A stretch of 64,000 nucleotides of DNA from Actinomycetota bacterium. Lineage in GTDB: Bacteria; Actinomycetota; Thermoleophilia; BMS3ABIN01. Numbering within the stretch: the stretch's first letter is position 1; the number at the start of each line of letters is the position of its first letter. The position numbers and the translations under genes are program-made. The stretch covers positions 27,802 through 91,801 of the forward strand of contig JAMDDD010000004.1 of the NCBI GenBank assembly GCA_023489275.1, given 5' to 3'. Under the pieces are notes generated by a model. That model made no database searches. It was not told the DNA's origin and worked only from the letters and a program-made list of their open reading frames with translations. Below, piece after piece: positions 1-64,000 of this stretch.

Positions 1-227
1 TCATAGTTTCTGGGTAAGCTTCAGGCAGAATTTCCCGGAAATGGAATACCCATTTGACGCCGTTTGTAGAATCGCCTCAAGAGATTCTTCGTAACGAGGC
101 CGGGCGAAAAGGCTGCAGGCGCAGGATGAAGAGGCCCGCCGTCATATCTGCGGGCACGTCGAGGATTTGCTCCGGGGAAGCAGCTCGTGCCCCTTGCCGC
201 AGTGAAATGTAACTTCTGGGATAGATT

Positions 228-1889
228 CTAATGCCTCCCGGAGCGGAGGATGCCACCCACCAGCCACAGCCCAAAAAATCCGGAGATCATAAAGCCAAAC
301 AAGGCAAACACGGAAATGCCCAGCAAGCGGGGGCCTCCCTGGGCAAACAGCCCGATAATCGAGGAGCCCAGAATCAGTGAGGCAAGGACAATGGCTATTA
401 CCAACCGGTTTGTCAAAATTGTCAGCCGGCGTGAGAAATCTTCCAGGTTGCGATGCACAAAATTGATCCTGACGTCGCCGGTGCGCACCTGCTCCAGCGC
501 TTCGTGAACCTGGTAAGGGAAATCCATCAGCAGGCCCATGTAGTTTTGCGCTTCCCGGGCGCCGCGAGCCGCCAGGTTGGCCGGCGAGTAGCGCTTGCTG
601 ACAAATTCGCGCGCGTACGGCCGGGCAAACTCGAGCACGTTAAACGACGGGTATAGCTGGCTGGTGATCCCTTCCAGAGTGGCGATGGCCTTGTCCAGGA
701 GCAGGTATTGCGTCGGCAGCTTCAGCTTCAGCCGGAAGATCGCCCCAAAGATATCGCGAAACACCGACACCGGCTCCAGCTCGCTCAGCCGGGCGTTGAA
801 ATATTTGGCGAACAGGTCTCTCAGCTCGCTGACGAACTGGGGCTCCAGCTCCCGCGGGAACTCCACTCCCAGCGCCTCCAGCCGCCGCGGAATTTTTTCA
901 ACCTTCTGATTTGTGATATCCACGAACAGGCTGATAACATTCTGGCGGTCATCCGCCGTGAGGATGCCGGTGATACCGAAATCAACCAAGCCGATGGTGC
1001 CGTCCCGGGCCACCAGGATGTTCGCCGGATGCGGATCCCCGTGAAAAAAACCGTGAATAAATACCTGCTTGAGCCAGCAATCCGCGATCAACGCCGCCAG
1101 CGCCCGGCGCTCTGACATTGTCATATTTTTAGTATCAAGGTCAACCAGCTGGACCCCTTCCAGGTATTCGAGGGTCAGCACCCGGGCGGTGCTGTACTGC
1201 CAGTAAACCTTGGGGATGTGAACGGAGCGGTCCAGATCAAACAGCTGGGCAAACCGCTCGGCGTTGCGCGCCTCGATCCGGTAATCCAGCTCGTTGCGGA
1301 TGCCCCGGGCGAACTGATCGACGACGCCGACCGGATCGACCAGGATCTCCTGCCGCGTATGGTCGCTGAGCAGATGAGCGAACTGGTACAGCATGTCGAT
1401 GTCCGCCTTCACCTGGCCTTCGGCGTCAGGCCGCTGCACCTTGACGATCACCCGGTCGCCGTTGGGGAGCACCGCCCGGTGCACCTGGCCGATGGAGGCG
1501 GCCGCGATCGGCGTTTCATCGAACTCGAGAAAGAGCTGCCTGACGGTCAGCTTCAGCTCCGATTCGATCGTTTGATACGCCTGCTCAACCGGGAAGGGGC
1601 GCACCTCGTCCTGCAGCCTGCGGAGCTCTATCAGGATGTCTTCCGGAACCACATCGGGCCGGGTGCTGAGCAGCTGGCCGAATTTGATGAAGGTGGGACC
1701 CATCTCCTCCAGCATCATCCGGATATGCAGGCCGCGCCGGCCCGGGTGCCTTTCCCGGGGCTCCCGGTGGAGGCGCGGCATCAGGTTGCGAAGGTTGTGC
1801 CGCTCGAAGAAGTAGCCAAAACCGTGCTTGACCGCGATCTCGGTGATCTGCCGCATGCGGTCAACGTTTCTGACGCTGGAAAGCTTCAT
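228..1889 (-). CDS. UbiB/ABC1 (AarF) family atypical kinase-like protein
   Basis: 553-aa ORF; ABC1/UbiB kinase-like motifs (FIKFGQLLSTRPDV, IAAASIGQVHRAVL, HGDPHPANILV) and two C-terminal hydrophobic helices. Confidence 0.8.
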   Translation of the reverse strand: MKLSSVRNVDRMRQITEIAVKHGFGYFFERHNLRNLMPRLHREPRERHPGRRGLHIRMMLEEMGPTFIKFGQLLSTRPDVVPEDILIELRRLQDEVRPFPVEQAYQTIESELKLTVRQLFLEFDETPIAAASIGQVHRAVLPNGDRVIVKVQRPDAEGQVKADIDMLYQFAHLLSDHTRQEILVDPVGVVDQFARGIRNELDYRIEARNAERFAQLFDLDRSVHIPKVYWQYSTARVLTLEYLEGVQLVDLDTKNMTMSERRALAALIADCWLKQVFIHGFFHGDPHPANILVARDGTIGLVDFGITGILTADDRQNVISLFVDITNQKVEKIPRRLEALGVEFPRELEPQFVSELRDLFAKYFNARLSELEPVSVFRDIFGAIFRLKLKLPTQYLLLDKAIATLEGITSQLYPSFNVLEFARPYAREFVSKRYSPANLAARGAREAQNYMGLLMDFPYQVHEALEQVRTGDVRINFVHRNLEDFSRRLTILTNRLVIAIVLASLILGSSIIGLFAQGGPRLLGISVFALFGFMISGFFGLWLVGGILRSGRH

Positions 1890-2022
1890 TGGGTCAAAGT
1901 TCCAAGTTCAAAGTTCCAAGTAACCGGTTTGAACCGAAAAACCGTTATCTTAAGGCGAAACCGAAAGATCTCGATAAAACCGGGATTCTTCGGCACTTGA
2001 GGCGGCAAAGAATGACAATTTG

Positions 2023-2406
2023 CTATTCAGCTTTTTTGTTCTCATTTACAGCTTGCGTTTCCGGCTGTTCGAGCAGCGACAGGCGGTGCTCCAGCTGCGC
2101 CAGCTTCAGCTCCATTTCTTCCATCTGCTCCACCGTCGCCAGCCCCATGTCCCGGAAAGTCCGCTGCAGGCTGGCGTCGATCCGGCTGCGGGCGGCGCGG
2201 GTCTCGTCCCGGGCCCGTTCGAGCAGCTCGCCGGCGGCCTCCCGCCCCTGCTCGGAAGTCTTCTGGCCCCGACCCATGAAGTCCGCCGTCAGGGCTTCGG
2301 CAAAATCACGCGAGAGCGAAGCGGCGCCGATCGTAAGTAAAATGCTTCGTTCTAACAGGTTTGGCATCTTAATCGCCTCCGTGTTCTTGAGGAATGGCAT
2401 TTGCAC
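2023..2406 (-). CDS. phasin-like / COG3937 coiled-coil protein (PHA-granule-associated-like)
   Basis: 127-aa ORF; LLERSILLTIGAASLSRDFAEAL then a heptad-rich coiled coil, resembling the phasin/COG3937 family; start uncertain (alternative Met 13 residues in). Confidence 0.45.
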   Translation of the reverse strand: MQMPFLKNTEAIKMPNLLERSILLTIGAASLSRDFAEALTADFMGRGQKTSEQGREAAGELLERARDETRAARSRIDASLQRTFRDMGLATVEQMEEMELKLAQLEHRLSLLEQPETQAVNENKKAE

Positions 2407-2628
2407 CTCGCAGATTAATAAATTAACGGCAGGGGTTCCAACAATGATTAGCTCGCGCGGCGTTTAGATTCTACCCTGGGCAGGCTTTCTTTACTCAGGC
2501 CGTCCGTGCCAACGGTCCTTGGCACGGGAAAAGCCTGTGCGGCGAAAAACTTCCGCTTTTAAGGCCTGTCGCAACCGGCAGTCCCGGTGCGGCCGCGGGG
2601 GACTGAGCCGCCTTCGCCGTTGAACCGC

Positions 2629-3573
2629 CTACTGGGATAAGCTCTTGGCTGTTTTCGCCTTCGCCTTCGCCTTGCCCTTGCCCTTGACCCTGACCGGCTG
2701 GGGACGGTAGCGCTTTTCCCGCTCCTTCCACATCGTCAGCAGCGGCGCGGCGACGAAGATTGACGAGTAGGCTCCGGAGGTGATGCCCACCAGCAGCGCG
2801 AAGGCGAAATCCTTGAGCGTCTCGCCGCCAAAGACCAGCAGGCAGGCCACCGGCAGCAGCGTCAGCAGCGTGGTGATAATTGACCGGGTCATGACCTCCC
2901 AGATGGAGCTGTTCACCATCTGGCCATAAAGTCCGCGCCGGGCTTTGGGAGAATTCTCCCGGATGCGGTCAAAGACAATAATGGTGTCATAGAGGGAGTA
3001 GCCGAGAATGGTCAGCACCGCGGCCACAGTGGCCGTAGTTACTTCCCGCCCCACAATCGAATAGACGCCGACCGTGACGAGCAGGTCATGGATGAGGGCG
3101 ACCAGCGTCGCTACCGCCGATTTGTACTCAAACCGGAAGGAGACATAGACAATGATGATTACCCATGCCAGAATCACCGCCTCCAGCATGGAGGTTGCCA
3201 CCTGGCGGCCAAAGGTAGGGCCGACGTCGTTCCATGACGCAGGCTCCGCCAGATGGAACCTGGCGTTGAGCGCGTTGTCGACGGCATCCTCCTGACTCGG
3301 CTGCAAGGAAGGAAGCGTCACCTGATAGTAGCCGCCACTAATTGTTTGCACCACCGCGCTGGGATATCCGGCGCCAGCGATGAGGCTGCGCACCTGGTTC
3401 ACATTTGTCTTCTGGCTAAACTTCGCGGTCAAACGGCTGCCGCCCTTGAAATCAATGCTGAGGTTGAGGCCGCGGGTGGCGAGGCTGATGAGCCCGGTGA
3501 TGATGATGATTCCGGAAAGGGCAAACCACCAGTACTTCCGGCCCATGAAGTCGAAGCGCAGTTTCTCGATCAT
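2629..3573 (-). CDS. secF: protein-export membrane protein SecF, with a C-terminal Lys/Ala-rich tail
   Basis: 314-aa ORF with SecF topology and motifs (FDFMGRKYWWFALSGIIIITG, LVALIHDLLVTVGVYSI); 4-bp overlap with secD; tail KGKGKAKAKAKTAKS encoded by a GCCTTC/GCCCTT hexamer repeat. Confidence 0.9.
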   Translation of the reverse strand: MIEKLRFDFMGRKYWWFALSGIIIITGLISLATRGLNLSIDFKGGSRLTAKFSQKTNVNQVRSLIAGAGYPSAVVQTISGGYYQVTLPSLQPSQEDAVDNALNARFHLAEPASWNDVGPTFGRQVATSMLEAVILAWVIIIVYVSFRFEYKSAVATLVALIHDLLVTVGVYSIVGREVTTATVAAVLTILGYSLYDTIIVFDRIRENSPKARRGLYGQMVNSSIWEVMTRSIITTLLTLLPVACLLVFGGETLKDFAFALLVGITSGAYSSIFVAAPLLTMWKEREKRYRPQPVRVKGKGKAKAKAKTAKSLSQ

Positions 3574-4976
3574 GACAGCTTAGCCTCCGGCTTCTTCATT
3601 TTGATGCCCATCAGCGTCGGGCTGTTGAAAATCCGCATGTTCGCCAGCAGTCCCAGCATCGCCCGCGTGGCGACGATGGCTGTGAACATGCTGATGACAA
3701 CACCAATAATCAGCGTCAGCGCAAATCCCTTGACGCCGGCGGTCGCCAGGCTGAAAATGATCAGGGCGGTGATGATGGTGACGGCGTTGGCGTCGAGGAT
3801 CGTCTTGAACCCCTTTGAATAGCCAGAGTTGACCGCGGAGCGAATGGTCTTGCCCAGGCGCACCTCTTCCTTGATCCGCTCAAAAATGACCACGTTGGCG
3901 TCCGCCGCCACGCCGACGGTGAGGACCATGCCGGCGATGCCCGGCAGCGTCAGCGTTGCCGGGTGCCACGGGTTGGTGAGCGCCGCGTAGAACATGACTC
4001 CGTAAATGATCAGCGCCAGATCGGCGACAACCCCGAGCAGGCGGTAATAAAAAATGAGAAAGGCCATCACGATCGCCAGCCCGACCGCGCCGGCGATGAG
4101 GCCCTGGCGCAGCGAAGCCGCCCCGAGGGTGGCGCTGACTTCCTGTTTTTGAATCGTCTGGAGCGTCACCGGGAGAGCGCCGGTTTGCAGCACCAGCACG
4201 GTATTCTTGACTTCCTGCAGAGACATGTTGCCGGTAATCTCCGCCTGCCCTCCGGTAATCTTCTCCTTCACCGTCGGCGCCGACTCCACCTCGCCGTCCA
4301 GCACGATCGCCATCCGCTGCGTCTGGCCGGTGATGGCTCCCTCGGTTGCCAGTTTGTCTGTTACGTCCGCGAACTGCTGGGCTCCCTTGCTGTTGAAGCT
4401 CATATTTACCTGGGGCCGGTTAAAACTGTCATAGCCGACAGAGGCGTTATCAAGAGCACCGCCTGTCATCAGTGGTGTCTTGTCAACCACGATCGGCGTT
4501 TCCTCTTCCTTGCCGTTCTTTTTCTGGATGTTGCCGTTGCTGTCCCGCACCGGCTGGAAGAGCAGCTGCTTGTCGGCCGGGATTTTGGCAGGCGTGAGCG
4601 TCCCCGCCAGAACCTGAGAGGTCAGGTTCTGGTCTACCCGCTGGAACGTCAGCTGCGCCGTCTTGCCGATCAATGCCAGCGCCTGAGCCTGATTCTTTAC
4701 GCCCGGCAGGGCAACTGAAATCTCGTTCTTGTTTTCCGTGCTGATCGAAGGCTCAGAAATTCCCAGTTTGTCAACACGGTTGCGGATGACCATCTCGGCC
4801 TGGTCCATCTGTTCGCTGGTCACATTGCCCTTGGCCTGGAGAGTTACCTCCAGCCCGCCCTGCAGATCGAGACCGAGCTTGGTTTTCTTGGCGGGAGGAT
4901 AAATAATGAAAACCGAAATGCCCAGCAGGACCACCATGATCCCGAGTATGAGAAGATTTCTTTTCTTATCGCTCAA
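3570..4976 (-). CDS. secD: protein translocase subunit SecD
   Basis: 468-aa ORF; N-terminal TM, large periplasmic domain, C-terminal six-TM SecD/SecF core (LGLDLQGGLEVTLQA); TTG start preceded by an in-frame stop. Confidence 0.9.
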   Translation of the reverse strand: MSDKKRNLLILGIMVVLLGISVFIIYPPAKKTKLGLDLQGGLEVTLQAKGNVTSEQMDQAEMVIRNRVDKLGISEPSISTENKNEISVALPGVKNQAQALALIGKTAQLTFQRVDQNLTSQVLAGTLTPAKIPADKQLLFQPVRDSNGNIQKKNGKEEETPIVVDKTPLMTGGALDNASVGYDSFNRPQVNMSFNSKGAQQFADVTDKLATEGAITGQTQRMAIVLDGEVESAPTVKEKITGGQAEITGNMSLQEVKNTVLVLQTGALPVTLQTIQKQEVSATLGAASLRQGLIAGAVGLAIVMAFLIFYYRLLGVVADLALIIYGVMFYAALTNPWHPATLTLPGIAGMVLTVGVAADANVVIFERIKEEVRLGKTIRSAVNSGYSKGFKTILDANAVTIITALIIFSLATAGVKGFALTLIIGVVISMFTAIVATRAMLGLLANMRIFNSPTLMGIKMKKPEAKLS

Positions 4977-5165
4977 ATTTTACCTGCATAGACCCCAAAA
5001 AACAGGCCCCCGTTAGTGGCCTTAAAGAAAGCATAGGCCAAAACACGCGGGGAGTCAAAAGCTTCCCGCCGGCTTCTTGCCGCAAACGGAGGCCCGATTG
5101 GTCCTGACCAGCCGGTGCTCGAGTTGCTTTACAGTTTCTGGCTGCTGGTTTCCGGTTTTCGCTCC

Positions 5166-5531
5166 CTAAGCCTCTGCTTCCGGCTCCTCTGATTCGGCCT
5201 CGGCCGCGACCTCCCGCCGGGAAATCGATCCGCGCGAGACCTTGATCTCCGTCTTCTTGGCTATCTCCAGGATGACGTAATCGTCCTTGACCTGCTTGAT
5301 CGTACCGTAAATCCCTCCGGCGGTCATGACGGTATCGCCTTTGTTAAGATCCTGCACCAGACGGTCGTGCTCTTTTCTCTGCTTTTGGCTTGGCCGGATC
5401 AGCAGCAGATAAAAAACGATGATGAAAAGCACGAAAATGCCCATCGTCAGGATGCCGCTGCTGAGGCCGCTGCTTGACTGTGCCAGTACATGAGGGCTTG
5501 TGAAGATCAAGTGGGCTCCTTTCCCTAGCAA
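5166..5531 (-). CDS. yajC: preprotein translocase subunit YajC
   Basis: LLLIRPSQKQRKEHDRLVQDLNKGDTVMTAGGIYGTIKQV matches YajC; the real start may be the internal Met at 5444 (MGIFVLFII). Confidence 0.8.
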   Translation of the reverse strand: MLGKGAHLIFTSPHVLAQSSSGLSSGILTMGIFVLFIIVFYLLLIRPSQKQRKEHDRLVQDLNKGDTVMTAGGIYGTIKQVKDDYVILEIAKKTEIKVSRGSISRREVAAEAESEEPEAEA

Positions 5532-5550
5532 TTTCGTTTAACGTTTAATG

Positions 5551-6693
<1,143 letters not shown>

Positions 6694-6802
6694 TCATTCG
6701 CCTCCGGTCCAGGATGACAGGCAGGCATTATTATTATATGTCATCATAATTGTCAACACTTGAGATCAAAACCGGTCGCCGGGTTTCAAGATTCATCACG
6801 TC

Positions 6803-7693
6803 ATGCTAGAATCATCGCGGATGCGACCCCTTCGTAGCAAGAAATTCTTAACCCTCCTCGTCTTCGTAGTTGCCGGACTTGGCTTCTCCACAGCCGTTCT
6901 CGCCAGCAACGGCCCGCCGCCGCCCGCGAAAGCGTCCCCCCGGACCGCCCACCGCCTTGTTGCCGCCGCCCCGAAACCAGCAGCAAAATCCATCCCCAGC
7001 AGCCGCAGGTTCGCCGTCATCATTGGCATTGATTATGACCATTATGACTTTGGGGCGGTCAGGTACGCGGATCATGACGCCGCCTCGGTCTACCAGATGC
7101 TGACCACCGAGATGGGCTTCCCCCGGCAGAATATCGCTTACCTGATAAACGGCCAGGCTACAGGAGCAAATATCATCAGCGCTCTCAACTGGATTTCAAC
7201 CAACCCGGCCGCAGTCTCCGGCTCGGAGGTCGTCTTTTTCTATAGCGGTCACGGCCTCCGGAACGGCCCCGGCGACGGGCTTGACATCCCGGGCCTTTCT
7301 CCCGGTTATGCGCTGGTGCCGTTTGATTTTTACAACTTCAACTACATGACCGGAGCGGGCCTGATCTGGGACTGGGACGTCGCCGCCCGCTTGGGGAAGA
7401 TCCACCCGGCGAAGATGTGGGTCTCTTTCGACAGCTGCTTTTCCGGCGGTTTTATCCGTCCCGGCATCACCGGGCCCAACCGGGTCGTTACCGCTTCCAG
7501 CCAGGCCGACCAGCTTTCCAATGAACTGCCGCAGGCCCAGCATGGCGTCTTTTCCAATTTCATGGACGACAGCGTCGCCCTGGGGATGTCGGTGGAGCAG
7601 GCGTATCTTGAGGCCTATCCCCGCTCCCTCCCGTACTCGCAGACGCCGCAGATCTCGGACGAATATCCCGGCGGCCTTCAGCTGGGTCCGTAG
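6803..7693 (+). CDS. secreted caspase-family (peptidase C14-like) cysteine peptidase
   Basis: 296 aa; N-terminal signal peptide (KKFLTLLVFVVAGLGFSTAVLA); catalytic His motif FFYSGHG and Cys motif SFDSCFSGG in the order and spacing of the caspase/metacaspase dyad; opposite strand to the flanking que/sec genes. Confidence 0.6.
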   Translation: MLESSRMRPLRSKKFLTLLVFVVAGLGFSTAVLASNGPPPPAKASPRTAHRLVAAAPKPAAKSIPSSRRFAVIIGIDYDHYDFGAVRYADHDAASVYQMLTTEMGFPRQNIAYLINGQATGANIISALNWISTNPAAVSGSEVVFFYSGHGLRNGPGDGLDIPGLSPGYALVPFDFYNFNYMTGAGLIWDWDVAARLGKIHPAKMWVSFDSCFSGGFIRPGITGPNRVVTASSQADQLSNELPQAQHGVFSNFMDDSVALGMSVEQAYLEAYPRSLPYSQTPQISDEYPGGLQLGP

Positions 7694-7797
7694 CCGTCAA
7701 CCGGCCGGCGATTGCCGGTATCAGTCCATGATTTGACGGACCAGGAGACTTCACCGGCGGCGGAGGCGGCAATCAGGCAGCTGTCAGTCCGGCCGCT

Positions 7798-8835
7798 TCA
7801 TAGCGCCAGCATCGCGTCGCCAAAGCTGAAAAAGCGGTACTCCCGCGCGACTGCCTCACGGTACAGGCGCCGGGTCTGATCGACGCCGGCAAAGGCCATC
7901 ACCATCGCCAGCAGCGTCGACCTGGGCAGATGGAAATTGGTCAGCAGCCCGTCCACGGACCGGAATTTAAATCCCGGCGTGATAAACAGGCCGGTCTCAC
8001 CCTCAAGCGCCGCGGACTCCGGGCCAAAGACGGTCTCCAGAACCCGTGCCGATGTGGTCCCGACGGCGATGACCCTGCCGCCGCGATTTCTTGCCGCCAG
8101 CGCTTGTTCGTAGGTCTCCTGCGGCACCCGGTAATATTCGCGGTGGATTTGATGCCTGGCCAGATTCGCTTCTCCCACCGGCCGGAAGGTATCAAGCCCG
8201 ATGTGAAGCGTGACGGGCGCCATCGCGGCCCCCGCCGCCTTTATGTCATTAATCAGCTTTAAAGTAAAGTGCAGCCCGGCGGTCGGGGCGGCGGCCGACC
8301 CGGGCCTGGCGGCGTAAACGGTCTGGTAGCGCTCCGGATCGGTCAGCTTCTCCTTGATGTAGGGCGGCAGCGGCGTCTCGCCCGCCTGTTCCAGAACGTC
8401 CGCGGTCGCCGCCCGGCTGGCGTTGGCGATCAGCCAGCGGCCGCCGCCGAGCCGGTCCTGCAGGACAAAGGGATAGCCGGAGCCCCCGGCGGTCGTTTCC
8501 GGGCCGCCGGCGGTCACGACCATTCCTGGCTTCAGGCGCGCCGAAGGTTTAACCAGCGCCTCCCAGATGCGCGCCTGCCGCCGCTTCAGCAGCAAGAGCT
8601 CTACCCGGCCGCCGGTCGGCTTAAAGGCAAGGACGCGCGCCTTGATCACCCGGGAGTCGTTAAAGACGAGCAGGTCTCCCGGACCCAGGAGGCCGGGCAG
8701 CTCCGTCAGGCGCCGGTGTGTTATCCTGCCGGAAAGCCGGTCATACGCCAGCAGCCGGCTGCTATCGCGCGGAGTCAGGGGGCGCTGGGCGATAAGACGC
8801 CCGGGCAGATTGAAATCAAGCTCGCTGGTAAGCAC
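7798..8835 (-). CDS. queA: S-adenosylmethionine:tRNA ribosyltransferase-isomerase
   Basis: 345 aa; QueA-like along the whole length (LLVFNDSRVIKARV, GTTSARVLE); sits next to tgt as in the classical queA-tgt-yajC-secDF operon. Confidence 0.9.
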   Translation of the reverse strand: MLTSELDFNLPGRLIAQRPLTPRDSSRLLAYDRLSGRITHRRLTELPGLLGPGDLLVFNDSRVIKARVLAFKPTGGRVELLLLKRRQARIWEALVKPSARLKPGMVVTAGGPETTAGGSGYPFVLQDRLGGGRWLIANASRAATADVLEQAGETPLPPYIKEKLTDPERYQTVYAARPGSAAAPTAGLHFTLKLINDIKAAGAAMAPVTLHIGLDTFRPVGEANLARHQIHREYYRVPQETYEQALAARNRGGRVIAVGTTSARVLETVFGPESAALEGETGLFITPGFKFRSVDGLLTNFHLPRSTLLAMVMAFAGVDQTRRLYREAVAREYRFFSFGDAMLAL

Positions 8836-8845
8836 GGCCGTGGCT

Positions 8846-9406
8846 TTAAGAGTTCTTTTTCAGGCGGGAAGCGCGGCTCAAAGCGGCCTCTGCCTCGCTG
8901 TAGATACAGCCGCAGTACTTCTGCCGGTAAAGCCCGGCGGCGCGGGAAAGCTCGATGCTGCGCCGGTACTTCGGCCTGAGGTCGCGGTAGGCAAACTCGA
9001 CGTCCGCCTCCCGGGCGGCTCGCTCGGCTTCCTGAATGACAATCTCATGCTCCTGATAGGGGCTGATCAGGAGGCTGGTGCTGAAGGCGTCGAAGCCGCC
9101 GGCTGATGCCATCTGCGCGACATGCTCCAGGCGCTGGGAGATGCAAAGCCGGCAGCGATCCGGTTTGGCGTCATTTGCTGAGACCATCCGGAGCCAGGCA
9201 GCAACATCATATTCGGGCTCGCCGGCCAGCGGCAGCTCGATCTTGCTGGCATACGCCAGCAGGGTATCGTAACGGCGCTGATGCTCGTAATAGGGCTGGA
9301 TATTCGGGTTGAAGTAAACTCCGGTAACCTGGGCGCCATCGAGCCGCCAGGCGTCAACCGTGGCGGTGGCGCAGGGAGCGCAGCAGATGTGAAGCAGCAG
9401 ATCCAA
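8846..9406 (-). CDS. queH: epoxyqueuosine reductase QueH (DUF208)
   Basis: 186 aa; HICCAPC motif plus a C-terminal CGC cysteine pair typical of QueH; adjacent to queA. Confidence 0.75.
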   Translation of the reverse strand: MDLLLHICCAPCATATVDAWRLDGAQVTGVYFNPNIQPYYEHQRRYDTLLAYASKIELPLAGEPEYDVAAWLRMVSANDAKPDRCRLCISQRLEHVAQMASAGGFDAFSTSLLISPYQEHEIVIQEAERAAREADVEFAYRDLRPKYRRSIELSRAAGLYRQKYCGCIYSEAEAALSRASRLKKNS

Positions 9407-9487
9407 CGTTTAATGTATGATGTCCCGGGAATGGAGTCTCCCGTCGAGCTTACCAGACCCCGGTTTACATTTTAAGAGCCCAATCCG

Positions 9488-9526
9488 GGTTTGGTTTTAT
9501 CCACCATCCACCATCCGCTTTTTGAC
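9488..9526. repeat. GGTTTGGTTTTATCC-(CACCATCC)n element upstream of the DUF3048 gene
   Basis: ggtttggttttatccaccatccaccatccgc; related copies at 19712-19755 and 58586-58630. Confidence 0.5.
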
Positions 9527-9708
9527 TTTTCCCAACGGGTCGGTTACGCTCTGGTGGCTTTGAACGCCCCGGAAAAGAAACACCCCTGAACTCCTCGCGC
9601 AACAAATGGATCGCCGCCGGACTGATCGGCTTACTGCTGCTATCGGCGGTCTTCCTTGGCTGGGCCATCTGGCATTCACGGCAGCGGCAACCGGCCGCCC
9701 CGGCGACC

Positions 9709-10668
9709 GTGGCCCAGACGCAGACCGCGTCGTCACCACCACCGCCGCCGCCCGTGTATAAATGCCCGCTGGACGGAACCACCCAGACCGACAGGAACAG
9801 GACGATGAACCGGCCCATCGTAATTCAGATCGATAACGCGCCGGCAGCCCGCCCCCAGTCAGGCTTGAGCAAAGCCGACATCGTCTACGAGGAAATGGCG
9901 GAAGGACAGATCACCCGCTACAACGCTATTTTCGCCTGCCGCAATGTCGACACGGTTGGACCGGTGCGCAGCGCCAGGCTGATTGATCTGGAGCTGGCGC
10001 CGGAGTACCAGGCGCTCCTGTCAAACTCGGGCGCAAGCTCCGGCACCGCTGCCGCGCTGAAGGCGGCTTCGGCAGACGTCCCCAATCTCGATGACGCCAC
10101 GGTCCCGTCGGCATACCGCCGCTCCAGTGACCGCTACGCCCCTCATAACCTGTATCTGAACACGGCAAAATTAAGGACAGCCGCCGGCAGCATGGGACTG
10201 TCCCTTCAGGTTGCCATCAACGGCCCGCAGTTCAAACCTGACTCCCCGGCGCCCGCGCAGGGGCAGGTAAATAACATTCACGTCGACTATTCTCCCTACG
10301 CCGACGTCACTTTTAACTATGACGCCGGCAGCAATACCTGGCTTCGATCGGTTGACGGATCACCCGATGTTGATGCCCTCACGGGAACGCAGATCGCGCC
10401 CAAGAATGTCATCATTCAGTACGTTAACGTCACTACCAGCAATATTGTCGAGGATGAGAACGGCAACCGGGGACTGGAATTCGCGATGACCGGTAGCGGC
10501 AAGGTCGAAATCTTCCGCGATGGTCAGGCCATCAGCGGCCAGTGGCAGCGGGCGGCAAAAAGTGCCGTGACTACTTATGCCGACGCCAGCGGCGCCGTTA
10601 TCCCCCTGGATGTGGGCCAGACCTGGATCGAGGTCGTGCCGTTAGATTTCCAGGCCAGCTGGAAGTAA
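9709..10668 (+). CDS. DUF3048 domain protein (YerB-like putative lipoprotein)
   Basis: IVIQIDNAPAARPQSGLSKADIVYEEMAEGQITRYNAIFA and the rest match DUF3048; the GTG-started ORF lacks a signal peptide, while a perfect signal-anchor (KWIAAGLIGLLLLSAVFLGWAIW) lies in-frame upstream from 9604 with no canonical start. Confidence 0.7.
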   Translation: MAQTQTASSPPPPPPVYKCPLDGTTQTDRNRTMNRPIVIQIDNAPAARPQSGLSKADIVYEEMAEGQITRYNAIFACRNVDTVGPVRSARLIDLELAPEYQALLSNSGASSGTAAALKAASADVPNLDDATVPSAYRRSSDRYAPHNLYLNTAKLRTAAGSMGLSLQVAINGPQFKPDSPAPAQGQVNNIHVDYSPYADVTFNYDAGSNTWLRSVDGSPDVDALTGTQIAPKNVIIQYVNVTTSNIVEDENGNRGLEFAMTGSGKVEIFRDGQAISGQWQRAAKSAVTTYADASGAVIPLDVGQTWIEVVPLDFQASWK

Positions 10669-10976
10669 CGGTTCTTTAAGCGACCGTCTCCCGACCAGTC
10701 CGCCAACTAATCGCGATCCTATTTTCCCCCGGTTTTTTTGCTAGTAACGACAGGGATATTTTCGACTTGCCAAGCGGTGGGCGGAATATTTGACAAGGTC
10801 CCGGCTATCTTGACGGCCGGCGCCGGCCGCCAGTTACGGAAGTGGATGTTCCCCGGGCGCTTCCACGACTGGCGCCGATCTGGGCTTGTTCGCCCTGGCC
10901 GTTGCCGCACTGCTTGGAATTGGGTACTTTCTCACCAGGCGGTCGAAGGCTTAGCCATGCTTCCCGGCAGTGGAGA

Positions 10977-11004
10977 GCCGCCCTCACCGGGCGGCGCTTT
11001 TTTT
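10977..11004 (+). terminator. Rho-independent terminator-like hairpin (GCCGCCC-tcacc-GGGCGGC then T7)
   Basis: perfect 7-bp GC stem, 5-nt loop and TTTTTTT tail, seen directly; lies ~310 nt downstream of the DUF3048 gene stop. Confidence 0.5.
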
Positions 11005-11060
11005 CGCCAAGATGAAGACTTCCCTTCCACTGCTGAAAGGATACTGGCTACCCGGTTCTT

Positions 11061-13400
11061 TTAATTCTCGTTTTCCGTTTCCGGGCTGGGAATGACCCGC
11101 AAGCGGGGTTGCCTGGCCTGGCGCCGCTCAGCGACCACGGCCGCGTGATCCCGGCAGAGCCGGGACGGCCACCAGTTCCACCGGCCCAGCAGCACGGCGA
11201 CGGAGGGCACCAGCAGGGTCCTGACAAAAAAAGTGTCCAGCAGGATGCCGAAGGCGATCGCGAAGCCGATCTGCTCGATCTGGGTGTTGCCGCCGCCGCT
11301 AAATCCCAGCACGGTAAACGTGCCCGCCAGAATCAGGCCGGCCGACGTGACCGTGCCGCCGGTGACACTGACCGCCTTGGCGATTGCGTCGCGCAGTGAA
11401 ATGTGACCGTGTGCCTCCTCGCGGATGCGGCTCATCACCAGGATGTTGTAATCCTCCCCCAATGCCATGGAAAAGATGAACATCAGGAATGGCAGAATAA
11501 AGTTCAGCCCTTCCTCCCCGCCCCAGTGAACGAAAACGATCATCGCAAATCCAAGCGAAGATATGTAGGAAAGCCCGACGGTGGCGATCAGGTACCAGGG
11601 CGCCACGAGGCTCCGGAGCATGATCGCCAGCAGCGCGGCGATGATCACCAGGACAATCGGCACGATGCGCCAGAGATCGGACGTCGCGGCGCTGCTGACG
11701 TCATATGCGGCGGCGTCCTGCCCGGCAACGCCGCTTTTGGCCGCACCGACGCTGCCGGCAACTTTGGCCAGCTGTGTCCGCAGAGCCGGCACCGCGTGCA
11801 TCGCCGCGTCCGATCCGGACGCGCCTGCCCTGAGCTGGCCGTAGAACTGGACGGTGCGGCCATCGGGGCTGATGTATTGCGCCGTCGAGCGGTATAGCTG
11901 GTAGAGCTGCGGAGTCAGCGCCCCGCCCGCCTTTGCCAGCAGCTTTGGATCTGGCGTGGCCGGCAGCGATCCCGGCGGTCCCAGCAGATGATGGAGCCGG
12001 GTCAACTCGACCGGGTTTAGCGATGCCTTGCCGCCGCCAAAAGGGCCGCCGACGGCGCTGAACATGGGCGAGGCCGCCAGCTTGTTTTCCGCCGCCGCCA
12101 CTGCGCCCAGATTGTTCCAGACAGGCTGATCAAACGCCATCAGCAGGCTTTCCGGATTATTGCTGGCTGCCGGAAAGTGGGATGTGATTACCGCGGATCC
12201 CTGATCGGAGTCGCTGCTGCCACCTGAGGAGCTGTTATCCGTAAAACCGGTCGTCTGCCAGCCAATGACTCCGCCCGCCAGTGCGCCAAAGAGGATGATG
12301 CCGGCGAGAAGCATGATCACCGGCCGCTGAACGATGCTGCCGGCCAGCCTGCCCCAGAGCCGGCTTTTTTGCGGTTTTGACAGATTTGCGGGCCAGAAGA
12401 CCGCCCGTCCCAGAACCGCCAGGAGCGCCGGCAGCAGCGTCAGCGCCGCCAGCAGCATCACCGCCAGGCCGATGGCAAGTCCCGGCCCGATCCCTTTGTA
12501 AATACCAAACGTGGCCAGCAGCAGGCTGACCAGCGCGGCCATCACGGTTAAAGCGGAGAATGTGATCGACTCGCCGACACGGGAGACACCCCTGATCACC
12601 GCCTCTTTGGGCGCCAGGCCGCGGCGCAGCTCCTCCCGCACCCGGAAAACCAGGAAGAGCCCGTAATCGGTGCCCGCTCCCAGAATCAGCACGATCAGGA
12701 GTATCTGCGTGATTTCCGACGCCTGGAGCCCGAGCTTTGTTGCTTCGGCGATCAGCGGGCCGGCAAGCGCCAGCGAAATCCCGGCGGGAAGCAGCGTTAC
12801 CAGCGGCGCCAGCAGCGACCGGTAGACAAGTAGTAACAATATGATAATGAGCAGGATGGAATAGATCTCCGCCGTATCGCGCGAACTCTTGCTGGTAGAG
12901 TTGGCGTCCACCTGTTTGGCAAGCGATCCGGTCAGATGAAAAGAAAGCCCGGCCGGCGCGGAAACCCGGGTGAAGCTGGAGCGGATGCCGGAGACGAGCC
13001 TGTCGGCGCCGGACCCAAAATCGGAGTTGACGCCCACCATGATTTCATCCGCCTGGCCGTCCGGCGACAGCCCCTGGTCGCGCACCATGCTGACGCCGGG
13101 AAGTTTCCGCACCGCCTGCTCGACCTGCGCAGCCGCCTGCTGGTCGGCGGCGGTGAGGGAGCCGGAGGCGCGCGACATGACGATGGTTACGGTAGTGTTC
13201 GTCTGCTTGCCGCGGAAAGGCGCCGCCATCTGCATCGCCCGCATGCTGGGAGAATCGGCGGGCAGGAATGCTGAATTGTTGGACTGGCTGACGCTGGCCA
13301 GCGACGGCAGCGTCTTGATGACGATGGGAACCGCCGCAATCCAGGCGGCAATGACCAGCCAGCGATAGCGGACGGAGAAGCGGGCAAGAGCGCTAAACAT
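11061..13400 (-). CDS. MMPL-family (RND superfamily) membrane transporter
   Basis: 779 aa; two blocks of six TM helices each after a large extracytoplasmic domain, typical MmpL architecture. Confidence 0.8.
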   Translation of the reverse strand: MFSALARFSVRYRWLVIAAWIAAVPIVIKTLPSLASVSQSNNSAFLPADSPSMRAMQMAAPFRGKQTNTTVTIVMSRASGSLTAADQQAAAQVEQAVRKLPGVSMVRDQGLSPDGQADEIMVGVNSDFGSGADRLVSGIRSSFTRVSAPAGLSFHLTGSLAKQVDANSTSKSSRDTAEIYSILLIIILLLLVYRSLLAPLVTLLPAGISLALAGPLIAEATKLGLQASEITQILLIVLILGAGTDYGLFLVFRVREELRRGLAPKEAVIRGVSRVGESITFSALTVMAALVSLLLATFGIYKGIGPGLAIGLAVMLLAALTLLPALLAVLGRAVFWPANLSKPQKSRLWGRLAGSIVQRPVIMLLAGIILFGALAGGVIGWQTTGFTDNSSSGGSSDSDQGSAVITSHFPAASNNPESLLMAFDQPVWNNLGAVAAAENKLAASPMFSAVGGPFGGGKASLNPVELTRLHHLLGPPGSLPATPDPKLLAKAGGALTPQLYQLYRSTAQYISPDGRTVQFYGQLRAGASGSDAAMHAVPALRTQLAKVAGSVGAAKSGVAGQDAAAYDVSSAATSDLWRIVPIVLVIIAALLAIMLRSLVAPWYLIATVGLSYISSLGFAMIVFVHWGGEEGLNFILPFLMFIFSMALGEDYNILVMSRIREEAHGHISLRDAIAKAVSVTGGTVTSAGLILAGTFTVLGFSGGGNTQIEQIGFAIAFGILLDTFFVRTLLVPSVAVLLGRWNWWPSRLCRDHAAVVAERRQARQPRLRVIPSPETENEN

Positions 13401-13648
13401 GCGCGGCAGATTCTTTGTGATTACGGATCATATATGACATAACCGGCCGGCTCCGGCCGGATACTGATTGCCTGCGCCGGACTTTTGGCTTCCATAAAAA
13501 TACCTGTATGAAGCCGTAACCACAAGATTATAGGCGGCGCTTGTAAGCAATTTGTAAAACCTGCCCTTGGGACACATTTTCCGAGGGCAGCCGGGCAGTT
13601 GCCGCTGGTCAAAGGGGACCCAGCAGGTATTTACCTCCACTAACGGCG

Positions 13649-14671
13649 CTAAAACAGCTTGTCTTCGGCAGAAGGCGCTTCCGCTCCCAGGTGCTCGTAG
13701 GCCAGCCGGGTGGCGATGCGGCCGCGGGGGGTGCGCCGGATCAGCCCGCACTTGAGCAGGTAGGGTTCGTAGACATCCTCGATCGTGTCCCGCTCTTCGC
13801 CGATCGCCACCGACAGGGTGCTGAGGCCGACCGGGCCACCGTCGAACTTGTCGATGATCAGCCTCAGGATTTCGCGGTCGACCTTGTCCAGGCCTTCGCT
13901 GTCGACTTCCAGCATCCCCAGCGCCTGCCTTGCCACTTCCTCCGTGATCGTGCCGTTCCCCTTGACCTGGGCGTAGTCGCGCACGCGCTTCAGCAGCCGG
14001 TTGCAGACGCGGGGAGTTCCCCGCGAGCGGCCGGCGATCTCGATCAGGCCAGCATCCTCAGCATCCACACCCAGGATCGACGCCGAGCGGCCGGCAATTT
14101 TTGACAGCTCTTCCGCGTTGTAGTAGTCAAGCCGGTGGGTAACGCCAAACCGGTCCCGGAGCGGCGTGGTAATGAGGCCGGCGCGCGTAGTGGCCCCCAC
14201 CATCGTAAACGGGGGCACGTCCAGCCGGATGGTGCGGGCGCTGGGCCCCTGACCGATGATGATATCAAGCTGATAATCCTCCATGGCCGGGTAGAGCACT
14301 TCCTCCACGGAGCGGCCGAGACGATGGATCTCATCGATGAAGAGGATGTCACCTTCCTGAAGATTAGTCAAAATAGCGGCAATGTCGGCCTTGCGTTCCA
14401 GCGCCGGGCCCGAAGTCGTGCGGATGGAAACGCCCATCTCGCTGGCGATGATTCCCGCCAGCGTGGTTTTGCCCAGTCCGGGAGGGCCCACCAGCAGCAC
14501 ATGGTCAAGCGCCTCGTGCCGCGACTGCGCCGCCTCGATGAAGATCGCCAGCTGCCCGCGGACGCTATCCTGACCGACAAACTCGGCAAACCGGCGGGGA
14601 CGGAGTGAACCCTCCATCTCCGCTTCTTCCAGTTGCACCGCCGGGTCCGACAAGCGGAAATCATCATTCAT
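13649..14671 (-). CDS. ruvB: Holliday junction branch migration ATPase RuvB
   Basis: 340 aa; Walker [12 protein letters not shown] and sensor motifs; follows ruvA. Confidence 0.95.
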
Positions 14672-14849
14672 CGCTTTTCTTTCCTTCGAGATTCCCGATT
14701 ACGCTCTGCTGACTGCCGCATAGTTCTGAAATATTCTTTCTTGTCATGCCAGTAAGTGAAAAGAAAATGAAATAAAGGAGCGGTGCGCCAAAAATCAGTC
14801 CGGGGACAGCGCCAGTTATTTGCGGCCGCTCCAAGGGAAAATCATCCTC

Positions 14850-15436
14850 CTAGATTTTACTAATCTTCTTCAGCGCGCCCTTCACCAGTTCCTCCACGTC
14901 TTGCCCCGGATCGGCGCCGGCCAGCGCCGCTTCAGCTTCCGTAAAATTGTAGCCGAGGCTGATGAGCGCTTCCCGCGCCAGATAGTAGCCGCCGCCGGCC
15001 GCGTCACCGCCGGCCGCGCTTCCCCCGGCAGGCGTCATCGCCGCTTCGCCCACCTTGTCCTTCAGCTCCAGCACCAGCCGCTCGGCTGTTTTCTTGCCGA
15101 TCCCGGTGATGCTTTGAAACAGCGTTATATCCTTGTTGATTACAGCGCGCCTGAGATCGGCGGGCGAATAGGCGGACAGGATGGAAATCGCGACTTTCGG
15201 CCCCACCCCCGACACCCCTTTGAGAATCTCGAAAAATTCTCGCTCCTTGTCTTCGACAAAGCCGAACAGGCTGAGGGTGTCTTCGCGTACGTACAGATAT
15301 GTATGGATAAAAACCTCGCCGGCGGCCCCTTCCAGAAATGAGAGGCTGCGGGCGGACATCTTCAGCCGGTAGCCGACGCCGCCAACGTCAAGGACGATCC
15401 CGTCGCCTTGACGCGACTGGATCTTCCCGGTCAAAG
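14850..15436 (-). CDS. ruvA: Holliday junction DNA helicase subunit RuvA
   Basis: conserved N-terminus VIASLTGKIQ...VLDVGGVGYRL; start trimmed to the GTG at 15436 because the ORF-track extension (MPRSF..) is Arg-rich and unconserved. Confidence 0.85.
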
Positions 15437-15442
15437 AGGCAA

Positions 15443-15997
15443 TCACGTTCTTCCTTTGGTGGCAACCGGTCTGCTGCGCGCGGGCCGGCCGCCGGAATTG
15501 CCTGCGGTGGCGGCGCCGGCCCGGACTCCGTTTGTTAATCTCATGGAATGAACGTGGCACAGTGCCACTGCCAGCGCATCAGCGGCGTGATCAGGAGTCG
15601 GAATCCGGGGCAAGCAAAGCAGAACCTTCACCATTTGCTGCACCTGCTCCTTGCCGGCACGGCCGTAGCCCGCCACTGCCTGCTTGATCCTCAGCGCCGT
15701 GTAGTCATGAGGGACGACGCCCCGCTCACCGCAAGCCAGGACCGCCACCCCGCGCGCCTGGCCGACGGCCAGCGCCGTCTTCAGATTGATTCCGCCGAAA
15801 AGCTCTTCGATAGCCGCCCCGTCAGGTTCATGCCTGTCGATCACCGCCGTGACGCCGGCGTAAATTTGGGACAGCCTTGCATGGGGGGCGCTTCGGGAAG
15901 ACGTGGTGATGACGCCATGCTCCACCAGGCGCGAGCGGCCGGAGCGATGCTCAATGACTCCCCAGCCGGTGGCGGCGATGCCGGGATCGATGCCCAT
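15443..15997 (-). CDS. ruvC: crossover junction endodeoxyribonuclease RuvC
   Basis: MGIDPGIAATGWGVIEH RNase-H-like N-terminus; ATG at 15997 chosen (an alternative ATG lies at 16039). Confidence 0.85.
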   Translation of the reverse strand: MGIDPGIAATGWGVIEHRSGRSRLVEHGVITTSSRSAPHARLSQIYAGVTAVIDRHEPDGAAIEELFGGINLKTALAVGQARGVAVLACGERGVVPHDYTALRIKQAVAGYGRAGKEQVQQMVKVLLCLPRIPTPDHAADALAVALCHVHSMRLTNGVRAGAATAGNSGGRPARSRPVATKGRT

Positions 15998-16042
15998 GAT
16001 CCGGACCGGCGTCACTGATGAATTCGTCACATAAACCATATG

Positions 16043-16146
16043 AATAGTTTCAGTTTCGAGTTTCTGGCTTCGAATACTGGTGCGCGCTGATTTCAAATAT
16101 TAAAATGTGCCAACTAGAAGCTTTGAACCAAAAACTGGAAACTGGT
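16043..16146. repeat. intergenic word-repeat inverted repeat (AGTTTC units) between ruvC and yebC
   Basis: agtttcagtttcgagtttctgg ... ccaaaaactggaaactgg arms are reverse complements, seen directly. Confidence 0.6.
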
Positions 16147-16149
16147 CTT

Positions 16150-16896
16150 TTACGCCAGCGCCTCCAGCACTTCCTCGCTGATATCGAAGTTGGCGTGAAC
16201 TTCCTGGACGTCGTCGTTATCCTCCAGGGCATCCATTAACCGCAAAATCTTTTTGGCGTCGCTTTGCTCCAGTTCGATTGTGTTTTTCGGCAGCATTGCC
16301 AGCTCCGCCGACTCAAAGTCGATTCCCGCCTCTGCCAGCGCCGCGCGCACCGGCATGAAATCGGCCGGCTCGGTGACGATCTCGTAAGTGCTCTCGTCCT
16401 GGGAAACATCCTCCGCGCCGGCGTCAATGGCGGCGGTCATCAGCTGGTCCTCATCCACCTTATTCGCATCGACAACGATGGAACCCTTGCGCTCAAACAT
16501 CCAGGCGACCGAGCCTGTTTCACCCAGTTTGCCGTTGTTGCGGTTAAAGATGTTCCGCACTTCGGCCGCGGTGCGGTTCCGGTTATCGGTCATCGCTTCC
16601 ACCAGTACGGCGACGCCAGCCGGCCCGTATCCCTCATAAGTGATTGTTTCGTAAATCTCGCCGTCTCCGCCGCCCGCGCCCCGCTGGATGGCCCGCTCGA
16701 TGTTATCCTTCGGCATCGAGTTGTCCTTGGCCTTCTGGATAGCTGTCGCCAGCGTGGCGTTGCCGGTCGGGTCGGGGCCGCCTTCCTTGGCGGCCACGGT
16801 GATGGCGCGTGACAGCTTGGAGAAGAGCTTGCCGCGCTTGGCGTCCGCGGCGCCCTTTTTATGCTTGATGGATGACCATTTGGAATGTCCGGACAT
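16150..16896 (-). CDS. yebC: YebC/PmpR family transcriptional regulator
   Basis: [29 protein letters not shown]-terminus; GGAGGA Shine-Dalgarno 5 nt upstream; yebC-ruvCAB arrangement. Confidence 0.92.
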
Positions 16897-17691
16897 AGTT
16901 CCTCCGGGGTAGGATTACAGGGAAACGGCCGGATGCGGGTGCGGCGAACAGCTATATGCCTTTTGAAAAATGGGGCCTATGCCGGTCGCACGGCCCTCGC
17001 CGGGGCCCGATTTTGCTCAAGTAATTCAAGTAATAATATACCAGAGCGGGCGGGCTTGCATGCCCGACCCCGCCGGTGCCGGTAGCGCAAACTGGATTCG
17101 GTTGTCCCCCGGGCCCTCGACACAAAAGATCAGGTTTCCTCTTTTAAGACGTGCAAATAGCGCCGGCATTCAAACATGCCGGGTCGCCTGCTGGCGTTTT
17201 CCGCCAGACCGGTTGGTTCTCCCATTGACATGCGAAAATTGTTTCACCGGGTGCCGGCGGGCTCACTGGCGCGAACTGTCATCAGCCCGGCCTTTTCCGA
17301 ACGGCGGACTCCCCTGGCTACGACAGGCCCAGAGTGGTGAGGGCGCTCCTGGTTTGTGCCAGGCTTTCGTGGACGATCGCATTTATCCCCAGCCTGCCGG
17401 TAACATTCCCGTTGGAGGAGGATGAATCACAAGGTTTAAGGCGGTTAACTGCAGATTTGCCGGTAGATGAAATGCCGGCGGCTTTCAGCGAGAAATTCTT
17501 CCCCGTTCATCTTCACCGGCACCCGCGCGGGCTCCCAGCCTTCCTGGTAAATACCACGGATCAGCTCCGGCAGCTACGCGCCCAGGTTGGCCGCTTCGTT
17601 GACCGGCAGCCGGTCCTTAATCCTCTAACTGGATTATCGCCGGTGGGCAGATGGCCAAACTTTCGAAATCGCGCCAGCAGATATACGCGAC

Positions 17692-17898
17692 TCACTCCCC
17701 GTTTTGTTTGAGGTAATACATCGCTCCGATGAAGCCGCCAAAGAAGATAATCGTTGACCAGAGCAGGAATGAATGGTCATCGACGGATCCGATTCGATGA
17801 AGGTAAGAAAGATGGCGGATTGCCCGCGCCTGAAGCCTCAACTGCAAGTAGAGGAGCGGCAAGACCACCAGGATAATGACTATTGCCGTCAGCGCCAC
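17692..17898 (-). CDS. hypothetical small membrane protein (2 TM)
   Basis: 68-aa ORF with two hydrophobic helices immediately downstream of pdxT (10-nt overlap); no homology recognised. Confidence 0.3.
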   Translation of the reverse strand: MALTAIVIILVVLPLLYLQLRLQARAIRHLSYLHRIGSVDDHSFLLWSTIIFFGGFIGAMYYLKQNGE

Positions 17899-18473
17899 GG
17901 CGTTAAGCTCGCGGCCATGCCGATAAACTGCCGGTGCAGCCGGAGGTCCTCTGTAAGCTCAGGGTGGAATGCCGTCACCAGCAGGTTGTCCTGGCGGGCG
18001 GCGACGGCATGACCCTGATATTCGGCCAGAACCTCGACCCCGGGGCCGGCGGATTCAATCCAGGGAGCGCGGATGAAGACGCCGTGGAACGGCTCCTTGC
18101 CCAGAAGGGGGAGGTCGAGGTCGGCCTCAAAGCTTCTCACCTGCCGGCCAAAGGCGTTGCGCCGCACCCGAATGTCCATCAGTCCCAGCAACGGCTGTTC
18201 GCCTTCCACGACTTCGCGCGCCAGCATCACCAGTCCGGCGCAGGTGCCAAAGACCGGCAGCCCGGCCGCCGCCAGTTCCCGCACGGACTCGAGCAAATGG
18301 TAGCTGACCATCAGTTTGCCGATAGTGGTGCTCTCACCGCCGGGGATTACAAGCGCGTCGAGTCCTTCCAGCTCGGCGGGGAGGCGCACCTCGCGGGCGG
18401 CGGCGCCGGCCTTTGCCAGCGCCCGGCGATGCTCGCGAAAGGCGCCCTGCAGAGCCAGGACGCCGATTAGCAA
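17889..18473 (-). CDS. pdxT: pyridoxal 5'-phosphate synthase glutaminase subunit PdxT
   Basis: LLIGVLALQGAFREH, GTCAG catalytic Cys; start trimmed to the TTG at 18473 (the ORF-track N-extension is not conserved). Confidence 0.85.
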   Translation of the reverse strand: MLIGVLALQGAFREHRRALAKAGAAAREVRLPAELEGLDALVIPGGESTTIGKLMVSYHLLESVRELAAAGLPVFGTCAGLVMLAREVVEGEQPLLGLMDIRVRRNAFGRQVRSFEADLDLPLLGKEPFHGVFIRAPWIESAGPGVEVLAEYQGHAVAARQDNLLVTAFHPELTEDLRLHRQFIGMAASLTPWR

Positions 18474-18624
18474 AGCTTTTCCTTGGGAAGAAGTCAAAGC
18501 TCTTCTCTTCTTTTTAGCAGACTCACCCAGGATCGAACTGCTGATAAGAAAGTGTGCTCTAACCAGGAAGCGATGGCTCAGCAAAGATGCTCATCAATAA
18601 AAGCAGAGGGCAGCGTTTTTGATG

Positions 18625-19506
18625 TTACCAACCGCGGTGCTGGATCAGGTTCTCCTCGCCCAGCTCTTTGATGTCAAGGCCGCGCATGGCGTCCTTGAGG
18701 CCGGCGGAAACGCGGGCCAGCACCTCCGGGTCATTGAAGTGTGTGGTCGCCTCGACGATGGCCTTGCCGCGCGCGGCCGGGTCGGCGCTCTTGAAGATGC
18801 CGGATCCGACAAAGACGCCCTCGGCGCCCAGTTGCATCATCATCGCTGCGTCGGCCGGCGTCGCCAGTCCGCCGGCGGAGAAATTAACTACCGGCAGCCT
18901 GCCATTCTCAGCCACCCACTTGACCAGTTCGCAGGGAGCGCGCAGATCCTTCGCCGCCTTGAACAGCTCGTCTTCGTCCATGCCCGCCAGCTTGCGGATC
19001 TCGCCGGTGATGGTGCGCATATGCCGGACCGCCTCGACAACGTTGCCGGTGCCTGCCTCCCCCTTGGTGCGGATCATCGCCGCGCCCTCACTGATGCGCC
19101 GGAGCGCCTCGCCTAAATTGATGGCTCCGCAGACAAATGGTACTTTAAATTTCCACTTGTTGATGTGGTTGGACTCATCGGCCGGAGTCAGCACTTCGGA
19201 CTCATCAACGTAGTCAACTTCGAGCGCCTCCAGAATCTGCGCCTCGACGAAGTGGCCGATGCGCGCCTTGGCCATCACCGGAATGGACACCGCTTCCTGG
19301 ATTTCCTTGATCTTTTCCGGATCGGACATGCGCGCCACCCCGCCATCGGCGCGGATGTCGGACGGCACCCGCTCCAGCGCCATCACCGCACAGGCGCCGG
19401 CTTCCTCGGCGACGCGGGCCTGCTCGGCGTCGGTCACGTCCATAATGACACCGCCCTTGAGCATTTCCGCCAGGCCGGTTTTTACTTTCATCGTACCGAT
19501 TTTCAT
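18625..19506 (-). CDS. pdxS: pyridoxal 5'-phosphate synthase lyase subunit PdxS
   Basis: 293 aa; [17 protein letters not shown] and the rest are highly PdxS-like. Confidence 0.95.
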
Positions 19507-19711
19507 GCCTTAAACCTCCTCGGAATCAGATAAATAGTTTATCAAAAAGGAGTTCCCACTTCCGGGTTCCCCGGTCCCTGGTTTCGACTTCTGGCTTTGG
19601 GGTTGCCGATCCGGCATCCGGAATCCATCGCCTGTCCAGGTTGTGGCTTTCTATTGCAGGGTATAAAATCCGACTATTCCGGAATGACCTGCCCTGGGAT
19701 TTTCAGGTAGT

Positions 19712-19755
19712 TTTTGGTTCATCCAGAATCCAGCATTCAGAATCCAGTATCTGCC
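19712..19755. repeat. GTTTTTGGTTCATCC-(AGAATCC)n element upstream of the IMPDH-family gene
   Basis: ggtagtttttggttcatccagaatccagcattcagaatccagtatc; 14 nt before the ATG at 19769. Confidence 0.5.
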
Positions 19756-19768
19756 AAACGGAGGTTTC

Positions 19769-20926
19769 ATGGAAGTAGAGATCGGGCGAGGCAAAAAGGG
19801 AAGACGGGCCTACGGCCTGGACGATATTGCTATCGTCCCCAGCCGAAGGACACGCGACGTCGAAGATGTTGACATCAGCTGGCAGATCGGCAATCACCAG
19901 TTGGCGATTCCCTGCCTCGCCTCCGCGATGGACGGCGTTGTTGACCCGAAGTTCGCGGTGGAGATGGGAAAGATCGGCGGGCTGGCCGTACTCAACCTCG
20001 AAGGCATCCAGACGCGCTTTGCCGACGCCGAGGAGCAGCTGAAAAAGATCGCGGCGCTGCCGGTTGACCAGGCGACGCGCGGGCTTCAGGAGATTTACCA
20101 GGAGCCCATCAAGCCGGAATTGATCAGCCAGCGGATCAGGGAGATCAAGGACCAGGGCGTGATCGCCGCTGCATCGCTTACCCCTCAGAAAGTTACCCAG
20201 TACTATGAATTGGCGCTCGACGCCGGTCTGGACGTGCTCATCATCCAGGGAACAGTGGTAAGCGCGGAGCATGTCAGCTCCGTGGTGGAGCCGCTTAACC
20301 TGAAAAAATTCATCGCCGACGTGCCGGTTCCTGTCATTGTCGGCGGCTGCGCCTCTTACACCACCGCCCTGCATCTGATGCGCACCGGCGCTATTGGCGT
20401 GCTCGTGGGCGTCGGGCCCGGCGCCGCCTGCACCACCCGGGGCGTTCTGGGGATTGGCGTCCCTCAGGCTACCGCGGTCGCGGACGCCGCTGCTGCCCGG
20501 GTGCAGCACTTGCTGGAGACCGGCAATTTCGTCAAAGTCATCGCCGACGGCGGCATGCGCACCGGCGGCGACATCGCCAAAGCAATCGCCTGCGGCGCCG
20601 ATGCCGTCATGATCGGCTCGCCGCTTTCCCGGGCCTTTGAAGCGCCCGGCCACGGCTATCACTGGGGCATGGCAACCTTCCACCCACAGCTTCCCCGGGG
20701 CACCCGGGTCAGGACAAATCAGGTGGCGAGCCTGAAAGAGATCCTTGTCGGACCGGCGCGTGAGAACGACGGCACCCTCAACCTGTTCGGTGCGCTCAAG
20801 ACGTCGCTGGCAACCTGCGGCTATGAGAACATCCAGGCGTTCCAGAAAGCGGAAGTGATGGTGGCGCCATCGCTCCAGACGGAAGGCAAGAAGCTGCAGC
20901 GCGAGCAGGACGTGGGGATGGGATAA
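19769..20926 (+). CDS. IMP dehydrogenase/GMP reductase family protein without CBS domains (GuaB3-like)
   Basis: 385 aa TIM-barrel of the IMPDH family (GLDDIAIVPSRRTRD, IVGGCASY, ADGGMRTGGDIAKAIACGADAVMIGS), no CBS pair. Confidence 0.8.
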   Translation: MEVEIGRGKKGRRAYGLDDIAIVPSRRTRDVEDVDISWQIGNHQLAIPCLASAMDGVVDPKFAVEMGKIGGLAVLNLEGIQTRFADAEEQLKKIAALPVDQATRGLQEIYQEPIKPELISQRIREIKDQGVIAAASLTPQKVTQYYELALDAGLDVLIIQGTVVSAEHVSSVVEPLNLKKFIADVPVPVIVGGCASYTTALHLMRTGAIGVLVGVGPGAACTTRGVLGIGVPQATAVADAAAARVQHLLETGNFVKVIADGGMRTGGDIAKAIACGADAVMIGSPLSRAFEAPGHGYHWGMATFHPQLPRGTRVRTNQVASLKEILVGPARENDGTLNLFGALKTSLATCGYENIQAFQKAEVMVAPSLQTEGKKLQREQDVGMG

Positions 20927-21106
20927 AATCCCAAGTTCCAAGTTTTGAGTCTTGGACTCTTTCGTCAGATTGTAAGCGTTTGACTCTTTAATAGGCCGGA
21001 AAATTTTGTCGTTCTGAGTCCTAAGTTGGCTGGGAAATAGCCAACCCATTGGATTTCCGGAGGGAAAGCTTGGAACCTGGAACTTTGAACCTGGAACCTG
21101 TTTCTC

Positions 21107-21976
21107 ATGCCTGGCCGCACACGTAAACGTTTGCCGGACGGACACCTGGTCCGTGCCCTCCAGGAAAACTTTGAATCCTTTTCCAAATCGCGCAAGGCGA
21201 TCGCCCGTTATCTCATCGATCATCTCTCCGAAGCGCCGGTGCTGTCGGCTCAGGAGCTGGCCCGGCGTACGAACACGACCAGTTCCACCGTAGTCCGGTT
21301 TGCCCAGAACCTGGGCTTTACCGGATTCACGGAAATGATGAAGGCAGCCTGGGAAGAGCACCGGCTGGCCGGCAGCAATAGCACCGCCGCCAAGCAGCTC
21401 CATTTTCCACTCGATGATGACTTCTCCGGCCGGGCCGTGCGCACCGATATCCTCATTCTGGAAGAAACGATCAAGCGCAATGATACCGATAACTTTTTGG
21501 AAATAATCGCTCAGCTGGAAAAAGCGGATCAGATCTACATTGCGGGAATGTCGGAAGCCGCGCTGGTTGTCAATTATCTTGATTATTACCTGTCGGTGAT
21601 GGGTGTGCCTGTCATCGCCGTTACTGACGGCACCGAGGACTCCGTCGGCCGCCTTGCCGGCATCGACCGGAAGTCGGCGCTGATTGCCGCGGGCTTTGGC
21701 AGCGGTCACCAGTTCCTGCTCCGGTTAATCAGAGCCGCCCGCGAACTGGACGTCTTCACCGTGGGCATTAGCGAGAACCGGATCTCAGAGGTCGCCAAAC
21801 TGGCCGACAAAAACCTTTACTGCTTTCAGGATTCAAGCTCTTTCGCGCCCTCGCTGGTTGGAGCTTTCAGCATCGCCAACGCCATCATCGCGGCGCTTTA
21901 CAGCCATAACAGGCGCGCGTACGATGCCCACATCTCCCGCCTCCGGCGCCTGCCGCTCAGCTCCGACTGGCTTTAA
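21107..21976 (+). CDS. MurR/RpiR family transcriptional regulator (HTH + SIS domain)
   Basis: N-terminal RpiR HTH (ARYLIDHLSEAPVLSAQELARRTNTTSSTVVRFAQNLGF) and C-terminal SIS domain. Confidence 0.8.
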   Translation: MPGRTRKRLPDGHLVRALQENFESFSKSRKAIARYLIDHLSEAPVLSAQELARRTNTTSSTVVRFAQNLGFTGFTEMMKAAWEEHRLAGSNSTAAKQLHFPLDDDFSGRAVRTDILILEETIKRNDTDNFLEIIAQLEKADQIYIAGMSEAALVVNYLDYYLSVMGVPVIAVTDGTEDSVGRLAGIDRKSALIAAGFGSGHQFLLRLIRAARELDVFTVGISENRISEVAKLADKNLYCFQDSSSFAPSLVGAFSIANAIIAALYSHNRRAYDAHISRLRRLPLSSDWL

Positions 21977-22036
21977 AACCAGTTCAAAGTTAAAAGTTAA
22001 GCCCTTTAAATCAATTTGAATTTTAAACTCGGAACT

Positions 22037-22978
22037 CTATTTCACCAGTTCCTGGAGTTCGTGCATGCGCTGCTCGTCGGACGGGTTGGACGTGCCCGGG
22101 GTTTCCATAATCATGGGAACTTCCGCCAGCTGGGGGTGGCGGGCGATGGCCTTTAGCCCGGCTGAAATGTTTCCGTGGCCGATGTGTTCATGCCGGTCAC
22201 GGAACGAAGCCCGCGCCACCGGCGAATCATTGAAATGGATCAGCCCCAGCCGGTCCAGGCCCACCAGTTCATTGAATTCGGCAATCGTCCGGCGGGCGGC
22301 GGCCGCTGATGAAAGGTCGTATCCGGCTCCCCAGAGATGCGCCGTGTCGAGGCAGATTCCCACCGGCGGGCTGATGCCCCGCGCCGCGGCTCCGGCCAGC
22401 ACCTGGGCCAGCTCCTCGAAGCTCGCTCCCACCGTATCACCCGAGCCGGCGCCGTTTTCCAGCAGCAAGGCGGTCCTGCTGATCCTCAGGCGGCTGATGC
22501 CGTCAAGAAGCGCCTCCAGCGATTTGGCGGCGGTGGCGCCCCGGCGGCTGCCGGGGTGAAAGACGACATATTCGCAGGAAAGCGCCTCCGCCCGGTCGAT
22601 ATTTGCCTGCAGCAGCCTGACGGACTTGGCGTAAATGGGAGCGTTGCGGCCCGTGCGGCAGGCAAGATTGATCAGGTAACCGGCGTGCAGGAAAACCGGG
22701 CGGATGTCATGCTCGTCCAGATAGCCGGCAAACCTCGCCGACCCGGCCAGATCGATCTTGCCGGGATTCCAGGCCGACGGATTGCCGGACATGATCTGAA
22801 AAGTGGTGCAGCCGATTTCGCAGGCATGGCGGGCTCCATTAAGCAAGCCGCCTCCCGTGCGGATGTGGATGCCGAGGCGGCGCAGCGGTGTTAGTTTCCC
22901 AGCAGGGACAGATGGTTCAGCGGCCAGTAAATGAGCTCGGCGCGGCCGATGACATTGTTCATGGGAACGAATCCCCAC
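22037..22978 (-). CDS. nfo: deoxyribonuclease IV (endonuclease IV, AP endonuclease family 2)
   Basis: GIHIRTGGGL...FHPGS...HFND match Nfo metal-binding motifs; the ATG at 22978 would overlap lepB by 88 nt, and the conserved N-terminus (LRRLGIHI) has no canonical in-frame start, only a CTG at 22883. Confidence 0.75.
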   Translation of the reverse strand: MGIRSHEQCHRPRRAHLLAAEPSVPAGKLTPLRRLGIHIRTGGGLLNGARHACEIGCTTFQIMSGNPSAWNPGKIDLAGSARFAGYLDEHDIRPVFLHAGYLINLACRTGRNAPIYAKSVRLLQANIDRAEALSCEYVVFHPGSRRGATAAKSLEALLDGISRLRISRTALLLENGAGSGDTVGASFEELAQVLAGAAARGISPPVGICLDTAHLWGAGYDLSSAAAARRTIAEFNELVGLDRLGLIHFNDSPVARASFRDRHEHIGHGNISAGLKAIARHPQLAEVPMIMETPGTSNPSDEQRMHELQELVK

Positions 22979-23667
22979 CGATGGCTGTCATAACTCTCAT
23001 CCCGGTTATCGCCGAGCACGAACAGCTGACCGGACGGCACGGTTTCAGGGGGCATGGTGTAGGTGGTTGGCCTTGCGTTGGGAACCACGAAAGGCTGGGC
23101 GCCCTTGCCGTCGTGTTTGTCAATCAGAACCTGATCATTTTTGACCTCGACTGTGTCCCCCGGGAGGCCGATGACCCGCTTGACAAATGGCGTATCCGAG
23201 CCGAGACTGGCCGGCGGATTGAAAACGATAACGTCGCCGCGGTGAATCGATTCAAAGTGGTAGACAAGACGGTCGGCAAGGATGCGGTCATTATCCTGGA
23301 TCGTCGGAATCATCGATCCGGACGGAATCTGATACGGTTTGGCGACGGTGGCCTGAAAAATCATCGCCACCCCGAAAGCGATCACCAGCGGCGCCACGAT
23401 ATCAAGAAAGATGATGCGTAAAACGCCGCGTTTCTTTTTTTTCGGCGCCACCGCTTCCGGCGCCTGTTCGGGAGCGTCGGGATTAAAGTAATCATAATCC
23501 TCGTACTCCTGATAGACGGAATCAGGCTCCCGCGCCGGCCGATGGCTCCAGCCCAGCTCCGCCGGCGGTGGAGTAATCCAGCCGCCCCGGGGCTCGCCGG
23601 AATTTTTCTTTCCTGTCTCTTCGCGGTCGTTTTCGGGGAACAGGTCTCCCCCGTTAGTATCAGGCAT
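22891..23667 (-). CDS. lepB: signal peptidase I with a long acidic N-terminal extension
   Basis: S26 motifs (PSGSMIPT, KRVIGLPGDTVEV, GDNRDESYDSHRWGFV); ~90-aa Asp/Glu/Tyr-rich cytoplasmic N-terminus before the TM. Confidence 0.85.
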   Translation of the reverse strand: MPDTNGGDLFPENDREETGKKNSGEPRGGWITPPPAELGWSHRPAREPDSVYQEYEDYDYFNPDAPEQAPEAVAPKKKKRGVLRIIFLDIVAPLVIAFGVAMIFQATVAKPYQIPSGSMIPTIQDNDRILADRLVYHFESIHRGDVIVFNPPASLGSDTPFVKRVIGLPGDTVEVKNDQVLIDKHDGKGAQPFVVPNARPTTYTMPPETVPSGQLFVLGDNRDESYDSHRWGFVPMNNVIGRAELIYWPLNHLSLLGN

Positions 23668-23769
23668 GGCTTTCTCTTTTTTCAGCAGCCGGAGGCGATG
23701 CCCGCGGCCTTATCTTGCATCTTAACTGTTTTCGGCGAAGCCCGCCAAACGAAACCCGCAAACAGATTT

Positions 23770-24990
23770 TTACAGCTCCATCAGCCGGACAAACTCCTGC
23801 TGGAAGGTCTTGTTCAGGGGCAGCGCCACGTGCCTGATGCTGGCGCGAAGATCTGTCAGCCGCCGCCGGTTTTCCTCGCTCAGCAGCAGCACGGCTCCCT
23901 GGCAGGCGGCGTCGGGAGTCACTTCGACGCCGGCGGCGTCCGGAAACATTTTCAGCAGGCGGGCATTGTCCAGATTGATATAGCTGCCAAAGGTGCCAGT
24001 AATCAGCATCCGCGATAGCTCCCCCGCGCCCAGCTTTGTTTGCAGAACCGAGATAGCCGCATGGATGGAGGCTTTCACCAGCTGGAAGGAACGGATATCG
24101 TGCTGGCTCACCGTAATCGGGCGCTCGCCGCCCGCGACCGTTACCGGCCCTTCCCGGAGAAGGCGCCCGCTGCCGTCGATCCATCCATTTCGCCTCATCT
24201 CGGCAATTATATCAATGAGGCCGGAGCCGCAAATGCCTCTTGGCTCACCGCCTCCCACTACCTCAAACCGGAATTTTTCGCCGTCGAGCCTGGCTTTAAA
24301 AATCGCCCCTTGAGTCGCCGAGAGTCCAAATGACATGTGAGAATCCTCGTAGGCCGGACCGGCCGGAGCTGACGCGACAAATATACGGCCTTCACAACCA
24401 AGTGCTATTTCACAGTTCGTACCCACATCAACCGCCAGCGCCGGCTTTTCGCTGGCGGCCATGTTCATCAGGAAGATATCCGCCAGGGCGTCGGCGCCCA
24501 CGAAGCCGAAAACCGGCCGGGGGACAAACAGCGTTGCCTCAGGCGCCGCCAGGCCCAGCGCCGCCGCCGGACCGAGGTAATCCTTGGCGCCCCTGATGTT
24601 AAAAGGCGTCCCGCACAGCGGGGCCGGATCGAGATCGAGGATAAAGGCGTACATGGCCGAGTTCCCCACGGCGACGATCTCCTTTAGATCGCGGGCGCCG
24701 ATCCCTGCCTCGTCACCGAGAAACCCCAGAGAATCATTGATCGCTTCGATCACCTCCCGGTTGAGCTCCTGCCTGGCCGCCGGGTTCCCGGCGGCCAGCC
24801 CCAAACGGGTGGCGATATCGGCGCCGTGCTGCTGTTGCGGATTGGGCAGAACTGAAGTGCCGGCAACCGCCCCGTCCGCCAGCCGCACCAGCCGGGCCCA
24901 GATGCTCGATGTGCCGACGTCTATCGCCACCCCGTAACCGGAATCCGGGGCGCTTCCGCGGCTGATCCTGCTGTCGATTTTATCTGGCAT
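23770..24990 (-). CDS. ASKHA-domain protein (DUF4445; RamA/RACo-type activase ATPase domain) without a ferredoxin domain
   Basis: 406 aa; phosphate-1 motif GVAIDVGTSSIW and the ASKHA core; no Cys cluster for [2Fe-2S]/[4Fe-4S]. Confidence 0.65.
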   Translation of the reverse strand: MPDKIDSRISRGSAPDSGYGVAIDVGTSSIWARLVRLADGAVAGTSVLPNPQQQHGADIATRLGLAAGNPAARQELNREVIEAINDSLGFLGDEAGIGARDLKEIVAVGNSAMYAFILDLDPAPLCGTPFNIRGAKDYLGPAAALGLAAPEATLFVPRPVFGFVGADALADIFLMNMAASEKPALAVDVGTNCEIALGCEGRIFVASAPAGPAYEDSHMSFGLSATQGAIFKARLDGEKFRFEVVGGGEPRGICGSGLIDIIAEMRRNGWIDGSGRLLREGPVTVAGGERPITVSQHDIRSFQLVKASIHAAISVLQTKLGAGELSRMLITGTFGSYINLDNARLLKMFPDAAGVEVTPDAACQGAVLLLSEENRRRLTDLRASIRHVALPLNKTFQQEFVRLMEL

Positions 24991-25124
24991 TCGCCTTTGT
25001 CAAATATTTTCTTAAGTAGCTGTCCCGGGCTCGAAACTCCGGGAAATTTTACCCGCCGGGAAGGGCCAGGTAAAGGAAAAACCGGATTTTGGATTTTGGA
25101 CTCCGGATTTTTTAACCTCTAAAG

Positions 25125-25256
25125 ATGGAGAATTGTCTTTCCAAAAGCCCATCTCCTGCCACCGGCCTGGAGGCCAAAGCAAATGGAAAGAACCATATTT
25201 CTCTGATAAACTTGTTTTGTAATATGGGGTGTGGGATGTGGGATAATTTCACTTAA
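25125..25256 (+). CDS. candidate small ORF (43 aa; Cys/Gly/Met/Trp-rich C-terminus NLFCNMGCGMWDNFT), possible precursor peptide
   Basis: single ATG ORF in the AT-rich gap 95 nt upstream of the B12-rSAM gene, same strand; no clear RBS. Confidence 0.2.
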   Translation: MENCLSKSPSPATGLEAKANGKNHISLINLFCNMGCGMWDNFT

Positions 25257-25350
25257 AGGGGGGATCTGCTTTAGAATGCCTCTCCTTTCCGGTCGCGGCC
25301 CAAATTATACCAAATGAATGCAAATGCATCAAAGTTGGGAGACAGCGTAA

Positions 25351-26808
25351 ATGAAGTCCATGGTTATCCTCCCTTCCTGGAAGCCTGACGATATCTATCC
25401 CGCCAAACTCGCCCGGTCCGCAGTCAGCTACCAGCACCCCCTGGGTCTGCTTTATATTGCGACCTGCGTGCAGGAGGCCGGCCACGAGGTCGAGCTGGTT
25501 GATGGCGCTTTCTGGACGCATCAGGAGGTCCTAGACAAGGTGCGCCGCTTCCGGCCCCGGTTTGTCGGCGTCTCCGCCAACGCTTCGATGTGGACCAAGG
25601 CCATCAAGACCGCGGCCGGCATCAAGGCGATTGATCCCGCCATCCACGTCAGCGCCGCCGGTCCCTACCCTTCGGCTGTGGAGGAAAAGTGCCTGGTCGA
25701 CTGCCCGGATTTCGATTCCGCGGTTATCGGAGAAGGAGAAAAAACCATGCCGGAGCTGCTGAGCCGGCTGGAAGCAAACGCCGGCCTGGAAGGGGTAGCC
25801 GGCACCGCCTTTCGCCGCGATGACGGCCGGGTTCACCTTAACGAGCCCCGGCCCCTGATCGAGGACCTGGATTCCATCCCGATTCCGCGGCGGGAGCTGC
25901 TGGGAGATTTTGACAAGTATGAATCGCCGCCGGGAAGCTACCGGCGCAAGCCGATCGCGATCGTGATGACCTCGCGCGGCTGCAAGGCTCGCTGCATCTA
26001 CTGCTTCCAGATGAAGGGGGAGCACCGCATCCGCTTTCGCAGCGTTGATAATGTCGTCCGCGAAGTCAAAGAACTGGTGACCGATTACGGCTTTCGCGAG
26101 ATCAGGTTCCTCGATGAGACCTTCACCGCGGACCGGGAGCGCGCCATGGAGCTTTGCCGGCGCTTTCGCGATATCAAACCCGATTTTAGTTTTTATGTAT
26201 CATCCCGCGTGAACACCGTTGACTTTGAGCTGCTGCGTGAAATGAAACGGGCGGGCTGCTGGGCGATCCTTTTCGGCGCCGAGAGCGGCGTTCAGAAAAA
26301 TCTCAACACGCTGCGGAAGGGCATCACCCTGGATCAGACCAGAGCCGCGGTGGCGGCCGCCAAGAAAGCCGGCCTGAAGGTTTATACTCCGTTTATTATT
26401 GGTATTCCGGGCGAGACATATGAGGAAGCGCTGGAAACAGTAGACTTCGCCATCGAGCTCGATCCGCATTACGCCAACTTTCACACAATGACTCCCTTTC
26501 CCGGAACGGAGCTCTACGACAACGTTGAAAAATACGGCGTCATGTCGTCCAATACTGACGATTACACTTTTGAAGGAGCGGCATTCGTGCCATTTTCCAT
26601 GACTCGCGAGGAAATCGAGCAGGTCCGCACCCTGGCTTTTCGAAAGTTCTATTCCCGGCCAGGTTTTATTTTTAAAAGGATTTTCGAGATTCGCAGCGTT
26701 CATGATCTGAAAACCGTATCGAAGGGCGCAGCGAGTTTTTTCTGGCTGTGGACGCAGAGAAACGCCGCGTCGGCGAAATCCGGGATTCCCGGCAAGAAAA
26801 CAGGGTAG
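25351..26808 (+). CDS. B12-binding-domain radical SAM protein (class B rSAM)
   Basis: 485 aa; N-terminal cobalamin-binding Rossmann-like domain, CKARCIYC radical SAM motif, GGGAGA RBS. Confidence 0.85.
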   Translation: MKSMVILPSWKPDDIYPAKLARSAVSYQHPLGLLYIATCVQEAGHEVELVDGAFWTHQEVLDKVRRFRPRFVGVSANASMWTKAIKTAAGIKAIDPAIHVSAAGPYPSAVEEKCLVDCPDFDSAVIGEGEKTMPELLSRLEANAGLEGVAGTAFRRDDGRVHLNEPRPLIEDLDSIPIPRRELLGDFDKYESPPGSYRRKPIAIVMTSRGCKARCIYCFQMKGEHRIRFRSVDNVVREVKELVTDYGFREIRFLDETFTADRERAMELCRRFRDIKPDFSFYVSSRVNTVDFELLREMKRAGCWAILFGAESGVQKNLNTLRKGITLDQTRAAVAAAKKAGLKVYTPFIIGIPGETYEEALETVDFAIELDPHYANFHTMTPFPGTELYDNVEKYGVMSSNTDDYTFEGAAFVPFSMTREEIEQVRTLAFRKFYSRPGFIFKRIFEIRSVHDLKTVSKGAASFFWLWTQRNAASAKSGIPGKKTG

Positions 26809-26816
26809 CGGCGGTA

Positions 26817-27857
26817 ATGAGCGCATCTGAAATTTCCTCCCCGTCCGTCTCGATTGTCATCCCGGTTTACAACGGCGCCAGAACCATCAGGCTGGTGCTG
26901 GCGGCCGTATATGCTTCAAAGTTTCCGGATTTCGAAGTCATAATTGTCAATGACGGCTCCGGGGACGACACCGCGGCCGTGCTGGACGGCTGCGCCGCCG
27001 GGTTTCCCTTCCGCCTGATCACCTTTGAGCGCAACATGGGAGTCTCCCGGGCGCGCAACGCCGGGGCCCATGCCGCCCGCGGCGAGATCATCCTCTTCAT
27101 CGACGCCGACGTCCTCATCCAGCCGGACACCATCGACCTCTGCGTGGAACGGCTCAACCGGGGCGACTGCGTTTGCGTCGGCGGCGCCTACACCGTTGAT
27201 GCCTGGGACAAGGACTTTTTTAGCAGGTTTCAGTCGCTTTATATCCATTATGTTGAAACCAAGAATCCTTATCCTGATTATATAGCCACGCACTGCATGG
27301 CCATTCGCAAGGATGTGTTTGAAGGCTACGGAAGCTTTATCGAGGACTCGTTCATCGGCCATCAGGCCAGCGTCGAGGACGTCGAATTTTCCCACAGGAT
27401 CCTGAACGCGGGCGAGCGCCTGACGCGACCGTCCTACATCCAGGTGACGCATATCTTTCGCTTCAGTCTGGTCCGGTCGATCCGCAATGCCGTGAAAAAA
27501 AGCAAGTACTGGACCATGTACTCTTTGAAGAACCGCGATGTCACCAAGGACTCCGGAGCTGCCTCATATGAGCTAAAAGCCAATGTCTCGACCCAGACTT
27601 TGAACCTGGTCTTTGTGGTGGCCGCCCTGGCTACGCGTTTCTGGTGGCTCCTTTTGCCTGTCTCGCTCCTGTACGGCGCTAATATCGGGGTCAACTTTAA
27701 TCTGTTCAAGTTGATGCTGAGAAAGCGCGGTCCCTGGTTTCTTATTCGCGGCCTGCTTTATTTTCAATTCATCTACCCATTTGCCGTCGCCTATGGATCT
27801 TTCATCGGCACTATGAAATATCTGTGGGAGGTCAAGCTGCTCCGCCGGTATGGATAA
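26817..27857 (+). CDS. family 2 glycosyltransferase, polyprenyl-phosphate sugar synthase-like (GtrB/ArnC/DPM1-type) with 2 C-terminal TM helices
   Basis: SIVIPVYNGARTI...VNDGSGDDT...DAD GT2 motifs; C-terminal TM pair; ATG 8 nt after the upstream rSAM stop. Confidence 0.8.
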   Translation: MSASEISSPSVSIVIPVYNGARTIRLVLAAVYASKFPDFEVIIVNDGSGDDTAAVLDGCAAGFPFRLITFERNMGVSRARNAGAHAARGEIILFIDADVLIQPDTIDLCVERLNRGDCVCVGGAYTVDAWDKDFFSRFQSLYIHYVETKNPYPDYIATHCMAIRKDVFEGYGSFIEDSFIGHQASVEDVEFSHRILNAGERLTRPSYIQVTHIFRFSLVRSIRNAVKKSKYWTMYSLKNRDVTKDSGAASYELKANVSTQTLNLVFVVAALATRFWWLLLPVSLLYGANIGVNFNLFKLMLRKRGPWFLIRGLLYFQFIYPFAVAYGSFIGTMKYLWEVKLLRRYG

Positions 27858-27859
27858 CC

Positions 27860-27938
27860 AAGTTTCCCGTTGCCAGTTTCCGGTTTCGAGCATCGAGGCC
27901 GGAAACTTGAAACTCGACACCAGAAACTCGAAACTTTA
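27860..27938. repeat. intergenic word-repeat hairpin (AGTTTC/GAAACT units) between the GT2 and rSAM/SPASM genes
   Basis: cagtttccggtttcgag vs ccggaaacttgaaactcg / cagaaactcgaaact, seen directly. Confidence 0.6.
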
Positions 27939-27942
27939 GTTT

Positions 27943-29028
27943 ATGTATTCTCCCCTAAAATACGCGCCCCAGATTTTATTGAAGAACAGGCCGGTTCAGT
28001 TCACGTTCTTCGTTACCTCCCGCTGCAACGCCCGCTGCCCGTTTTGTTTTTACTGGCGCGGGCGGCACAGCAAGCGCCGGGAACTCGATCTGGACGAGAT
28101 CGAGAAGATCTCCCGCGGGATGGGAAGCCTGTTATGGTTGCTTTTTTCTGGCGGAGAGATCTTTCTGCGGCAGGACTTTGTCGATATCGCCGGCTCCTTT
28201 TACCGGAATAACAGACCCGCGATAATCACCCTGCCGACAAACGGGCTGGCCCCGGACCTGATCATCCCCAAGACGGAGGCGATCCTGGCCCTGGCCAGCA
28301 AAAGCGCGGTGGTGGTCAAGGTCTCGCTGGACGGCCTCGGCGATGAGCATGACCGGATCCGCAATACTCCCGGCAGCTTCGAAAAGGCGCTCGAGACCTG
28401 GGGAGAACTTAGCCGTCTGCGCGACCGCTTTCCCAACCTGCAGATCGGCATCAATACTGTTTTCTGCCGGGAAAATCAGGACCATATGGATCAGATCATT
28501 GATTTTGTCAACAATCTTCCCGGATGCGAAACCCATACAATCTCGCTGGTCAGAGGGGACCCGGCCGCACCTGAAACAAAGGATATCGATCTGGAGAAGT
28601 ACCGCCGGGCAATCATGCGTCTGGAGTCTGACTTGAAAGGGGCAAGCCCCAAGATGTACCATTTCAACCTGTCGCGGATAAAATCCGCACAGGATCTGGT
28701 CCAGCGGCAGCTCATCTATGAAACCGTGCGCCAGGGCCGTCGTCAACTTCGCTGCTTTGCCGGGCGCCTGGCTCTGGTCATGAACGAGGTGGGTGACGTC
28801 TTTCCTTGCGAGATTCTGGATGAGCAGATGGGAAACATCCGCGAGGCCGGCTACGATATGATGAAAATCTACCGGTCGTCACCGGCGGACGCCGTCCGGG
28901 CCCAGATCAGTAATTCCCGGTGTTATTGCTCTCACGAATGTTATTTCGTCACAAATATTCTTTTCAACCCCTTGATACACGGCAAGGTGATCAGGCAATA
29001 CGCGAGTCTGCCGCGGCCGGCCCGGTGA
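27943..29028 (+). CDS. radical SAM/SPASM-domain protein
   Basis: 361 aa; CNARCPFC radical SAM motif plus C-terminal auxiliary-cluster cysteines (RCFAG, FPCE, CYCSHEC). Confidence 0.8.
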   Translation: MYSPLKYAPQILLKNRPVQFTFFVTSRCNARCPFCFYWRGRHSKRRELDLDEIEKISRGMGSLLWLLFSGGEIFLRQDFVDIAGSFYRNNRPAIITLPTNGLAPDLIIPKTEAILALASKSAVVVKVSLDGLGDEHDRIRNTPGSFEKALETWGELSRLRDRFPNLQIGINTVFCRENQDHMDQIIDFVNNLPGCETHTISLVRGDPAAPETKDIDLEKYRRAIMRLESDLKGASPKMYHFNLSRIKSAQDLVQRQLIYETVRQGRRQLRCFAGRLALVMNEVGDVFPCEILDEQMGNIREAGYDMMKIYRSSPADAVRAQISNSRCYCSHECYFVTNILFNPLIHGKVIRQYASLPRPAR

Positions 29029-30725
29029 ACCGGGACCAGCCGGTCCTGCCGCGCGTTTCCGTTGTTGACAACGTGCGGCACGGCCGGATAGCGGCGGTGG
29101 CCCGTGCCACGGTTATCTTCCTGTTCGTTCTTGCCGTCACCGTGCCTTTCCTGGGACAGGCGTTTCACGTTGACGACGCCATCTTCTGGGACTTTGCCCG
29201 CAATAACCTGTCCCATCCCCTGGAGCAGCATCTGCCCAACTATTTTCTGATGGGGAAAGAAATTGCGGCGATGCGGGACACCCATCCGCCCCTGGATGAG
29301 CTTTATATCTCGCTGATAATGTCCATTGCGGGGGTCACCGCTTCGGAGTTTTTTTTCCATCTGGGATTCATCGTGTTTCCCCTGATTGCCGGCGTTTCCA
29401 TGTATTTCCTCGGCCGGCGCTTCACAAAGCATCCCCTCGCGGCAAGCCTGCTGTTCCTGTCGGCGCCGGCGGTAATGGTGATGTCGCACACGCTGATGGC
29501 GGACCTGCCGATGACGGCCCTCTGGATGGCCGCCACCGCCGCGTACATCTATGGTGTCGATGCGGACAGCCGGCGGCTGCTGGCGTTTTCGAGCCTGCTG
29601 ATAACGCTGGCAATTTTCATGGGGTACCAGTCTCTGGCCCTTCTTGTCCTCCTGCCGGCATACGCCTGGATCCGGCGGGGACGTCCAAGCCGCCGGAACG
29701 CTCTGCCGTTCTTGCTGCCGCTCCTGTCCTTCGCGCTGTTTACGTTGTTTAATTACGCCCGCTACGAGTCGCCTCCCCGCTTTTCTCACGCCGGCGGTCT
29801 GGGCGTAACAGAGAATGACGTCATCAGCCGGTTTCAGGGGATGATACTGGAAATGGGGGGCATAACAATTTTCCCGCCGCTGCTCGCGGCAGGGTTCATG
29901 CTGCGGCGCAAAAAATATCTGGCTTTGCCGCTAATCGCAGCGATCGCGGCGCTTCTCGGCTGGCGCCAGCTGGCGCCCGGTTATCCGGTCGCCAGCGCCG
30001 TTTTGTTTGGCATATTTGTCTTCGCGGGCGCCTCGATGCTGACAGGCCTGATTACAGAAGGAATAATCCAAATCGTCAACTGGGCCCGGCGCCTTCCGCT
30101 CGACCGGGATTTTCTTTTTCTGGCCCTGTGGCTGGTTTCAATCCTGGCGGCAATTGTCATCCTGCTGCCCCATACCCCGGCCAAATACTATCTGCCCGTA
30201 TTTGCCCCGTTGATCCTGTTGATGTTTCGTGAGGTGGAAACGGTATTTACTTCCCGGCGGATCGTGACCGGTTTTGCCGTCCTGGCCATCGTATTATCCT
30301 TAGTCACCGGCTTCTGGCTCTCGCTCGCCGACTACGAGCTGGCCCGGGCCTACAAGGACTTTGCCCTGTCCGTCCAGAGCCGCTACCGGCCCTCAGGCAC
30401 GGTCTGGTTTGTGGGGGAATGGGGATTCCGGCACTACATGGAGCAACAAAATTACAAATATCTAACCTCGGACAGCACCGCTCCGAAAAAGGGGGATTTG
30501 ATCATCGAGCCCAGTTACATGCAAAGGCCGGTAGCGCCTTCCCTCCAGAGCCGGATGCACCTGATCGGGGAACCGGCGGCCAATTGGGAGGTGCCGGTGC
30601 GGGTGATGAACATGCAGGCCGATGCCGGTTTTTACGGGACATACTGGGGCCGGCTGCCCTTTACCATTACCAGTCTCCCCCTGGAGCGGTTTAAGGTATT
30701 CCGCGTCGGGGACGGCAGCGGCTAG
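29025..30725 (+). CDS. GT-C-type membrane glycosyltransferase (ArnT/PMT, COG1807-like)
   Basis: ~11 TM helices with an acidic first-loop motif (HVDDAIFWDF) and a ~150-aa C-terminal extracytoplasmic domain; GTG start overlaps the upstream stop (GTGA), suggesting translational coupling. Confidence 0.6.
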   Translation: MNRDQPVLPRVSVVDNVRHGRIAAVARATVIFLFVLAVTVPFLGQAFHVDDAIFWDFARNNLSHPLEQHLPNYFLMGKEIAAMRDTHPPLDELYISLIMSIAGVTASEFFFHLGFIVFPLIAGVSMYFLGRRFTKHPLAASLLFLSAPAVMVMSHTLMADLPMTALWMAATAAYIYGVDADSRRLLAFSSLLITLAIFMGYQSLALLVLLPAYAWIRRGRPSRRNALPFLLPLLSFALFTLFNYARYESPPRFSHAGGLGVTENDVISRFQGMILEMGGITIFPPLLAAGFMLRRKKYLALPLIAAIAALLGWRQLAPGYPVASAVLFGIFVFAGASMLTGLITEGIIQIVNWARRLPLDRDFLFLALWLVSILAAIVILLPHTPAKYYLPVFAPLILLMFREVETVFTSRRIVTGFAVLAIVLSLVTGFWLSLADYELARAYKDFALSVQSRYRPSGTVWFVGEWGFRHYMEQQNYKYLTSDSTAPKKGDLIIEPSYMQRPVAPSLQSRMHLIGEPAANWEVPVRVMNMQADAGFYGTYWGRLPFTITSLPLERFKVFRVGDGSG

Positions 30726-30726
30726 A

Positions 30727-32166
30727 TCAGAACAGGAACTGTCTGGCGCTACGCAAATAATTGTTAAGAGTATGATAATTTTTCATGACGTGTATATGTT
30801 TAGCGATAATCCTCGGCCTCAAGTAGAATTCCCGGTACGCCTGCCGGGTTGCTTTGACCAGATCTTCGTGAGTTACGTTCCGATGCCGGTAAACCGGAAC
30901 GCCGGTAGGTACATAATCGCGCCAGTCCTTCATTATCAGTAGGCCCTCACGGCTGTATTTCTCGAACTCCTCGGTTCCCGGGAAGGGAACCATCACGGCA
31001 AAGCCCGCGCTGTCTAACTTTAGCTCCTTCGCAAAGGAGATCGTCTCAGCAATTGTCTCTTTCGTCTCTTCCAGGAAGCCAAAGAGAAAATAGCCGTGCG
31101 CCAGGATGCCAGCCCCGCGAGTCTGCCGCACCGCCTCTGCCACCCGCGCTTTGCTGATCTTCTTGATCTTGAGCAGCATCTCCGCGTTCCCCACTTCGAT
31201 GCCGTATTGCATCAGGCGGCAGCCCGCTTTTTTCATAGCCGCCAGCATCTCCGGGTCAATTTCGTTGGCCCGGGCGCTGCATGTCCAAGCGATAGAAAGA
31301 TTTTTTTCCTCGATAAGCCGGCATATCTCCATCAGCCTGTTCCGGTCACAAATCATTGACGGGTCGCGAAAAGAAAACGTCGTTACGCCGAAATCAAGGT
31401 TTAGCCAGCTGATTTCATCCACGATATTTTCAGCGCTCCGCAGGCGGTACCGTCTGCCCTGCTGGGAAGTAACATCGCAGAAGCTGCAACGATAAGGACA
31501 TCCGCGACCGCTGATGATGCACGAAAATTTTCCTCGGTTTCCCCAGGCCGGATACGGGTTATACCTGGCAGGTTCGGGTAGCAGATCATGAGCCGGAAAT
31601 GGAAGGCTGTCAAGGTCCGAATTTCGGGCGCGGCCAGGATTGTGCTTTGGAATATTGCCTCCATTCATTGAAACCGTGCCGGCGATATTACCGATCGGAG
31701 AACCCGCGGCCACCGCATCACAAATCTCCTGCATTGTTTCTTCGCCCTCTCCCACCACAGCTATATCTACCGCATGATGGCTGGCGGCCTCTGCCGGTAA
31801 AGCAGTCACATGAGGTCCGCCGACGGCGGTGCAGATGTTTTTATTAACTCCTTTGACGATCACCGCGACCTTTTCCGCGTCGGGCCATTGCGGCGTTAAA
31901 GAAGAAATGCCAACAATCTGGGGCTGGAAAGAACGCACGGCCTCTCTGATTTCGCTGGCGGACGACCCGATCGAATATCCGTCCAATATTTGGACCACAT
32001 GATGTTTCTGCCGAATAGCAGCGGCAATGTAAGCCAACCCCAGGGGCTGCGTAGAAATCCAGGGACGTTGCACAGAATCTTTCCAGAGCCCTGACGGCGG
32101 TGTAATCAACAGGACCTTCACAGCCGCGGCGGCGCCCGCTTGCTTATAATTGCAAGATTTAGTCAA
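30727..32166 (-). CDS. B12-binding-domain radical SAM protein (second paralogue)
   Basis: 479 aa; cobalamin-binding N-domain, CPYRCSFC motif; convergent with the GT-C gene (stops 2 nt apart). Confidence 0.85.
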   Translation of the reverse strand: MTKSCNYKQAGAAAAVKVLLITPPSGLWKDSVQRPWISTQPLGLAYIAAAIRQKHHVVQILDGYSIGSSASEIREAVRSFQPQIVGISSLTPQWPDAEKVAVIVKGVNKNICTAVGGPHVTALPAEAASHHAVDIAVVGEGEETMQEICDAVAAGSPIGNIAGTVSMNGGNIPKHNPGRARNSDLDSLPFPAHDLLPEPARYNPYPAWGNRGKFSCIISGRGCPYRCSFCDVTSQQGRRYRLRSAENIVDEISWLNLDFGVTTFSFRDPSMICDRNRLMEICRLIEEKNLSIAWTCSARANEIDPEMLAAMKKAGCRLMQYGIEVGNAEMLLKIKKISKARVAEAVRQTRGAGILAHGYFLFGFLEETKETIAETISFAKELKLDSAGFAVMVPFPGTEEFEKYSREGLLIMKDWRDYVPTGVPVYRHRNVTHEDLVKATRQAYREFYLRPRIIAKHIHVMKNYHTLNNYLRSARQFLF

Positions 32167-32265
32167 AGAATCCCCACCGGATCGTGTTTTATTTGAATAA
32201 CAAGAAAAGAGATTGCTTTCATACTAATGCTACAAGCAACGCCCTTGTTGGTCAATTGCGCGGGG

Positions 32266-32910
32266 CTAGTGTCCCCTTTTGCCCAGTAGCTCCCGGCACA
32301 CCGCCAGCGTGCTTTTGACGTCACTGGCAAACGCATCGACGCCCACATCGCGGGCCAGCTCTTCCGAGTGGGCGGCTCCGCCGGAAACAACCTTCACGCG
32401 TCCGCGCAGGCCGGCCTCCTCCAACGCCGTAAGGACCTCGACCAGCGCCTGCTTGGTGGAGGTAGTAAAGGCAGAGAGGAGGAGCAGGTCTGCGTTTACC
32501 TCCTTGACCCGATCCACGAATTTGCCGGCAGGCACATTCACGCCGAGATCGTGCACTTCGTAACCGGAGGCCCGGAGCGCCGACACGATGATATTCTTGC
32601 CTATATTGTGGATATCGCCTTTGACCGTCCCGATGACGATGACGCCGCTAAAGTCACGACGCCGCTCAAACAGATATGGATCCAGCAACGAAAGCGCTTT
32701 CTCCACCGCTTCAGCCGAGCGGAGCATTTCCGGGATAAAATACTCCCCTGTTTCGTATTTCCCGCCGACAGTTTCCATAGCCCCGGAAAGGCTGTTGATG
32801 ATTGCGTCGGGCCGAACCTCCGCCACCCTGGTTATATCCTCGGCGATGGCGGCGGCCGCGTCGGCGTCACCGTCAATGATGGCCTTTTGAAAACGGCTTA
32901 ACAAATCCAT
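32266..32910 (-). CDS. corrinoid (cobalamin-binding) protein of methyltransferase systems (MtaC/MtbC-like)
   Basis: 214 aa; N-terminal helical cap plus Rossmann B12 domain with the DxHxxG motif (DIHNIGKN). Confidence 0.8.
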   Translation of the reverse strand: MDLLSRFQKAIIDGDADAAAAIAEDITRVAEVRPDAIINSLSGAMETVGGKYETGEYFIPEMLRSAEAVEKALSLLDPYLFERRRDFSGVIVIGTVKGDIHNIGKNIIVSALRASGYEVHDLGVNVPAGKFVDRVKEVNADLLLLSAFTTSTKQALVEVLTALEEAGLRGRVKVVSGGAAHSEELARDVGVDAFASDVKSTLAVCRELLGKRGH

Positions 32911-32928
32911 ATCTGTTCATTGTCCGGG

Positions 32929-33936
32929 TTAATATTTTCCAAATTCCCTGCCAAATTCGACCAGAGCAGCCACATTCTCTTCCGGAGCGCTTGATGGTAT
33001 CGAGTCTCCGGTGCTAAGGATAAACCTTCCGCCGGGCTTCGCGGCCTCCAGGGCCGCCCGGACCGCGCTTTCGACATCGGCGCGGCTGCCTTTTTCAATA
33101 ACGCCGACCGCATCGATATTCCCCTTCAGCACCACTGCGCTTCCCACCGCCTCGCGCGCCTTGATCAGGTCAACGGGAGAGTCGATCTCGAGCACGGCAG
33201 CTCCGGTCCTGGCCATATCCGGCAGGATTGGCAGGCTGTTCCGGCAGACGTGCAGAATCACCGGCAGCTTTCCCCCGAGCTCTTTAACTGCTTCCGCTTC
33301 TGACGGAAAGGCAAATTCGAGGTAGTGCCCCGGGGAAATCATGCTCGAAGATGCAAAGGAATCCTTGATGACCAGGGCGTCGACCCCGGAGCCGGCAAGC
33401 GCCAGTCCCAGCGTTATCGTTGCCGGAAAACAGGCATCGATTAGATCCCGGACCAGCCCCGGGTTCCCGTAAAAATCGGTCATGAAGCCGATCAAACCGC
33501 GAACCGTCGCCGCGAATTCAAACGGCGACCGGACCGACCCGATGACAACGCTGTCGCCGGCCGCCTCGACCAGCTGCTGAACGGGCTCCATCTTTCCCTC
33601 CGCCCAGGGATCCGGAACCTTGACCTTGGTCAGATCCTCCGGGCCGTTGACCAGCGTGTCAACCACCAGCGGCACCTGATGCCCCCGCACCTCCAGGGGA
33701 CACCCAAGGACATTTGGATTTTCACCCAGGCCCATTTCGGCGACGACGCCGTCGCAGCCGAGCCGCCTCAGCCCCTCGGCCAGCGCCGCCGCCATGCAGG
33801 CGCCGTCCAGCCAGCATTCATCATTTTTCCGGCCGGTCAGCCGGGGGGCAAAGTACCCGTCCAGGACGGGGATGACAGGGACAAAATCGGGCTGCTCGCC
33901 GGCGATGACCGCCGCAAACCTGTCGCGGGGATTCAT
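32929..33936 (-). CDS. MtaA/CmuA-type methyltransferase (uroporphyrinogen decarboxylase, URO-D, fold)
   Basis: 335 aa; URO-D family TIM barrel; 19 nt upstream of the corrinoid protein gene. Confidence 0.7.
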   Translation of the reverse strand: MNPRDRFAAVIAGEQPDFVPVIPVLDGYFAPRLTGRKNDECWLDGACMAAALAEGLRRLGCDGVVAEMGLGENPNVLGCPLEVRGHQVPLVVDTLVNGPEDLTKVKVPDPWAEGKMEPVQQLVEAAGDSVVIGSVRSPFEFAATVRGLIGFMTDFYGNPGLVRDLIDACFPATITLGLALAGSGVDALVIKDSFASSSMISPGHYLEFAFPSEAEAVKELGGKLPVILHVCRNSLPILPDMARTGAAVLEIDSPVDLIKAREAVGSAVVLKGNIDAVGVIEKGSRADVESAVRAALEAAKPGGRFILSTGDSIPSSAPEENVAALVEFGREFGKY

Positions 33937-33963
33937 CCGGCGTCCCTCATCGAGAGCCCGGTT

Positions 33964-34311
33964 TCATGCCTGGACGGCCTCCAGATGCGGGGCTTCCTTC
34001 CAGAGGATTTCAAGACGGTAAAAATCGCGCGACTCCGGCGTGAAAATGTGCGCCATTACATTTAGATAATCCATCAAAATCCAGTCTCCCTCCTGCTCGC
34101 CCTCCACCCGGGGGGGAGCGGCGCCGGCGCTTTTCAGGCGCATCCTGATTTCTTCGCAGATTGCCTTCGCCTGGCGCGGATTACGGCCGGTGCAGATAAC
34201 AAAATAATCGGTAAAAGAACACGTGTCTTTCATTTCAAGGACGATGATGTCCTCGGCTTTTTTCTCAGCGGCCGCCGCCGCGATCTCTTTTGCCAGCTGT
34301 TCGTTATTCAG
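33964..34311 (-). CDS. rsfS: ribosomal silencing factor RsfS (Iojap), probable CTG start
   Basis: DYLNVMAHIFTPESRDFYRLEILW core; the conserved N-terminus (EQLAKEIAAAAAEKKAEDIIVLEM) lies upstream of the first ATG and is bounded by an in-frame stop, so only a CTG at 34311 (GAGAGGT RBS 5 nt upstream) can start it. Confidence 0.7.
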   Translation of the reverse strand: MNNEQLAKEIAAAAAEKKAEDIIVLEMKDTCSFTDYFVICTGRNPRQAKAICEEIRMRLKSAGAAPPRVEGEQEGDWILMDYLNVMAHIFTPESRDFYRLEILWKEAPHLEAVQA

Positions 34312-34347
34312 TTAGTACCTCTCATTACTATCAGCGATTAATCATCA

Positions 34348-35565
34348 TCATGAATTGCTTATATCTCTTCCTATAATAACAATGATTTGCTTCTTTTCCA
34401 GGGAGTCATCCTTGATTATCGTTCCCTTGCCCAGCAGATTCTCCACCTGCCCGCCGCCGTCAAGAGCGTCGCTGCCGCATCTGATCTGTGTGGAATCATA
34501 GCCTACATCTGACGCGTCGGTGGCAGGCGCCATCTTGAAACGGAGCGGCGCCAGTTTGGCGGTCACCGCGTCAATCACCGGCTGGCCGACACCGCCGTTC
34601 CGGATCTCGAGGGTAAACGCGGAATTGGCGGGGGAGCCGGACGTCAGCACGGAAAGCTCTGCCGGCTGCGGCTCAAAGTACCAGGCCTGGCCCTCCCCGG
34701 CAGCCTGCACCGGCAGCGCCCAGACGCCGAAAGGCTGTCCCGGGGTCGTAATGGAAACAAATAAATTGGCAAAGCTGTCCTCACCCAGGTCGGTCTGCAC
34801 CTGCCGGTAGAGCTGCCCGGCAAAGGTCCTCCGTTCGCCTTCGGGCTTGCCGCTGAGTCCCGCGAACAACCCCTGATAAAACAATGCCTGAATCTGCGGA
34901 CCGGCGCTGCCGTCATTGACAGTTTCATTTAGATATGACATGGCCTGCCGGGGGTCGGCAGGGTTGTCCCCCTTGCCAAGGTTGACGGACCCGTCGGCGC
35001 TCCGAAGCGGTTCCAGGGCCTTGAAATCGACACTGCCCGCCTCGGACGCCATCAGCCCTAGGGCGCCGGAATTAAAAATCACATGATAGCGGATGGGAAG
35101 CCGGAGCAGATCGGCCACCGTCTGGTCAAGTAAAGACTGGCCGCCGGTATTGATGATCTGGTCCAGCCGCTCAAAGCCGTGGCCCGGCACGTCCGCCAGC
35201 GTCCGCGCGGGCAGCGTGTAGAGGCTGTAACCTTTTTGAGAAACTTCCAGCAGCAAGATCTGGGTAAGATTTCCCTGGTCGATGCCGCTAAAGATAACGT
35301 TTTGGCTGTCTCCGGTTTCGGACCGGGCCGCCGCGGAACTTCCCCTGGATTTCTCCAGCAGGACGATGCCCGTAAATACGGCGGCAGAAAGAAATATGCC
35401 CGCGAGAAGAGTCAGGTATGTTTGCCGCCGGCGAAGACGCCGCCGCCGCTCGGCCAGCCGGGTCCGGCGCGAGCCGGGGGCCGGAACCTCGCCTGCCCGG
35501 GAGCGGTAATGGCTGCCGCGATAGCGCCGGCCCCGCCTATGCTTTTCGATAGAGCCCTTCCTCAT
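34348..35565 (-). CDS. LCP (LytR-CpsA-Psr) family protein with a LytR_C domain
   Basis: Arg-rich cytoplasmic N-terminus, one TM, LCP core (NVIFSGID...LYTLPARTLADVPGHGFERLDQIINTGG) and a C-terminal LytR_C-like domain; between nadD and rsfS. Confidence 0.65.
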   Translation of the reverse strand: MRKGSIEKHRRGRRYRGSHYRSRAGEVPAPGSRRTRLAERRRRLRRRQTYLTLLAGIFLSAAVFTGIVLLEKSRGSSAAARSETGDSQNVIFSGIDQGNLTQILLLEVSQKGYSLYTLPARTLADVPGHGFERLDQIINTGGQSLLDQTVADLLRLPIRYHVIFNSGALGLMASEAGSVDFKALEPLRSADGSVNLGKGDNPADPRQAMSYLNETVNDGSAGPQIQALFYQGLFAGLSGKPEGERRTFAGQLYRQVQTDLGEDSFANLFVSITTPGQPFGVWALPVQAAGEGQAWYFEPQPAELSVLTSGSPANSAFTLEIRNGGVGQPVIDAVTAKLAPLRFKMAPATDASDVGYDSTQIRCGSDALDGGGQVENLLGKGTIIKDDSLEKKQIIVIIGRDISNS

Positions 35566-36136
35566 AAATGAACCTGCGGACGCCCTCGGGCACCAGATAT
35601 CTGATTGACTTTCCTTCTGAAACGCGGTCTCTGATCATGGTTGAGGAAATGCCTATGCCCGGTATTTCCATGATTTTTACCTTTTTTGCCTGCAGAAATT
35701 TTTCCAGGTTTCCGGATATCCGGTCCAGCGGATAGCCGGGCCTGGTCGCCCCGATCAACATCACCATCGACAGCAGCTCATCGGGATCTTTCCACTCCAG
35801 GATCTCAAGAATGGCGTCAGCTCCGGAAATAAAATAAAGGTCTGATTCCGGCTGCTGCCGGCGGAAGTGACGGATGGTATCAACGGTGTAGCTTGTTTCT
35901 TCCCTGTTGATCTCGTAGCGGGAAACCTCAAAAAGGGGGTTGTCCCGGGTGGCGATCATGCACATTTGAAACCGCGCCCCAGAGCTTACCCCTTTTCTGA
36001 TTTCCTTGTGCGGAGGCAGGCCCGTGGGCATAAACAGCACTTGATCGAGCTCGAACTGCGACACAGCTTCCTCGGCGCAAACCAGATGACCGATATGAAT
36101 CGGGTTAAAAGTGCCGCCCATAATGGCTAACTTCAT
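35537..36136 (-). CDS. nadD: nicotinate-nucleotide adenylyltransferase
   Basis: MKLAIMGGTFNPIHIGHL nucleotidyltransferase motif. Confidence 0.92.
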   Translation of the reverse strand: MKLAIMGGTFNPIHIGHLVCAEEAVSQFELDQVLFMPTGLPPHKEIRKGVSSGARFQMCMIATRDNPLFEVSRYEINREETSYTVDTIRHFRRQQPESDLYFISGADAILEILEWKDPDELLSMVMLIGATRPGYPLDRISGNLEKFLQAKKVKIMEIPGIGISSTMIRDRVSEGKSIRYLVPEGVRRFIYEEGLYRKA

Positions 36137-36152
36137 AAAACCCCGGTTTCAA

Positions 36153-36222
36153 TGTCAAAGTTCAAAGTTTGTTAGAAAGCTGGTTCATAAGTTGGCAACA
36201 TTGAACTTTGAACTTTGAACTT
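36153..36222. repeat. intergenic word-repeat hairpin (CAAAGTT units) between proA and nadD
   Basis: gtcaaagttcaaagttt ... aacattgaactttgaactttgaac; ~15-bp stem, seen directly. Confidence 0.65.
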
Positions 36223-36227
36223 TTGAA

Positions 36228-37517
36228 CTAGGTCCTCACCTGCCCATCCCCGGTGACCACATATTTTGTCGAAGTCAGCTCGCGGAGGCCTACCGGCCCG
36301 CGGGCATGCAGCTTCTGCGTACTAATGCCGATTTCGGCGCCCATGCCGAATTGTCCTCCATCGGTAAACCTGGTTGACGCGTTGACATAAATACAGGCAG
36401 CGTCAACGCGGTCGGAGAAGTCGCGGGCGGCTCCCAGGTCTTCGGTGACGATCGCTTCTGAATGGCCGGTGCCGTAAGCGGCGATGTGGTCGATGGCCTC
36501 GTCCAGATTGTCAACAATCTTGACCGCCATTTTCAGGTCGAGAAATTCGGTGGCGAAATGCTCACTGACGGCGTCTTCCAGCTCTTTTGCCTTGCCGCCG
36601 GCGAGCTCCTTGACTTCCGGCGTTACAAACAGCTTCACTCCCCGGATTGTCAGCTCCTGGACGATCGAGGGAACAAAGTCGGCAGCGACGTCCTTGTGAA
36701 TGAGCAGCGTCTCCGCCGCGTTGCAGACGCCGGGGCGCTGCACCTTTGCGTTAACGGTGATCGCGGCTGCCTTCTCCAGGTCGGCGCCGGCATCGACATA
36801 AACGTGGCAGTTGCCGCCAGCGGCGTAAATCACCGGGATGGTGGAGTTCTTGATCAGGAACTGTTTGAGCGATTCGCCGCCGCGGGGGATGACCAGGTCG
36901 ACGTACTCCTTCATCGCCAGCAGTTTTTTAAGCGGGGCGCGGTCGCGGGAAGCCACCAGCTGCACCGCGTCGCTCGGCAGCCCGGCATCGAGCAGGGCGC
37001 CGCCCACCACTTCCGTCAGCATCCGGATGGAATGCAGCGAGGCGCTGCCGCCTCTGAGAATTACCGCGTTGCCGGTTTTAAGGCACAGGCCGGCCGCATC
37101 GGTGGTGACGTTGGGGCGGGCCTCATAAATGACGGCAACGACACCGAAGGGCACCCGCACCTTCTTCAGCTCCAGCCCGTTGGGAAGGCGCCGGCCTTCA
37201 ACCACCTCACCCACCGGATCGGGCAGGTGGACCAGCTTGCGCAGGCCGGCCGCCATCTCCCTGATTCTGTCTTCATCCAGCATTAGCCGGTCCATCAAGG
37301 CACCGGAGAGGCGGGCGGCCTTTCCTTCCTTGACGTCATCCCGGTTCTCCCTGATGATCTCCCCCTTGCGTCGCTCCAGGGCGGCTGCCATCTCCAGCAG
37401 CGCCCGGTTGCGGTCCATCGTGGGAAGGCCGGCAAGCTGCCGCGAAGCCGCTTTCGCGCGTTGACATATTTCTGTTATTTGCGAGCTGTTATCTTTTTCT
37501 TTCCTGGATGGCACCAA
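36228..37517 (-). CDS. proA: gamma-glutamyl phosphate reductase
   Basis: 429 aa aldehyde dehydrogenase-fold ProA; immediately downstream of proB. Confidence 0.95.
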   Translation of the reverse strand: MVPSRKEKDNSSQITEICQRAKAASRQLAGLPTMDRNRALLEMAAALERRKGEIIRENRDDVKEGKAARLSGALMDRLMLDEDRIREMAAGLRKLVHLPDPVGEVVEGRRLPNGLELKKVRVPFGVVAVIYEARPNVTTDAAGLCLKTGNAVILRGGSASLHSIRMLTEVVGGALLDAGLPSDAVQLVASRDRAPLKKLLAMKEYVDLVIPRGGESLKQFLIKNSTIPVIYAAGGNCHVYVDAGADLEKAAAITVNAKVQRPGVCNAAETLLIHKDVAADFVPSIVQELTIRGVKLFVTPEVKELAGGKAKELEDAVSEHFATEFLDLKMAVKIVDNLDEAIDHIAAYGTGHSEAIVTEDLGAARDFSDRVDAACIYVNASTRFTDGGQFGMGAEIGISTQKLHARGPVGLRELTSTKYVVTGDGQVRT

Positions 37518-37520
37518 AAT

Positions 37521-38627
37521 TTATCCCTCCGCCAAAACAAAATAATCCCGATGAACTACTTCTTCCTCTCCGTGCGGCATCGCCTTGATCACATCGCCGC
37601 TTTGCATTCCTTTGATCCTGTCAAGTTCCTTCGCCGAATACGCCGCCACCCCTTTGCCGATCACTGCCCGGCTCTTTTCCTCCAGAACGTCCACCGCCTC
37701 TCCGGCGGCGAATTCCCCCTCGACCGCGACAATTCCCGCCGCCAGCAGGCTCTTTCCCCGCCGCCGCAAAGCCTCAGCGGCGCCCGCGTCAACAATGATC
37801 GCCCCGCTGCTGGGCCGGCCGTATTTCAGCCAAAGCTTGAAACTGCTCATGGTAGGCTTCAGCGGATGGAACCTGGTTCCAACCCTTTCACCCGCCGCCG
37901 CCGCCCTGATGACCCCGGCGCGCCCGCCGCTGGCGATCACCACCTCAATGTTGGCGGAAGTGGCCATATCCGCCGCCACAATCTTGCTTTTCATACCGCC
38001 GGAGCCAATCGAGCTGGACGGCTCCCCGGCTTCGATTCTGTCCAGCAGGGACCGGTCGCTCACTTCTTCAATCAGACGGGCGTGGGGATCCACGGAAGGG
38101 TCATTAGTATATAACCCTTCCGTATCCGTGAGCAACAGGAGCAGGTCCGCCTGCACCAGAATGGCAACCTGGGCCGCCAGAAAATCATTGTCCCCGTACC
38201 GGATCTCATCCGCCGATGTTGTGTCGTTTTCATTGATAACGGGAACGATCCCCCATTCCAGCAGCTTCCTGAGCGTGCCGCGGGCGTTCAGGTACTGGCT
38301 GCGGGCCTCGATGTCATATGAAGTAAGCAGAACCTGCGCGGTAGTGATTCCGGCGGCGCCAAGCAGCTCAAAGTAGCGTTGATAGAGCCTGCCCTGCCCT
38401 ATTGCTGAAACGGCCTGCAGCTCCACCGTTTCCACCGGACGCCGTCCGGCCGGCAGCAGCCCCAGGCCGCAAGAGATCGCGCCCGAGGAGACAACCAGCA
38501 GGCCGTTGCCGCTCCGGACCAGTTCGGCGATATCACCGGTTAACCTTGTGACCTGGTCTTCACGGACGCAGCCGCTCTCATCGGTGAGGGTATTGCTTCC
38601 GATTTTGACGACGATGATTTTTGACAG
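37521..38627 (-). CDS. proB: glutamate 5-kinase (with PUA domain), probable CTG start
   Basis: the first canonical start (GTG 38435) would delete the conserved N-terminal ATP-binding block (KIIVVKIGSNTLTDE), which is in-frame upstream and bounded by a stop at 38640; the only candidates are CTG at 38627 or ATC at 38633, with an AAGGAA RBS. Confidence 0.8.
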   Translation of the reverse strand: MSKIIVVKIGSNTLTDESGCVREDQVTRLTGDIAELVRSGNGLLVVSSGAISCGLGLLPAGRRPVETVELQAVSAIGQGRLYQRYFELLGAAGITTAQVLLTSYDIEARSQYLNARGTLRKLLEWGIVPVINENDTTSADEIRYGDNDFLAAQVAILVQADLLLLLTDTEGLYTNDPSVDPHARLIEEVSDRSLLDRIEAGEPSSSIGSGGMKSKIVAADMATSANIEVVIASGGRAGVIRAAAAGERVGTRFHPLKPTMSSFKLWLKYGRPSSGAIIVDAGAAEALRRRGKSLLAAGIVAVEGEFAAGEAVDVLEEKSRAVIGKGVAAYSAKELDRIKGMQSGDVIKAMPHGEEEVVHRDYFVLAEG

Positions 38628-38768
38628 CTTGATTGTTCCTTAACCGCGGGCGGCGCAGGGGAAAAAGCCTGCAGCCGCACATTCAGGGACGGCGAGGACT
38701 TCTTCTTCCTGAGGACGCCGCCCATGTCCTTTACAGCCCCCGCTCCGAATGATCCTTGTCACAGATTC

Positions 38769-40052
38769 CTAGAACGGCGCCGCTGACGGCGCGCGATTGC
38801 TGACCTCTACCCGTTGAATATCCGCCCCCAGCGCCTGCAGTTTTTGCTCAAAATTCTCGTAACCGCGATCGATATGACCGATGCGCCGCACCTCGGTCGT
38901 GCCGGCCGCCGCGAGGCCTGCCAGCGCCAGGGCGGCGCCGGCGCGCAGGTCGGGCGCCTCCACAATGGCTCCCTCCAGACGGCTCTGACCGTGAACGACG
39001 GCGTGATGGCCGCTCGTGCGGATGCTCGCGCCCAGCCGGTTCATTTCATCGACAAACACGAAACGGTTCTCGAAGACGTTTTCCGTGACGATACTATGCC
39101 CCCGCGCCAGGGACAGCAGCACCAATACCGGCGCCTGCAGATCTGTGGGAAATCCGGGATGCGGCAAAGTGGCGATATCAGTGCTGTGAAACTCGCCGGC
39201 GCCGCGGCACCGGATCTTGTGATCGAACTCCTGGACCTCAACGCCGATCGATCTCAGCTTGCTGATAAAGATTTCCAGGTGCAGCGGATTGACATCCTCG
39301 ATCACCAGATCGCCGCGAGTCACCGCCGCCGCGATCATGAAGGTGCCGGCTTCAATCCGGTCCGGTACGACCGTGTGGGTGGCGCCGGCCAGTTCGTCAA
39401 CACCATCGATGATGACGGTCTCGGAGCCGGCGCCGCTGATGCGCGCGCCCATCGAAGTCAAAAATTTGGCCAGATCAATGATCTCGGGTTCTCTGGCGGC
39501 GGATTCGATCACCGTGCGTCCGCGCGCCGTCACCGCGGCCATCATGATGTTCTCGGTGGCGCCGACGCTGGGATAGTCGAGACTGATTACGTCACCTGTA
39601 AGCCCATTTGTATCAACATTGATAAACCCGTGCTCAACATTGATGCGGGCTCCCAGCTTTTCCAGACCGCTTAAGTGGAAGTCAATTTTCCGCGGCCCGA
39701 TATTGCAGCCGCCCGGCATCGCGACCCGCGCCCGGCCCAGCCGCGCCAGCAGCGGCCCCATGACAATGATGGAGGCGCGCATCTGGCGGACCAGTTCGTA
39801 CGGCGCCGTGTCGGAGAGACCGCCGGACGGATCGATCTCCACCCGCTCCGGCGTGACAGTGACGCCGGCGCCCAGTTCCCGGAGGACGCTCGCCATCGTG
39901 CGGACGTCTTTGATCATGGGGACGTTTTGCAGGATAGTCTTATCCGGGGTGAGAAGCGCCGCCGCCATCAGCTTCAGGGCTGAATTCTTGGCTCCGGAAA
40001 CCCTGACCGCGCCCGTCAGCGGATTGCCGCCGTTTATTAAAAAAGATTCCAT
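38769..40052 (-). CDS. murA: UDP-N-acetylglucosamine 1-carboxyvinyltransferase
   Basis: 427 aa; MurA N-terminus (NGGNPLTGAVRVSGAKNSALKLMAAALL) and catalytic Cys in MPGGCNIGPR. Confidence 0.95.
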   Translation of the reverse strand: MESFLINGGNPLTGAVRVSGAKNSALKLMAAALLTPDKTILQNVPMIKDVRTMASVLRELGAGVTVTPERVEIDPSGGLSDTAPYELVRQMRASIIVMGPLLARLGRARVAMPGGCNIGPRKIDFHLSGLEKLGARINVEHGFINVDTNGLTGDVISLDYPSVGATENIMMAAVTARGRTVIESAAREPEIIDLAKFLTSMGARISGAGSETVIIDGVDELAGATHTVVPDRIEAGTFMIAAAVTRGDLVIEDVNPLHLEIFISKLRSIGVEVQEFDHKIRCRGAGEFHSTDIATLPHPGFPTDLQAPVLVLLSLARGHSIVTENVFENRFVFVDEMNRLGASIRTSGHHAVVHGQSRLEGAIVEAPDLRAGAALALAGLAAAGTTEVRRIGHIDRGYENFEQKLQALGADIQRVEVSNRAPSAAPF

Positions 40053-40061
40053 AAACCAGAC

Positions 40062-40152
40062 ATTGGATCTTGGACATTGGACATTGGATACCCATTCACC
40101 TGGAATTCCAACCTGGATATCGATCCACAGTTTTTATCCAAAGTCCAATGCC
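40062..40152. repeat. intergenic word-repeat inverted repeat (ACATTGGAC units) between atpC and murA
   Basis: gacattggacattggat ... atccaaagtccaatg, seen directly. Confidence 0.6.
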
Positions 40153-40171
40153 TAAATTCCTGTCTCCGCTG

Positions 40172-40588
40172 TTACAGACCGGCGACCTTGATCCGGTTGA
40201 GAGCTCTCCGGCGGGCCCGCTGCGCGCGGTGCGTGTCCACCCCTTCTTCCTGGCTGCGGCCCAGCCATGACTCGGCCCGCGCCAGAGCCGCCTGGGCCCG
40301 TTCAATGTCAATCTCTGACGCCATTTCCGCAGTGTCAACCAGAAGCAACAGCCTGTCGAACTGCATCTTGGCATATCCGTCTCCCACGGCCAGTTCCTGC
40401 CGGCCGGTTGTTTCGCCGTACACGTGGGCCCTGCCGATTACCGTACTGGTCACGATCGGCGCATGCCGGGGCATGATGCCGAGCTCTCCCGTCTCGCCGG
40501 GGATGACTACTATCAAAGCGTCATCGCTCAAAATGAGCCCTTCCGGCGTAACGATCTCGCATTGGAGCCTTTTGCTAGTTTCTTCCAT
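40172..40588 (-). CDS. atpC: F1 ATP synthase epsilon subunit
   Basis: LQCEIVTPEGLILSDDALIVVIPGETGELGIMPRHAP. Confidence 0.9.
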   Translation of the reverse strand: MEETSKRLQCEIVTPEGLILSDDALIVVIPGETGELGIMPRHAPIVTSTVIGRAHVYGETTGRQELAVGDGYAKMQFDRLLLLVDTAEMASEIDIERAQAALARAESWLGRSQEEGVDTHRAQRARRRALNRIKVAGL

Positions 40589-40615
40589 ATCCGCAGGCCT
40601 TTTCCTTCCTGGCGC

Positions 40616-42085
<1,470 letters not shown>

Positions 42086-42104
42086 TCACTCCCTATAAAA
42101 TCAG

Positions 42105-42175
42105 GTTTCCAGTTTCTGGTTTCTAGTCTCTAGTTGTCATTTTTACAGGTTTTAACTAGAAACTGGAAACTATAA
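42105..42175. repeat. intra-operon hairpin (AGTTTC units) between atpG and atpD
   Basis: ccagtttctggtttctagt ... actagaaactggaaact (15/17 complementary). Confidence 0.6.
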
Positions 42176-42186
42176 ACTCAAAACTT

Positions 42187-43080
42187 TTATCCTAAAGCTT
42201 CCGCTCCCGCTACAACTTCCAGGATGTCCTGCGTAATCGCCGCCTGGCGCGCCTTGTTCATCGCCAGAGTCAGCTTTCCGACCATCTCCTCGGCGTTTTC
42301 CGAAGCGCTGCGCATCGCCGTCATCCGGGCGCCATGCTCGCTGGCGGTTGATTCCAGCAGTGCCCGGTAAATTGTGTTATCAACATAACTGGGGAGCAGG
42401 CTCCGGAGGATGCCGGCAGCGCTGGGCTCATAAATGAAATCCCCTTGCAGCTTTCGCGCTTCCTCGGAAACCTCGGGCTCCGTCGTCACGATCTCCTCAC
42501 CCAGAGGCAGAATCACCTCTTCGGTAACGGTTTGCTCCATGGGGGACTTGAAATGGTTGTACACAAGATAAACGCGGTCAACTTCACCCGCGATATACAT
42601 GGTAACAACGCGGTGGGCGATATCTTCCGCATCGGTAAATTTGGGGCGGTCGGTAATGCCGGTGATCGCCTCCCTCACGTTGACCCCGCGGAAGCGCATG
42701 GTGCCTACTCCCTTGCGGCCGACAATGACCCACTCAACGCCCTTGCCCTCGGCGTGCGCGGCGCTCTGGATTGACAGGGAATGCCTGATGATGTTGGCGT
42801 TAAACGCTCCGGCCAGGCCGCGGTCGCCGGTCAACATGACGATAGCGATCCGCTTTTCCTCGTCGTGCACCTTAAGCAACGGAAATTCTTCACCGCCCTC
42901 GGAGTGCCGGGCGACTTCCTGCATTAACTCCATCATCCGCTCGGCGTAAGGCCTCAGCGCTTCGATGCGATTCTGGGCGCGCCGGAGCCGGGCGGCCGCC
43001 ACCATCTCCATGGCCTTGGTGGTCTTGCGAGTATTTTTTACCGAAGCAATCCGGCGTGCTATATCTCTGAACGCTGCCAT
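42187..43080 (-). CDS. atpG: F1 ATP synthase gamma subunit
   Basis: 297 aa with the conserved gamma termini. Confidence 0.9.
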   Translation of the reverse strand: MAAFRDIARRIASVKNTRKTTKAMEMVAAARLRRAQNRIEALRPYAERMMELMQEVARHSEGGEEFPLLKVHDEEKRIAIVMLTGDRGLAGAFNANIIRHSLSIQSAAHAEGKGVEWVIVGRKGVGTMRFRGVNVREAITGITDRPKFTDAEDIAHRVVTMYIAGEVDRVYLVYNHFKSPMEQTVTEEVILPLGEEIVTTEPEVSEEARKLQGDFIYEPSAAGILRSLLPSYVDNTIYRALLESTASEHGARMTAMRSASENAEEMVGKLTLAMNKARQAAITQDILEVVAGAEALG

Positions 43081-43193
43081 CAGATATTATTCCTGATCAA
43101 TTTTAACATCCTGTTTCCAGCTGTCATTCCGAGGAGCAAAGCGGCGAGGAGCCTCCAGCTCCTTCGCTTCGCTCAGGATGACAATATCGTTGT

Positions 43194-44783
43194 TTAAGCC
43201 GTGGCCGCTTCTGCAGCTTCCGGTTCCGCGGCCGTGGGCGCCGGCACATTCAGCTGCTCATGGTCCGGCTGGAAGTCCTTCAGGAATTCCTCCATGGCGG
43301 CGCGGAGCCTGGCATCGGTGTCGTCCGAGATTTCCTTCTCTTCGCGGATCACGGTCAGAAGCTCCGGATGCTCGCTGTGCAGCCGGGCGATCAGGCCGGA
43401 GTTGAAGTCCGGAACGCGGTCTACGCTGACCTTGTCCAGGAATCCCTGGGTCGCGGCAAAAATAACCGCTACCTCCTCTTCAACCGGAAAGGGCTGATAC
43501 TGCCCCTGGTTAAGAGCGGCAACCATCCGCTCGCCCCGGGCCAGCTGCGCCTGCGTCGCCGCATCCAGCTCCGAGCCGAACTGCGCAAAAGCCTTTAGCT
43601 CGTTGTACTGGGCCAGGTCAAGCCGAAGCTTGCCGGCAACCTTCTTCATCGCCTTGATCTGGGCGTCGCCGCCAACGCGGCTGACCGAGATGCCGACGTT
43701 GATGGCCGGCCGCACGCCGGAGTAAAACAGGTCCGGCTCGAGGAAGATCTGGCCGTCCGTGATCGAAATGATATTGGTCGGGATGTAAGCTGAGACGTCA
43801 CCGGCCTGGGTTTCCACGACTGGCAGAGAAGTGATCGAGCCACCGCCGAGGTCATCGGACAACTTGACGCCGCGTTCCAGCAACCGTGAATGCAGGTAGA
43901 AGACGTCACCGGGATAAGCTTCGCGCCCCGGCGGACGCCTGAGCAGCAGCGACATCTGGCGGTAGGCGTCAGCGTGCTTGGTCAGATCGTCGTAGATACA
44001 CATGGCTTCGCCGCCCTTGTAGCAAAAATATTCAGCCATCGCGGTGCCGACATAGGGGGCCATGAACTTCAGCGGCGCGCGCTCGGAGGCGGCGGCGAGC
44101 ACAACAATCGTATAATCCATGGCGCCGTGCTCTTCCAGTTTGGCGACGACGCTGGCCACATTGGAAGCCTTCTGGCCAATCGCCACATAGATGCAGATTA
44201 CATCCTGCCCCTTCTGATTGATGATGGTGTCCACCGCGATGGCCGTCTTGCCGGTGCGGCGGTCGCCGATGATCAGCTCGCGCTGACCGCGGCCGATGGG
44301 GATCATCGAGTCGATCGACTTGATTCCGGTCTGCAGCGGCGTGCTTACGTGCTGCCGGGCAATCACGCCCGGGGCCTTGAACTCGACCGGCCGGTACTCG
44401 GATGTCTCGATCGGGCCCCTGTCGTCGATCGGCCTCCCGAGAGCATTGACAACGCGGCCGATCAGCGCTTCTCCCACCGGCACGCTCATGACCCTGCCAG
44501 TGCGCTTGACCAGGTCGCCCTCTTGAATCAGGGTGTCCTCGCCCATCAACACGGCGCCGACATTGTCTTCTTCCAGGTTTAGCGCCAGGCCCACGACATC
44601 GTGGGGAAGCTCGAGCATCTCCGATGCCATCGCCTTCTCCAGGCCGTGGATGCGGGCGATGCCGTCACCGACCTCGAGAACGCGGCCGACCTCTTCAACC
44701 TCGACCTCAGCCTCGTAGTTCTCAATCTGGCTCTTGAGAACAGCGGTAATTTCTTCAGGACGCAGTTTCAAAGCTATCTTCAC
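43194..44783 (-). CDS. atpA: F1 ATP synthase alpha subunit
   Basis: [23 protein letters not shown] Walker A. Confidence 0.97.
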
Positions 44784-45330
44784 TCCCTACAATAGTCGCT
44801 CGGGCCAGCCTGTTGTGAAGCTGCTGCAGCTTCGCTTTCAGGCTGCCATCAACAATTATGTCGCCGATCCGGAGGATCAGCCCTCCGACAACATCCTCGC
44901 GCACGATCGCTTTCATGTCGATCTGCTTGCCGGTGGCGGCGGCGATCCGGTCTCTGATCTTGGCTTTGGTCTCCTCAGGAAGTTCTATCGCTGAAACGAT
45001 TTCAACCTCCACCACCTTGTTTTTCTTCTGCAGCAGACGCGTAAATCCGTCATAAACCTCCGGGATGAGATCCGGATGCCGTTTGTCAATCAGCAGGTTA
45101 ATCCCGTTGACAAAAATGCGGTCGCCGCCTGCGGTGAGATCCTTGACAATCCTTTTTTTCTGAATGGAGCTTATCTGCGGATTATAAAGGACCGCGGTCA
45201 GCTCGCGGGAGCGCTGCATGGCCTCAACAAAAGCAGCAAGATCAGCTGATGTCGCTGCCAGCGAGCCGGCATCCTCGGCAGCCTCAAAGAGGGCCTGGGA
45301 GTAAACATTCGCTGTTCTCTGGTCAGCCAA
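44755..45330 (-). CDS. atpH: F1 ATP synthase delta subunit
   Basis: 191 aa OSCP/delta-like; 29-nt overlap with atpA. Confidence 0.8.
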
Positions 45331-45332
45331 GC

Positions 45333-45854
45333 CTAGTTGCCCCCGGCGCCCAACCGGTCGAAATCAACCTCCGCCAGCGCTTCGTCAACCAAACGAAGAT
45401 GGTCTTCCTTGGTAATGGTTCTGCCGGCCACCTTGCCGGCCGCCAGGATGGTCAGATCCGCGACCTGATCCTTGATTTCATCGACCGCTTTCCTGGTCTC
45501 CCGCCGGATCTGATCGCGCGCATTTTCAACCTCTTTTTGCGCATGGACATGAGCCTCGCCGATGATCTCAGCCTTCTGGTCGTCTCCAATCTTGCGCGCT
45601 CTTTCGACGATCTGCTCCGCTTCCATCTTGGCGGTTGAGATTGACTGGCGGTACTCTGCCAGCGCTTCCTTGGCCTTCCGGTCCATCTCCTCCGCGTGAT
45701 GGATGCTTTCCTCGATGGCGTCGCGACGCTGGTCGATCACGGCCTGCAGCGGTCCAAAAGCGTACTTCTTCAGGACGAACAGCAGGATCCCGAAAGTAAT
45801 CAGGGTATATATCATTAGTCCAGGTTGAATACTGAGCATAGTGCTTGCAAGCAC
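45333..45854 (-). CDS. atpF: Fo ATP synthase subunit b
   Basis: N-terminal TM plus a long charged helix. Confidence 0.85.
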   Translation of the reverse strand: MLASTMLSIQPGLMIYTLITFGILLFVLKKYAFGPLQAVIDQRRDAIEESIHHAEEMDRKAKEALAEYRQSISTAKMEAEQIVERARKIGDDQKAEIIGEAHVHAQKEVENARDQIRRETRKAVDEIKDQVADLTILAAGKVAGRTITKEDHLRLVDEALAEVDFDRLGAGGN

Positions 45855-45905
45855 CTCCTAAGCCGTCAGGGCCGGGCATCACGCCTTGGCGCCGTGCCCA
45901 ACCTT

Positions 45906-46383
<478 letters not shown>

Positions 46384-47208
46384 TTAGTGTTCCTGGTGGA
46401 TCGCGCCACCGATGTAAACCGCCGACAGGATGGCAAAAATATACGCTTGAATTCCCGCGACGAAAATCTCAAACAGGCTGACCGCGACCACGCTCGCTTC
46501 CAGCGGCACAATCAGGATGGCCAGGGCCACGGACTGAATCATCAGGATCATGGCGTAAAACACAAGCAAGACCAAGTGCCCGGCAACCAGATTGGCGAAA
46601 AGTCGCACGGACAGCGACACCAGGCGGAACAGCTCGCTGATGCCGTGCAGGACGAACAGCACCTGTTTCAGCACCGGCGGCGCCGTTGACGGCATCCAGC
46701 CCTTGAAATAGCCGATGGCGCCGTTGGCCCGTATGCCGGAAACGTGGGTTGCGACAAATGTAATGGCAGCCAGCGCGATGGTGACGTTAATGTTGGCGGT
46801 GGCCGCGTAGGTCTTGAACTCGGGAATATTGTGAAAACCCGACGCCAGGTTAAACGGAAGCGGTATCAGTCCGATGATGTTGCTGATCAGGATGAAGAAG
46901 AAAAGTCCGGCAATATACGGGAACCACGCTGCCGCCGCCTCCGCCGGCATCACCGCGCCCACCAGCACATCCCGCACGTATTCGTAGATCGCTTCAAAGC
47001 CGGCCTGCTTGCGCGTGGGCAGCACCCGGGCCACTTTGGAGATAAGGATGAAAACCAGCGCCGTAATCGCCGCGCCCAGGAACAGGTAAAGTACAACCTT
47101 GTTGATCGACATGTCAACGGGACCCAATTTGAACTGGAGATGATGACCGGCGATGTCAACCGGCTTGAGGGCGTCGGTAAATTCATCAGCGGGATTAAGA
47201 ATGCTCAC
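46384..47208 (-). CDS. atpB: Fo ATP synthase subunit a
   Basis: 274 aa polytopic protein with the conserved Arg in LSVRLFANLVAGH. Confidence 0.9.
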   Translation of the reverse strand: MSILNPADEFTDALKPVDIAGHHLQFKLGPVDMSINKVVLYLFLGAAITALVFILISKVARVLPTRKQAGFEAIYEYVRDVLVGAVMPAEAAAAWFPYIAGLFFFILISNIIGLIPLPFNLASGFHNIPEFKTYAATANINVTIALAAITFVATHVSGIRANGAIGYFKGWMPSTAPPVLKQVLFVLHGISELFRLVSLSVRLFANLVAGHLVLLVFYAMILMIQSVALAILIVPLEASVVAVSLFEIFVAGIQAYIFAILSAVYIGGAIHQEH

Positions 47209-47579
47209 GCCTTCACCTCCTGCTTAAGCCCGGCGCGGCTGCGAAGCCCCACGAAAATCTCCAGAGTCAGAAACGCCGTATACACTACCAAAAAACAGAT
47301 AGATGTCATGACAAAGTAGTTCGGCAGCGCCAGCGCCACCAGCAGCAGGCCCAGGCCGATCAGGCCGAAGCGGATCAGGAAACTGAGAATTGCCACTCCG
47401 GCTGCGGCCCCCGCATTTAGTCGCGCAATCAAGGGCAGGAAGGGCAGGGAAAGACCGTAGTTGACAACAAAGATCCCGGCGGCCAGCGCCCAGGGGGCAA
47501 ACAGCGGCCGGACCAGAACGCCCACGAGCAGGCCGATGCCGATCACGATAGTCATCAGCGATGCCAGCTTTCCTACCAT
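47205..47579 (-). CDS. ATP synthase protein I-like (AtpI) hydrophobic protein
   Basis: 124 aa, 4 TM, directly upstream of atpB with a 4-nt overlap. Confidence 0.5.
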   Translation of the reverse strand: MVGKLASLMTIVIGIGLLVGVLVRPLFAPWALAAGIFVVNYGLSLPFLPLIARLNAGAAAGVAILSFLIRFGLIGLGLLLVALALPNYFVMTSICFLVVYTAFLTLEIFVGLRSRAGLKQEVKA

Positions 47580-47723
47580 AACGCAACCTTTCCCGTGGTT
47601 TTCGGTGCTTTACAAACGCGGGGTGCCCTGCTCAAGCCCTGCCCGACAACGGTGGCGGCTGGCCCCCCGGCGCACTTTGGGCGCCACGTTCAAATTCCCG
47701 CGGCCCACCGGGTCTCCAGCGGA

Positions 47724-47936
47724 TCAGAAAACAGTCTTGTAGATTCCGTAGAGCCCCGCGGCGAAACCGCCAAAGATGCCTAGAATCAGAAAAAGCGGAG
47801 TGGTTTTTAGAAGATAATCCAAACCCAGTCCGCAGACTGTGCCGAGTAAGACTCCGCCCAGAAGATAGAGAGCTATCCACTCCCAGCTGGCGGAGCTGCC
47901 TTGGCTGCCTTTCGGTTTTGCCATCTTGGGAGGCAA
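47724..47936 (-). CDS. AtpZ/ATPase_gene1-like small membrane protein
   Basis: 70 aa, two TM helices, at the 5' end of the atp operon. Confidence 0.45.
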   Translation of the reverse strand: MPPKMAKPKGSQGSSASWEWIALYLLGGVLLGTVCGLGLDYLLKTTPLFLILGIFGGFAAGLYGIYKTVF

Positions 47937-48225
47937 TTTGAACCGCGTCAGTATACCATTAGAAAAACTTCGCTACAAGAGTTACTAATAGCGATTCACT
48001 ATCTTACCTTAATTTCATCCTGCGTCTAGTCCTTATTTTTAATATTTCCAATAAGCAAAACAGATAGACGTTCGTATCAGCAGCCACGACTGCTAATAGC
48101 CTGGTTGCCAGGGCCGGTTATCTGGCGGGAAAAGCTATCATCGTGGTGAAGATTTGTGATTGAAACCCCGGCGGGCCTGACGGAGCATCAAAAGGCACGC
48201 GGATGAAAACGGGGGAATATTTCGA

Positions 48226-49290
48226 TCAATAATCGGGGTGCCGCCGGCTCCGAACCTGGAGAATATCAAGCAGATAAATCAGGTAGAGGCTGACGCCGAT
48301 CGCCACGCCGGCGAGAATGACAGTGACAAACCCGGGCGCAAACCGCATCGACAGCGCCACCGCGCTCATCAGGGTGGACCAGAAATACAGGACGAATACG
48401 GCCTTCCGCTGCGAGAAGCCGATATTAAACAGCCGGTGATGCACGTGTCCCCGGTCCGGACGAAAGATGTTCTGCCCGTTCTTCACGCGGCGGAGAATCG
48501 TCAGCGACAGGTCAAACATCGGCACGCCCATGATCAGCAGCGGGATGATCAGGGTGACGGCGGCGACGCTTTTCAGGACACCGTTCACGGTAACGGCGGC
48601 AAGGATGAACCCGAGCAGCATCGACCCGGAGTCTCCCATGAAAATCGACGCCGGGAAGAAGTTGTGCCGGAGAAAACCGAGCGTGGTTCCCGCCAGGATC
48701 GCCGCCAGGATGCCGGCGCCGGGCCGCCCCAGCGAAATGGCGATGACCGCGAAAGTGCCGGCAGCGATGGTGCACACACCTGCCGCGAGGCCGTCCATCC
48801 CGTCCATGAAGTTAACGATGTTGACCAGTGCGACTACCCATAATATTGTCAGCGGTACCGCCGCCGCCGCCGCCAGATTTATGGTGCCAATGTATGGCAG
48901 CGAGAAGTAGTCAATCCGCATGCCGTAATAGACGAGGCAGGCGGCGGCGATAAACTGGCCGGCGAATTTTACCAGGGGACCGGTGGGCCGGAAATCATCA
49001 ACGGCGCCAAACAGGGTAATGATAGAGGCGCCGGCGAGCACCCCTTTCATCTGTGAATTAAGATCAAGGAAAAACAGCGCCGGAATCATGAAACCGAAAA
49101 AGATCGCCAGCCCGCCCAGCCGCGGGATCGGGTCCGCGTGGATCTTGCGGGCATTTGGTTCATCCATGGCGCCGACGAGGCGGGCGATAGAGCCCACCGT
49201 CGGCGTAACCACAAAAACAATCGCCGCCGCCACCACGAACGCGATCACGGCCGCTCTCGTTCCCGCAATCGGTGTCTCGATGAAATCCAC
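48226..49290 (-). CDS. glycosyltransferase family 4 (WecA/TagO/MraY-like) polyprenyl-phosphate HexNAc-1-phosphate transferase
   Basis: 354 aa polytopic protein with DDxxD-like (GAVDDF) and VNFMDGMDGLA motifs; upstream of the atp operon as in Gram-positives. Confidence 0.85.
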   Translation of the reverse strand: MDFIETPIAGTRAAVIAFVVAAAIVFVVTPTVGSIARLVGAMDEPNARKIHADPIPRLGGLAIFFGFMIPALFFLDLNSQMKGVLAGASIITLFGAVDDFRPTGPLVKFAGQFIAAACLVYYGMRIDYFSLPYIGTINLAAAAAVPLTILWVVALVNIVNFMDGMDGLAAGVCTIAAGTFAVIAISLGRPGAGILAAILAGTTLGFLRHNFFPASIFMGDSGSMLLGFILAAVTVNGVLKSVAAVTLIIPLLIMGVPMFDLSLTILRRVKNGQNIFRPDRGHVHHRLFNIGFSQRKAVFVLYFWSTLMSAVALSMRFAPGFVTVILAGVAIGVSLYLIYLLDILQVRSRRHPDY

Positions 49291-49793
49291 TATCCGCCCA
49301 TCCGATGCAACCTGATGCCCGCCTCGGCAAACAAGCCGGTTGCCAGCTCATCGGGATAACCCTTGTCAAAATAGACTTCCACGATGCCGGAATTAATAAT
49401 CATCTTGGCGCACAGCGAGCAGGGCTGGTGCGTGCAGTAAAGCGTCGATCCATCGATCTTGACCCCGTGGAGGGCCGCCTGGGCGATCGCATTTTGCTCC
49501 GCGTGGAGCGCCCGGCAAAGCTCGTGCCGCTCACCCGAGGGGATGCCCATCTGCTCCCGGAGGCAGCCTACCTGCGTGCAGTGGCTGATCCCCCGGGGGG
49601 CGCCGTTATAGCCGGTTGACAGAATCCGCCTGTCCTTGACCAGCACCGCTCCCACCTGCCGGCGCATGCAGGTAGAGCGCGTGGCAACCTGCTCTGCTAT
49701 CTGGAAAAAGTACTCGTCCCAGGAAGGGCGCGCCTGACGGCGGGGAAGGAGAACTGCAGCCAGGGATTCTTTTTTCGGTTTCTCGCCGTCCAT
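49290..49793 (-). CDS. dCMP deaminase (ComEB-type cytidine/deoxycytidylate deaminase)
   Basis: HAEQNAI and PCSLCAKMI zinc motifs; start trimmed to MDGEKPKK. Confidence 0.85.
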
Positions 49794-50182
49794 GTTTTCC
49801 TTTGGTTCACATTGCTGGCGAACCCGATGCCCTAGGTTACCGGCCCGAAGCCGGTTTTGCAAATTCCGCGGGACATGGTCCCCAAACCGGGGCCAGGCAG
49901 CGACAGGGCGGCCCGGAAGCCGCCCTTAGATTTTCTTTGCCGGCGCCGCGTTTCCTTGTGCCGCCGGCCTCATGGCAATCGCCTGCGGAGGCAGGCCCCG
50001 AATTTTACTGACCCAGCACTTCGTTAAAATAGCCGTTCCAGAGGACGCGCTGCGAAGCGAGGACGGGACCGCCGGTGGAGGTGACGTTTACCGGCCCGCC
50101 CATCTTCCCCGGGAAGTCCGGATTCCAATTGCCGCCATGAGGGATGCTGTAGTTCCGGGTTACCGGAGTGCCGTCGAAGTTT

Positions 50183-52942
50183 TTAAAGCTTACAGTCACG
50201 CTGACTGTTGTCGTTGCAGAAGGATTGGAGACCATCACCCAACCAGGTCCAGAGGTAGTCGCTGGAGAGCTCCGAGGCGGGGGTGCCGGGAACCTCGTTA
50301 AAAGCTGAGCCGCCGTTTGAAAGCACCCGCTGGGAAGCGATGATATTGGCCGGTGCGGTCTTGCTGCTGGTAGTCCATGCCTGGACTTCTACGGGACCGC
50401 CGATCATTCCCGGGTAAGAAGGCATGATATCCTGACCGGCCGGCACCGGGTAAAAGCCTTTGACAGCTCCGGCAATTTTGACCTGACAGTAGACCTCAAA
50501 CGGATTCGGATTTGACACCATCACCCAGTCGAGCCGGCCATTGGTCTGATCGTACCAGGTCCAGTAGTAATGATCGGACAGATTGTCAATGTCCTGGCCC
50601 GGCACCTCTTCCAGGGAGTTTCCCGCCCAGAGCGTGCGCTGGCTGGTGATCGCCTTGTCGGAGGTCAGCGAGGCCGCGTTTACCGGTCCGCCGATGACCC
50701 CCAGATACTGGGCGTACAGCGTGCTGCCGGGAGCCACGGCGCCGTTGCCGCTTAAATTCCACTGGCGCCCCCCGATAAACAGGTTGAACTGATCAGTCTG
50801 CGCCGAACCAGACGGGTTCGCCAGCAGCACCCAGTCAGAAGTGTCCGGCGACTGGTTGTCATACCAGGTGAAATAATATGGCCGGTTTGCCTTCAGCACC
50901 GCCCCCTGGTCCCCGCCGGCAAGCGCCTGGCGGTCTCCTAATGCGGACACGCAGTACATATCGTTGAACGTTCCCAGATTTTCCGCCGACCAGGTGGCGC
51001 CGCCGTCCTGCGTGTGGATTACCCGGCCCGAGGCCCCCACGGCAAAGCCGTTGGTAGTGCTGGAGAATGAAACCGCGGCCAGCAGCCTGACCGTGCCCGA
51101 GTTCTCAGGCTGCCAGGTGGAGCCGCCATCGGTGGTTTTGAGGACCACACCCAAGTCCCCAACGGCGTACCCCGTATTGGCGTCGATCATGTCGATTGAG
51201 GAGAGGAAATCCGTCGATGGCTCGTACGTCGGCGTCCAGGTCCCACCGCTGTATTTGTAGATGACGCCTTGGCTTGACAGACCAGGGTCACATGGGTCCG
51301 CCGTGGTGCAGGCAGCCTGCCCCGCGATCCAGCCGTTGCTGGCCGCGTCGGTGGCGTCCACCCAGTTAAGCTGTGCAAGTTCATTCAGGGAAGTATCCAT
51401 CGACCAGGTCGACCCGTCGCTGGTCCGGAGAATGATGCTATTTTTGCCGACGGCCCAGCCGCTGGTGGCGCTGGTCATGTGAACGGAAAGAAGCCCGCTG
51501 CCGGCAACGCCCGACATAGGCGACCAGACGCCGCCGCTATATTTATAAGCCACGGAAAGAGGAGGCTGGTTGCCGCCGGCGCAGGCGGCGTCGTCACAGG
51601 AGCCGACGGCAAAGCCGGTATTTGCGTCCAGAAAACTGACCGAGCGCAGCGTGATGTCGGTCGGGATCGTGCCGGAGCCGGTGCTGTTGTCGGGAGTCCA
51701 GTTGACCCCGCCGTCAGTGGTTGTGACCACGGTGCCGCTGCTTCCCACCATCCAGCCGGCGCTGGCATTGATGAAGCTGGACCCGTAGACCGAAGCCAGC
51801 CCGGCGCTTCCCGCCACGAGCGTCCACGTGGAGCCGCCATCGGTGGTCTTCGTCACGGCGCCGCCGCTGCCGGCGGCGAAGCCGGTGCTGCCGGCGCCCG
51901 GAAACGTAACCGTCGCCAGCGAAGCCGCCGTCCCGGATGAGACGGAACCGGCAGCCAGCGCCGTGGCGACGGTATCGGCGCTGTCGGACCATGGGACGTC
52001 AGCAGCAGTCATGATGGCGCCGCCGCTGCCGACGGCCACGACTGTGTGCGGCGCGCCCCCGGCGCCGCCGATTACGGTCACGGCGCTGATTGGACCCAGC
52101 GGCGAGGCGTCGCTGCTGTAGGTCCAGGTGACGCCGCCATCGGTTGTCTCCAGCAGCCGGCCCTTCGTGCCATTTGAATAGGTGCCGGCCGCAAAACCAT
52201 GATTTGAGTCAACAAAAAAGACGGAGCGGATGTCCGTGCCCGTGATCTGAGAGGCGGTGCAGCTGCTACAGCTGGTCCAGCTGCGTCCGCCGTCAGCCGT
52301 ATTGTAAATCATGCCGTTATTGTTGCCGCCGGCAACGGCAAAGCCGGTATTGGCGTCAACCATCTGCACGCTGTTGGCGGTGCCATCGAGGCCGGTGCCG
52401 GCGTTCCAGGTGGCGCCGCCGTTGGTCGTGTAAAACGCCGTATATCCGCTTGCCTGCCCCACGGCCGCGCCGTCGCTGGAGTTAGCAAATGAAATGCCGC
52501 TCATGCCGGCAGGCTGGGAAGCGGGATAGGGCTGGCTGACCCAGGTGTAGCCGCCGTCAGACGTGTGCAGGATAACGCCGGGAAGCGACGCGTTTAGAGT
52601 ATCTTCGCCGGCCGCCCAGCCATTGCTGGCGTCCGTGAAGTCGATGCTAAACAGGTTATATGACGTGCCCGAGTTCTCAGCCTGCCAGGTGGAGCCGCCA
52701 TCGGTGGTTTTGAGGATGGTGCCGCCAATGCCGGCGGCCCAACCGGTGCTGGCGTTGATAAAAGAGACGGAATTGATCGTGCTGCCCTGGACGTTGGGCT
52801 TTACCCACTCCCAGGGACCGGCCCCGGTGTTGAGCATCTGCCGCGCCGGAGAGGCGCCCGCGGTCGATACAATGACAAACAGGCTCCCCATCAGCAGCGC
52901 CAGTGAGCATAACAGCCGGATTGACAAGATTCTCCCGATCAT
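50183..52942 (-). CDS. secreted multi-domain repeat protein: N-terminal BNR/Ycf48-like beta-propeller repeats plus C-terminal ~95-aa YxxTWYD repeat modules
   Basis: signal peptide; ~9 repeats of (I/V)LKTTDGG(S/T)TW; 3 C-terminal modules (YYFTWYDNQSPDTSDWVLLANP, YYWTWYDQTNGRLDWVMVSNP, YLWTWLGDG) with GGPV and SQR motifs; AGGAG RBS 5 nt before the ATG at 52942. Confidence 0.75.
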   Translation of the reverse strand: MIGRILSIRLLCSLALLMGSLFVIVSTAGASPARQMLNTGAGPWEWVKPNVQGSTINSVSFINASTGWAAGIGGTILKTTDGGSTWQAENSGTSYNLFSIDFTDASNGWAAGEDTLNASLPGVILHTSDGGYTWVSQPYPASQPAGMSGISFANSSDGAAVGQASGYTAFYTTNGGATWNAGTGLDGTANSVQMVDANTGFAVAGGNNNGMIYNTADGGRSWTSCSSCTASQITGTDIRSVFFVDSNHGFAAGTYSNGTKGRLLETTDGGVTWTYSSDASPLGPISAVTVIGGAGGAPHTVVAVGSGGAIMTAADVPWSDSADTVATALAAGSVSSGTAASLATVTFPGAGSTGFAAGSGGAVTKTTDGGSTWTLVAGSAGLASVYGSSFINASAGWMVGSSGTVVTTTDGGVNWTPDNSTGSGTIPTDITLRSVSFLDANTGFAVGSCDDAACAGGNQPPLSVAYKYSGGVWSPMSGVAGSGLLSVHMTSATSGWAVGKNSIILRTSDGSTWSMDTSLNELAQLNWVDATDAASNGWIAGQAACTTADPCDPGLSSQGVIYKYSGGTWTPTYEPSTDFLSSIDMIDANTGYAVGDLGVVLKTTDGGSTWQPENSGTVRLLAAVSFSSTTNGFAVGASGRVIHTQDGGATWSAENLGTFNDMYCVSALGDRQALAGGDQGAVLKANRPYYFTWYDNQSPDTSDWVLLANPSGSAQTDQFNLFIGGRQWNLSGNGAVAPGSTLYAQYLGVIGGPVNAASLTSDKAITSQRTLWAGNSLEEVPGQDIDNLSDHYYWTWYDQTNGRLDWVMVSNPNPFEVYCQVKIAGAVKGFYPVPAGQDIMPSYPGMIGGPVEVQAWTTSSKTAPANIIASQRVLSNGGSAFNEVPGTPASELSSDYLWTWLGDGLQSFCNDNSQRDCKL

Positions 52943-53173
52943 TTTTTCTCCTAGTGGATTTTGATTGGACGGCACACTTTCACGGCAAGCGCTGTGCCTT
53001 CCTGGTTTCAGGCGGCAGTAACTTCATCGGAAAATTATTGATTTTAGCAAACCCATGCCGTACCGCGTGATTTGGGTGGGGAGCCGGAATGGGAATATAA
53101 CTTAACTCGAAGTCATTCCGCAGTCAAGTTAAGAATATGTTACGTTTTCCCGACGCCTTGCTTCCCCAAATCG

Positions 53174-54976
53174 TCAGGCGGCAGGATAGTAGTATTCGTT
53201 GCCCTCATTGTCATAGCAATGCGCGCGTACATCAGTCAAGAACGACTGCACGCCATTGGGAATTTGATATTTCACCGTGAAGCTGGCGTAACCGCCGCTG
53301 CCGACCAGATCACCCAGACTCTCAGGCAGGCTCGTGATAACGGCGACGCCGCTGTCGGTTTTGACGCTGTCCAGCGTCGCCTTGATCCCGGCTTCCTGCC
53401 CCTCATTGCTGATCCTGAAGTCTACCGAAAGGTCCCGGTTGGCATAATCGGATGCGGAGGCCCAATAGGTGTTGATTTTTAAAAGCTCAAGATCGGGCGT
53501 CGCCGGACCCAATTCCCCCGTGGATGCCCGCGGCAGACCAACCAGCTCATTGAAGCTGTTCTTGTAAATCGTGCGCTGGCTGGAAAGCAAGGGCTTGCCA
53601 CCGTTGTTTATCACCCGCACCGGTCCGCCCTGCATGCCGGCAAGGCTTGAATTGGAGCTGCTGCCTTCGCCAATCGTAAGCGAGTCACTCGGCTGCGGCG
53701 CCTGCCCCAGATAAACGTCCGCGGACGCGCTGCCCACGCCCTGGTTGCCGATCATGACCCAGTCGCCGCTGAAACCGTCTTCCTGCCTGTTGTCATACCA
53801 GCCGTAGTCCATCTCCGTGTCCAGACCCGCGGGCGGCGTCCCCGGCACTTCCTTGAATGAGTTCTTGTACAGGGTGCGCTGGCTCACCAGAATATTCTCG
53901 CCGGCGGCGCAATTGGTGCAGACAACCCTGACCGGCCCACCGATCTGACCGGGGAAGAAGGGCGTGACGCTCTGTTCCGGCCCGATGGGGTACGTCTGTT
54001 TCGGATTGGGGTCGCTGCCGATATAAAGCTGCGCGTTTACGGGTGAAGTGCCCGGGTTTGACATCATCACCCAGTCACCGCTGAAATCCCCGGTCATATC
54101 ATACCAGCTGAAAAAATATGCTTTGTCAAGACGCCCCTGCGGGTAGCCCATCACTTCGCTGAAGCTGTTCTTGTACAGTACTCTTTGAGAAACCATTAGC
54201 TTCTTGCCATTGGTGCTGATCACATGAACGGGCCCCCCGATCAGCCCGGGAAACTGCGGTTCGATCTGCTGGCCGGGATCGATATGGTAAGTGGTGTTCC
54301 CAACCTGCTTGGAACCGACAAAAAACTGGACATCCGCAGTCTGGCTGTCCTCATTGGCGACAATTAACCAGTTGCCGTTCATCCCGTCTTGCGGCAGGGA
54401 ATCATACCAGGTGAAGTAATATGAAGAATCGAGATTGCTGTAAAGCAAGGCGGCTATCTCGTTGAAAGAATTCTTGTAGATGACCCTCTGGGTGACGGCG
54501 AGCGCCTGCCCGCCGGTGGAAATTACCCGGACGGGTCCGCCGATCTCATTAGCCCAGGAAACAACCCATTTGCCATGGGGGGGGATATCAAACGTGTTGC
54601 GCGGAGATTGCCCGGCGCCCAGAAAGACTTCAACGTGAGCCGTGGCGTTATCCAGATTTCCCAAGGTGATCCAGTCGCCGTTCATGCCGTCCTGGGGCAG
54701 GGAATCATACCACGCGAAGTAGTAAGTCTTTGGCTGTGAGGCTGTCATCGGCTGGGTCGTTGCCGCCGATCCGGCCCCCGCCGGAATAGCAAAAATCATA
54801 ATGGCAGCCAGAATCAGCGCCGCCGCTGCTTTTGTTGCTGTCCCTTTTCCCAAGATGTATCGCCTATGCCTATGCCCTGCCGAACGCCCATCGGGCCCAA
54901 GTGCGACCAATGCCATCCCGTTGGATTTCTTGGCTTGCCCCCGGAGAACTTCTATCAGACAGCTAACGAACGCCAA
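53174..54976 (-). CDS. secreted repeat protein with 4-5 tandem ~95-100-aa YxxTWYD..GDW..GGPV..SQR..YKNSF modules
   Basis: modules YYFAWYDSLPQDGMNGDW, YYFTWYDSLPQDGMNGNW, YFFSWYDMTGDFSGDW, DYGWYDNRQEDGFSGDW each followed by GGPVRV and SQR(V/T)(I/L)YKNSF(N/S/K)E; probable TTG start at 54853 giving a signal peptide (MGKGTATKAAAALILAAIMIFAIPAGAGSA). Confidence 0.7.
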   Translation of the reverse strand: MAFVSCLIEVLRGQAKKSNGMALVALGPDGRSAGHRHRRYILGKGTATKAAAALILAAIMIFAIPAGAGSAATTQPMTASQPKTYYFAWYDSLPQDGMNGDWITLGNLDNATAHVEVFLGAGQSPRNTFDIPPHGKWVVSWANEIGGPVRVISTGGQALAVTQRVIYKNSFNEIAALLYSNLDSSYYFTWYDSLPQDGMNGNWLIVANEDSQTADVQFFVGSKQVGNTTYHIDPGQQIEPQFPGLIGGPVHVISTNGKKLMVSQRVLYKNSFSEVMGYPQGRLDKAYFFSWYDMTGDFSGDWVMMSNPGTSPVNAQLYIGSDPNPKQTYPIGPEQSVTPFFPGQIGGPVRVVCTNCAAGENILVSQRTLYKNSFKEVPGTPPAGLDTEMDYGWYDNRQEDGFSGDWVMIGNQGVGSASADVYLGQAPQPSDSLTIGEGSSSNSSLAGMQGGPVRVINNGGKPLLSSQRTIYKNSFNELVGLPRASTGELGPATPDLELLKINTYWASASDYANRDLSVDFRISNEGQEAGIKATLDSVKTDSGVAVITSLPESLGDLVGSGGYASFTVKYQIPNGVQSFLTDVRAHCYDNEGNEYYYPAA

Positions 54977-55180
54977 AAAGAGCGGAATGCAACGCGCTCA
55001 AGAGCCGGTGATTTTTGCAACACCAGAACCCAACCCCCCCTGATAGACCAAAGACCCGGAGCGGGCTGCTATGAGCCTCCGGCCGCCAGAGCTTTTCAAG
55101 TATACATTTTTTGAAAAATATTACAAGACCACGAATGTATATAAGATCAAAAAACGGTCAACGGAGGCGAGGCGGGCGGA

Positions 55181-56464
55181 TTACAGGTGCGGATAGAGGG
55201 GAAAGCCGGCCAGCAGCTCGTTCACTCTCCCGCGGAGCTTCTTCTTTTCCGCTTCATTGATGTTCCGGCTGAGCGCCGACAGGATGATCGCCGCCGTTTC
55301 CTCCATCTCCGGCTCCCTGAATCCCCGGGATGTTACCGCCGGCGTGCCGATGCGGATGCCGCTGGTCACGGTCGCCGGCAGCGGGTCGTAGGGAACGGCA
55401 TTCTTGTTAACGGTGATGCCGACCTCCTCCAGGCGCTTTTCCGCTTCGACCCCGGTGAGACCGATGTCAGTCAGATCCGCCAGCATCAGATGGTTGTCGG
55501 TGCCGCCGGAGACCAGCTGGATGCCGCCCTCCTTCAGCCGCTTGGCCAGCAGGGCGGCATTGGCGACGGTCTGCCGCTGGCGCTCCCGGAACTCGTCCGT
55601 CGCGGCCAGCTTGAAGCAGGCCGCCTTGGCGGCAATGATGTGCATCAGCGGCCCGCCCTGCAGCCCGGGGAAAACCGCCTTGTCAATGCCTTTGCCCAGC
55701 CCGCGCTTGCACATGATGACGCCGGAGCGCGGGCCGGCCAGTGTTTTGTGGGTGGTAGTGGTGACGTAATCGCTGACGGCCACGGGATCAGGGTGCAGCT
55801 CCGCCGCCACCAGTCCAGCAATGTGAGCCATGTCAACCATCAGCCGGGCGCCAACCGAGCGGGCGATCCGGGCAAACCGCTCAAAATCAATGCTGCGGGG
55901 ATAAGCGCTGGCGCCGGCGACAATCAGCCGGGGCTGATGCTCGCGGGCCAGCTCCTCGATCTCGTCGTAGTTGAGCCGTCCGGTCTCCCGGTCCAGCCCG
56001 TAACTGTGCACATGGTAATAGCGGCCGGAAAAATTAATCTTCATCCCATGCGTCAGATGGCCGCCATGAGTCAGCTTCATCGCCAGGATGGAATCCCCCA
56101 CCGCCAGTTCGGCGAAATAGACGGCCTGGTTGGCAGAGGAGCCACTGTGGGGCTGGACATTGACATGTTCGGCGCCAAACAGCGACTTGCAGCGGGTTAT
56201 GGCAAGGTTCTCCACTTCATCAACGACCTCGCAGCCGCCATAATAACGCGCTCCCGGATATCCTTCCGCGTACTTGTTGGTCAGGACGGAGGCCGCCGCT
56301 TCCAGGACGGCGCGGCTGGTGAAGTTCTCGGAGGCGATCAGCTCTATCGTGCTTCGCTGGCGCTCCAGCTCTCTTCTGATCATCTCCGCCAGATCGGGAT
56401 CTGCTTCCGCGAGCGGAGCCCTGAACTCCGGCTGGGTTTTCGGTTCTATTCCGGGGCGAGCCAA
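55181..56464 (-). CDS. glyA: serine hydroxymethyltransferase
   Basis: 427 aa; SHMT is among the most conserved enzymes; PLP-Lys in the [13 protein letters not shown] motif. Confidence 0.97.
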
Positions 56465-56901
56465 TTTTTCTCCAGTTCGACGATCTGGCCCAGGCGGCGG
56501 GCATGCCGGCCGCCATCGAAACCGGTTCGCAGCCAGACGTCAATGATGTCGAATGCGGTTTTATCCTCCATCATCCGCTGCCCCAGACAAAGGATGTTGG
56601 CGTCATTATGGCGCCGGCTGAGTACGGCCTGTTCGACGCTACAGGGACCGACTGCGCGGATGCCGGCGATTTTGTTGGCGGCGATGTACATTCCCAGGCC
56701 GGTGCCACAAACGAGAATGCCGCGGTCCGCCTTGCCGCCCGCGACTTCCCGCGCCACCCGGGTGGCGTAGACCGGGTAGTCGACGCTTTCACCGGAACCT
56801 GTGCCCATGTCGATCACTTCATGTCCCGCAGCCTCGAGGCGGCTTACCGTCATCTGCTTTAGTTCATAACCGGCATGATCCGCCGCCAGCGCGACTTTCA
56901 T
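56446..56901 (-). CDS. rpiB: ribose-5-phosphate isomerase B
   Basis: [16 protein letters not shown] and catalytic Cys in ILVCGTGLG. Confidence 0.9.
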
Positions 56902-57453
56902 TTATCTTTCTCCTTCATGTTCAGCGCCAGCCCGCATGGCGAGAACGCCTTGGAAAACTCTTGGCAGCGTGGGTTTAAGCATGTTCAGCACTTCCAGATA
57001 ATAGTCCACGGACTCCCCGACAGGATCGGGGATGTCGGTCTCGGCTGGCCGCTGGCCGGCCAGCCTCTGCGGGAAAAGCATTGCCAAGTATACCTTATTT
57101 TCGTGCTGAGGGAACCGGCGTCTGAGCCAGTCCTGGTGGTGTTGCGCAGCGGCGAGGATAATATCGGACCGGGCGGCAATCTGCGGCGTAACTTCGCGGG
57201 CGCGATGCCGGGAGAGGTCCAGGCCCCAGCGGCGGCCCGCTTCCTTCGCCTCGGCAGTGGCCGGATTTCCGGGAAGTGCGTGTGTGCCGGCGGAGCTGAC
57301 CTGAAGTTGCCCGGAAGCGCCATGCCTGGCGGCAAAGTCCTGCAGCAGCGCCGCCGCCAGCGGGCTGCGGCAAATATTGCCGGTGCAGACGTATAAAACC
57401 GATACCTGATGCTGAATATTTGATGCCGGACCAAGCAAACCCATAATTTGCAA
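56902..57453 (-). CDS. low-molecular-weight protein phosphatase (YwlE-like)
   Basis: P-loop VLYVCTGNICRSPLAAAL. Confidence 0.85.
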   Translation of the reverse strand: MQIMGLLGPASNIQHQVSVLYVCTGNICRSPLAAALLQDFAARHGASGQLQVSSAGTHALPGNPATAEAKEAGRRWGLDLSRHRAREVTPQIAARSDIILAAAQHHQDWLRRRFPQHENKVYLAMLFPQRLAGQRPAETDIPDPVGESVDYYLEVLNMLKPTLPRVFQGVLAMRAGAEHEGER

Positions 57454-57461
57454 CCGGTTAT

Positions 57462-58106
57462 CTAGGCAATCTTTCCGATCAGGACCGCTACTTCCCGGCG
57501 CGGCATGGCGCCTTCCCGGAGGATGCGCGCCGGCCCGCCGGCGGCCAGCGGCCTGAGGTCAACCACGGTGGATGCGGCGCAATTCTCCACCGGCCCCGCG
57601 TCGACAATAAACTCGCAGGCTTCTTTAACAGAATCTGGAATGTCATCAACACAACACGGATCGGCGCCGCCGGCCAGATTGGCGCTGGTCAGCGCCAGCG
57701 GCGACGGCAGCCGCTGAAACAGGCCCGACTGCGGCTCCGGCAGCACGCGGACGCCGATGCCTCCCTCCCAAACGGCCGCGGCGCCGGGCTTGCCCGCCGC
57801 CGCGGCCGCCGGCAATATCAGCGTCACCGGTCCCGGCAGCAGCTCCTCCGCCGCGTTTAGCACCGCTGCCGGCAGCCGGGTGTACGTATGCACCAGCCGG
57901 ATAAAATCGTCAAACACCAGTGCCACCGGTTTGCCCGGCGCCCTTCCCTTGACGGCGTATAGCCTCTCGAGCGCCTCGGGCTCGGGCTCGCAGGCGATGC
58001 CGTAAACCGTGTCCGCAGGCAGGGCGGCCAGCCGCCGGCGCTCCAGCGCCGCGGCCACGCCGGACCAGTCGAAGCGGGTCATGTCTTTTATAAGGAGGTG
58101 TTCCAT
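57462..58106 (-). CDS. L-threonylcarbamoyladenylate synthase (Sua5/YrdC/YwlC family)
   Basis: YrdC-fold motifs (LPADTVYGIACEP, KGRAPGKPVALVF); ywlC-ywlE-rpiB-glyA order as in Bacillus. Confidence 0.85.
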   Translation of the reverse strand: MEHLLIKDMTRFDWSGVAAALERRRLAALPADTVYGIACEPEPEALERLYAVKGRAPGKPVALVFDDFIRLVHTYTRLPAAVLNAAEELLPGPVTLILPAAAAAGKPGAAAVWEGGIGVRVLPEPQSGLFQRLPSPLALTSANLAGGADPCCVDDIPDSVKEACEFIVDAGPVENCAASTVVDLRPLAAGGPARILREGAMPRREVAVLIGKIA

Positions 58107-58242
58107 GGTTATTTACGGTTTGAAACTATCTTCGCAGCCGGCCGTAGTCAAGGCCGTTTAGAGCCGGAGCCCAATGAGTCTATAACTTCAAAGGGTCCGG
58201 TGCGCCGGACGGGTTTTTTACAGTTCCAAGGAGGGGGTGGCG

Positions 58243-58562
58243 ATGCGCGCAATGGTGCTGGTCAAGGAGAACGCGGACTCCGAGCCGGGCGTGATGCCGA
58301 TCGCGAGAGCCTCGCCGCGATGGGCGGGTACAACGAGGAGCTGGCGCAGGCCGGCGAGCTGCTGGCCGGTTTCTGGATCTGGCGGGTGGGCTCGATGGAA
58401 GACGCCGTCCAGTGGCTGAAGCAGGCGCCCTTCGGCGGCGGCGTGGAAATCGGGATCCGCCCCGTCTTCGAGACCGAGGATTTCGGCGCCGTATTCACGC
58501 CGGAGATGCGGGAGCAGGAACAGTGTGTGCAGGAAATGGCGGAGCGGAACAAGGCGGCATAG
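58243..58562 (+). pseudogene. YciI-like (DGPF/YCII family) gene, apparently frameshifted with an internal deletion
   Basis: frame A encodes MRAMVLVKENADSEPGVMP and frame B (-1) continues (D)RESLAAMGGYNEELAQAGELLAG..FWIWRVGSMEDAVQWLKQAPF..VEIGIRPVFETEDFG; the shift is consistent with a 1-nt deletion at ~58296, and ~35 residues including the DGPF motif are missing. Confidence 0.5.
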
Positions 58563-58630
58563 GTTTATCCGGCATCCAGTTCCTGGTTTTTGGTTTTATC
58601 CGGAATCCGGCATCTGTCATCCAGCATCCC
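58562..58630. repeat. GGTTTTTGGTTTTATCC-(CGGAATCC/CGGCATCC)n element upstream of the lexA promoter
   Basis: ggtttatccggcatccagttcctggtttttggttttatccggaatccggcatctgtcatccagcatcc. Confidence 0.5.
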
Positions 58631-58631
58631 C

Positions 58632-58661
58632 TTGACAGGCGTACGTTCGTCCGCCTATAAT
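58632..58661 (+). promoter_or_regulatory. sigma70-like promoter upstream of lexA (TTGACA-N18-TATAAT)
   Basis: TTGACA at 58632-58637 and TATAAT at 58656-58661, seen directly; spacer contains GTACGTTCG. Confidence 0.4.
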
Positions 58662-58740
58662 GTTTTTCCCTACAAGGAAGGGGCAGCCGCCGGCGCCGGA
58701 GCGGCGCGAACAGGCCGGCGCCGCGCAAGCCACTCTCACC

Positions 58741-59316
58741 ATGAACAGCAGGACGCCAAAACATTTTGACAGGATAGTCGCCTTCTACCGGGCCAACCGG
58801 CGCATGCCCAGCCACGCCGAGATCGCCGAGATCGCGGGCTTAAGCTCCAAGGGGACCACCTACAAGCTGGTCAACCGGCTGGTGTCCCTGGGCCTGGTGG
58901 AGCGCGACGGAAAGGGGAAACTGCTGCCGGGGAGCCGGTTCTTGAGCCTGCCGCGGCTGGGCACGGTCGAGGCCGGCTGGCCCTCGCCCGCCGAAGAGGA
59001 GCTGCTGGACACGATGAGCCTGGAAGAGTTCCTCATCGAGCGGCCGGATAACACCTTCATCCTCAAGGTGCAGGGCGACTCGATGCTCGATGCCGGCATC
59101 ATGCCGGGCGACATGGTGCTGGTGGAACGGGGCGTACGCGAGAAGGATGGCGACATCATCATCGCCGAGGTCGACCGCGAGTGGACCATGAAGTACTACC
59201 GCAAGAAGAACGGCAAGGTCTGGCTGGAAGCAGCCAACAGCAAGTACGGACCGATATATCCGCAGGAAGAGCTGCGCGTCGCTGCCGTGGTCAAGGCGGT
59301 CATCCGGAAGTACTGA
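58741..59316 (+). CDS. lexA: LexA repressor
   Basis: N-terminal winged HTH (SHAEIAEIAGLSSKGTTYKLVNRL), cleavage site LGTVEAG, S24 Ser/Lys (QGDSM ... EWTMKYYRKK); ATG at 58741 (the ORF-track extension is unconserved). Confidence 0.88.
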   Translation: MNSRTPKHFDRIVAFYRANRRMPSHAEIAEIAGLSSKGTTYKLVNRLVSLGLVERDGKGKLLPGSRFLSLPRLGTVEAGWPSPAEEELLDTMSLEEFLIERPDNTFILKVQGDSMLDAGIMPGDMVLVERGVREKDGDIIIAEVDREWTMKYYRKKNGKVWLEAANSKYGPIYPQEELRVAAVVKAVIRKY

Positions 59317-59426
59317 TGCGGAAATCCAGGTTGACATCTTGCCCGTATAGTGTGAATATTGACGGCCCGGCGCCTTCATTGCCGGCGGCCGGCGCGCGCG
59401 GCGCGCACTAGAACAGGGGGCGTTGG

Positions 59427-60752
59427 TTGGCCGGCGGCAGACACGGCAATCTCACCATCTCCACATTTCCCCGGGCGGTGATCCATATCGACGCCGACGC
59501 CTTCTTTGCCGCCTGCGAGCAGGCGCGCGACCCGCGGCTGAGAGGACGGCCGGTGATTACCGGCAAGGAACGCAACATCGTCGCCTCGATGAGCTATGAG
59601 GCCAAGGCCCGCGGGGTCGTGCGGGCCATGCGCCTCTCAGAGGTGAAAAAGCTCTGCCCGGACGCGGTCTTCCTGCCGTCCGACTACGAGACATATAGCC
59701 TCTTGTCAAAAAGGTTCTTCGCCATTGTCAGGCGCTACACGCCGGATGTCGAGGAGTACGGCATCGACGAGTGTTTTGCCGACATCACCGGCATGCGCCG
59801 GCCACTCAAGATGGGCTACCCGCGCATCGCCGCGGCAATGAAAGAAGAGCTGGACCGCTCCTTCGGCCTTACCTTTTCCTGCGGCCTGGCGCCGAACAAG
59901 ACGATCGCCAAGATCGCTTCGAAGTGGAAGAAACCGTCGGGACTGACAGTCATCCCCGGCCGCGACATCCAGGGCTTCATCGCCGATATGCCGGTGGAGA
60001 AGGTATGGGGCATCGGCCCGCAGACGACCGCGTACCTCAACAAGCTGGGCATCCGCACGGCGCTTCAATTCGCCCGCAAGGATGAGGACTGGGTGAAGGC
60101 GCGCTTCAGCAAGCCGTTCTACGAGACGTGGCAGGAGCTCAACGGCCGCATGGTCTGCGAGCTGGAGCTGGCGGAAAAGAACACCTACGCCTCGATTCAA
60201 AAAGTGAAGACCTTCACGCCGCCGTCGAGCGATCCGGAGTTCGTCTTCGCGCAGCTCTCCAAAAACGTGGAGAACGCCACCATGAAAGCGCGGCGCTACA
60301 AGTTGGCGGCCGAGCGCGCCATCCTGTTTTTAAAGACGCAGGATTTCCGCGGCGCCGGCGTCGAGGTCAGGTTCTCGCGCGCCACGCCCTTCCCCCACGA
60401 GATCATCGCGGCGATGGAGACGGCCTTCAAACAGCTGTTTAACCCCAAAGAGCTCTACCGTTCCACCGGCGTGGTGCTGTTCAGGCTCACTGAGGACCGC
60501 ATCGTCCAGCCCGACCTGTTCGGCGTCACCGCCCGCTACGAGCGGCTGAGCAAGGTTTACGAGGCGGTGGACGGCGTCCGGGTCAAGTACGGCAAGCATA
60601 CGCTGTTCCTCGGCTCCAGCTATTACGCCCACAAGTTCGGCCAGCACCTGGGCGAGCGCGGCGACGCCCCCCGGCGCAAGGAGGAGCTGTTCAAGGGCGA
60701 GACGAAACGGCAGCGGCTGGGAATACCAATGTTCATGGGTGAGGTAAAATAG
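59427..60752 (+). CDS. Y-family DNA polymerase (DinB/UmuC-like)
   Basis: HIDADAFFAACEQARDP, SIDE-like DECFADITG, and palm/finger/little-finger architecture; immediately downstream of lexA. Confidence 0.85.
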   Translation: MAGGRHGNLTISTFPRAVIHIDADAFFAACEQARDPRLRGRPVITGKERNIVASMSYEAKARGVVRAMRLSEVKKLCPDAVFLPSDYETYSLLSKRFFAIVRRYTPDVEEYGIDECFADITGMRRPLKMGYPRIAAAMKEELDRSFGLTFSCGLAPNKTIAKIASKWKKPSGLTVIPGRDIQGFIADMPVEKVWGIGPQTTAYLNKLGIRTALQFARKDEDWVKARFSKPFYETWQELNGRMVCELELAEKNTYASIQKVKTFTPPSSDPEFVFAQLSKNVENATMKARRYKLAAERAILFLKTQDFRGAGVEVRFSRATPFPHEIIAAMETAFKQLFNPKELYRSTGVVLFRLTEDRIVQPDLFGVTARYERLSKVYEAVDGVRVKYGKHTLFLGSSYYAHKFGQHLGERGDAPRRKEELFKGETKRQRLGIPMFMGEVK

Positions 60753-60795
60753 GCTGAGGGTTTGATGAAATCTTGCCGGACGGCTTCAAGCAGCG

Positions 60796-63700
60796 TCAAG
60801 CCCGGCTCAGCTCGACCAGGCTCAGCCCTTTGTTGCTCCAGGCGGCGGCGTCTTTCGAGTTCAGCTCAAGCGCCCGGTCAAAACATTTAATGGCGTCGCG
60901 GAAGCGTCCCAAAGCATGCAAGCTGATCCCTTTGCTGTTCCAGACCTGGTCATTAGCATCATCAATATCAAGTGATTTATCAAAACTTTGCACCGCTTCC
61001 TTGAACATTTCCATGCCGTGCAGGCTCAAACCCCTGCTGTACCAGGCGCGCGGGTCGCGTGCTTCGATTTGCAGCGATTTATCAAAGCACTCCACGGCCT
61101 TTGACTGGCTGCCCAGAACCCGCAAGCTTTCGCCCTTGCTAAACAGCGCCACGGCACTGCCCGGATCCAATTTAAGCGTTTTATCAAAACAGCTTATTGC
61201 TTCCCGGTAGCGGCCCAGCTTGTGCAGGCAATCCCCTTGAGCCAGCCAGGCATCCGCTTCCATCGGTTCGATGGCCAGGGCTTTTCCGTAAGAGTCCGCC
61301 GCCGGCTGAAATCTTTCCAGCCCCCTCAGGCTCTCGCCCTTGCCGAACCAGGCGGCGGCGTTCTCCGGGTCCAGCTTCAGCGCCCGGTCATAGGCGCGCA
61401 GCGCAGCCTCCAGCCGTCTTAGCCCCCTCAGGCTCTCGGCTTTGCCCAGCCAGGCGGCCGATTCCGGATTCAGCTTCAGCGCCCGGTCATAGGCGCGCAG
61501 CGCCACATCCAGACGGCCAGCTTCCCGGAGGCTCTCGCCCTTGCCCAGCCAGGCGGCGGCGTGGCCGGGATCAAGCCGCAGCGCTTTGTCAAAGGCGCGA
61601 ACCGCTTCCGGCTGGCCCAGCTTCAGCAGGCTCTCGCCTTTGCCGAACCAGGCGGCGGCGTTATCAGGGGCAAGCGAAGCCGCCCGGTTGTAACTCTGGA
61701 CGGCAGCCTCAAAGTGCTCGAGCAAACGCTGGCTTTCGGCCTTTCCCAGCCAGGCGGCGGCATCTTTTTCGTTGATCGTGAGCGCCCTGTCATAACAGGC
61801 AATCGCTTCATCGAGCCTTTCCAGACTCCTGAGGCTATCCCCCCGGGAACGCCAGGCCGGAGCCAGACCGCGGTCAAGTTCCAGGGCTCTGCCAAAGAAA
61901 TCAATTGACTCGCCGGGCTTTCCCATCGCGCGGAGGCTCTCACCCTTGCCATAATATGCTTCCGCCCGTCTTGGCGCGATATCCAGAACTTTTTCATAGG
62001 CAGCAACGGCATCGTCAAACCGTCCCAGGTGCAGCAGGCTGTCTGCCTTGCCAAACCACGCTTCTTCATTTTCCGGATCGATCTGAAGCGCCGAATCGAA
62101 ACTTGCCGCCGACTTTTCAAAAACGCCCTGCCGCAGCAGGCTGTTTCCCAGGCCCAGCCTGACTCCGGAGGTCTCCAGCCCCAGTTTAAGAGCCTTTTCA
62201 TAAGCGTTAAGAGCCTTCCGGTCTTCGCCCAGTTGCAAGAGATTTTCTCCCTTGCCGAACCAGGCGGCGGCGTTTTCGGGGTCCAGCTTCAGCGCCCGGT
62301 CATAGGCGCGGCTGGATGCATCCCAGCGCTTTAACTGCCGCAGGCTCTCGGCTTTGCCGAACCAGGCGGCGGACTGGCCCGGATCCAGTCTCAGCGCCCG
62401 CTCGTAAGAACGCACTGACTGCTCCGGGCGGCCGGTTCCCCGCTCACTCTCAGCCTTCCCGAACCAGGCACGCGCCCGGCCGGAATCCAGTTTGAGCGAC
62501 TCGCCATACGCGGCCAGCGCCTCTTCGAAACGGCGGAGGGCAAGCAGGCATTCGCCTTTGCCGAACCAGGCGGCGGACTGCCTGGGGCCCAGCTTCAGCG
62601 ACTCGCTGTAAACCGGCAGCGCCTCTTCGAAACGGCGGAGGGCAAGCAGGCATTCGCCTTTGCCGAACCAGGCGGCGGACTGCCTGGGGTCCAGCTTCAG
62701 CGACTCGCTGTAAACCGGCAGCGCCTCTTCAAAACGGTCAAGCCCACGCAGGCATTCCGCCTCGCCGCGCCGGGCAGCAGCGTTTTTTGGCTCAACTTTT
62801 ATGAGGCTGGCGTAAGCCCCGGCGGCGGCTGTCAGTTGCCCTAGTGAATGAAGGGCCTCTGCCTTCCCCTGGAGCGCCGCGGTGTTTTTGGCGTCAAGCT
62901 CAAGCACCCGGTCGTAGCTGTCTACCGCCTTTTGAAAAACGGAGCTGGACCTTAAACTGTCGCCCCGGCCCTGCCATGCCTGAGCATTGCCCGGCTCCAG
63001 CTCGATCGCTTTATCATACGCAGCCGCCGCTTTCTTGAAATCTCCCAGCTGGCGAAGGCTTTCGGCGCGGCCGAAGTGGGCGGCGGCTTTGCCGGCTTCC
63101 AGCCGGAGCCCCTTGTCATAACCGGCAACCGCTTTTTTAAAATCTCCCAGCTGGCGGAGGCTTTCGGCGCGGCCGAAGTGGGCGGCGGCTCTCCCCGGCT
63201 CCAGCCGGATCGTCCGGTCATAACTTGCCAGAGATTTTTTCAAGCTGCCGCAAAACCGCAGGCTCTCGGCGAGGCCGAAATGAGCGGCAGCATTACCGGG
63301 GTCGAGTTTGATCGCCTTCTCGTAGCTTCCCGTTGCCGTTTTGTAACCGCCTGTCAGACGGAGACATTCACCGTTGCCAAAATGAGCCGCCGCATTTTGC
63401 GGATCCAGGGCCAGCGCGCGTGAATACGCCATACCCGCTTTCTTCCATTCGCCGCCGGCCCGCAGGCACTCGGCTCTGCCAAACCAGGCGGAGGCGACGC
63501 CGTCATCAAGCTTGAGCGCCTTTTCATACGCGCGCGCCGCGTCGTCCAGCCGCCCGAGGTCACGGAGGCTATCCGCCTTCCCCAGCAATGCCTCCGGGTT
63601 CCGAGCATCCTGCTTCAGGACGCGGTCAAACGATTCGGCGGCATCGGCGTGCCTGCCCAGAGAGCGCAGGTTCTGCCCCCGTTTCAGCCAGAAAACTGAC

Positions 63701-64000
63701 TCTTTGGGCGCCGCCTGCGTGGCTCTGTCAAGACTGGCGGCGGCTTCCTCGTAACGCCCCAGGCCATGCAGGCTGTCACCGCGGCTGAACCAGCAAGATG
63801 CGTCCGATCCGTCCAGCTCGATCGCCTTGTCAAAGCTGGCAACCGCGTTTTCCAGGCGCCCCCATAAACGCAGGCTCTCACCGCGGCTGAACCAGCAAGA
63901 TGCGTCCGATCCGTCCAGTTCGATCGCCTTGTCAAAGCTGGCCACGGCTTTACCGTACTGCTTGAGGTCATGCAGGTTTGTTCCTTTGGCAAACCAGGCT
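60796..64000 (-). CDS. giant tetratricopeptide-repeat (TPR) protein, N-terminus beyond the window
   Basis: >1050 aa of back-to-back 34-aa TPR units (AWFGKGESL..G.....A...Y..AL.LDP); the reading frame stays open to position 64000; contains near-identical 102-bp DNA tandem repeats. Confidence 0.85.
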   Translation of the reverse strand, partial: AWFAKGTNLHDLKQYGKAVASFDKAIELDGSDASCWFSRGESLRLWGRLENAVASFDKAIELDGSDASCWFSRGDSLHGLGRYEEAAASLDRATQAAPKESVFWLKRGQNLRSLGRHADAAESFDRVLKQDARNPEALLGKADSLRDLGRLDDAARAYEKALKLDDGVASAWFGRAECLRAGGEWKKAGMAYSRALALDPQNAAAHFGNGECLRLTGGYKTATGSYEKAIKLDPGNAAAHFGLAESLRFCGSLKKSLASYDRTIRLEPGRAAAHFGRAESLRQLGDFKKAVAGYDKGLRLEAGKAAAHFGRAESLRQLGDFKKAAAAYDKAIELEPGNAQAWQGRGDSLRSSSVFQKAVDSYDRVLELDAKNTAALQGKAEALHSLGQLTAAAGAYASLIKVEPKNAAARRGEAECLRGLDRFEEALPVYSESLKLDPRQSAAWFGKGECLLALRRFEEALPVYSESLKLGPRQSAAWFGKGECLLALRRFEEALAAYGESLKLDSGRARAWFGKAESERGTGRPEQSVRSYERALRLDPGQSAAWFGKAESLRQLKRWDASSRAYDRALKLDPENAAAWFGKGENLLQLGEDRKALNAYEKALKLGLETSGVRLGLGNSLLRQGVFEKSAASFDSALQIDPENEEAWFGKADSLLHLGRFDDAVAAYEKVLDIAPRRAEAYYGKGESLRAMGKPGESIDFFGRALELDRGLAPAWRSRGDSLRSLERLDEAIACYDRALTINEKDAAAWLGKAESQRLLEHFEAAVQSYNRAASLAPDNAAAWFGKGESLLKLGQPEAVRAFDKALRLDPGHAAAWLGKGESLREAGRLDVALRAYDRALKLNPESAAWLGKAESLRGLRRLEAALRAYDRALKLDPENAAAWFGKGESLRGLERFQPAADSYGKALAIEPMEADAWLAQGDCLHKLGRYREAISCFDKTLKLDPGSAVALFSKGESLRVLGSQSKAVECFDKSLQIEARDPRAWYSRGLSLHGMEMFKEAVQSFDKSLDIDDANDQVWNSKGISLHALGRFRDAIKCFDRALELNSKDAAAWSNKGLSLVELSRA

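Follow-up and report, generated by a model that had tools for sequence, protein, structure and literature searches.

An eight-gene cluster between lepB and rsfS

The window, which is the whole 64,000-nucleotide stretch of DNA that we analysed, carries a cluster of about 10 kb whose eight ORFs were all confirmed at the coordinates given below. The left border is lepB, encoding signal peptidase I (22891..23667, - strand; Peptidase_S26 on L001; 18/18 related loci), and the right border is rsfS (33964..34233, - strand; PF02410 RsfS on L001 and L002; 13/14 related loci), which reads in the same direction as the URO-D, corrinoid-protein and B12b genes. In profile searches, the domain calls for the eight proteins all passed the Pfam gathering score, so the genes and domains of the original prediction were correct, and the CKARCIYC, CPYRCSFC and DIHNIG motifs that it quoted were each found in their protein. 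Its overall interpretation was supported in part: the domain assignments stood, and the accessory insertion, the GtrB/ArnC label and the peptide (RiPP) reading were not supported. No characterised NCBIfam family claims any cluster protein, all matches being far under cutoff, and we found no paper on the combination of radical SAM (rSAM) enzymes, glycosyltransferases and corrinoid proteins, which supports the claim that this combination is absent from characterised pathways. Nor do the terms 'corrinoid protein', 'chaperone' and 'accessory' occur in a review on cobalamin-dependent rSAM enzymes from 2025.

Two genes encode cobalamin-binding rSAM enzymes (Pfam B12-binding and Radical_SAM): B12a (25351..26808, + strand; 485 aa, CKARCIYC) and B12b (30727..32166, - strand; 479 aa, CPYRCSFC), the latter in a variable slot. 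They are paralogues that share 31% identity. The GC3 of B12b is 0.60, versus 0.71-0.73 in the neighbouring genes. B12a belongs to a highly conserved family that spans phyla, with homologues 75-96% identical in the Actinomycetota clade described below and 51-57% identical in Nitrospirota, Desulfobacterota and archaea. Its best NCBIfam match is HpnJ (228 bits versus a cutoff of 578), and its best match in both sequence and fold is the sugar diol-dehydratase AprD4, the closest fold to the AF2 model (pLDDT 82; TM 0.71). Since these nearest characterised relatives act on sugar rings, B12a may remodel a sugar. As in the class B rSAM enzymes HpnJ, AprD4, TsrM, MgmA, CysS, OxsB and TokK, an N-terminal B12-binding Rossmann domain precedes a CX3CX2C barrel, and the B12a model shares their fold (TM 0.6-0.7); B12a and B12b differ from them in reaching no family cutoff, and may be methylases.

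The third rSAM enzyme (27943..29028, + strand; Pfam Radical_SAM and SPASM; CNARCPFC) carries a SPASM domain that is just over the Pfam cutoff (22.3 versus 21.5 bits). Its C-terminal Cys domain is reduced and SPASM/twitch-like (C271, C289, C327, C329, C333). Orthologues from distant phyla are 43-53% identical, and all its NCBIfam matches are well under cutoff.

The GT2 (26817..27857, + strand; Pfam Glycos_transf_2, 9.8e-32) has a DAD motif, a hydrophobic C-terminus and, by hydropathy, a TM segment that would anchor it in the membrane. Its start is ambiguous, either GTG 26748, overlapping B12a, or ATG 26817, 9 nt past the B12a stop. Orthologues of 39-46% identity adjoin the SPASM gene in distant phyla. 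Among solved structures, the N-terminal GT-A part alone matches DPMS, GtrB and ArnC (1e-6 to 4e-10), and neither this comparison nor NCBIfam revealed the specific likeness that the label 'GtrB/ArnC-like' had implied. The single-sequence model (pLDDT 42) was unusable. The GT-C (29025..30725, + strand; 566 aa; Pfam PMT_2, 37.3 bits versus a cutoff of 26.1) is polytopic, with seven to nine hydrophobic regions (12 overlapping peaks) in a hydropathy scan and invariant D50, D51 and D56 after TM1. It is present in 14/15 related loci (43-91% identity) and matched no PDB sequence. The predicted GTGA overlap of the SPASM stop and the GT-C start lies at 29025-29028, and the GT-C is, judging by its sequence, translationally coupled to the SPASM gene.

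Since both glycosyltransferases lie in one + strand run, with the GT2 two genes upstream, and show a hydrophobic C-terminus and a DD motif, they can be read as a classical lipid-phosphate-sugar donor and user. The pairs ArnC/ArnT, DPM1/PMT, GtrB-type and CsbB/YfhO likewise combine a membrane-anchored GT-A enzyme and a polytopic PMT_2 protein in one operon, and, like the cluster GT-C, show an acidic motif within the first outer loop of that protein. However, our GT2 has no specific kinship to ArnC, GtrB or DPMS, two rSAM enzymes are intercalated, and flippase, sugar-nucleotide synthesis and acceptor genes are absent alongside the pair.

The corrinoid trio

The remaining three genes encode a corrinoid trio. 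The activase (23770..24990, - strand; 406 aa) is of the RACo/RamA ASKHA type (Pfam Raco_middle, 4.4e-33; RACo_C_ter, 2.1e-52), with ASKHA loops DVGTS at residue 24 and DVGTN at residue 188. It matches the RACo structures 3zyy/4c1n (2e-49), and since the alignment covers only residues 197-615 of the 631-residue 3zyy, it lacks the 2Fe-2S domain and linker. Pfam detected no Fer2 domain either, in agreement with the predicted Fe-S-less ASKHA activase. The gene occurs in 20/20 related loci; of the seven loci checked, six encode an activase without the electron-delivering Fe-S domain, and L142 keeps Fer2. The corrinoid protein (32266..32910, - strand; 214 aa; Pfam B12-binding_2 and B12-binding) is MtaC/MtgC-like, with a cap domain and a Rossmann B12 domain carrying DIHNIG. 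Its NCBIfam match is MtgC_2 (163 bits versus a cutoff of 370), and it is present in 14/14 related loci, with 46% identical orthologues in L089 and L091.

The URO-D-fold, MtaA-like methyltransferase (32929..33936, - strand; 335 aa; Pfam URO-D, 3.9e-53) has MtaA (4ay7) as its best PDB match, LHICGN aligning with LHVCRN and PGCG with TGDS. His229 and Cys231 are kept, and the third zinc ligand is Asp311, not Cys; the fold and MtaA kinship implied by 'MtaA/CmuA-type' therefore hold, and the identity with a standard MtaA does not. By its sequence, the protein is a member of a distinct 'STGDS' subfamily in which the His-x-Cys part of the metal site is invariant. Of 155 sequences checked, made up of the window protein, six earlier matches and 148 top representatives, only 18 had the His-Cys-Asp combination. 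All 14 clade loci with sufficient flanking sequence carry the trio.

The same parts occur in methanogen and acetogen methyl-transfer systems (MtaABC/RamA, MtsA/MtsB, the O-demethylase MT-I/CP/MT-II/AE and CoFeSP-RACo), namely a URO-D enzyme (solved relative MtaA), a two-domain DxHxxG corrinoid protein and a RACo/RamA-family ASKHA ATPase. The cluster differs from them in that neither a substrate-specific MT1 nor a pterin-binding MT-II lies nearby, in the Asp-for-Cys zinc ligand and the Fe-S-less activase, in trio scores that are all far under family cutoffs, and in its setting among rSAM and glycosyltransferase genes rather than C1-catabolic genes.

Three layers with separate histories

Gene-neighbourhood comparison found the whole arrangement again, kept between lepB and rsfS, in all 20 species-level relatives recovered from an uncultured Actinomycetota clade, and exact copies of the cluster were present on two independent SRA assemblies. 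The arrangement thus recurs beyond chance. Since its position is fixed throughout the clade, the cluster did not enter this site recently, contrary to the accessory insertion originally suggested. Within the clade, the linkage of corrinoid and glycosylation genes is one inherited arrangement.

The cluster consists of three layers, a core (B12a, GT2 and SPASM enzyme), the variable slot and the trio, and the three 'modules' first recognised in it have separate evolutionary histories. Orthologues of the core proteins, 39-57% identical, occur in Nitrospirota, Desulfobacterota and archaea. In distant phyla they adjoin a flavoprotein and YTD (YedE-TusA-DsrE) sulfur-trafficking genes, and beside none of the 38-54 loci outside the clade were corrinoid genes or the trio found. 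B12a, GT2 and the SPASM enzyme are therefore an ancient core that elsewhere lacks corrinoid genes. Their co-occurrence in distant phyla and in the archaeal MAG L080 suggests that they form a functional unit. Note that the full core was seen in this one archaeal MAG only; the B12a family with its flavoprotein is found in both archaea and bacteria. The YTD loci of Nitrospirota and Desulfobulbales carry the core orthologues with a PMT_2-like protein beside or inside; they lack the trio, and the window lacks YTD genes and the PRK07208-type flavoprotein. A non-orthologous GT-C-superfamily protein accompanies the core in other phyla as well (hhalign 91% probability, 136 columns). The slot is occupied by 0-2 additional B12-rSAMs from two families: relatives have there a member of the B12b family, at times in two copies, or one of a second family with about 34% identity, or leave the slot empty.

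The trio adjoins unrelated B12-rSAMs

In four other gene arrangements (L089, L091/L092, L143 and L142), one of them from the cultured Paenibacillus albidus, the STGDS-type URO-D gene likewise adjoins B12-rSAMs, which belong to unrelated families. Common to the four are the URO-D protein (28-46% identity) and the RACo-like protein (33-36%), usually with the corrinoid protein as well, and their B12-rSAMs are only about 25% identical to B12a and B12b. The biosynthetic contexts comprise a glycan-like, an aminotransferase-linked, a RiPP-like and a carrier-protein/BtrH-like one; the B12-rSAMs are the sole feature shared by all four, and the other neighbours vary. By contrast, none of 48 other URO-D control loci (405 kb in total; by motif scan 39 with the canonical Cys, none STGDS, nine unreadable) contained a B12-rSAM. 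L142 has no stand-alone corrinoid protein, which is compatible with the trio acting directly on the rSAM enzyme's own B12 domain. In L144 the trio was seen without a B12-rSAM in view, on a contig that ends 2.4 kb downstream. A donor-specific MT1 (MtaB/MttB/MtgB or pterin-binding MeTr) was found in no trio neighbourhood.

Since the trio lies beside B12-rSAMs in at least four unrelated clusters, this recurrent co-location suggests that enzymes of this class have a helper system not described before. The predicted dedicated corrinoid accessory system for B12-rSAMs hence gains independent support.

A possible envelope glycosylation system with a corrinoid helper

From the observed gene content, domains, synteny, separate layer histories and subfamily-specific co-location of trio and B12-rSAMs, we tentatively propose a two-part system, envelope glycosylation plus a corrinoid trio serving the B12-rSAMs, as a plausible reading that may well prove wrong. 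We infer the carrier, sugar chemistry and acceptor as follows. The GT2 would put a sugar on a lipid carrier, most likely polyprenyl phosphate, at the cytoplasmic face; B12a and the SPASM enzyme would remodel the lipid-linked sugar, possibly by C-methylation, deoxygenation or ring rearrangement; and the GT-C would move it to an acceptor in the envelope, beyond the membrane. Lineage-specific tailoring would come from the slot B12-rSAMs, here B12b, which are interchangeable. Against the glycosylation part stands the missing specific likeness of the GT2 to GtrB, ArnC and DPMS.

The trio would serve the B12-rSAMs themselves, as a methyl relay or as a reactivation system. We also infer the course that methyl or electron transfer would take: the URO-D enzyme would pass a methyl group from some donor to the cob(I)alamin of the corrinoid protein, the activase ATPase would bring inactive cob(II)alamin back to the reduced state, and the B12-rSAMs would be kept methylated and active by the methyl-corrinoid or by the activated cofactor. 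If so, the trio would save B12-rSAMs the second SAM that they normally spend, or act as a backup for it. Several points speak against this helper role. Class B rSAM methylases renew the methyl group on their cobalamin from SAM by themselves, without a helper, none of those characterised is known to use a separate corrinoid protein, methyltransferase or activase, and Co-to-Co methyl transfer between proteins is not, to our knowledge, an established enzymatic step. In addition, no MT1 lies nearby, most activases checked lack the Fe-S domain, the B12a orthologues of other phyla do without the trio, L144 shows the trio alone, and only about five independent trio architectures are available. A possible precedent by analogy is the genetic requirement for DUF4445/RamA-like proteins in B12 reactivation of methionine synthase in Phaeobacter and Desulfovibrio (Price et al. 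2018, PMC5764234). In those split methionine synthases, too, a RACo/RamA-family activase serves a non-methanogenic B12 enzyme, but the RamA-like proteins carry ferredoxin domains and serve MetH, whereas the window activase has no Fe-S domain and has rSAM neighbours.

An unlikely explanation, though one to be taken seriously, is that the trio is an ordinary tailoring methyltransferase of the same pathway, modelled on MtaA/MtbA or the bifunctional MtsA/MtsB: with the corrinoid protein as intermediary, the URO-D enzyme would add a methyl group to a product hydroxyl or thiol, or remove one from it, and the ATPase would be its activase. The trio would then not service the rSAM enzymes, and its proximity to them would merely reflect clustering of B12-using pathways. 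Methylcobamide:CoM methyltransferases are the URO-D protein's best PDB and NCBIfam matches, the His-x-Cys of the substrate-activating metal site is invariant, an Asp ligand could reflect a non-thiol acceptor, and MtsA/MtsB achieve full methyl transfer with one URO-D enzyme and one corrinoid protein. However, the B12-rSAMs are constant across trio contexts that differ widely in other enzymes and are missing from the canonical URO-D control loci, and one diagnostic active-site signature is not expected across chemically different products.

It is doubtful that the core instead makes a modified membrane-lipid head group, with the GT2 glycosylating a lipid directly in the style of HpnI or ceramide/diacylglycerol glucosyltransferases, B12a rearranging the sugar like HpnJ or calditol synthase, and the GT-C in a separate role. 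The hopanoid genes HpnH/HpnI/HpnJ follow a similar logic, a GT2 adding a sugar that a B12-rSAM reshapes, with a further rSAM enzyme involved; HpnJ tops the NCBIfam list of B12a and B12b, and that of the alternative slot enzyme as well, and precomputed Pfam matches of GT2 orthologues include Glyco_transf_21 and Glyco_trans_2_3, which are rich in lipid glycosyltransferases. Yet these HpnJ scores, 206-228 bits, are about one third of the cutoff of 578, the window has no squalene/hopene, hopanoid or other lipid-synthesis genes, and the GT-C is coupled to the SPASM gene. Moreover, the B12a family occurs in archaea and bacteria, whose core lipids differ, as does the full core through its single archaeal MAG; soluble or polyprenyl-linked sugars, not core lipids, are the common denominators of the two domains, which favours the envelope glycosylation reading.

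It is very improbable that the corrinoid genes belong to, or are left over from, a methylotrophic energy module (of the methanol, methoxy or methylamine type) linked to the glycosylation genes by position only, in this one lineage: the single inherited linkage in the clade and the lack of the trio beside B12a orthologues elsewhere would fit, but neither an MT1 nor a methyl-H4F methyltransferase lies nearby, the URO-D protein is from a narrow subfamily with a non-canonical metal site, and the trio accompanies other B12-rSAMs in four further architectures.

The spacer between the activase and B12a

Least probable of all is a RiPP-type cluster, in which the SPASM and B12-rSAM enzymes would modify a ribosomal peptide that is glycosylated afterwards; such enzymes are often RiPP maturases, weak NCBIfam matches point to them and the L143 context has a 61-aa ORF between rSAM genes, but no small ORF is conserved in the divergent activase/B12a spacer (24991..25350) across 21 orthologous loci, recognition, protease and peptide-export genes are absent from the cluster, the remaining intergenic gaps are about 30-100 bp and the SPASM domain is reduced. 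The glycosylated-RiPP reading of the original prediction therefore found no support in this spacer, the sole intergenic region compared across relatives. The spacer has no Rfam match. Alignment of the 21 orthologous spacers revealed a short DNA motif kept across the clade, TGGAA..AG..ATATT..TCTG.TA.ACT, and promoter-like hexamers are present on both strands.

Gene content and borders of the cluster

ORF listing with translation and Pfam searches recovered the eight genes and the domain calls of the original prediction, all domains scoring above the Pfam gathering scores and SPASM doing so narrowly (PF13186, 22.3 bits against a cutoff of 21.5). From left to right, the cluster comprises the genes for a RACo-like ATPase (23770-24990, minus strand), the B12-binding radical SAM enzyme (B12-rSAM) B12a (25351-26808, plus), a GT2 glycosyltransferase (26817-27857, plus, with an alternative start at 26748), a radical SAM/SPASM enzyme (27943-29028, plus), a GT-C transferase (29025-30725, plus), a second B12-rSAM, B12b (30727-32166, minus), a corrinoid protein (32266-32910, minus) and a URO-D-fold methyltransferase (32929-33936, minus). 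The motifs quoted in the original prediction were all found, the GTGA overlap between the SPASM stop and the GT-C start lies at 29025-29028, and B12a and B12b are indeed paralogous, with 31% identity. Note that none of the eight proteins reached a curated NCBIfam cutoff.

We refer to B12a, GT2 and the SPASM enzyme as the core, to the place between the GT-C and corrinoid-protein genes, filled by B12b in the window, as the slot, and to the RACo-like, corrinoid and URO-D proteins as the trio. A single base separates the ends of the convergent GT-C and B12b genes (30725-30727), too little for terminators to fit between them. Housekeeping genes flank the cluster on the left (secDF, tgt, queA/H, ruvABC, pdxST, nfo and lepB) and on the right (rsfS, a LytR_C protein gene, nadD, proA/B, murA and the atp operon), and the window contains no tRNA.

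The cluster is ancestral in its clade and contains a variable slot

Exact copies of the cluster were found in two SRA-derived contigs only. Close homologues of B12a (75-96% identical) occur in uncultured Actinomycetota labelled Thermoleophilia, Gaiellales or Actinomycetes, and 20 species-level loci of this clade were surveyed by tblastn, each denominator counting only the loci with enough flank. The RACo-like gene was present in 20/20 loci, GT2 in 16/16, SPASM in 15/15, GT-C in 14/15, and both the corrinoid-protein and URO-D genes in 14/14; lepB bordered the cluster on the left in 18/18 and rsfS on the right in 13/14. Since gene content and the lepB/rsfS borders recur across the surveyed loci, the cluster is an ancestral trait, fixed throughout the clade. 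It had been taken for an accessory insertion, but the conserved lepB-rsfS position rules out a recent insertion of the cluster, and the only compositionally odd gene is B12b (GC3 of 0.60, compared to 0.71-0.73 in the neighbouring genes).

Unlike the slot, the trio is constant in the clade. The slot holds zero, one or two B12-rSAMs of two families (compared in the window and the clade loci L003 and L009-L027). The B12b family accounts for 11 copies in nine loci, the window counted, with two copies each in L003 and L012, and a second family, about 34% identical to B12b, occupies the slot in four loci. L009 is the closest relative, its B12a being 96% identical to that of the window, yet its slot holds the second family; in L023 and L024 the slot is empty. 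An additional minus-strand ORF of about 625 aa was seen in the slot of L015 and L022.

The trio is specifically linked to B12-rSAMs

As predicted, the RACo-like protein is an ATPase of the RACo type without an Fe-S domain. It has no Fer2 or Fer4 match, and its alignment to RACo (3zyy, 4.8e-49; 4c1n, 2.2e-49) is confined to residues 197-615 of 3zyy; the 2Fe-2S domain and the linker are therefore missing. It carries the middle domain (PF17651) and the ASKHA ATPase domain (PF14574), and retains both ASKHA phosphate loops (DVGTS and DVGTN). The corrinoid protein is MtaC-like, with a PF02607 cap, PF02310 and DIHNIG at residue 99.

The URO-D protein (PF01208, 3.9e-53) had been called MtaA/CmuA-type. 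MtaA (4ay7) is its best PDB match, and its TIGR01463 score of 123.5 bits falls short of the cutoff of 235. His229 and Cys231 are retained, as LHVCRN aligns with LHICGN of MtaA; the third zinc ligand is Asp311 and not Cys, PGCG being replaced by STGDS. When 1.84 billion representatives were searched in full with HMMER, 662 relatives were obtained at E<=1e-30. We checked the ligands in 155 sequences (the window protein, 148 of the top representatives and six matches from before), of which 129 have the canonical His-Cys-Cys site and 18 a His-Cys-Asp site. Within this Asp-type subfamily His229, Cys231 and Asp311 are invariant, and the subfamily is narrow: 64-98% identity in the clade, a few sequences at 39-54%, then about 30%.

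Since synteny within a single clade is weak evidence, we sought the trio elsewhere. Locus L089 encodes an rSAM, four PMT_2 proteins, an Fe-S-less RACo-like protein, a carbamoyltransferase, URO-D, a GDSL protein, a corrinoid protein, a DegT aminotransferase and two B12-rSAMs. L091 and L092 share an operon for RACo-like, URO-D and corrinoid proteins, an aminotransferase, an unknown protein and two B12-rSAMs. The trio proteins of L089 and L091 are orthologues of those in the window (RACo-like 33-36%, URO-D 39-46% and corrinoid 46% identity). Their B12-rSAMs share only some 25% identity with B12a or B12b. The L143 operon (1691-10144), which is RiPP-like, encodes a B12-rSAM of 668 aa, a 61-aa ORF, two PDZ/DUF512 rSAMs, an Fe-S-less RACo-like protein, URO-D and a corrinoid protein. 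In L142, from the cultured Paenibacillus albidus (GCA_014644435.1, BMKR01000042.1), an STGDS-type URO-D gene lies within one co-directional run that also encodes a full-length RACo with Fer2, a B12-rSAM, three more rSAMs, an oxidoreductase, an adenylating enzyme, a carrier protein, an ABC transporter and a BtrH-like protein. Within 10 kb of it, no gene for a stand-alone corrinoid protein was seen, and a test for a corrinoid domain fused to the long RACo was negative. In L144 (4952-9986), RACo-like, URO-D and corrinoid genes are preceded by a PCMT-like SAM methyltransferase and followed by AdoMet decarboxylase and GNAT genes; no B12-rSAM is in view, and the contig stops 2.4 kb further on. The RACo-like Fe-S domain is absent in L089, L091, L092, L143 and L144 and present in L142.

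As a control, we examined 48 other URO-D loci from a metagenome scan (405 kb, 16 loci of at least 10 kb). Neither tblastn nor a purpose-built HMM revealed a B12-rSAM in these, and by motif scan 39 had the canonical Cys, nine were unreadable and none had STGDS. Thus, because the Asp-type contexts other than L144 carry B12-rSAMs and the control loci none, the STGDS URO-D subfamily, usually with corrinoid and RACo-like partners, is specifically linked to B12-rSAMs. The link recurs in about five gene arrangements that differ in their other enzymes.

One further locus, L090 (9750-11312), on the contig of a relative, has rsfS followed by a fragmented URO-D gene of the STGDS lineage (51% identical), then a transposase, and many split genes. 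Either the copy is decaying or the assembly is poor, and the locus was set aside as a trio context on account of the fragmented contig and the transposase.

A putative helper system for cobalamin-dependent radical SAM enzymes

The trio may be a portable accessory system, so far overlooked, that serves cobalamin-dependent rSAMs by methyl loading and/or reductive rescue of their cobalamin; we put this forward tentatively. The trio would provide methyl-cobalamin chemistry or reductive reactivation for the B12-rSAMs, either via the corrinoid protein or directly on the rSAM's own B12 domain. In support of this, a B12-rSAM is in view in four contexts outside the clade and is the sole feature that these four share, and L142 does without a stand-alone corrinoid protein. 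Moreover, DUF4445/RamA-like proteins reactivate the B12 of methionine synthase in Phaeobacter and Desulfovibrio (PMC5764234). Several points weaken a helper role. No substrate-specific MT1 (MtaB, MttB or MtgB type) or pterin-binding methyltransferase was found in the window, L089, L091, L142, L143 or L144, leaving the trio with no methyl-donor-specific MT1 nearby; the activase lacks the electron-carrying domain; and B12a orthologues elsewhere work without the trio. A weak point is also that class B rSAMs are known to use SAM to re-methylate their cobalamin unaided. The trio could instead be a conventional tailoring methyltransferase acting on the same product, an explanation that we regard as rather doubtful and that computation hardly separates from a helper function.

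Class B radical SAM enzymes are among the largest groups of enzymes of unknown function, and their reconstitution is difficult, in many cases because their cobalamin becomes trapped in inactive form. A helper trio would provide them with methyl groups independently of SAM or with a means of repair, and, as a methyl-loading or reactivation kit, would change the view of their catalytic cycle and SAM economy. If dedicated to these enzymes, it might serve as a tool to make recalcitrant class B rSAMs work in vitro or in heterologous hosts, and the STGDS signature of URO-D would mark B12-rSAM pathways in genomes. The helper hypothesis is specific and testable, it concerns an enzyme class that is large and difficult to study, and the cultured P. 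albidus, with locus L142, offers a tractable system. In line with the original prediction that these modules do not occur together in a characterised pathway, literature searches gave no account of the trio with B12-rSAMs, and the terms 'corrinoid protein', 'chaperone' and 'accessory' are absent from a 2025 review of cobalamin-dependent radical SAM enzymes. The family of every part is known; the novelty lies in how the parts are combined, in the His-Cys-Asp URO-D subfamily and in the specific link of this subfamily to class B rSAMs.

The core enzymes are predicted to modify a lipid-linked sugar

Both B12a and B12b carry PF02310 and PF04055, the B12-binding domain being N-terminal and preceding a radical SAM core that bears CX3CX2C. 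This is the architecture of class B cobalamin-dependent radical SAM enzymes, from which cobalamin binding and the corresponding chemistry are predicted. The nearest solved fold to the B12a model (pLDDT 82, pTM 0.81) was AprD4 (TM 0.71/0.75), followed by TsrM, MgmA, CysS, OxsB and TokK. AprD4 is an aminoglycoside sugar diol-dehydratase, and HpnJ likewise acts on a sugar ring. The SPASM enzyme has five C-terminal Cys (CX17C and CXCX3C), compared to seven in the full motif.

GT2 combines a GT-A domain with a DAD motif (PF00535, 9.8e-32) with a hydrophobic segment at 263-281 and more helices up to the C-terminus, and this layout of GT-A DxD plus C-terminal membrane helices fits a putative glycosyltransferase of the polyprenyl-phosphate type. 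The proposed likeness to GtrB/ArnC was not borne out at the sequence level: the ArnC model scored 45.5 bits against a cutoff of 529, and GT2 has no specific closeness to ArnC, GtrB or DPMS. Its best NCBIfam match was MftF (90 bits against 280), and a mycofactocin system was not found, MftC scoring 56 against 265 and mftA and mftB being absent. PDB matches of GT2 were confined to its N-terminal GT-A part, and its single-sequence AlphaFold model (pLDDT 42) was unusable. GT-C is ArnT/PMT-like, as proposed: it matches PF13231 (37.3 bits against 26.1), is polytopic, with seven to nine hydrophobic regions in a hydropathy scan that gave 12 overlapping peaks, and has an acidic motif in its predicted first extracytoplasmic loop. 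D50, D51 and D56 are invariant in 15 orthologues and directly follow the first hydrophobic region, a placement expected for a GT-C active site; no PDB sequence match to GT-C was obtained, even at E<=1.

Together, these enzymes suggest a pathway in which GT2 would load a sugar onto a lipid carrier, B12a and the SPASM enzyme would reshape that sugar, the slot enzymes would tailor it, and the coupled GT-C would hand it to an envelope acceptor. An HpnI/HpnJ-like pathway for a lipid head group would be another role for the core. HpnJ (TIGR03471) is the best curated model for B12a, but the scores (227.6 bits for B12a, 205.6 for B12b) are far under the cutoff of 577.6, and we consider this role unlikely. 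The genes annotated in the 64-kb window include no squalene, hopene or hpn genes.

The core adjoins sulfur-trafficking genes in other phyla

A scan of one genome per species gave 418 relatives of B12a, a family with 67% mean column identity over 29 sequences from several phyla. In 64 loci of other lineages (Nitrospirota/Thermodesulfovibrionia, Desulfobulbales, other Actinomycetota, some proteobacterial MAGs and Hydrothermarchaeota archaea) B12a is 51-57% identical, and SPASM (25/53 loci, 43-53% identity) and GT2 (22/49, 38-46%) orthologues adjoin it as a convergent pair. A PRK07208-type flavoprotein (471 bits on NF005548, above cutoff) lies directly upstream of B12a in 49/59 of these loci, and YeeE (30/47), TusA (31/50) and DsrE-like (28/42) genes of the YedE-TusA-DsrE (YTD) sulfur-trafficking cluster occur nearby. 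As neighbours of B12a, the flavoprotein and the trio exclude each other: the flavoprotein is found in none of 13 clade loci, and the trio, present in 14/14 of the clade, is found in none of the 38-54 other-lineage loci, where RACo-like, corrinoid and URO-D genes were each sought. Core, slot and trio, the three layers of the cluster, have different histories.

The DsrE-like, YeeE and TusA genes directly adjoin the B12a-family rSAM, the flavoprotein and the SPASM-GT2 pair in Nitrospirota, Desulfobulbales, some Actinomycetota, proteobacterial MAGs and one archaeon (L004, 3363-14038; L008, 1632-14281; L031, L034, L040, L066, L072, L077, L078, L082 and L087). The window resembles this arrangement in its orthologous B12a, GT2 and SPASM genes and differs from it in that the flavoprotein and YedE/TusA/DsrE genes are missing, with no tblastn match in the window and 0/13 in the clade loci. 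A PMT_2-like membrane protein occurs in 25/42 other-lineage loci, in many YTD-adjoining ones as a protein of 560-650 aa encoded between the dsrE-like gene and yeeE. Its orthology with the clade GT-C was rejected, since the hhalign match covered just 136 of 566 columns, at 91% probability; it is no more than a distant superfamily relative.

The YTD cluster serves as a marker for sulfur disproportionation. Radical SAM and glycosyltransferase neighbours are not mentioned in the YTD-cluster literature that we searched. As the core is wedged into this cluster in many lineages, sulfur disproportionation may be connected with a modification of the envelope or of a sugar that has gone unrecognised. 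The B12a-GT2-SPASM core has been kept from deep-subsurface Actinomycetota to Nitrospirota, Desulfobulbales and archaea.

Weaker alternatives, the RACo-B12a spacer and neighbouring ORFs

A coincidental methylotrophy module is contradicted by the recurring trio contexts and is very improbable. We give slightly less credence still to a RiPP cluster: the suggested glycosylated, rSAM-modified peptide found no backing, since no conserved precursor, and no small ORF of any kind, was conserved in 21 aligned RACo-B12a spacers, the region that the precursor comparison across relatives covered; the remaining intergenic gaps of the cluster measure about 30-100 bp.

Neither a cobalamin riboswitch nor any other RNA was detected by Rfam in the whole window at the gathering threshold or in 23500-34500 at E<=1, and a promoter and terminator scan gave nothing decisive. 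In the spacer between the divergent RACo-like and B12a genes (24991-25350), AG.GTA.CAGAAA and TGGAA..AG..ATATT..TCTG.TA.ACT are kept in at least 80% of 21 orthologous spacers, and these stretches may be a shared operator or promoter.

Elsewhere in the window, a 668-aa ORF (19703-21709, minus) is a shadow of the plus-strand genes for an IMPDH-like protein (19769-20926) and an RpiR-family regulator (21107-21976). Two ORFs, of 600 aa (53174-54976, minus) and 527 aa (55187-56770, plus), have no Pfam family. A caspase-like C14 peptidase is encoded at 6803-7693 (plus) and a BNR/Ycf48-like protein of 930 aa at 50183-52975 (minus).

Follow-up and report, generated by a model that had tools for sequence, protein, structure and literature searches.

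A corrinoid methyl-transfer triad encoded beside class-B radical SAM enzymes, a possible accessory of a glycosylation tailoring pathway

The 64,000-nucleotide stretch of DNA analyzed in this study (hereafter the window) carries genes for a methyltransferase of the uroporphyrinogen decarboxylase (URO-D) superfamily, a small corrinoid protein, and a ferredoxin-less RACo-like activator (together, the triad), accompanied by genes for two class-B radical SAM enzymes (hereafter B12-rSAM A and B) and for glycosyltransferases (Table 1). The genes named in a preliminary description of this DNA were all found where it had placed them, and the domains detected confirm its parts list of a corrinoid protein, a URO-D methyltransferase, and an ASKHA activase without an Fe-S domain.

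Table 1 Genes of the triad and its surroundings in the window
Gene product	Position	Strand	Domains and remarks
RsfS	33964..34233	-	PF02410; final housekeeping gene of the row proB-proA-nadD-lytR-rsfS
URO-D-superfamily corrinoid methyltransferase, 335 aa	32929..33936	-	PF01208 (181 bits)
Small corrinoid protein, cobalamin carrier, 214 aa	32266..32910	-	PF02607 + PF02310; DxHxxG
Class-B radical SAM enzyme B	30727..32166	-	PF02310 + PF04055
GT-C fold membrane glycosyltransferase (PMT_2/ArnT-like)	28920..30725	+	PF13231
Radical SAM/SPASM-domain enzyme	27943..29028	+	PF04055 + PF13186; synteny conserved
Family-2 glycosyltransferase	26748..27857	+	PF00535 (111 bits); synteny conserved
Class-B radical SAM enzyme A	25351..26808	+	Leads divergent operon
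RACo/RamA-type ASKHA ATPase, 406 aa	23770..24990	-	PF17651 + PF14574 only

A row of housekeeping genes that ends in rsfS is extended by the URO-D and corrinoid protein genes. The gaps on the minus strand are 27 nt between rsfS (stop at 33964) and the URO-D gene, 18 nt between the URO-D and corrinoid protein genes, and 99 nt between the corrinoid protein gene and the gene for B12-rSAM B (start at 32166), in agreement with the earlier observation that co-directional MtaA/CmuA-like and MtaC-like genes follow rsfS after 27 nt and run into a B12-rSAM gene. Inspection of the 27-nt gap revealed no terminator-like site, and rsfS overlaps the URO-D gene by 4 nt in locus L003. Attachment to the tail of a housekeeping operon without an intervening terminator argues against substrate-induced catabolism. 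A single nucleotide separates the end of the B12-rSAM B gene from the convergent PMT_2 gene; the true start of the latter is probably near 29025 rather than 28920 because gene callers give a product of 566 aa in loci L001 and L002. An Rfam scan of the whole window for a cobalamin riboswitch or other RNA element gave nothing at the gathering score, and a search of positions 23500 to 34500 at E ≤ 1 gave a single chance-level match. A RiPP reading was also rejected; across 14 loci, no small precursor-peptide ORF between the RACo-like and B12-rSAM A genes was shared more widely than with the nearly identical L007.

Using NCBIfam models, we obtained scores for the URO-D protein of 123.5 bits with mtaA_cmuA (TIGR01463; cutoff, 235.4), 105.5 bits with the MtaA equivalog (cutoff, 400), and 96.6 bits with MtbA (cutoff, 600), all of which were below the cutoffs. 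Its score with hemE (TIGR01464) was 60.9 bits against a cutoff of 302.95, which refutes the placement with true HemE that the preliminary description had named as counting against its reading. An AF2 model of the protein (pLDDT 91) had MtaA and HemE as its top fold matches, and comparison with MtaA (PDB 4AY7 and 4AY8) using Foldseek gave TM-scores of 0.78 to 0.79 with E values of about 1e-18, as appropriate for the URO-D TIM-barrel fold. The metal site is formed by His229-x-Cys231-Arg and Thr-Gly-Asp311-Ser. In the alignment to MtaA (4AY7), the HxC motif is retained, the third Cys is replaced by Asp311, and the Gly that follows Cys in MtaA is replaced by Arg or Lys throughout the clade to which the URO-D protein belongs. 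The resulting signature, HxC[RK] plus [ST]GDS, is private to this clade, all of whose members have Asp where MtaA has its third Cys; 125 of the 143 neighboring proteins outside the clade have His-Cys-Cys. The clade is small and sharply bounded. Among 1.84 billion representatives, it comprises five to six clusters at 50% identity, which are the only ones scoring above 400 bits, and the next score falls to 264 bits. Around outgroup URO-D genes, neither corrinoid protein, RACo, nor B12-rSAM genes occur. The URO-D protein of the clade always adjoins a corrinoid protein. The URO-D protein of the window is distinct from both HemE and standard MtaA and belongs to this tiny clade.

The replacement of Cys by a carboxylate at the metal site has been proposed in a preprint to distinguish O-methyl from S-methyl transferases in the URO-D superfamily, the S-type sites retaining at least two Cys residues (PMC10418091). 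Because the His-Cys-Asp site matches this rule, we infer that the enzyme may be directed to O- rather than S-methyl transfer. The conserved Arg/Lys suggests an anionic substrate. The label "MtaA-type" given to this gene earlier, and with it the requirement for an MT1, is doubtful in view of the sub-cutoff mtaA_cmuA score and the departure from His-Cys-Cys, and the 64 kb window showed no genes related to CoM.

The corrinoid protein consists of a cap domain (B12-binding_2) followed by a Rossmann B12-binding domain with an intact His-on motif, GDIHNIG. Its nearest relatives in the PDB are 1Y80, MttC (7XCN), and the corrinoid protein of a Desulfitobacterium O-demethylase (4JGI), but it remained under every substrate-specific NCBIfam cutoff. 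The RACo-like protein contains Raco_middle (PF17651, 115 bits) and RACo_C_ter (PF14574, 178 bits) and no other domain. It aligns with residues 197 to 615 of RACo (3ZYY) at 172 bits and thus has neither the 2Fe-2S nor the linker domain. A Fer2 or Fer4 domain and a CxxC-type Cys cluster motif were likewise not found in the protein, so the earlier statement that this gene lacks a ferredoxin domain holds. The phosphate motifs of the DxGT type are kept (AIDVGTS and VDVGTN align with RACo), and relatives keep orthologues of 387 to 430 aa within this block. Presumably the protein uses ATP to activate the corrinoid protein reductively, and another protein has to supply the electrons because the N-terminal 2Fe-2S and linker domains are missing. 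Ferredoxin-less RACo proteins as such are not a mark of the module, as other short ones follow rnfCDGEAB-thioredoxin genes.

Both B12-rSAMs of the window have an N-terminal B12-binding domain and a CxxxCxxC radical SAM core (PF02310 and PF04055). Neither could be assigned to a characterized subfamily (HpnJ, BchE, PhpK, BzaD, or others), as no curated cutoff was reached; the best match was HpnJ, at 206 to 228 bits against a cutoff of 578, with enzyme B at 206 bits. Their relatives in the PDB are weak, and the closest solved structure for both A and B is the sugar-modifying AprD4 (6FD2). AprD4 is not known to use its cobalamin for methylation. B12-rSAM A is 74 to 80% identical across the lineage wherever the locus extends that far, and B12-rSAM B varies among relatives in copy number and subfamily, with zero to three B12-rSAM copies between the corrinoid protein and PMT_2 genes in loci that extend past the corrinoid protein gene.

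More than 20 related Thermoleophilia MAG loci carry the same block, and the arrangement is thus not due to chance. Together these loci count as a single evolutionary observation. Beyond them, the triad was found with one to five B12-rSAMs in two further cluster types with different gene orders, represented by L005/L028 and by L006/L036/L051/L052; one of these two types is labeled "Woesearchaeota" and the other has no assigned taxon. Stop/start overlaps indicative of translational coupling join the corrinoid protein gene to a B12-rSAM gene in L003 and the RACo gene to one in L028, where up to five B12-rSAMs lie within 16 kb, and they run through the whole operon of L006. The L006-type operon consists almost only of the triad, a 234-aa protein, and two B12-rSAMs; searches of Pfam and the PDB gave no match for the 234-aa protein, and the window encodes no homologue of it. 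PMT_2 genes accompany the module in the cluster type of this window and in that of L005/L028, two types out of three, whereas the L006 type contains neither GT nor PMT_2 genes. No B12-rSAM partner is common to the lineages as an orthologue, identities being 19 to 36%. Control loci totaling 82 kb contained no B12-rSAM gene, nor did the remainder of the window beyond the cluster (about 54 kb). The contigs of the Hydrothermarchaeota-type and Muiribacteriota loci, which are short, show none either. The functional tie to the adjacent B12-rSAMs proposed earlier is supported by three independent arrangements and by the gene overlaps in L003, L006, and L028. A literature search for a link between corrinoid-protein systems and B12-rSAM genes, or for the methyltransferases of this lineage, returned no paper describing one.

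We searched for a partner methyltransferase using a Pfam scan that covered nearly all substantial ORFs of the window, the exceptions being a few ORFs shorter than about 125 aa and the genes at 42187 to 45854, which synteny with L003 identifies as ATP-synthase genes. No pterin-binding/MtrH, MttB, MtaB, CFeSP, or MetH-type gene was found among the scanned ORFs, in line with the earlier remark that no partner is visible locally, and precomputed Pfam calls showed no MT1 or MT2 within ±10 kb of L003, L005, L006, and L036. This absence had been presented as an oddity, but it is not anomalous in itself. Both MtsA and the MT1/corrinoid protein shuttle of Desulfitobacterium are precedents without a second methyltransferase. 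Folate methyltransferases are also missing from the mlp clusters (PMC10418091) and from EmtAB, a single-methyltransferase system with a RACE activator (PMC7448270).

These observations suggest that the triad is a small, previously undescribed enzyme family, located beside B12-rSAMs in several unrelated microbes, that serves those enzymes or their pathway. The reading we favor, tentatively and with somewhat less than even confidence, is that it forms a dedicated cobalamin methyl-transfer accessory of a class-B radical SAM/glycosylation tailoring pathway and is not a catabolic fragment. It is supported by the intact domains and motifs in all three proteins, by the rarity and sharp boundary of the clade, by the operonic linkage of the triad with B12-rSAMs through three gene orders, by the co-occurrence of PMT_2 in two of the three cluster types with AprD4 as the nearest solved radical SAM relative, by outgroup and control loci that lack B12-rSAMs, and by the existence of single-methyltransferase systems such as EmtAB with RACE (PMC7448270). 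It is weakened by the L006 type, which lacks GT and PMT_2 genes, and by the two lineages without a B12-rSAM on short contigs. The host pathway would be built around GT2 and GT-C (PMT_2) glycosylation and would probably act on a cell-envelope glycolipid or glycan. That the triad acts on an intermediate of the pathway is an inference, as are its O-specificity, the direction of transfer, and the source of the methyl group. In the proposed mechanism, cobalamin on the corrinoid protein would cycle between Co(I) and CH3-Co(III), and the URO-D enzyme would move the methyl group between cobalt and an O-linked position of a radical SAM/glycosyltransferase intermediate. The ATPase would bring accidentally formed Co(II) back to Co(I) at the expense of ATP, with electrons from an external donor of low potential. 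The single methyltransferase may catalyze both half-reactions, or the methyl group may be drawn from SAM.

An alternative that we regard as rather unlikely is that the triad is a helper that supplies or restores the methyl-cob(III)alamin of the co-encoded B12-rSAMs, whether by ATP-driven reduction of Co(II) to Co(I) by the RACo-like protein, by a methyl relay that leads from the methylated corrinoid protein to the cobalamin of the B12-rSAMs and spares one SAM per turnover, or by delivery of a pre-methylated cofactor. A constant module beside non-orthologous B12-rSAMs fits such a generic helper at least as well as one tailoring step: the partners that stay constant across lineages are B12-rSAMs of many subfamilies while all else varies, the overlaps with B12-rSAM genes involve the RACo gene in L028 and the corrinoid protein gene in L003, and the L006-type operon holds little besides. 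DUF4445/RamA-like proteins also reactivate other B12 domains, for example in MetH (PMC5764234), and the text of a 2026 review of B12-rSAMs mentions no corrinoid proteins, chaperones, or RamA-type activators. However, B12-rSAMs operate in thousands of genomes without such a triad, the known class-B enzymes take the cobalamin methyl group back from SAM, and the presence of a metal-dependent methyltransferase of the URO-D type implies a small-molecule substrate with a heteroatom, for which simple repair has no need. In addition, the nearest solved relative, AprD4, is not known to use cobalamin in methylation. In a more specific and slightly less probable version, a service system, the Fe-S-less activator and the methyl-loaded corrinoid protein would keep the radical SAM cobalamin methylated, the corrinoid protein being charged from a non-SAM donor by the O-type URO-D enzyme.

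The notion that the genes represent the MT1, corrinoid protein, and activator of an O-demethylase or other methylotrophic system, with MT2 and the electron donor encoded elsewhere and the proximity of radical SAM genes without meaning, appears improbable to us. The component types are those of acetogen and Desulfitobacterium O-demethylases, 4JGI is among the PDB relatives of the corrinoid protein, an O-type metal site would fit (PMC10418091), methoxylated compounds are plausible in the subsurface and sediments from which this MAG lineage derives, and the partner search was one of the window and flanks rather than of whole genomes. Against this, neither the window nor the flanks of the four Pfam-annotated loci hold an MT1 or MT2, the B12-rSAM linkage is kept through three gene orders with overlapping genes, and the attachment is to a housekeeping operon instead of a regulated catabolic one. 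Still less credence can be given to a thiol-type enzyme, similar to MtaA, MtsA, or a core-MetE-like methionine synthase, that methylates a thiol such as homocysteine and so recycles the SAH and methionine by-products of the SAM-hungry radical SAM enzymes. MtaA and MetE share the fold and the HxC motif, and in L031 the triad is flanked by PCMT and AdoMet decarboxylase genes; nevertheless, no methyl source is present, the MtaA/CmuA cutoffs are missed, and Asp replaces the third Cys in every clade member, where S-type sites would keep at least two Cys (PMC10418091). Finally, an accidental pairing of the corrinoid protein with the uroporphyrinogen decarboxylase of the haem pathway is almost inconceivable, even though the protein belongs to PF01208 and has HemE structures among its best fold matches. 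HemE has an N-terminal substrate-binding motif of the RQAGR type, and no such motif occurs in residues 1 to 40 of the URO-D protein. Besides falling far short of the hemE cutoff (303 bits), the protein has the HxC motif of corrinoid methyltransferases and always a corrinoid protein as its neighbor, and the Hydrothermarchaeota-type loci (L027) contain a separate true hemE (415 bits) 1.5 kb away.

How B12-rSAMs acquire, reduce, and remethylate their cobalamin in cells is poorly understood, and their reconstitution is notoriously hard. Three soluble proteins that travel with many B12-rSAMs are concrete candidates for physiological partners. If the service system were correct, it would amount to SAM-sparing radical C-methylation and provide the first known in vivo partner for cobalamin reduction or methyl supply in this class. 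If the favored tailoring accessory were correct, it would represent corrinoid-dependent, probably O-directed methyl transfer in the biosynthesis of cell-envelope glycoconjugates and not in energy metabolism. Either reading would add one more case of methanogen-type methyltransferases outside methanogens, with a Cys-to-Asp metal site and an Fe-S-less activator as departures from the textbook systems.

Compared with known class-B enzymes (HpnJ, BchE, AprD4, and TokK), the window B12-rSAMs share the B12-binding domain and the CxxxCxxC core but lie below the curated cutoffs. To our knowledge, no described class-B radical SAM enzyme works with a separate corrinoid protein, methyltransferase, and activator. 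MtaA, MtbA, and MtsA of methanogens have the same URO-D TIM-barrel, HxC motif, adjacent small DxHxxG corrinoid protein, and RamA/RACo-type ATP-dependent activator. By contrast, the window protein is only 23 to 25% identical to them, has sub-cutoff NCBIfam scores, and carries Asp for the third zinc-binding Cys and Arg/Lys for Gly, and its locus lacks an MT1, has B12-rSAM neighbors, and belongs to an actinobacterial MAG without visible CoM metabolism. The four-component O-demethylases of acetogens and Desulfitobacterium resemble the triad in their URO-D-type methyltransferase, 4JGI-related corrinoid protein, and RACo-type activator, and the carboxylate substitution at the metal site may be a further similarity; the window differs in having no nearby pterin-binding MT2, an activator without 2Fe-2S, and a housekeeping/radical SAM/glycosyltransferase context. 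The activators of the RACo/RamA/DUF4445 group, including MetH reactivators, have similar middle and ASKHA domains, although the window protein is without the 2Fe-2S and linker domains (PMC5764234).

Type 1 mlp clusters, described by Kountz and Balskus, likewise combine a corrinoid protein with a Ram/RACE activator and have no tetrahydrofolate methyltransferase (PMC10418091). These clusters contain two to three Mlps (Mlp2 and Mlp3 at minimum) with His-Cys-Cys sites, are linked to sulfur and selenium metabolism, and occur mainly in Firmicutes, and the paper does not mention radical SAM enzymes (PMC10418091), whereas the block in the window has a single URO-D gene, whose product carries His-Cys-Asp, its activator is Fe-S-less, and its linkage is to B12-rSAMs. 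The estrogen methyltransferase EmtABCD differs in that EmtA is MtmB-like and not URO-D-like, acts on a steroid, belongs to a catabolic context, and has no radical SAM genes; like the triad, however, it is composed of one methyltransferase, one corrinoid subunit, and a RACE-like ATP-dependent activator, and it methylates in the anabolic direction with SAM loading the cobalamin and no need for a second methyltransferase (PMC7448270).

The window encodes three intact corrinoid methyl-transfer proteins, with a private active-site signature, in operonic linkage with genes for B12-binding (class-B) radical SAM enzymes (B12-rSAMs) and attached to a housekeeping operon. The three are a methyltransferase of the URO-D superfamily (hereafter MT), a corrinoid protein (CP), and a RACo-like ATPase, together referred to as the triad. 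The genes rsfS, MT, CP, and B12-rSAM B follow one another at distances of 27, 18, and 99 nt; the 27-nt gap contains no terminator-like site, and B12-rSAM B ends 1 nt from the end of the convergent PMT_2/GT-C gene. The RACo-like gene is separated by 360 bp from the divergent B12-rSAM A operon, and its product retains the ATPase phosphate motifs and aligns with RACo (3ZYY) over residues 197-615 only, so that the 2Fe-2S and linker domains are missing.

Features of the gene block in the window
Feature	Position	Strand	Remarks
RACo-like protein, 406 aa	23770-24990	divergent from plus-strand operon	middle and ASKHA domains only
B12-rSAM A	25351-26808	+	plus-strand operon
Family-2 glycosyltransferase (GT2)	26748-27857	+	plus-strand operon
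Radical SAM/SPASM enzyme	27943-29028	+	plus-strand operon
PMT_2/GT-C glycosyltransferase	to 30725	+	last gene of plus-strand operon
B12-rSAM B	30727-32166	-	downstream of CP
CP, 214 aa	32266-32910	-	B12-binding_2 cap and B12-binding Rossmann domain, intact DxHxxG (GDIHNIG)
MT, URO-D superfamily, 335 aa	32929-33936	-	PF01208, 181 bits
rsfS	33964-34233	-	precedes MT gene

When coordinates, domains, and gaps were rechecked, the gene set, the spacing, and the ferredoxin-less activator of the preliminary description were confirmed in full. Its statement that a partner methyltransferase is missing locally was also borne out: when almost every sizeable ORF in the 64 kb window was scanned against Pfam, the remaining ATP synthase row being assigned by synteny, there was no substrate-specific (MT1) or pterin/folate-type (MT2) gene, that is, no MtrH/pterin-binding, MttB, MtaB, CFeSP, or MetH-type gene. 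The other genes identified by these scans are housekeeping genes, among them secDF, tgt/queA/queH, ruvABC, pdxST, proBA, nadD, and those for the ATP synthase beta and a subunits. Across the 64 kb window, no Rfam family reached its gathering score (tRNA, riboswitch, and rRNA all without match), and no cobalamin riboswitch was found near the three cobalamin-binding genes.

The product of the rsfS ORF as tabulated (ATG at 34233) matches the Pfam model from position 21 onward. The in-frame codons farther upstream, as far as a CTG at 34311 that directly follows a TAA, give LNNEQLAKEIAAAAAEKKAEDIIVLE, which is typical of RsfS N-termini, so that the gene (33964-34311, minus strand) probably either starts at a non-canonical CTG or has had its start mis-called. 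Elsewhere in the window, a Pfam-less 668-aa ORF (19703-21709, -) overlaps an IMPDH-like gene (19769-20926, +) and an RpiR regulator gene (21107-21976, +), and another ORF (40424-42133, +) stands opposite the ATP synthase beta subunit gene; both are most likely shadow ORFs of GC-rich sequence. A Peptidase_C14 (caspase-domain) gene (6803-7693, +) interrupts the queuosine gene row between tgt and queA. Three further large genes of the window encode a BNR/YCF48-like repeat protein of 930 aa (50183-52975) and Pfam-less proteins of 600 aa (53174-54976) and 527 aa (55187-56770).

The possibility that MT is a true HemE, raised in the preliminary description, was ruled out: it scored 60.9 bits against the hemE model (cutoff 303), its N-terminus lacks the HemE substrate motif, and related archaeal loci hold a separate true hemE nearby (415 bits to PF01208). 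MT is not a regular MtaA either, with 123.5 bits against an MtaA/CmuA cutoff of 235.4 and ~23-25% identity to M. mazei MtaA. The AF2 model of MT (pLDDT 91, pTM 0.92) shows the expected barrel, and its best structure matches were MtaA and HemE, with MetE lower in the list. In the alignment with MtaA (4AY7), the His-x-Cys pair (His229 and Cys231 in MT) is common to both proteins, whereas the third zinc ligand, Cys in MtaA, is Asp311 in MT, within the motif S-T-G-D-S.

The clade with this His-Cys-Asp site was delimited by searching 1.84 billion representatives exhaustively with a profile. Homology searches gave ~70 clusters at ≥64% identity to MT, from MAGs labelled Thermoleophilia, Gaiellales, or 'Actinomycetes', and a few remoter members (54, 50, 46, 39, and 30%) from Hydrothermarchaeota, 'Woesearchaeota', and Muiribacteriota MAGs and unassigned metagenome contigs. 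Only 5-6 clusters (50% identity) scored >400 bits, and the next scores drop to 264 bits, in the general MtaA-like population. Every clade member has H-x-C-[R/K] and [S/T]-G-D-S; 125 of the 143 next-best proteins outside the clade have H-x-C-G plus Cys. In the same superfamily, His-Cys-Cys denotes S-/Se-methyltransferases and a change of Cys to Asp or Glu marks O-methyltransferases (Kountz and Balskus, PMC10418091), from which we infer that the MT substrate is oxygen-linked. The Asp substitution at the metal site makes a thiol or methionine-salvage role of MT unlikely. An anionic substrate would suit the invariant basic residues, namely, the Arg/Lys that follows Cys and the Lys in the KDS motif.

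Using tblastn and a purpose-built B12-radical SAM HMM, we compared 57 fetched loci. The Thermoleophilia type (>20 loci) reads nadD-lytR-rsfS-MT-CP-[0 to 3 B12-rSAM]-PMT_2<-rSAM/SPASM<-GT2<-B12-rSAM A, then RACo. B12-rSAM A (74-80% identity) and its operon occur in all loci long enough to cover it, except for PMT_2, which gave no match by the tblastn screen in one locus and its duplicate (L013 and L041); the B12-rSAMs after CP differ in copy number and subfamily. In the locus L003, rsfS and MT overlap by 4 nt, and CP and B12-rSAM by 1 nt.

In the type represented by loci L005 and L028 (MT 46-47% identical to the window MT), the triad is surrounded by at least 3-5 B12-rSAM-like genes, 1-4 PMT_2 genes, and genes for a DegT aminotransferase and a carbamoyltransferase, and in L028 the RACo gene shares 4 nt with a B12-rSAM gene. 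The two loci share a ~240-aa protein encoded just upstream of MT on the opposite strand (L028:9190-9957, -; duplicated as L005:8157-8891, -, and 8969-9667, -), and the N-terminal domain of the local radical SAM subfamily also occurs on its own, as a stand-alone copy (L005:11017-11433). The loci L006, L036, L051, and L052 (MT 39-41% identical) share a tight operon, RACo-MT-CP-(class III aminotransferase)-~234-aa protein-B12-rSAM-B12-rSAM, in which glycosyltransferases are absent and the flanks vary by contig. The 234-236 aa protein (L036:10746-11450, L006:13015-13725, also L051 and L052) is conserved in all these operons, where its gene sits between CP and the B12-rSAM genes; it has no Pfam or PDB match and carries the motifs YWGCGDR, TDVHA, FPGHILFTYNGREY, and a C-terminal KPWFCD.

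No B12-rSAM was found on the Hydrothermarchaeota-type contigs (≤9 kb; MT-CP-sucD-hemE-STT3) or on one 10 kb Muiribacteriota contig (PCMT, RACo-MT-CP, AdoMet decarboxylase). In the former (L027:157-3694; also L026, L038, L039, L047, and L048), a true hemE is found 1.5 kb away from MT and CP; the gene for a succinyl-CoA ligase alpha subunit separates CP from hemE, and one for an STT3 oligosaccharyltransferase comes after hemE. Two URO-D paralogues of different roles are neighbors here. In the latter (L031:4952-9986), SAM-related genes flank the triad: that for protein isoaspartate methyltransferase lies upstream of it, and those for AdoMet decarboxylase and a GNAT acetyltransferase lie downstream.

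As controls, the HMM found no B12-rSAM in the rest of the window (54 kb beyond the block), and none was present in 82 kb from six loci with outgroup URO-D genes or other short RACo genes; the outgroup URO-D proteins also lack corrinoid protein or RACo neighbors. Because three cluster types hold these genes in different orders and the controls are free of B12-rSAM, the MT clade has a real tie to class-B radical SAM genes, one that has outlasted at least three rearrangements. Two other ferredoxin-less RACo-like proteins, ~35% identical (L033:10001-11212 and L035:5789-7051), have a quite different setting, being encoded directly after rnfCDGEAB and a thioredoxin gene, which suggests that short activators draw their electrons from the Rnf complex or ferredoxin; a third such protein, in L034, is encoded among purine genes.

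Our preferred but tentative reading is that the triad performs O-directed methyl transfer on an intermediate of a radical SAM/glycosyltransferase pathway. MT would transfer the methyl group, CP would carry it, and the RACo-like ATPase would rescue Co(II) to Co(I) with electrons from a separate donor; the pathway in this genome resembles systems of the polyprenyl-phosphate-sugar type, with a GT2 and a GT-C enzyme, to which radical tailoring is added. Both B12-rSAMs have AprD4, a sugar diol-dehydratase, as their closest solved relative, and HpnJ (hopanoid sugar-rearranging) as best family model, each far below membership level. The main rival, which casts the triad as a general helper for class-B radical SAM enzymes, appears rather doubtful. 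The accompanying radical SAM enzymes are non-orthologous between lineages (19-36% identity), and the L006-type operon contains few genes besides the triad and B12-rSAMs, as a helper would predict, but most organisms manage class-B radical SAM enzymes without the triad, and a metal-dependent methyltransferase implies a small-molecule substrate. If real, such a helper would be highly interesting, as B12-radical SAM enzymes would then have identified physiological partners for handling cobalamin. A split catabolic O-demethylase with its MT2 encoded elsewhere in the genome is, in our estimate, improbable.

The absence of a partner methyltransferase is no anomaly, as five other systems are known to do without a clustered folate methyltransferase. 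MtsA carries out both half-reactions, and a Desulfitobacterium MT1/CP pair moves methyl groups between phenols in vitro. Another example is provided by the mlp clusters, and in some of their host genomes there is no tetrahydrofolate methylase at all (PMC10418091); EmtAB, together with a RACE-like protein, loads cobalamin from SAM and methylates estrogens (PMC7448270), and MetH is reactivated by RamA-like DUF4445 proteins (PMC5764234). Given such systems, the preliminary description's premise of an indispensable MT1 or MT2 is weak, and of its two alternatives, a system split across loci or a repurposed one, the latter is better supported. Full-text literature searches and a 2026 review of class-B radical SAM enzymes yielded no description of their genes being coupled to a corrinoid module. 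All parts of the triad belong to known families, and MtaA-like clusters without folate methyltransferases have already been described; what is new is the extremely rare clade with the His-Cys-Asp site, its constant partnership with an Fe-S-less activator, and the conserved coupling of the triad to class-B radical SAM genes.

Follow-up and report, generated by a model that had tools for sequence, protein, structure and literature searches.

Tandem heptanucleotide repeats and their inverted pairs in the intergenic spacers of a Thermoleophilia-related actinobacterium

Heptameric intergenic repeats were noted in 1990 (STRR), in 2007 (LSSR) and in 2015 (Xanthomonas, Beggiatoaceae); to our knowledge, neither a function nor a mechanism of origin has gained acceptance. 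The STRR heptamers of cyanobacteria were reportedly described by Mazel et al. in 1990. As summarized in later work, heptanucleotide repeats are the most abundant class of long simple sequence repeat (SSR) in many prokaryotes, and polymerase slippage has been proposed for them (Mrazek, 2007, via PMC4679880). The heptamers GGGAATC and GGGGA(C/T)T were described from Xanthomonas and Nostoc (Rehm et al., 2015; PMC4692102). Those of Xanthomonas are transcribed, flank unrelated housekeeping genes, and include 70-75 cases per genome of convergent opposite-strand arrays able to form stem-loops; their length and sequence vary between close relatives while the type is preserved (PMC4692102). Direct repeats of TAACTGA occur in marine Beggiatoaceae, cyanobacteria and Bacteroidetes (MacGregor, 2015; PMC4679880).

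We analysed a stretch of 64,000 nucleotides, the window, from an uncultured Thermoleophilia-related actinobacterium. A first-pass annotation had described hairpins built from repeated words of 6-9 nt in nearly every intergenic gap, an observation that is real at its core and overstated in its extent. The words proved to be heptanucleotides repeated in tandem, with a period of strictly 7 nt. Counting as arrays only those with at least three units and at least 85% self-match, we found nine period-7 arrays in 7,027 nt of intergenic DNA versus none in ~57 kb of coding DNA, a non-random distribution; by the same measures, periods 5, 6 and 8-12 gave no array in the intergenic DNA of the window. Occurrence of the same triplet three times at a fixed spacing revealed 65 intergenic cases at a spacing of 7, compared with 1, 6, 1, 5 and 2 cases at spacings of 5, 6, 8, 9 and 10, while the 18 cases at a spacing of 7 in coding DNA are at background. 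AAC/GTT and GGA/TCC were the top periodic triplets in this unbiased count. TRF, applied independently, detected ~15 period-7 arrays, essentially all in spacers, and found 14-nt higher-order periods at the arrays at 1894, 19720, 21069, 42154 and 46353, consistent with duplication of two-unit blocks. Arrays are present not in nearly every gap but in ~12 of the 36 spacers that measure 40 nt or more, and in a 19-nt gap at 5532-5550. Arrays often take up all of the DNA between two cistrons, running from the stop codon of one to a point ~5-22 nt short of the start codon of the other. An assembly artefact was ruled out: over 6.1 kb, a stretch that takes in two of the hairpins, the window is identical to an independent Logan assembly (L001). 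No tRNA or tmRNA genes were found in the window.

Two arrays stand in inverted orientation in six spacers, all of them between co-directional genes, and form long imperfect stem-loops in which pairing is possible in several registers. The significance of folding was assessed on the sense strand against 200 dinucleotide shuffles. The pair in the proA-nadD spacer (36146-36229) fills that spacer, with a left arm of (GTYCAAA)n at 36146-36171 and a right arm of (AACTTTG)4.6 at 36196-36229 that overlaps the proA stop codon. Its + strand reads ..GTTTCAATGTCAAAGTTCAAAGTTTG..(loop)..CAACATTGAACTTTGAACTTTGAACTTTTGAACT, and its arms contain a perfectly complementary 15-nt pair (36155-36169 and 36204-36218; z = -2.06 over 36137-36227, antisense -3.8). 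Between atpG and atpD (42104-42186), (GTTTCNN)4 at 42104-42135 is followed by (AACTNNA)4 at 42154-42186; the fold of 42083-42186 has a z of -3.18, and one fold-statistics run gave -5.7/-3.4 for this element. The atpC-murA pair (40059-40152) consists of (GGAYNTT)4 at 40059-40091 and TATCCAAAGTCCAATGCC at 40135-40152 (z = -3.69 over 40053-40171), the GT2-rSAM/SPASM pair (27861-27936) of (GTTTCNN)4 and (GAAACTN)5 (z = -3.58 over 27858-27942), and the yebC-ruvC pair (16046-16145) of (GTTTCNN)3-4 at 16046-16074 and its complement at 16114-16145 (z = -3.08 over 16019-16149). The sixth is a distant pair in the IMPDH-like/RpiR spacer (20930-21100), in which a (GTTCCAA-type)3 array at 20930-20959 is separated by a 108-nt loop from (TGGAACC)4 at 21068-21100; here the antisense fold of 20927-21106 is significant (z = -3.40) and the sense fold is not (-1.47). 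Stems are AT-rich, and loops measure 18-108 nt in five of the six pairs and 3 nt in the GT2-rSAM pair.

Five of the nine hairpins named in the first-pass annotation are thus significant on the sense strand and 20927-21106 on the antisense strand only, while 21977-22036 folds weakly (z = -1.36) and 1890-1945 (z = 0.0) and 25078-25115 (z = 0.04) are both single direct arrays and not hairpins. The shuffle control that it had proposed therefore bears out five pairs (z from -2.1 to -3.7), and ~22 spacers fold no better than their shuffles. Its statement that elements lie inside operons holds for atpG/atpD, atpC/murA, proA/nadD, yebC/ruvC and GT2/rSAM.

Many elements are single direct arrays. The array (GTTCAAA/GTTCCAA)x4 at 1892-1921 has a 14-nt higher-order period and stops 5 nt before the start codon of an ABC1-kinase gene, and (CGTTTAA)3 at 5535-5558 occupies the 19-nt tgt-yajC gap. 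Two arrays in divergent spacers, (ATCCACC)2.6 at 9498-9518 and (ATCCAGA/ATTCAGA)4.4 at 19720-19751, are of GGAT type on the minus strand. A convergent spacer holds (GTTCAAA GTTAAAA GTTAAGC) at 21980-22036, with a weak inverted partner at 22015-22036, and a further divergent spacer holds two direct GGA-family arrays on the + strand (25084-25245), (GGATTTT)4 at 25084-25111 and (TGGGATG)3 at 25223-25245, which form no hairpin. In the atpB-atpE spacer (46176-46382), a (GGATGGT-type)4 array at 46352-46382 is accompanied by a palindrome of CGGATNC with period 7 at 46176-46215. The atpA-atpG spacer contains a GC-rich palindrome (TGTCATYCTGAGCGAAGCGAAGGAG..., 43122-43183; z = -5.4) that is not a heptamer element.

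Nearly all arrays are covered by two degenerate families, (GTT-N4)n and (GGAY-N3)n, whose words share conserved 3-4-nt cores; a common TGGA core for all words was considered and dropped in favour of two families once the units were phased. These elements fit a known class, the heptameric intergenic SSRs including inverted pairs of the Xanthomonas type, with a Thermoleophilia-related actinobacterium as host. Head-to-tail units of 7 nt exceed those of other lengths, as in LSSR and STRR, the non-coding bias is strong (nine arrays in 7 kb versus none in 57 kb), and six pairs combine opposite-strand arrays with stem-loop potential, as in Xanthomonas. The tandem 7-nt units, typically ~4 to an array, their dispersal through the genome and their over-representation in non-coding DNA are shared with the Xanthomonas and Nostoc repeats (PMC4692102). 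Also as in Xanthomonas, the neighbours are unrelated housekeeping genes and the elements are transcribed, as their position inside operons implies. Unlike the Xanthomonas repeats, the units here are AT-rich and without G-tracts (GTTTCNN, GTTCAAA and GGAYNTT have no run of three or more G, in contrast to GGGNATC), which makes G-quadruplex formation impossible; a single 7-nt consensus gives way to two degenerate families, each with a core of 3-4 nt; the organism that carries them is an uncultured actinobacterium related to Thermoleophilia; and whole elements are replaced already at 94-95% coding identity. Words that differ between copies within a kept architecture, as the first-pass annotation reported, are thus accounted for by two degenerate families, and are less unusual than it held, given the GGGAATC precedent in Xanthomonas (PMC4692102).

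LSSR and the cyanobacterial STRR, as far as they are characterized in the later papers that cite them, resemble these elements in their 7-nt period, intergenic position and scattered phylogeny (Mrazek, Guo and Shah, 2007, via PMC4679880 and PMC4692102). In those same accounts several heptamers are possible in one genome and an origin by slippage is proposed; the descriptions given there are of direct arrays, and do not include an inverted-pair hairpin or a structure of core plus variable spacer. The TAACTGA repeats are likewise short intergenic heptamer arrays (2-6 units) whose downstream genes have no common function, and lie just upstream of start codons (PMC4679880), as do several arrays here, 5-10 nt before an ATG. 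In contrast to the degenerate units and common inverted pairs of the window, the TAACTGA arrays keep to one exact word, without repetition of related heptamers, and indirect repeats were seen in only one of 170 sets (PMC4679880). The window adds to these systems a clean AT-rich example without G-quadruplex potential, in which hairpin pairs are dominant.

The elements were compared with those of close relatives, which were reached via exact-protein look-ups following AtpC and YebC searches. The contig L162 (GCA_014874265.1) is 94-95% identical to the window in coding DNA and 87.8% identical at 4-fold sites. Its atpC-murA hairpin spacer is 90.8% identical to that of the window, approximately the neutral level. 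The proA-nadD hairpin measures 91 nt in the window versus 108 nt in L162, with the word family kept and many indels, and the atpB-atpE spacers differ by an 86-nt indel and by clustered changes that homogenise units. Two spacers are unalignable, atpG-atpD, where the L162 hairpin uses another word (CAAAGCT/AACTTTG), and atpA-atpG, where L162 has a (CGTTAAA)3.5 array and no structure. Despite this replacement of sequence, some hairpin-forming element is present at four of the five orthologous spacers of L162. At the yebC-ruvC junction, the hairpin is kept in L168 (97-98% identical), where two changes make a unit match its neighbour and a 1-nt insertion restores the 7-nt register. In L167 (93% identical) an unrelated GC-rich palindrome stands there instead; palindromes of the family found at 43122-43183 take the place of heptamer elements at orthologous sites in relatives. 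The yebC-ruvC spacer is unstructured in L169 and L171 and only 5 nt long in L173, and the element is accordingly dispensable. Length and sequence thus vary rapidly in L162, L167 and L168, through indels, homogenisation and replacement at 93-98% identity, as is typical of LSSR and STRR. Genomes at this distance provide direct evidence of fast remodelling and swapping of elements beside intact flanking genes.

The atpC-murA element is conserved in five related contigs, in three haplotypes. In these three haplotypes the changes are non-compensatory or absorbed by slipped pairing; the stem substitutions in L162, in particular, are not compensatory, and its fold re-pairs in a slipped register. No purifying selection on element sequences was detected in the comparative data, in which divergence is at the neutral level. 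The window and its relatives at 93-98% nucleotide identity (L162, L168) carry arrays, which are absent from L169-L173 (YebC protein 87-90% identical; yebC gene 82% identical in L169 and L170) and from the closest proA relatives (L002-L009), the ProA contig searches having yielded a nearest genome relative at 73% and a nearest metagenome relative at 64% protein identity. The suggestion of a genome signature is upheld for a narrow lineage.

On balance, we consider that the elements are probably heptanucleotide SSRs of the LSSR/STRR class, that is, slippage-driven DNA whose stem-loops on mRNA are incidental. The specificity for period 7 and the restriction to non-coding DNA count in favour of slippage repeats. 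Unit-wise replication slippage or conversion would give rise to the arrays and remodel them. At the variable positions, the arms of one hairpin match better than the arms of different hairpins (0.74 versus 0.53; Mann-Whitney, p = 0.002), which indicates that one arm is a copy of the other. Their complementarity would be kept mainly by inter-arm copying at the DNA level and not by selection on RNA, with template switching in quasi-palindromes or inverted duplication as the candidate route. A sense-strand energy advantage based on G-U pairs showed no preference, favouring the transcribed strand in two of the six pairs, which is the expectation for a symmetric origin at the DNA level. Whole elements appear to be gained, lost and swapped fast. 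Within polycistronic mRNA they would serve as generic stem-loops between cistrons, either as barriers to 3'-exonucleases or as insulators of downstream translation, an effect that would be incidental and dispensable, without specific regulatory function. Counting against the slippage explanation are the existence of only two core families, the uniform polarity of the GTT family, and the missing Shine-Dalgarno sequences downstream of several arrays.

When adjacent units of the GTT family are compared, the three consecutive core positions disagree in 6-8 of 54 pairs and the other four positions in 20-28 of 54 (chi-square, p = 3e-5); the GGAY family shows the same contrast (p = 0.003). This pattern of a 3-nt core with four variable positions, which this lineage adds to what is described for such repeats, is not predicted by simple slippage with uniform decay, and conservation of the core could reflect recognition by something. 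The polarity 5'-(GTTN4)n-loop-(N4AAC)n-3' was found in all five independent GTT-family hairpins of the window, and in both GTT-family hairpins of L162, which are located at orthologous spacers. The 3' arms end 5-24 nt from start codons, and several arrays stop 5-10 nt before ATG codons that lack a Shine-Dalgarno sequence. None was recognisable at several genes directly downstream of arrays, in a survey that is noisy and not decisive because many start codons derive from longest-ORF calls.

These features support an unlikely alternative, in which the arrays serve as periodic binding sites and a 3-nt core is recognised at 7-nt intervals by an oligomeric nucleic-acid-binding protein. HutP binds NAG-N4 repeats and TRAP binds triplet repeats, both in RNA. 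An RNA version would resemble these, with the complementary arm forming a rival structure that masks either the sites or the start region downstream; a version on duplex DNA would resemble the ribbon-helix-helix protein omega (ParB) of pSM19035, which coats contiguous 7-bp heptads, direct and inverted (PMC9499535). A conserved core with four variable positions, the limitation to two core families (with AAC/GTT and GGA/TCC leading the periodic triplets), the single polarity of the GTT hairpins, and 3' arms 5-24 nt before starts that often lack a Shine-Dalgarno sequence would all be expected of such sites. Binding of a protein to contiguous 7-bp heptads of mixed orientation is proven (PMC9499535), and a post-transcriptional regulator was proposed by MacGregor for the TAACTGA arrays (PMC4679880). 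The likeness to omega, HutP and TRAP sites, as 7-nt units or a triplet plus a 4-nt spacer read by an oligomer, is a mechanistic analogy: those proteins have few specific sites, on a plasmid or in one operon, and a defined cognate protein, as against dozens of fast-turnover chromosomal sites here. A conserved core with variable positions is found in the window, where loops keep the inverted arrays from being contiguous. Against a binding protein, spacers are neutral or replaced at 94-95% identity, even by a palindrome free of heptamers, distant relatives have unstructured or 5-nt spacers, and the neighbouring genes are housekeeping genes with no relation to one another. No candidate heptad-binding protein was found among the 46 main-frame ORFs of the window scanned against Pfam, and binding to duplex DNA leaves the match of the arms at variable positions unexplained. 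The evidence from this lineage makes the choice between mutational by-product and periodic binding site testable.

A stronger form of the idea, which we regard as decidedly improbable, is that the 7-nt-spaced GUU/AAC and GGAY cores constitute the recognition code of a putative oligomeric RNA- or DNA-binding protein acting globally at intercistronic junctions, with the complementary arm as competing structure. Occupancy by the putative protein would open or close the stretch immediately preceding the start codon of the next gene; in that case, the heptamer repeats of Xanthomonas, cyanobacteria, Beggiatoaceae and several Firmicutes could rest on comparable systems.

It is also conceivable, though quite unlikely, that the hairpins are themselves selected, as protein-independent intercistronic RNA stem-loops that tune segmental mRNA stability or translational coupling in the manner of REP/BIME in enterobacterial operons, with heptamer arrays being the lineage's easiest way to build hairpins. 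Each of the six inverted pairs is flanked by co-directional genes of an operon-like cluster, sense-strand folds are significant in five of the six, and some hairpin persists in relatives at atpG-atpD, proA-nadD, atpC-murA and yebC-ruvC despite replacement; retention at four of five L162 spacers could reflect selection for structure. Tandem arms also permit re-pairing in a slipped register after mutation, as at atpC-murA in L162. An effect like that of REP/BIME as a barrier to 3'-exonucleases on mRNA is plausible here. Selection on the hairpins is, on the other hand, at odds with the lack of preference for the transcribed strand (two of six), the non-compensatory stem substitutions at atpC-murA in L162, the unstructured spacers of L162 (atpA-atpG) and of L169 and L171 (yebC-ruvC), the 5-nt spacer of L173, and sequence divergence at the neutral level.

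The first-pass annotation had read the elements as REP-like. Like the REP/BIME of enterobacteria and pseudomonads, they are extragenic hairpins in operons whose occupancy of orthologous spacers varies between strains. REPs are a conserved family of 20-40 nt mobilised by RAYT; the elements here have a periodic 3-nt core and a 7-nt internal periodicity, and no imperfect palindrome of ~20-40 nt is shared among copies, whose arms, loops and lengths differ. Mobile palindromes, REP/BIME-like or MITE-like and spread by a RAYT or other transposase, are therefore a very improbable source, even though the elements are extragenic, palindromic and in many spacers, are replaced as wholes at orthologous sites, and coexist and swap places with the GC-rich palindromes, a family that is genuinely dispersed. 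Their copies share just the 3-nt periodic core, with unrelated loops, arm lengths and flanks, and many arrays are single and direct. No terminal inverted repeats with target-site duplications were found at the elements, and no near-identical copies in the 64 kb of the window or in ~46 kb from close relatives (L162, L167 and L168 among them). Neither a RAYT nor another transposase was detected in the 46 main-frame ORFs scanned against Pfam, from a window in which ~50 genes were mapped.

Intrinsic terminators or attenuators, the latter suggested in the first-pass annotation, deserve almost no credence: the elements are stem-loops in transcribed spacers and T-rich sequence follows some of them shortly (e.g. 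..CTGATTTTAT after 42083-42186, minus strand), but none matches the terminator consensus, stems are AT-rich with no adjacent T-run, five of six loops measure 18-108 nt, the 29 terminator-like sites in 27001-47000 all lie clear of the heptamer hairpins, and termination inside the essential atp operon would be harmful. Rfam gave no match at the gathering score in the whole window, and only chance-level matches in E-value mode over 35.5-47 kb (mir-3914, 26 bits versus a gathering score of 97). For annotation, such spacers are best labelled as simple-sequence hairpins, and not as REPs, terminators or small RNA genes.

In a ranking by period-7 excess of 150 loci, each 4 kb or longer, the window and its close relatives L162 and L001 were all within the ten highest. 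The other high scorers are unrelated loci from Firmicutes and Actinomycetota, and similar hairpins were seen in the unrelated MAG loci L010, L015 and L148.

The window, at a G+C content of 60%, carries housekeeping genes including secDF, tgt, queA/queH, ruvABC, yebC, pdxST, rsfS, nadD, proBA, murA, the atp operon, glyA, lexA, and genes for a Y-family polymerase and a large TPR protein, with a B12-radical-SAM/glycosyltransferase island among them. The closest ProA relatives in a set of species-representative genomes came from uncultured MAGs of Thermoleophilia and Actinomycetota, none of them more than 73% identical. A Logan contig (L001) matched the window exactly over 6.1 kb, so an assembly artefact can be ruled out. 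Genes were mapped by codon-position G+C and then checked against Pfam, which gave 7,027 nt of non-coding DNA in 45 gaps, 36 of them at least 40 nt long.

A genuine, statistically strong and lineage-specific 7-nt periodicity is restricted to the non-coding DNA. Nine strict period-7 arrays were found in intergenic DNA and none in coding DNA, and the intergenic DNA of the window held no strict arrays with periods of 5, 6 or 8–12 nt. In an assumption-free count, 65 cases of the same triplet occurring three times at a spacing of 7 nt were found in the window spacers, vs 1, 6, 1, 5 and 2 at spacings of 5, 6, 8, 9 and 10 nt; coding DNA showed an excess only at multiples of three, as expected. TRF detected about 15 period-7 arrays, several with a 14-nt higher-order period. 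By strict arrays, triplet count and TRF alike, the repeated words, put at 6–9 nt in the first-pass annotation, are thus exactly 7 nt long. Its statement that they occupy nearly every intergenic gap was too broad, since about 12 of the 36 spacers carry an array and six an inverted pair – two arrays in opposite orientation.

Once phased, the words proved not to be unrelated and fell into two families. The majority of arrays are (GTT-N4)n, with units including GTTTCNN, GTTCAAA, GTTCCAA, GTTTAAC and GTTAAAC, and the remainder are (GGAY-N3)n; an unbiased triplet count likewise returned AAC/GTT and GGA/TCC as the top periodic triplets. Within the GTT family (73 units), positions 1–3 are 88–95% conserved and positions 4–7 42–66%, and adjacent units differ at positions 1–7 in 6, 8, 7, 20, 20, 25 and 28 of 54 pairs, respectively (chi-square p = 3e-5). 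A like position bias separates adjacent GGAY units (p = 0.003). GTT-family hairpins have the polarity 5'-(GTTN4)n-loop-(N4AAC)n-3', identical on both strands, in all five independent window hairpins, and likewise in the hairpins of a close relative (L162) at the orthologous atpG–atpD and proA–nadD junctions. Because of this single polarity and the 3-nt core with four variable positions, a reading of the arrays as periodic protein-binding sites stays alive; core and polarity together are the main feature that slippage would leave unexplained. HutP or TRAP binding to RNA provides an analogy. Another, on DNA, is the omega/ParB heptads (PMC9499535). We consider such binding doubtful, and the stronger version, in which a global regulator would read the periodic sites, quite improbable. 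Heptamer arrays immediately precede four ATG-initiated genes (ABC1 kinase, RpiR-like, SPASM rSAM and murA; starts 1889, 21107, 27943 and 40052). None of these starts has a recognisable Shine-Dalgarno sequence, and in the three genes whose array is of the GTT family the final AAC core precedes the ATG by 8–9 nt.

The six inverted pairs are all flanked by co-directional genes (yebC/ruvC, IMPDH-like/rpiR-like, GT2/rSAM-SPASM, proA/nadD, atpC/murA and atpG/atpD) and span nearly the entire spacer, from 0–20 nt after the stop codon to 5–24 nt before the next start codon. Agreement at the variable positions was 0.74 between the arms of one hairpin vs 0.53 between arms of different hairpins (p = 0.002); one arm is therefore a copy of the other, beyond shared family membership. 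The element at 36153–36222, for example, reads ...TGTCAAAGTTCAAAGTTTG, a 24-nt loop, then CAACATTGAACTTTGAACTTTGAACTTTTGAACT on the + strand, and includes a perfect 15-nt inverted repeat. Sense-strand folding energies were compared with 200 dinucleotide shuffles per element. Of the hairpins proposed in the first-pass annotation, five folded better than shuffled controls on the sense strand (36137–36227, z −2.06; 42083–42186, −3.18; 40053–40171, −3.69; 27858–27942, −3.58; 16019–16149, −3.08) and 20927–21106 on the antisense strand only (z −3.4), whereas 1890–1945 and 25078–25115 were single direct arrays forming no hairpin (z about 0) and 21977–22036 folded weakly. About 22 other window spacers folded no better than shuffles. 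The transcribed strand had no folding-energy advantage, being favoured in two of the six inverted pairs. No hairpin matched an Rfam model; terminators are unlikely, as no hairpin fits the terminator consensus, and an identity as REP/RAYT elements or a MITE is unlikely too.

Searches with AtpC and YebC yielded a graded series of relatives. L162 and L167 both belong to GCA_014874265.1, whose coding DNA is 93–95% identical to the window; identity at 4-fold degenerate sites (87.8%, n = 812) provided a neutral yardstick. Between the window and L162, the repeat-free murA–proB spacer was 84% identical and the hairpin-bearing atpC–murA spacer 91%. The proA–nadD hairpin spacer (91 nt in the window, 108 nt in L162) shares its word family, with many indels, and the atpB–atpE spacer shows an 86-nt indel as well as a cluster of 6 changes, all within 10 nt, by which units become alike. 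The atpG–atpD spacers were not alignable, the L162 hairpin being CAAAGCT x4 / AACTTTG x3 and that of the window GTTTCNN / NNGAAAC. Nor were those of atpA–atpG, where the window has a GC-rich palindrome and L162 a direct (CGTTAAA)3.5 array with no fold (z −0.27). At yebC–ruvC, L168 (97–98% identical to the window) retains the hairpin, with two substitutions turning one unit into a copy of its neighbour and a 1-nt insertion bringing back the 7-nt register, and L167 instead carries a palindrome of the GC-rich family. At the same junction structure was not significant in L169 and L171 (YebC protein 89–90% identical; L169 yebC gene 82%), L172 (YebC 87%) was weakly structured, and the L173 spacer is 5 nt. 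Among three haplotypes of the atpC–murA hairpin, stem changes were non-compensatory, those in L162 being absorbed by slipped-register pairing. From these comparisons, the sequences evolve neutrally or faster, whole elements are gained and lost, and any given junction can do without its hairpin. The similarity of L168 extends over 10.5–20.9 kb of the window; beyond 20922 (L168 1–5576) all BLASTN similarity is lost, with gene order still as in the window (RpiR-like, AP_endonuc_2, S26 peptidase, RACo). This break, at the 20927–21106 hairpin spacer, suggests a recombination boundary.

On balance we lean towards slippage-generated repeats. Slippage would generate heptameric simple-sequence repeats, and DNA-level copying between arms, probably by template switching, would maintain the inverted pairs. 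Because the elements would be transcribed inside operons, they would form incidental intercistronic stem-loops on RNA, whose influence on the stability of the mRNA or on translation downstream would be at most generic, and dispensable. Three heptamers, the STRR repeats, have reportedly been found in Calothrix. In many prokaryotes, long simple-sequence repeats are described as being most often built of heptanucleotide units, which are scattered phylogenetically and have been put down to polymerase slippage (Mrazek et al., 2007, as summarized in PMC4679880 and PMC4692102). Xanthomonas GGGAATC arrays include 70–75 convergent, stem-loop-capable pairs per genome (Rehm et al., PMC4692102); in two species the arrays are flanked by the same genes, varying in length and sequence while keeping their type (single or inverted), and are transcribed, with no function identified there. 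The architecture, first taken to be unusual, was therefore already known. TAACTGA arrays lie just upstream of start codons without ribosome-binding sites, and a post-transcriptional regulator has been suggested for them (MacGregor, PMC4679880). The window elements differ from those described previously in host lineage, in their AT-rich units without G-quadruplex potential, in having two degenerate core families and in the speed of their turnover.

The Thermoleophilia loci at greater distance, L002–L009 and L169–L173, lacked period-7 arrays. Such arrays recurred in unrelated loci from a Clostridia MAG (L046), Ca. Subteraquimicrobium (L010), an Actinomycetes MAG (L015), a Peptococcaceae MAG (L059), Clostridium tyrobutyricum (L066) and a metagenome contig (L148), with clear inverted-pair hairpins at L010 1247–1300, L015 4284–4345 and L148 8040–8125. 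With arrays in Clostridia, Peptococcaceae and Actinomycetota, the phenomenon is thus sporadic across phyla. Across 150 loci, each 4 kb or longer, the period-7 excess had a median of about 0, and the top ten included the window, L162 and L001. Long arrays, such as (CTAACGG)n, (CACTTCC)10 and (TAGTTGG)4, were seen among L046 (316–441, 9875–9995), L059 (11222–11290), L010, L015 and L148 (2856–2915, 8040–8125).

The GC-rich palindrome, TGTCATYCTGAGCGAAGCGAAGGA...TCCTCGGAATGACA, is dispersed, with copies at window 43122–43183 (fold z −5.4), L167 ~2823–2890, L002 ~2250–2290, L169 ~555–590 and L150 ~12000. It occupies atpA–atpG in the window, yebC–ruvC in the 93%-identical relative and proA–nadD in the 73% ProA relative, and so substitutes for heptamer elements at orthologous sites. 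It has no Rfam match and resembles a genuine family of small mobile or REP-like elements. L169 (YebC protein 90% identical), which is without heptamer arrays, carries three copies of a ~31-nt repeat, CCATCCTGAATCGCTGTC(A/G)CCCC(G)GG, in one spacer (461–680).

Upstream of an MMPL transporter gene, a 248-nt spacer (13401–13648; fold z −3.1 vs shuffles, + strand) lacks heptamers. L167 and L168 conserve its proximal part well, and it is a possible promoter and leader region. The lower-GC island (25351–32166; 0.54–0.55), which contains one heptamer hairpin, has genes for two B12-binding radical-SAM proteins, a SPASM radical-SAM protein and two glycosyltransferases (GT2 and PMT_2). It is a possible cluster for glycan or peptide modification, gained by horizontal transfer. 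At 61317–63954, 99–102-nt tandem DNA repeats with 82–92% matches encode the TPR units of a >1,049-aa protein that continues past the window end. A LexA-like repressor gene (HTH and Peptidase_S24) is immediately followed by the gene of a Y-family (IMS) DNA polymerase (58660–60752), an SOS-type pair that is in itself ordinary and is relevant background in a lineage with hypervariable repeats.
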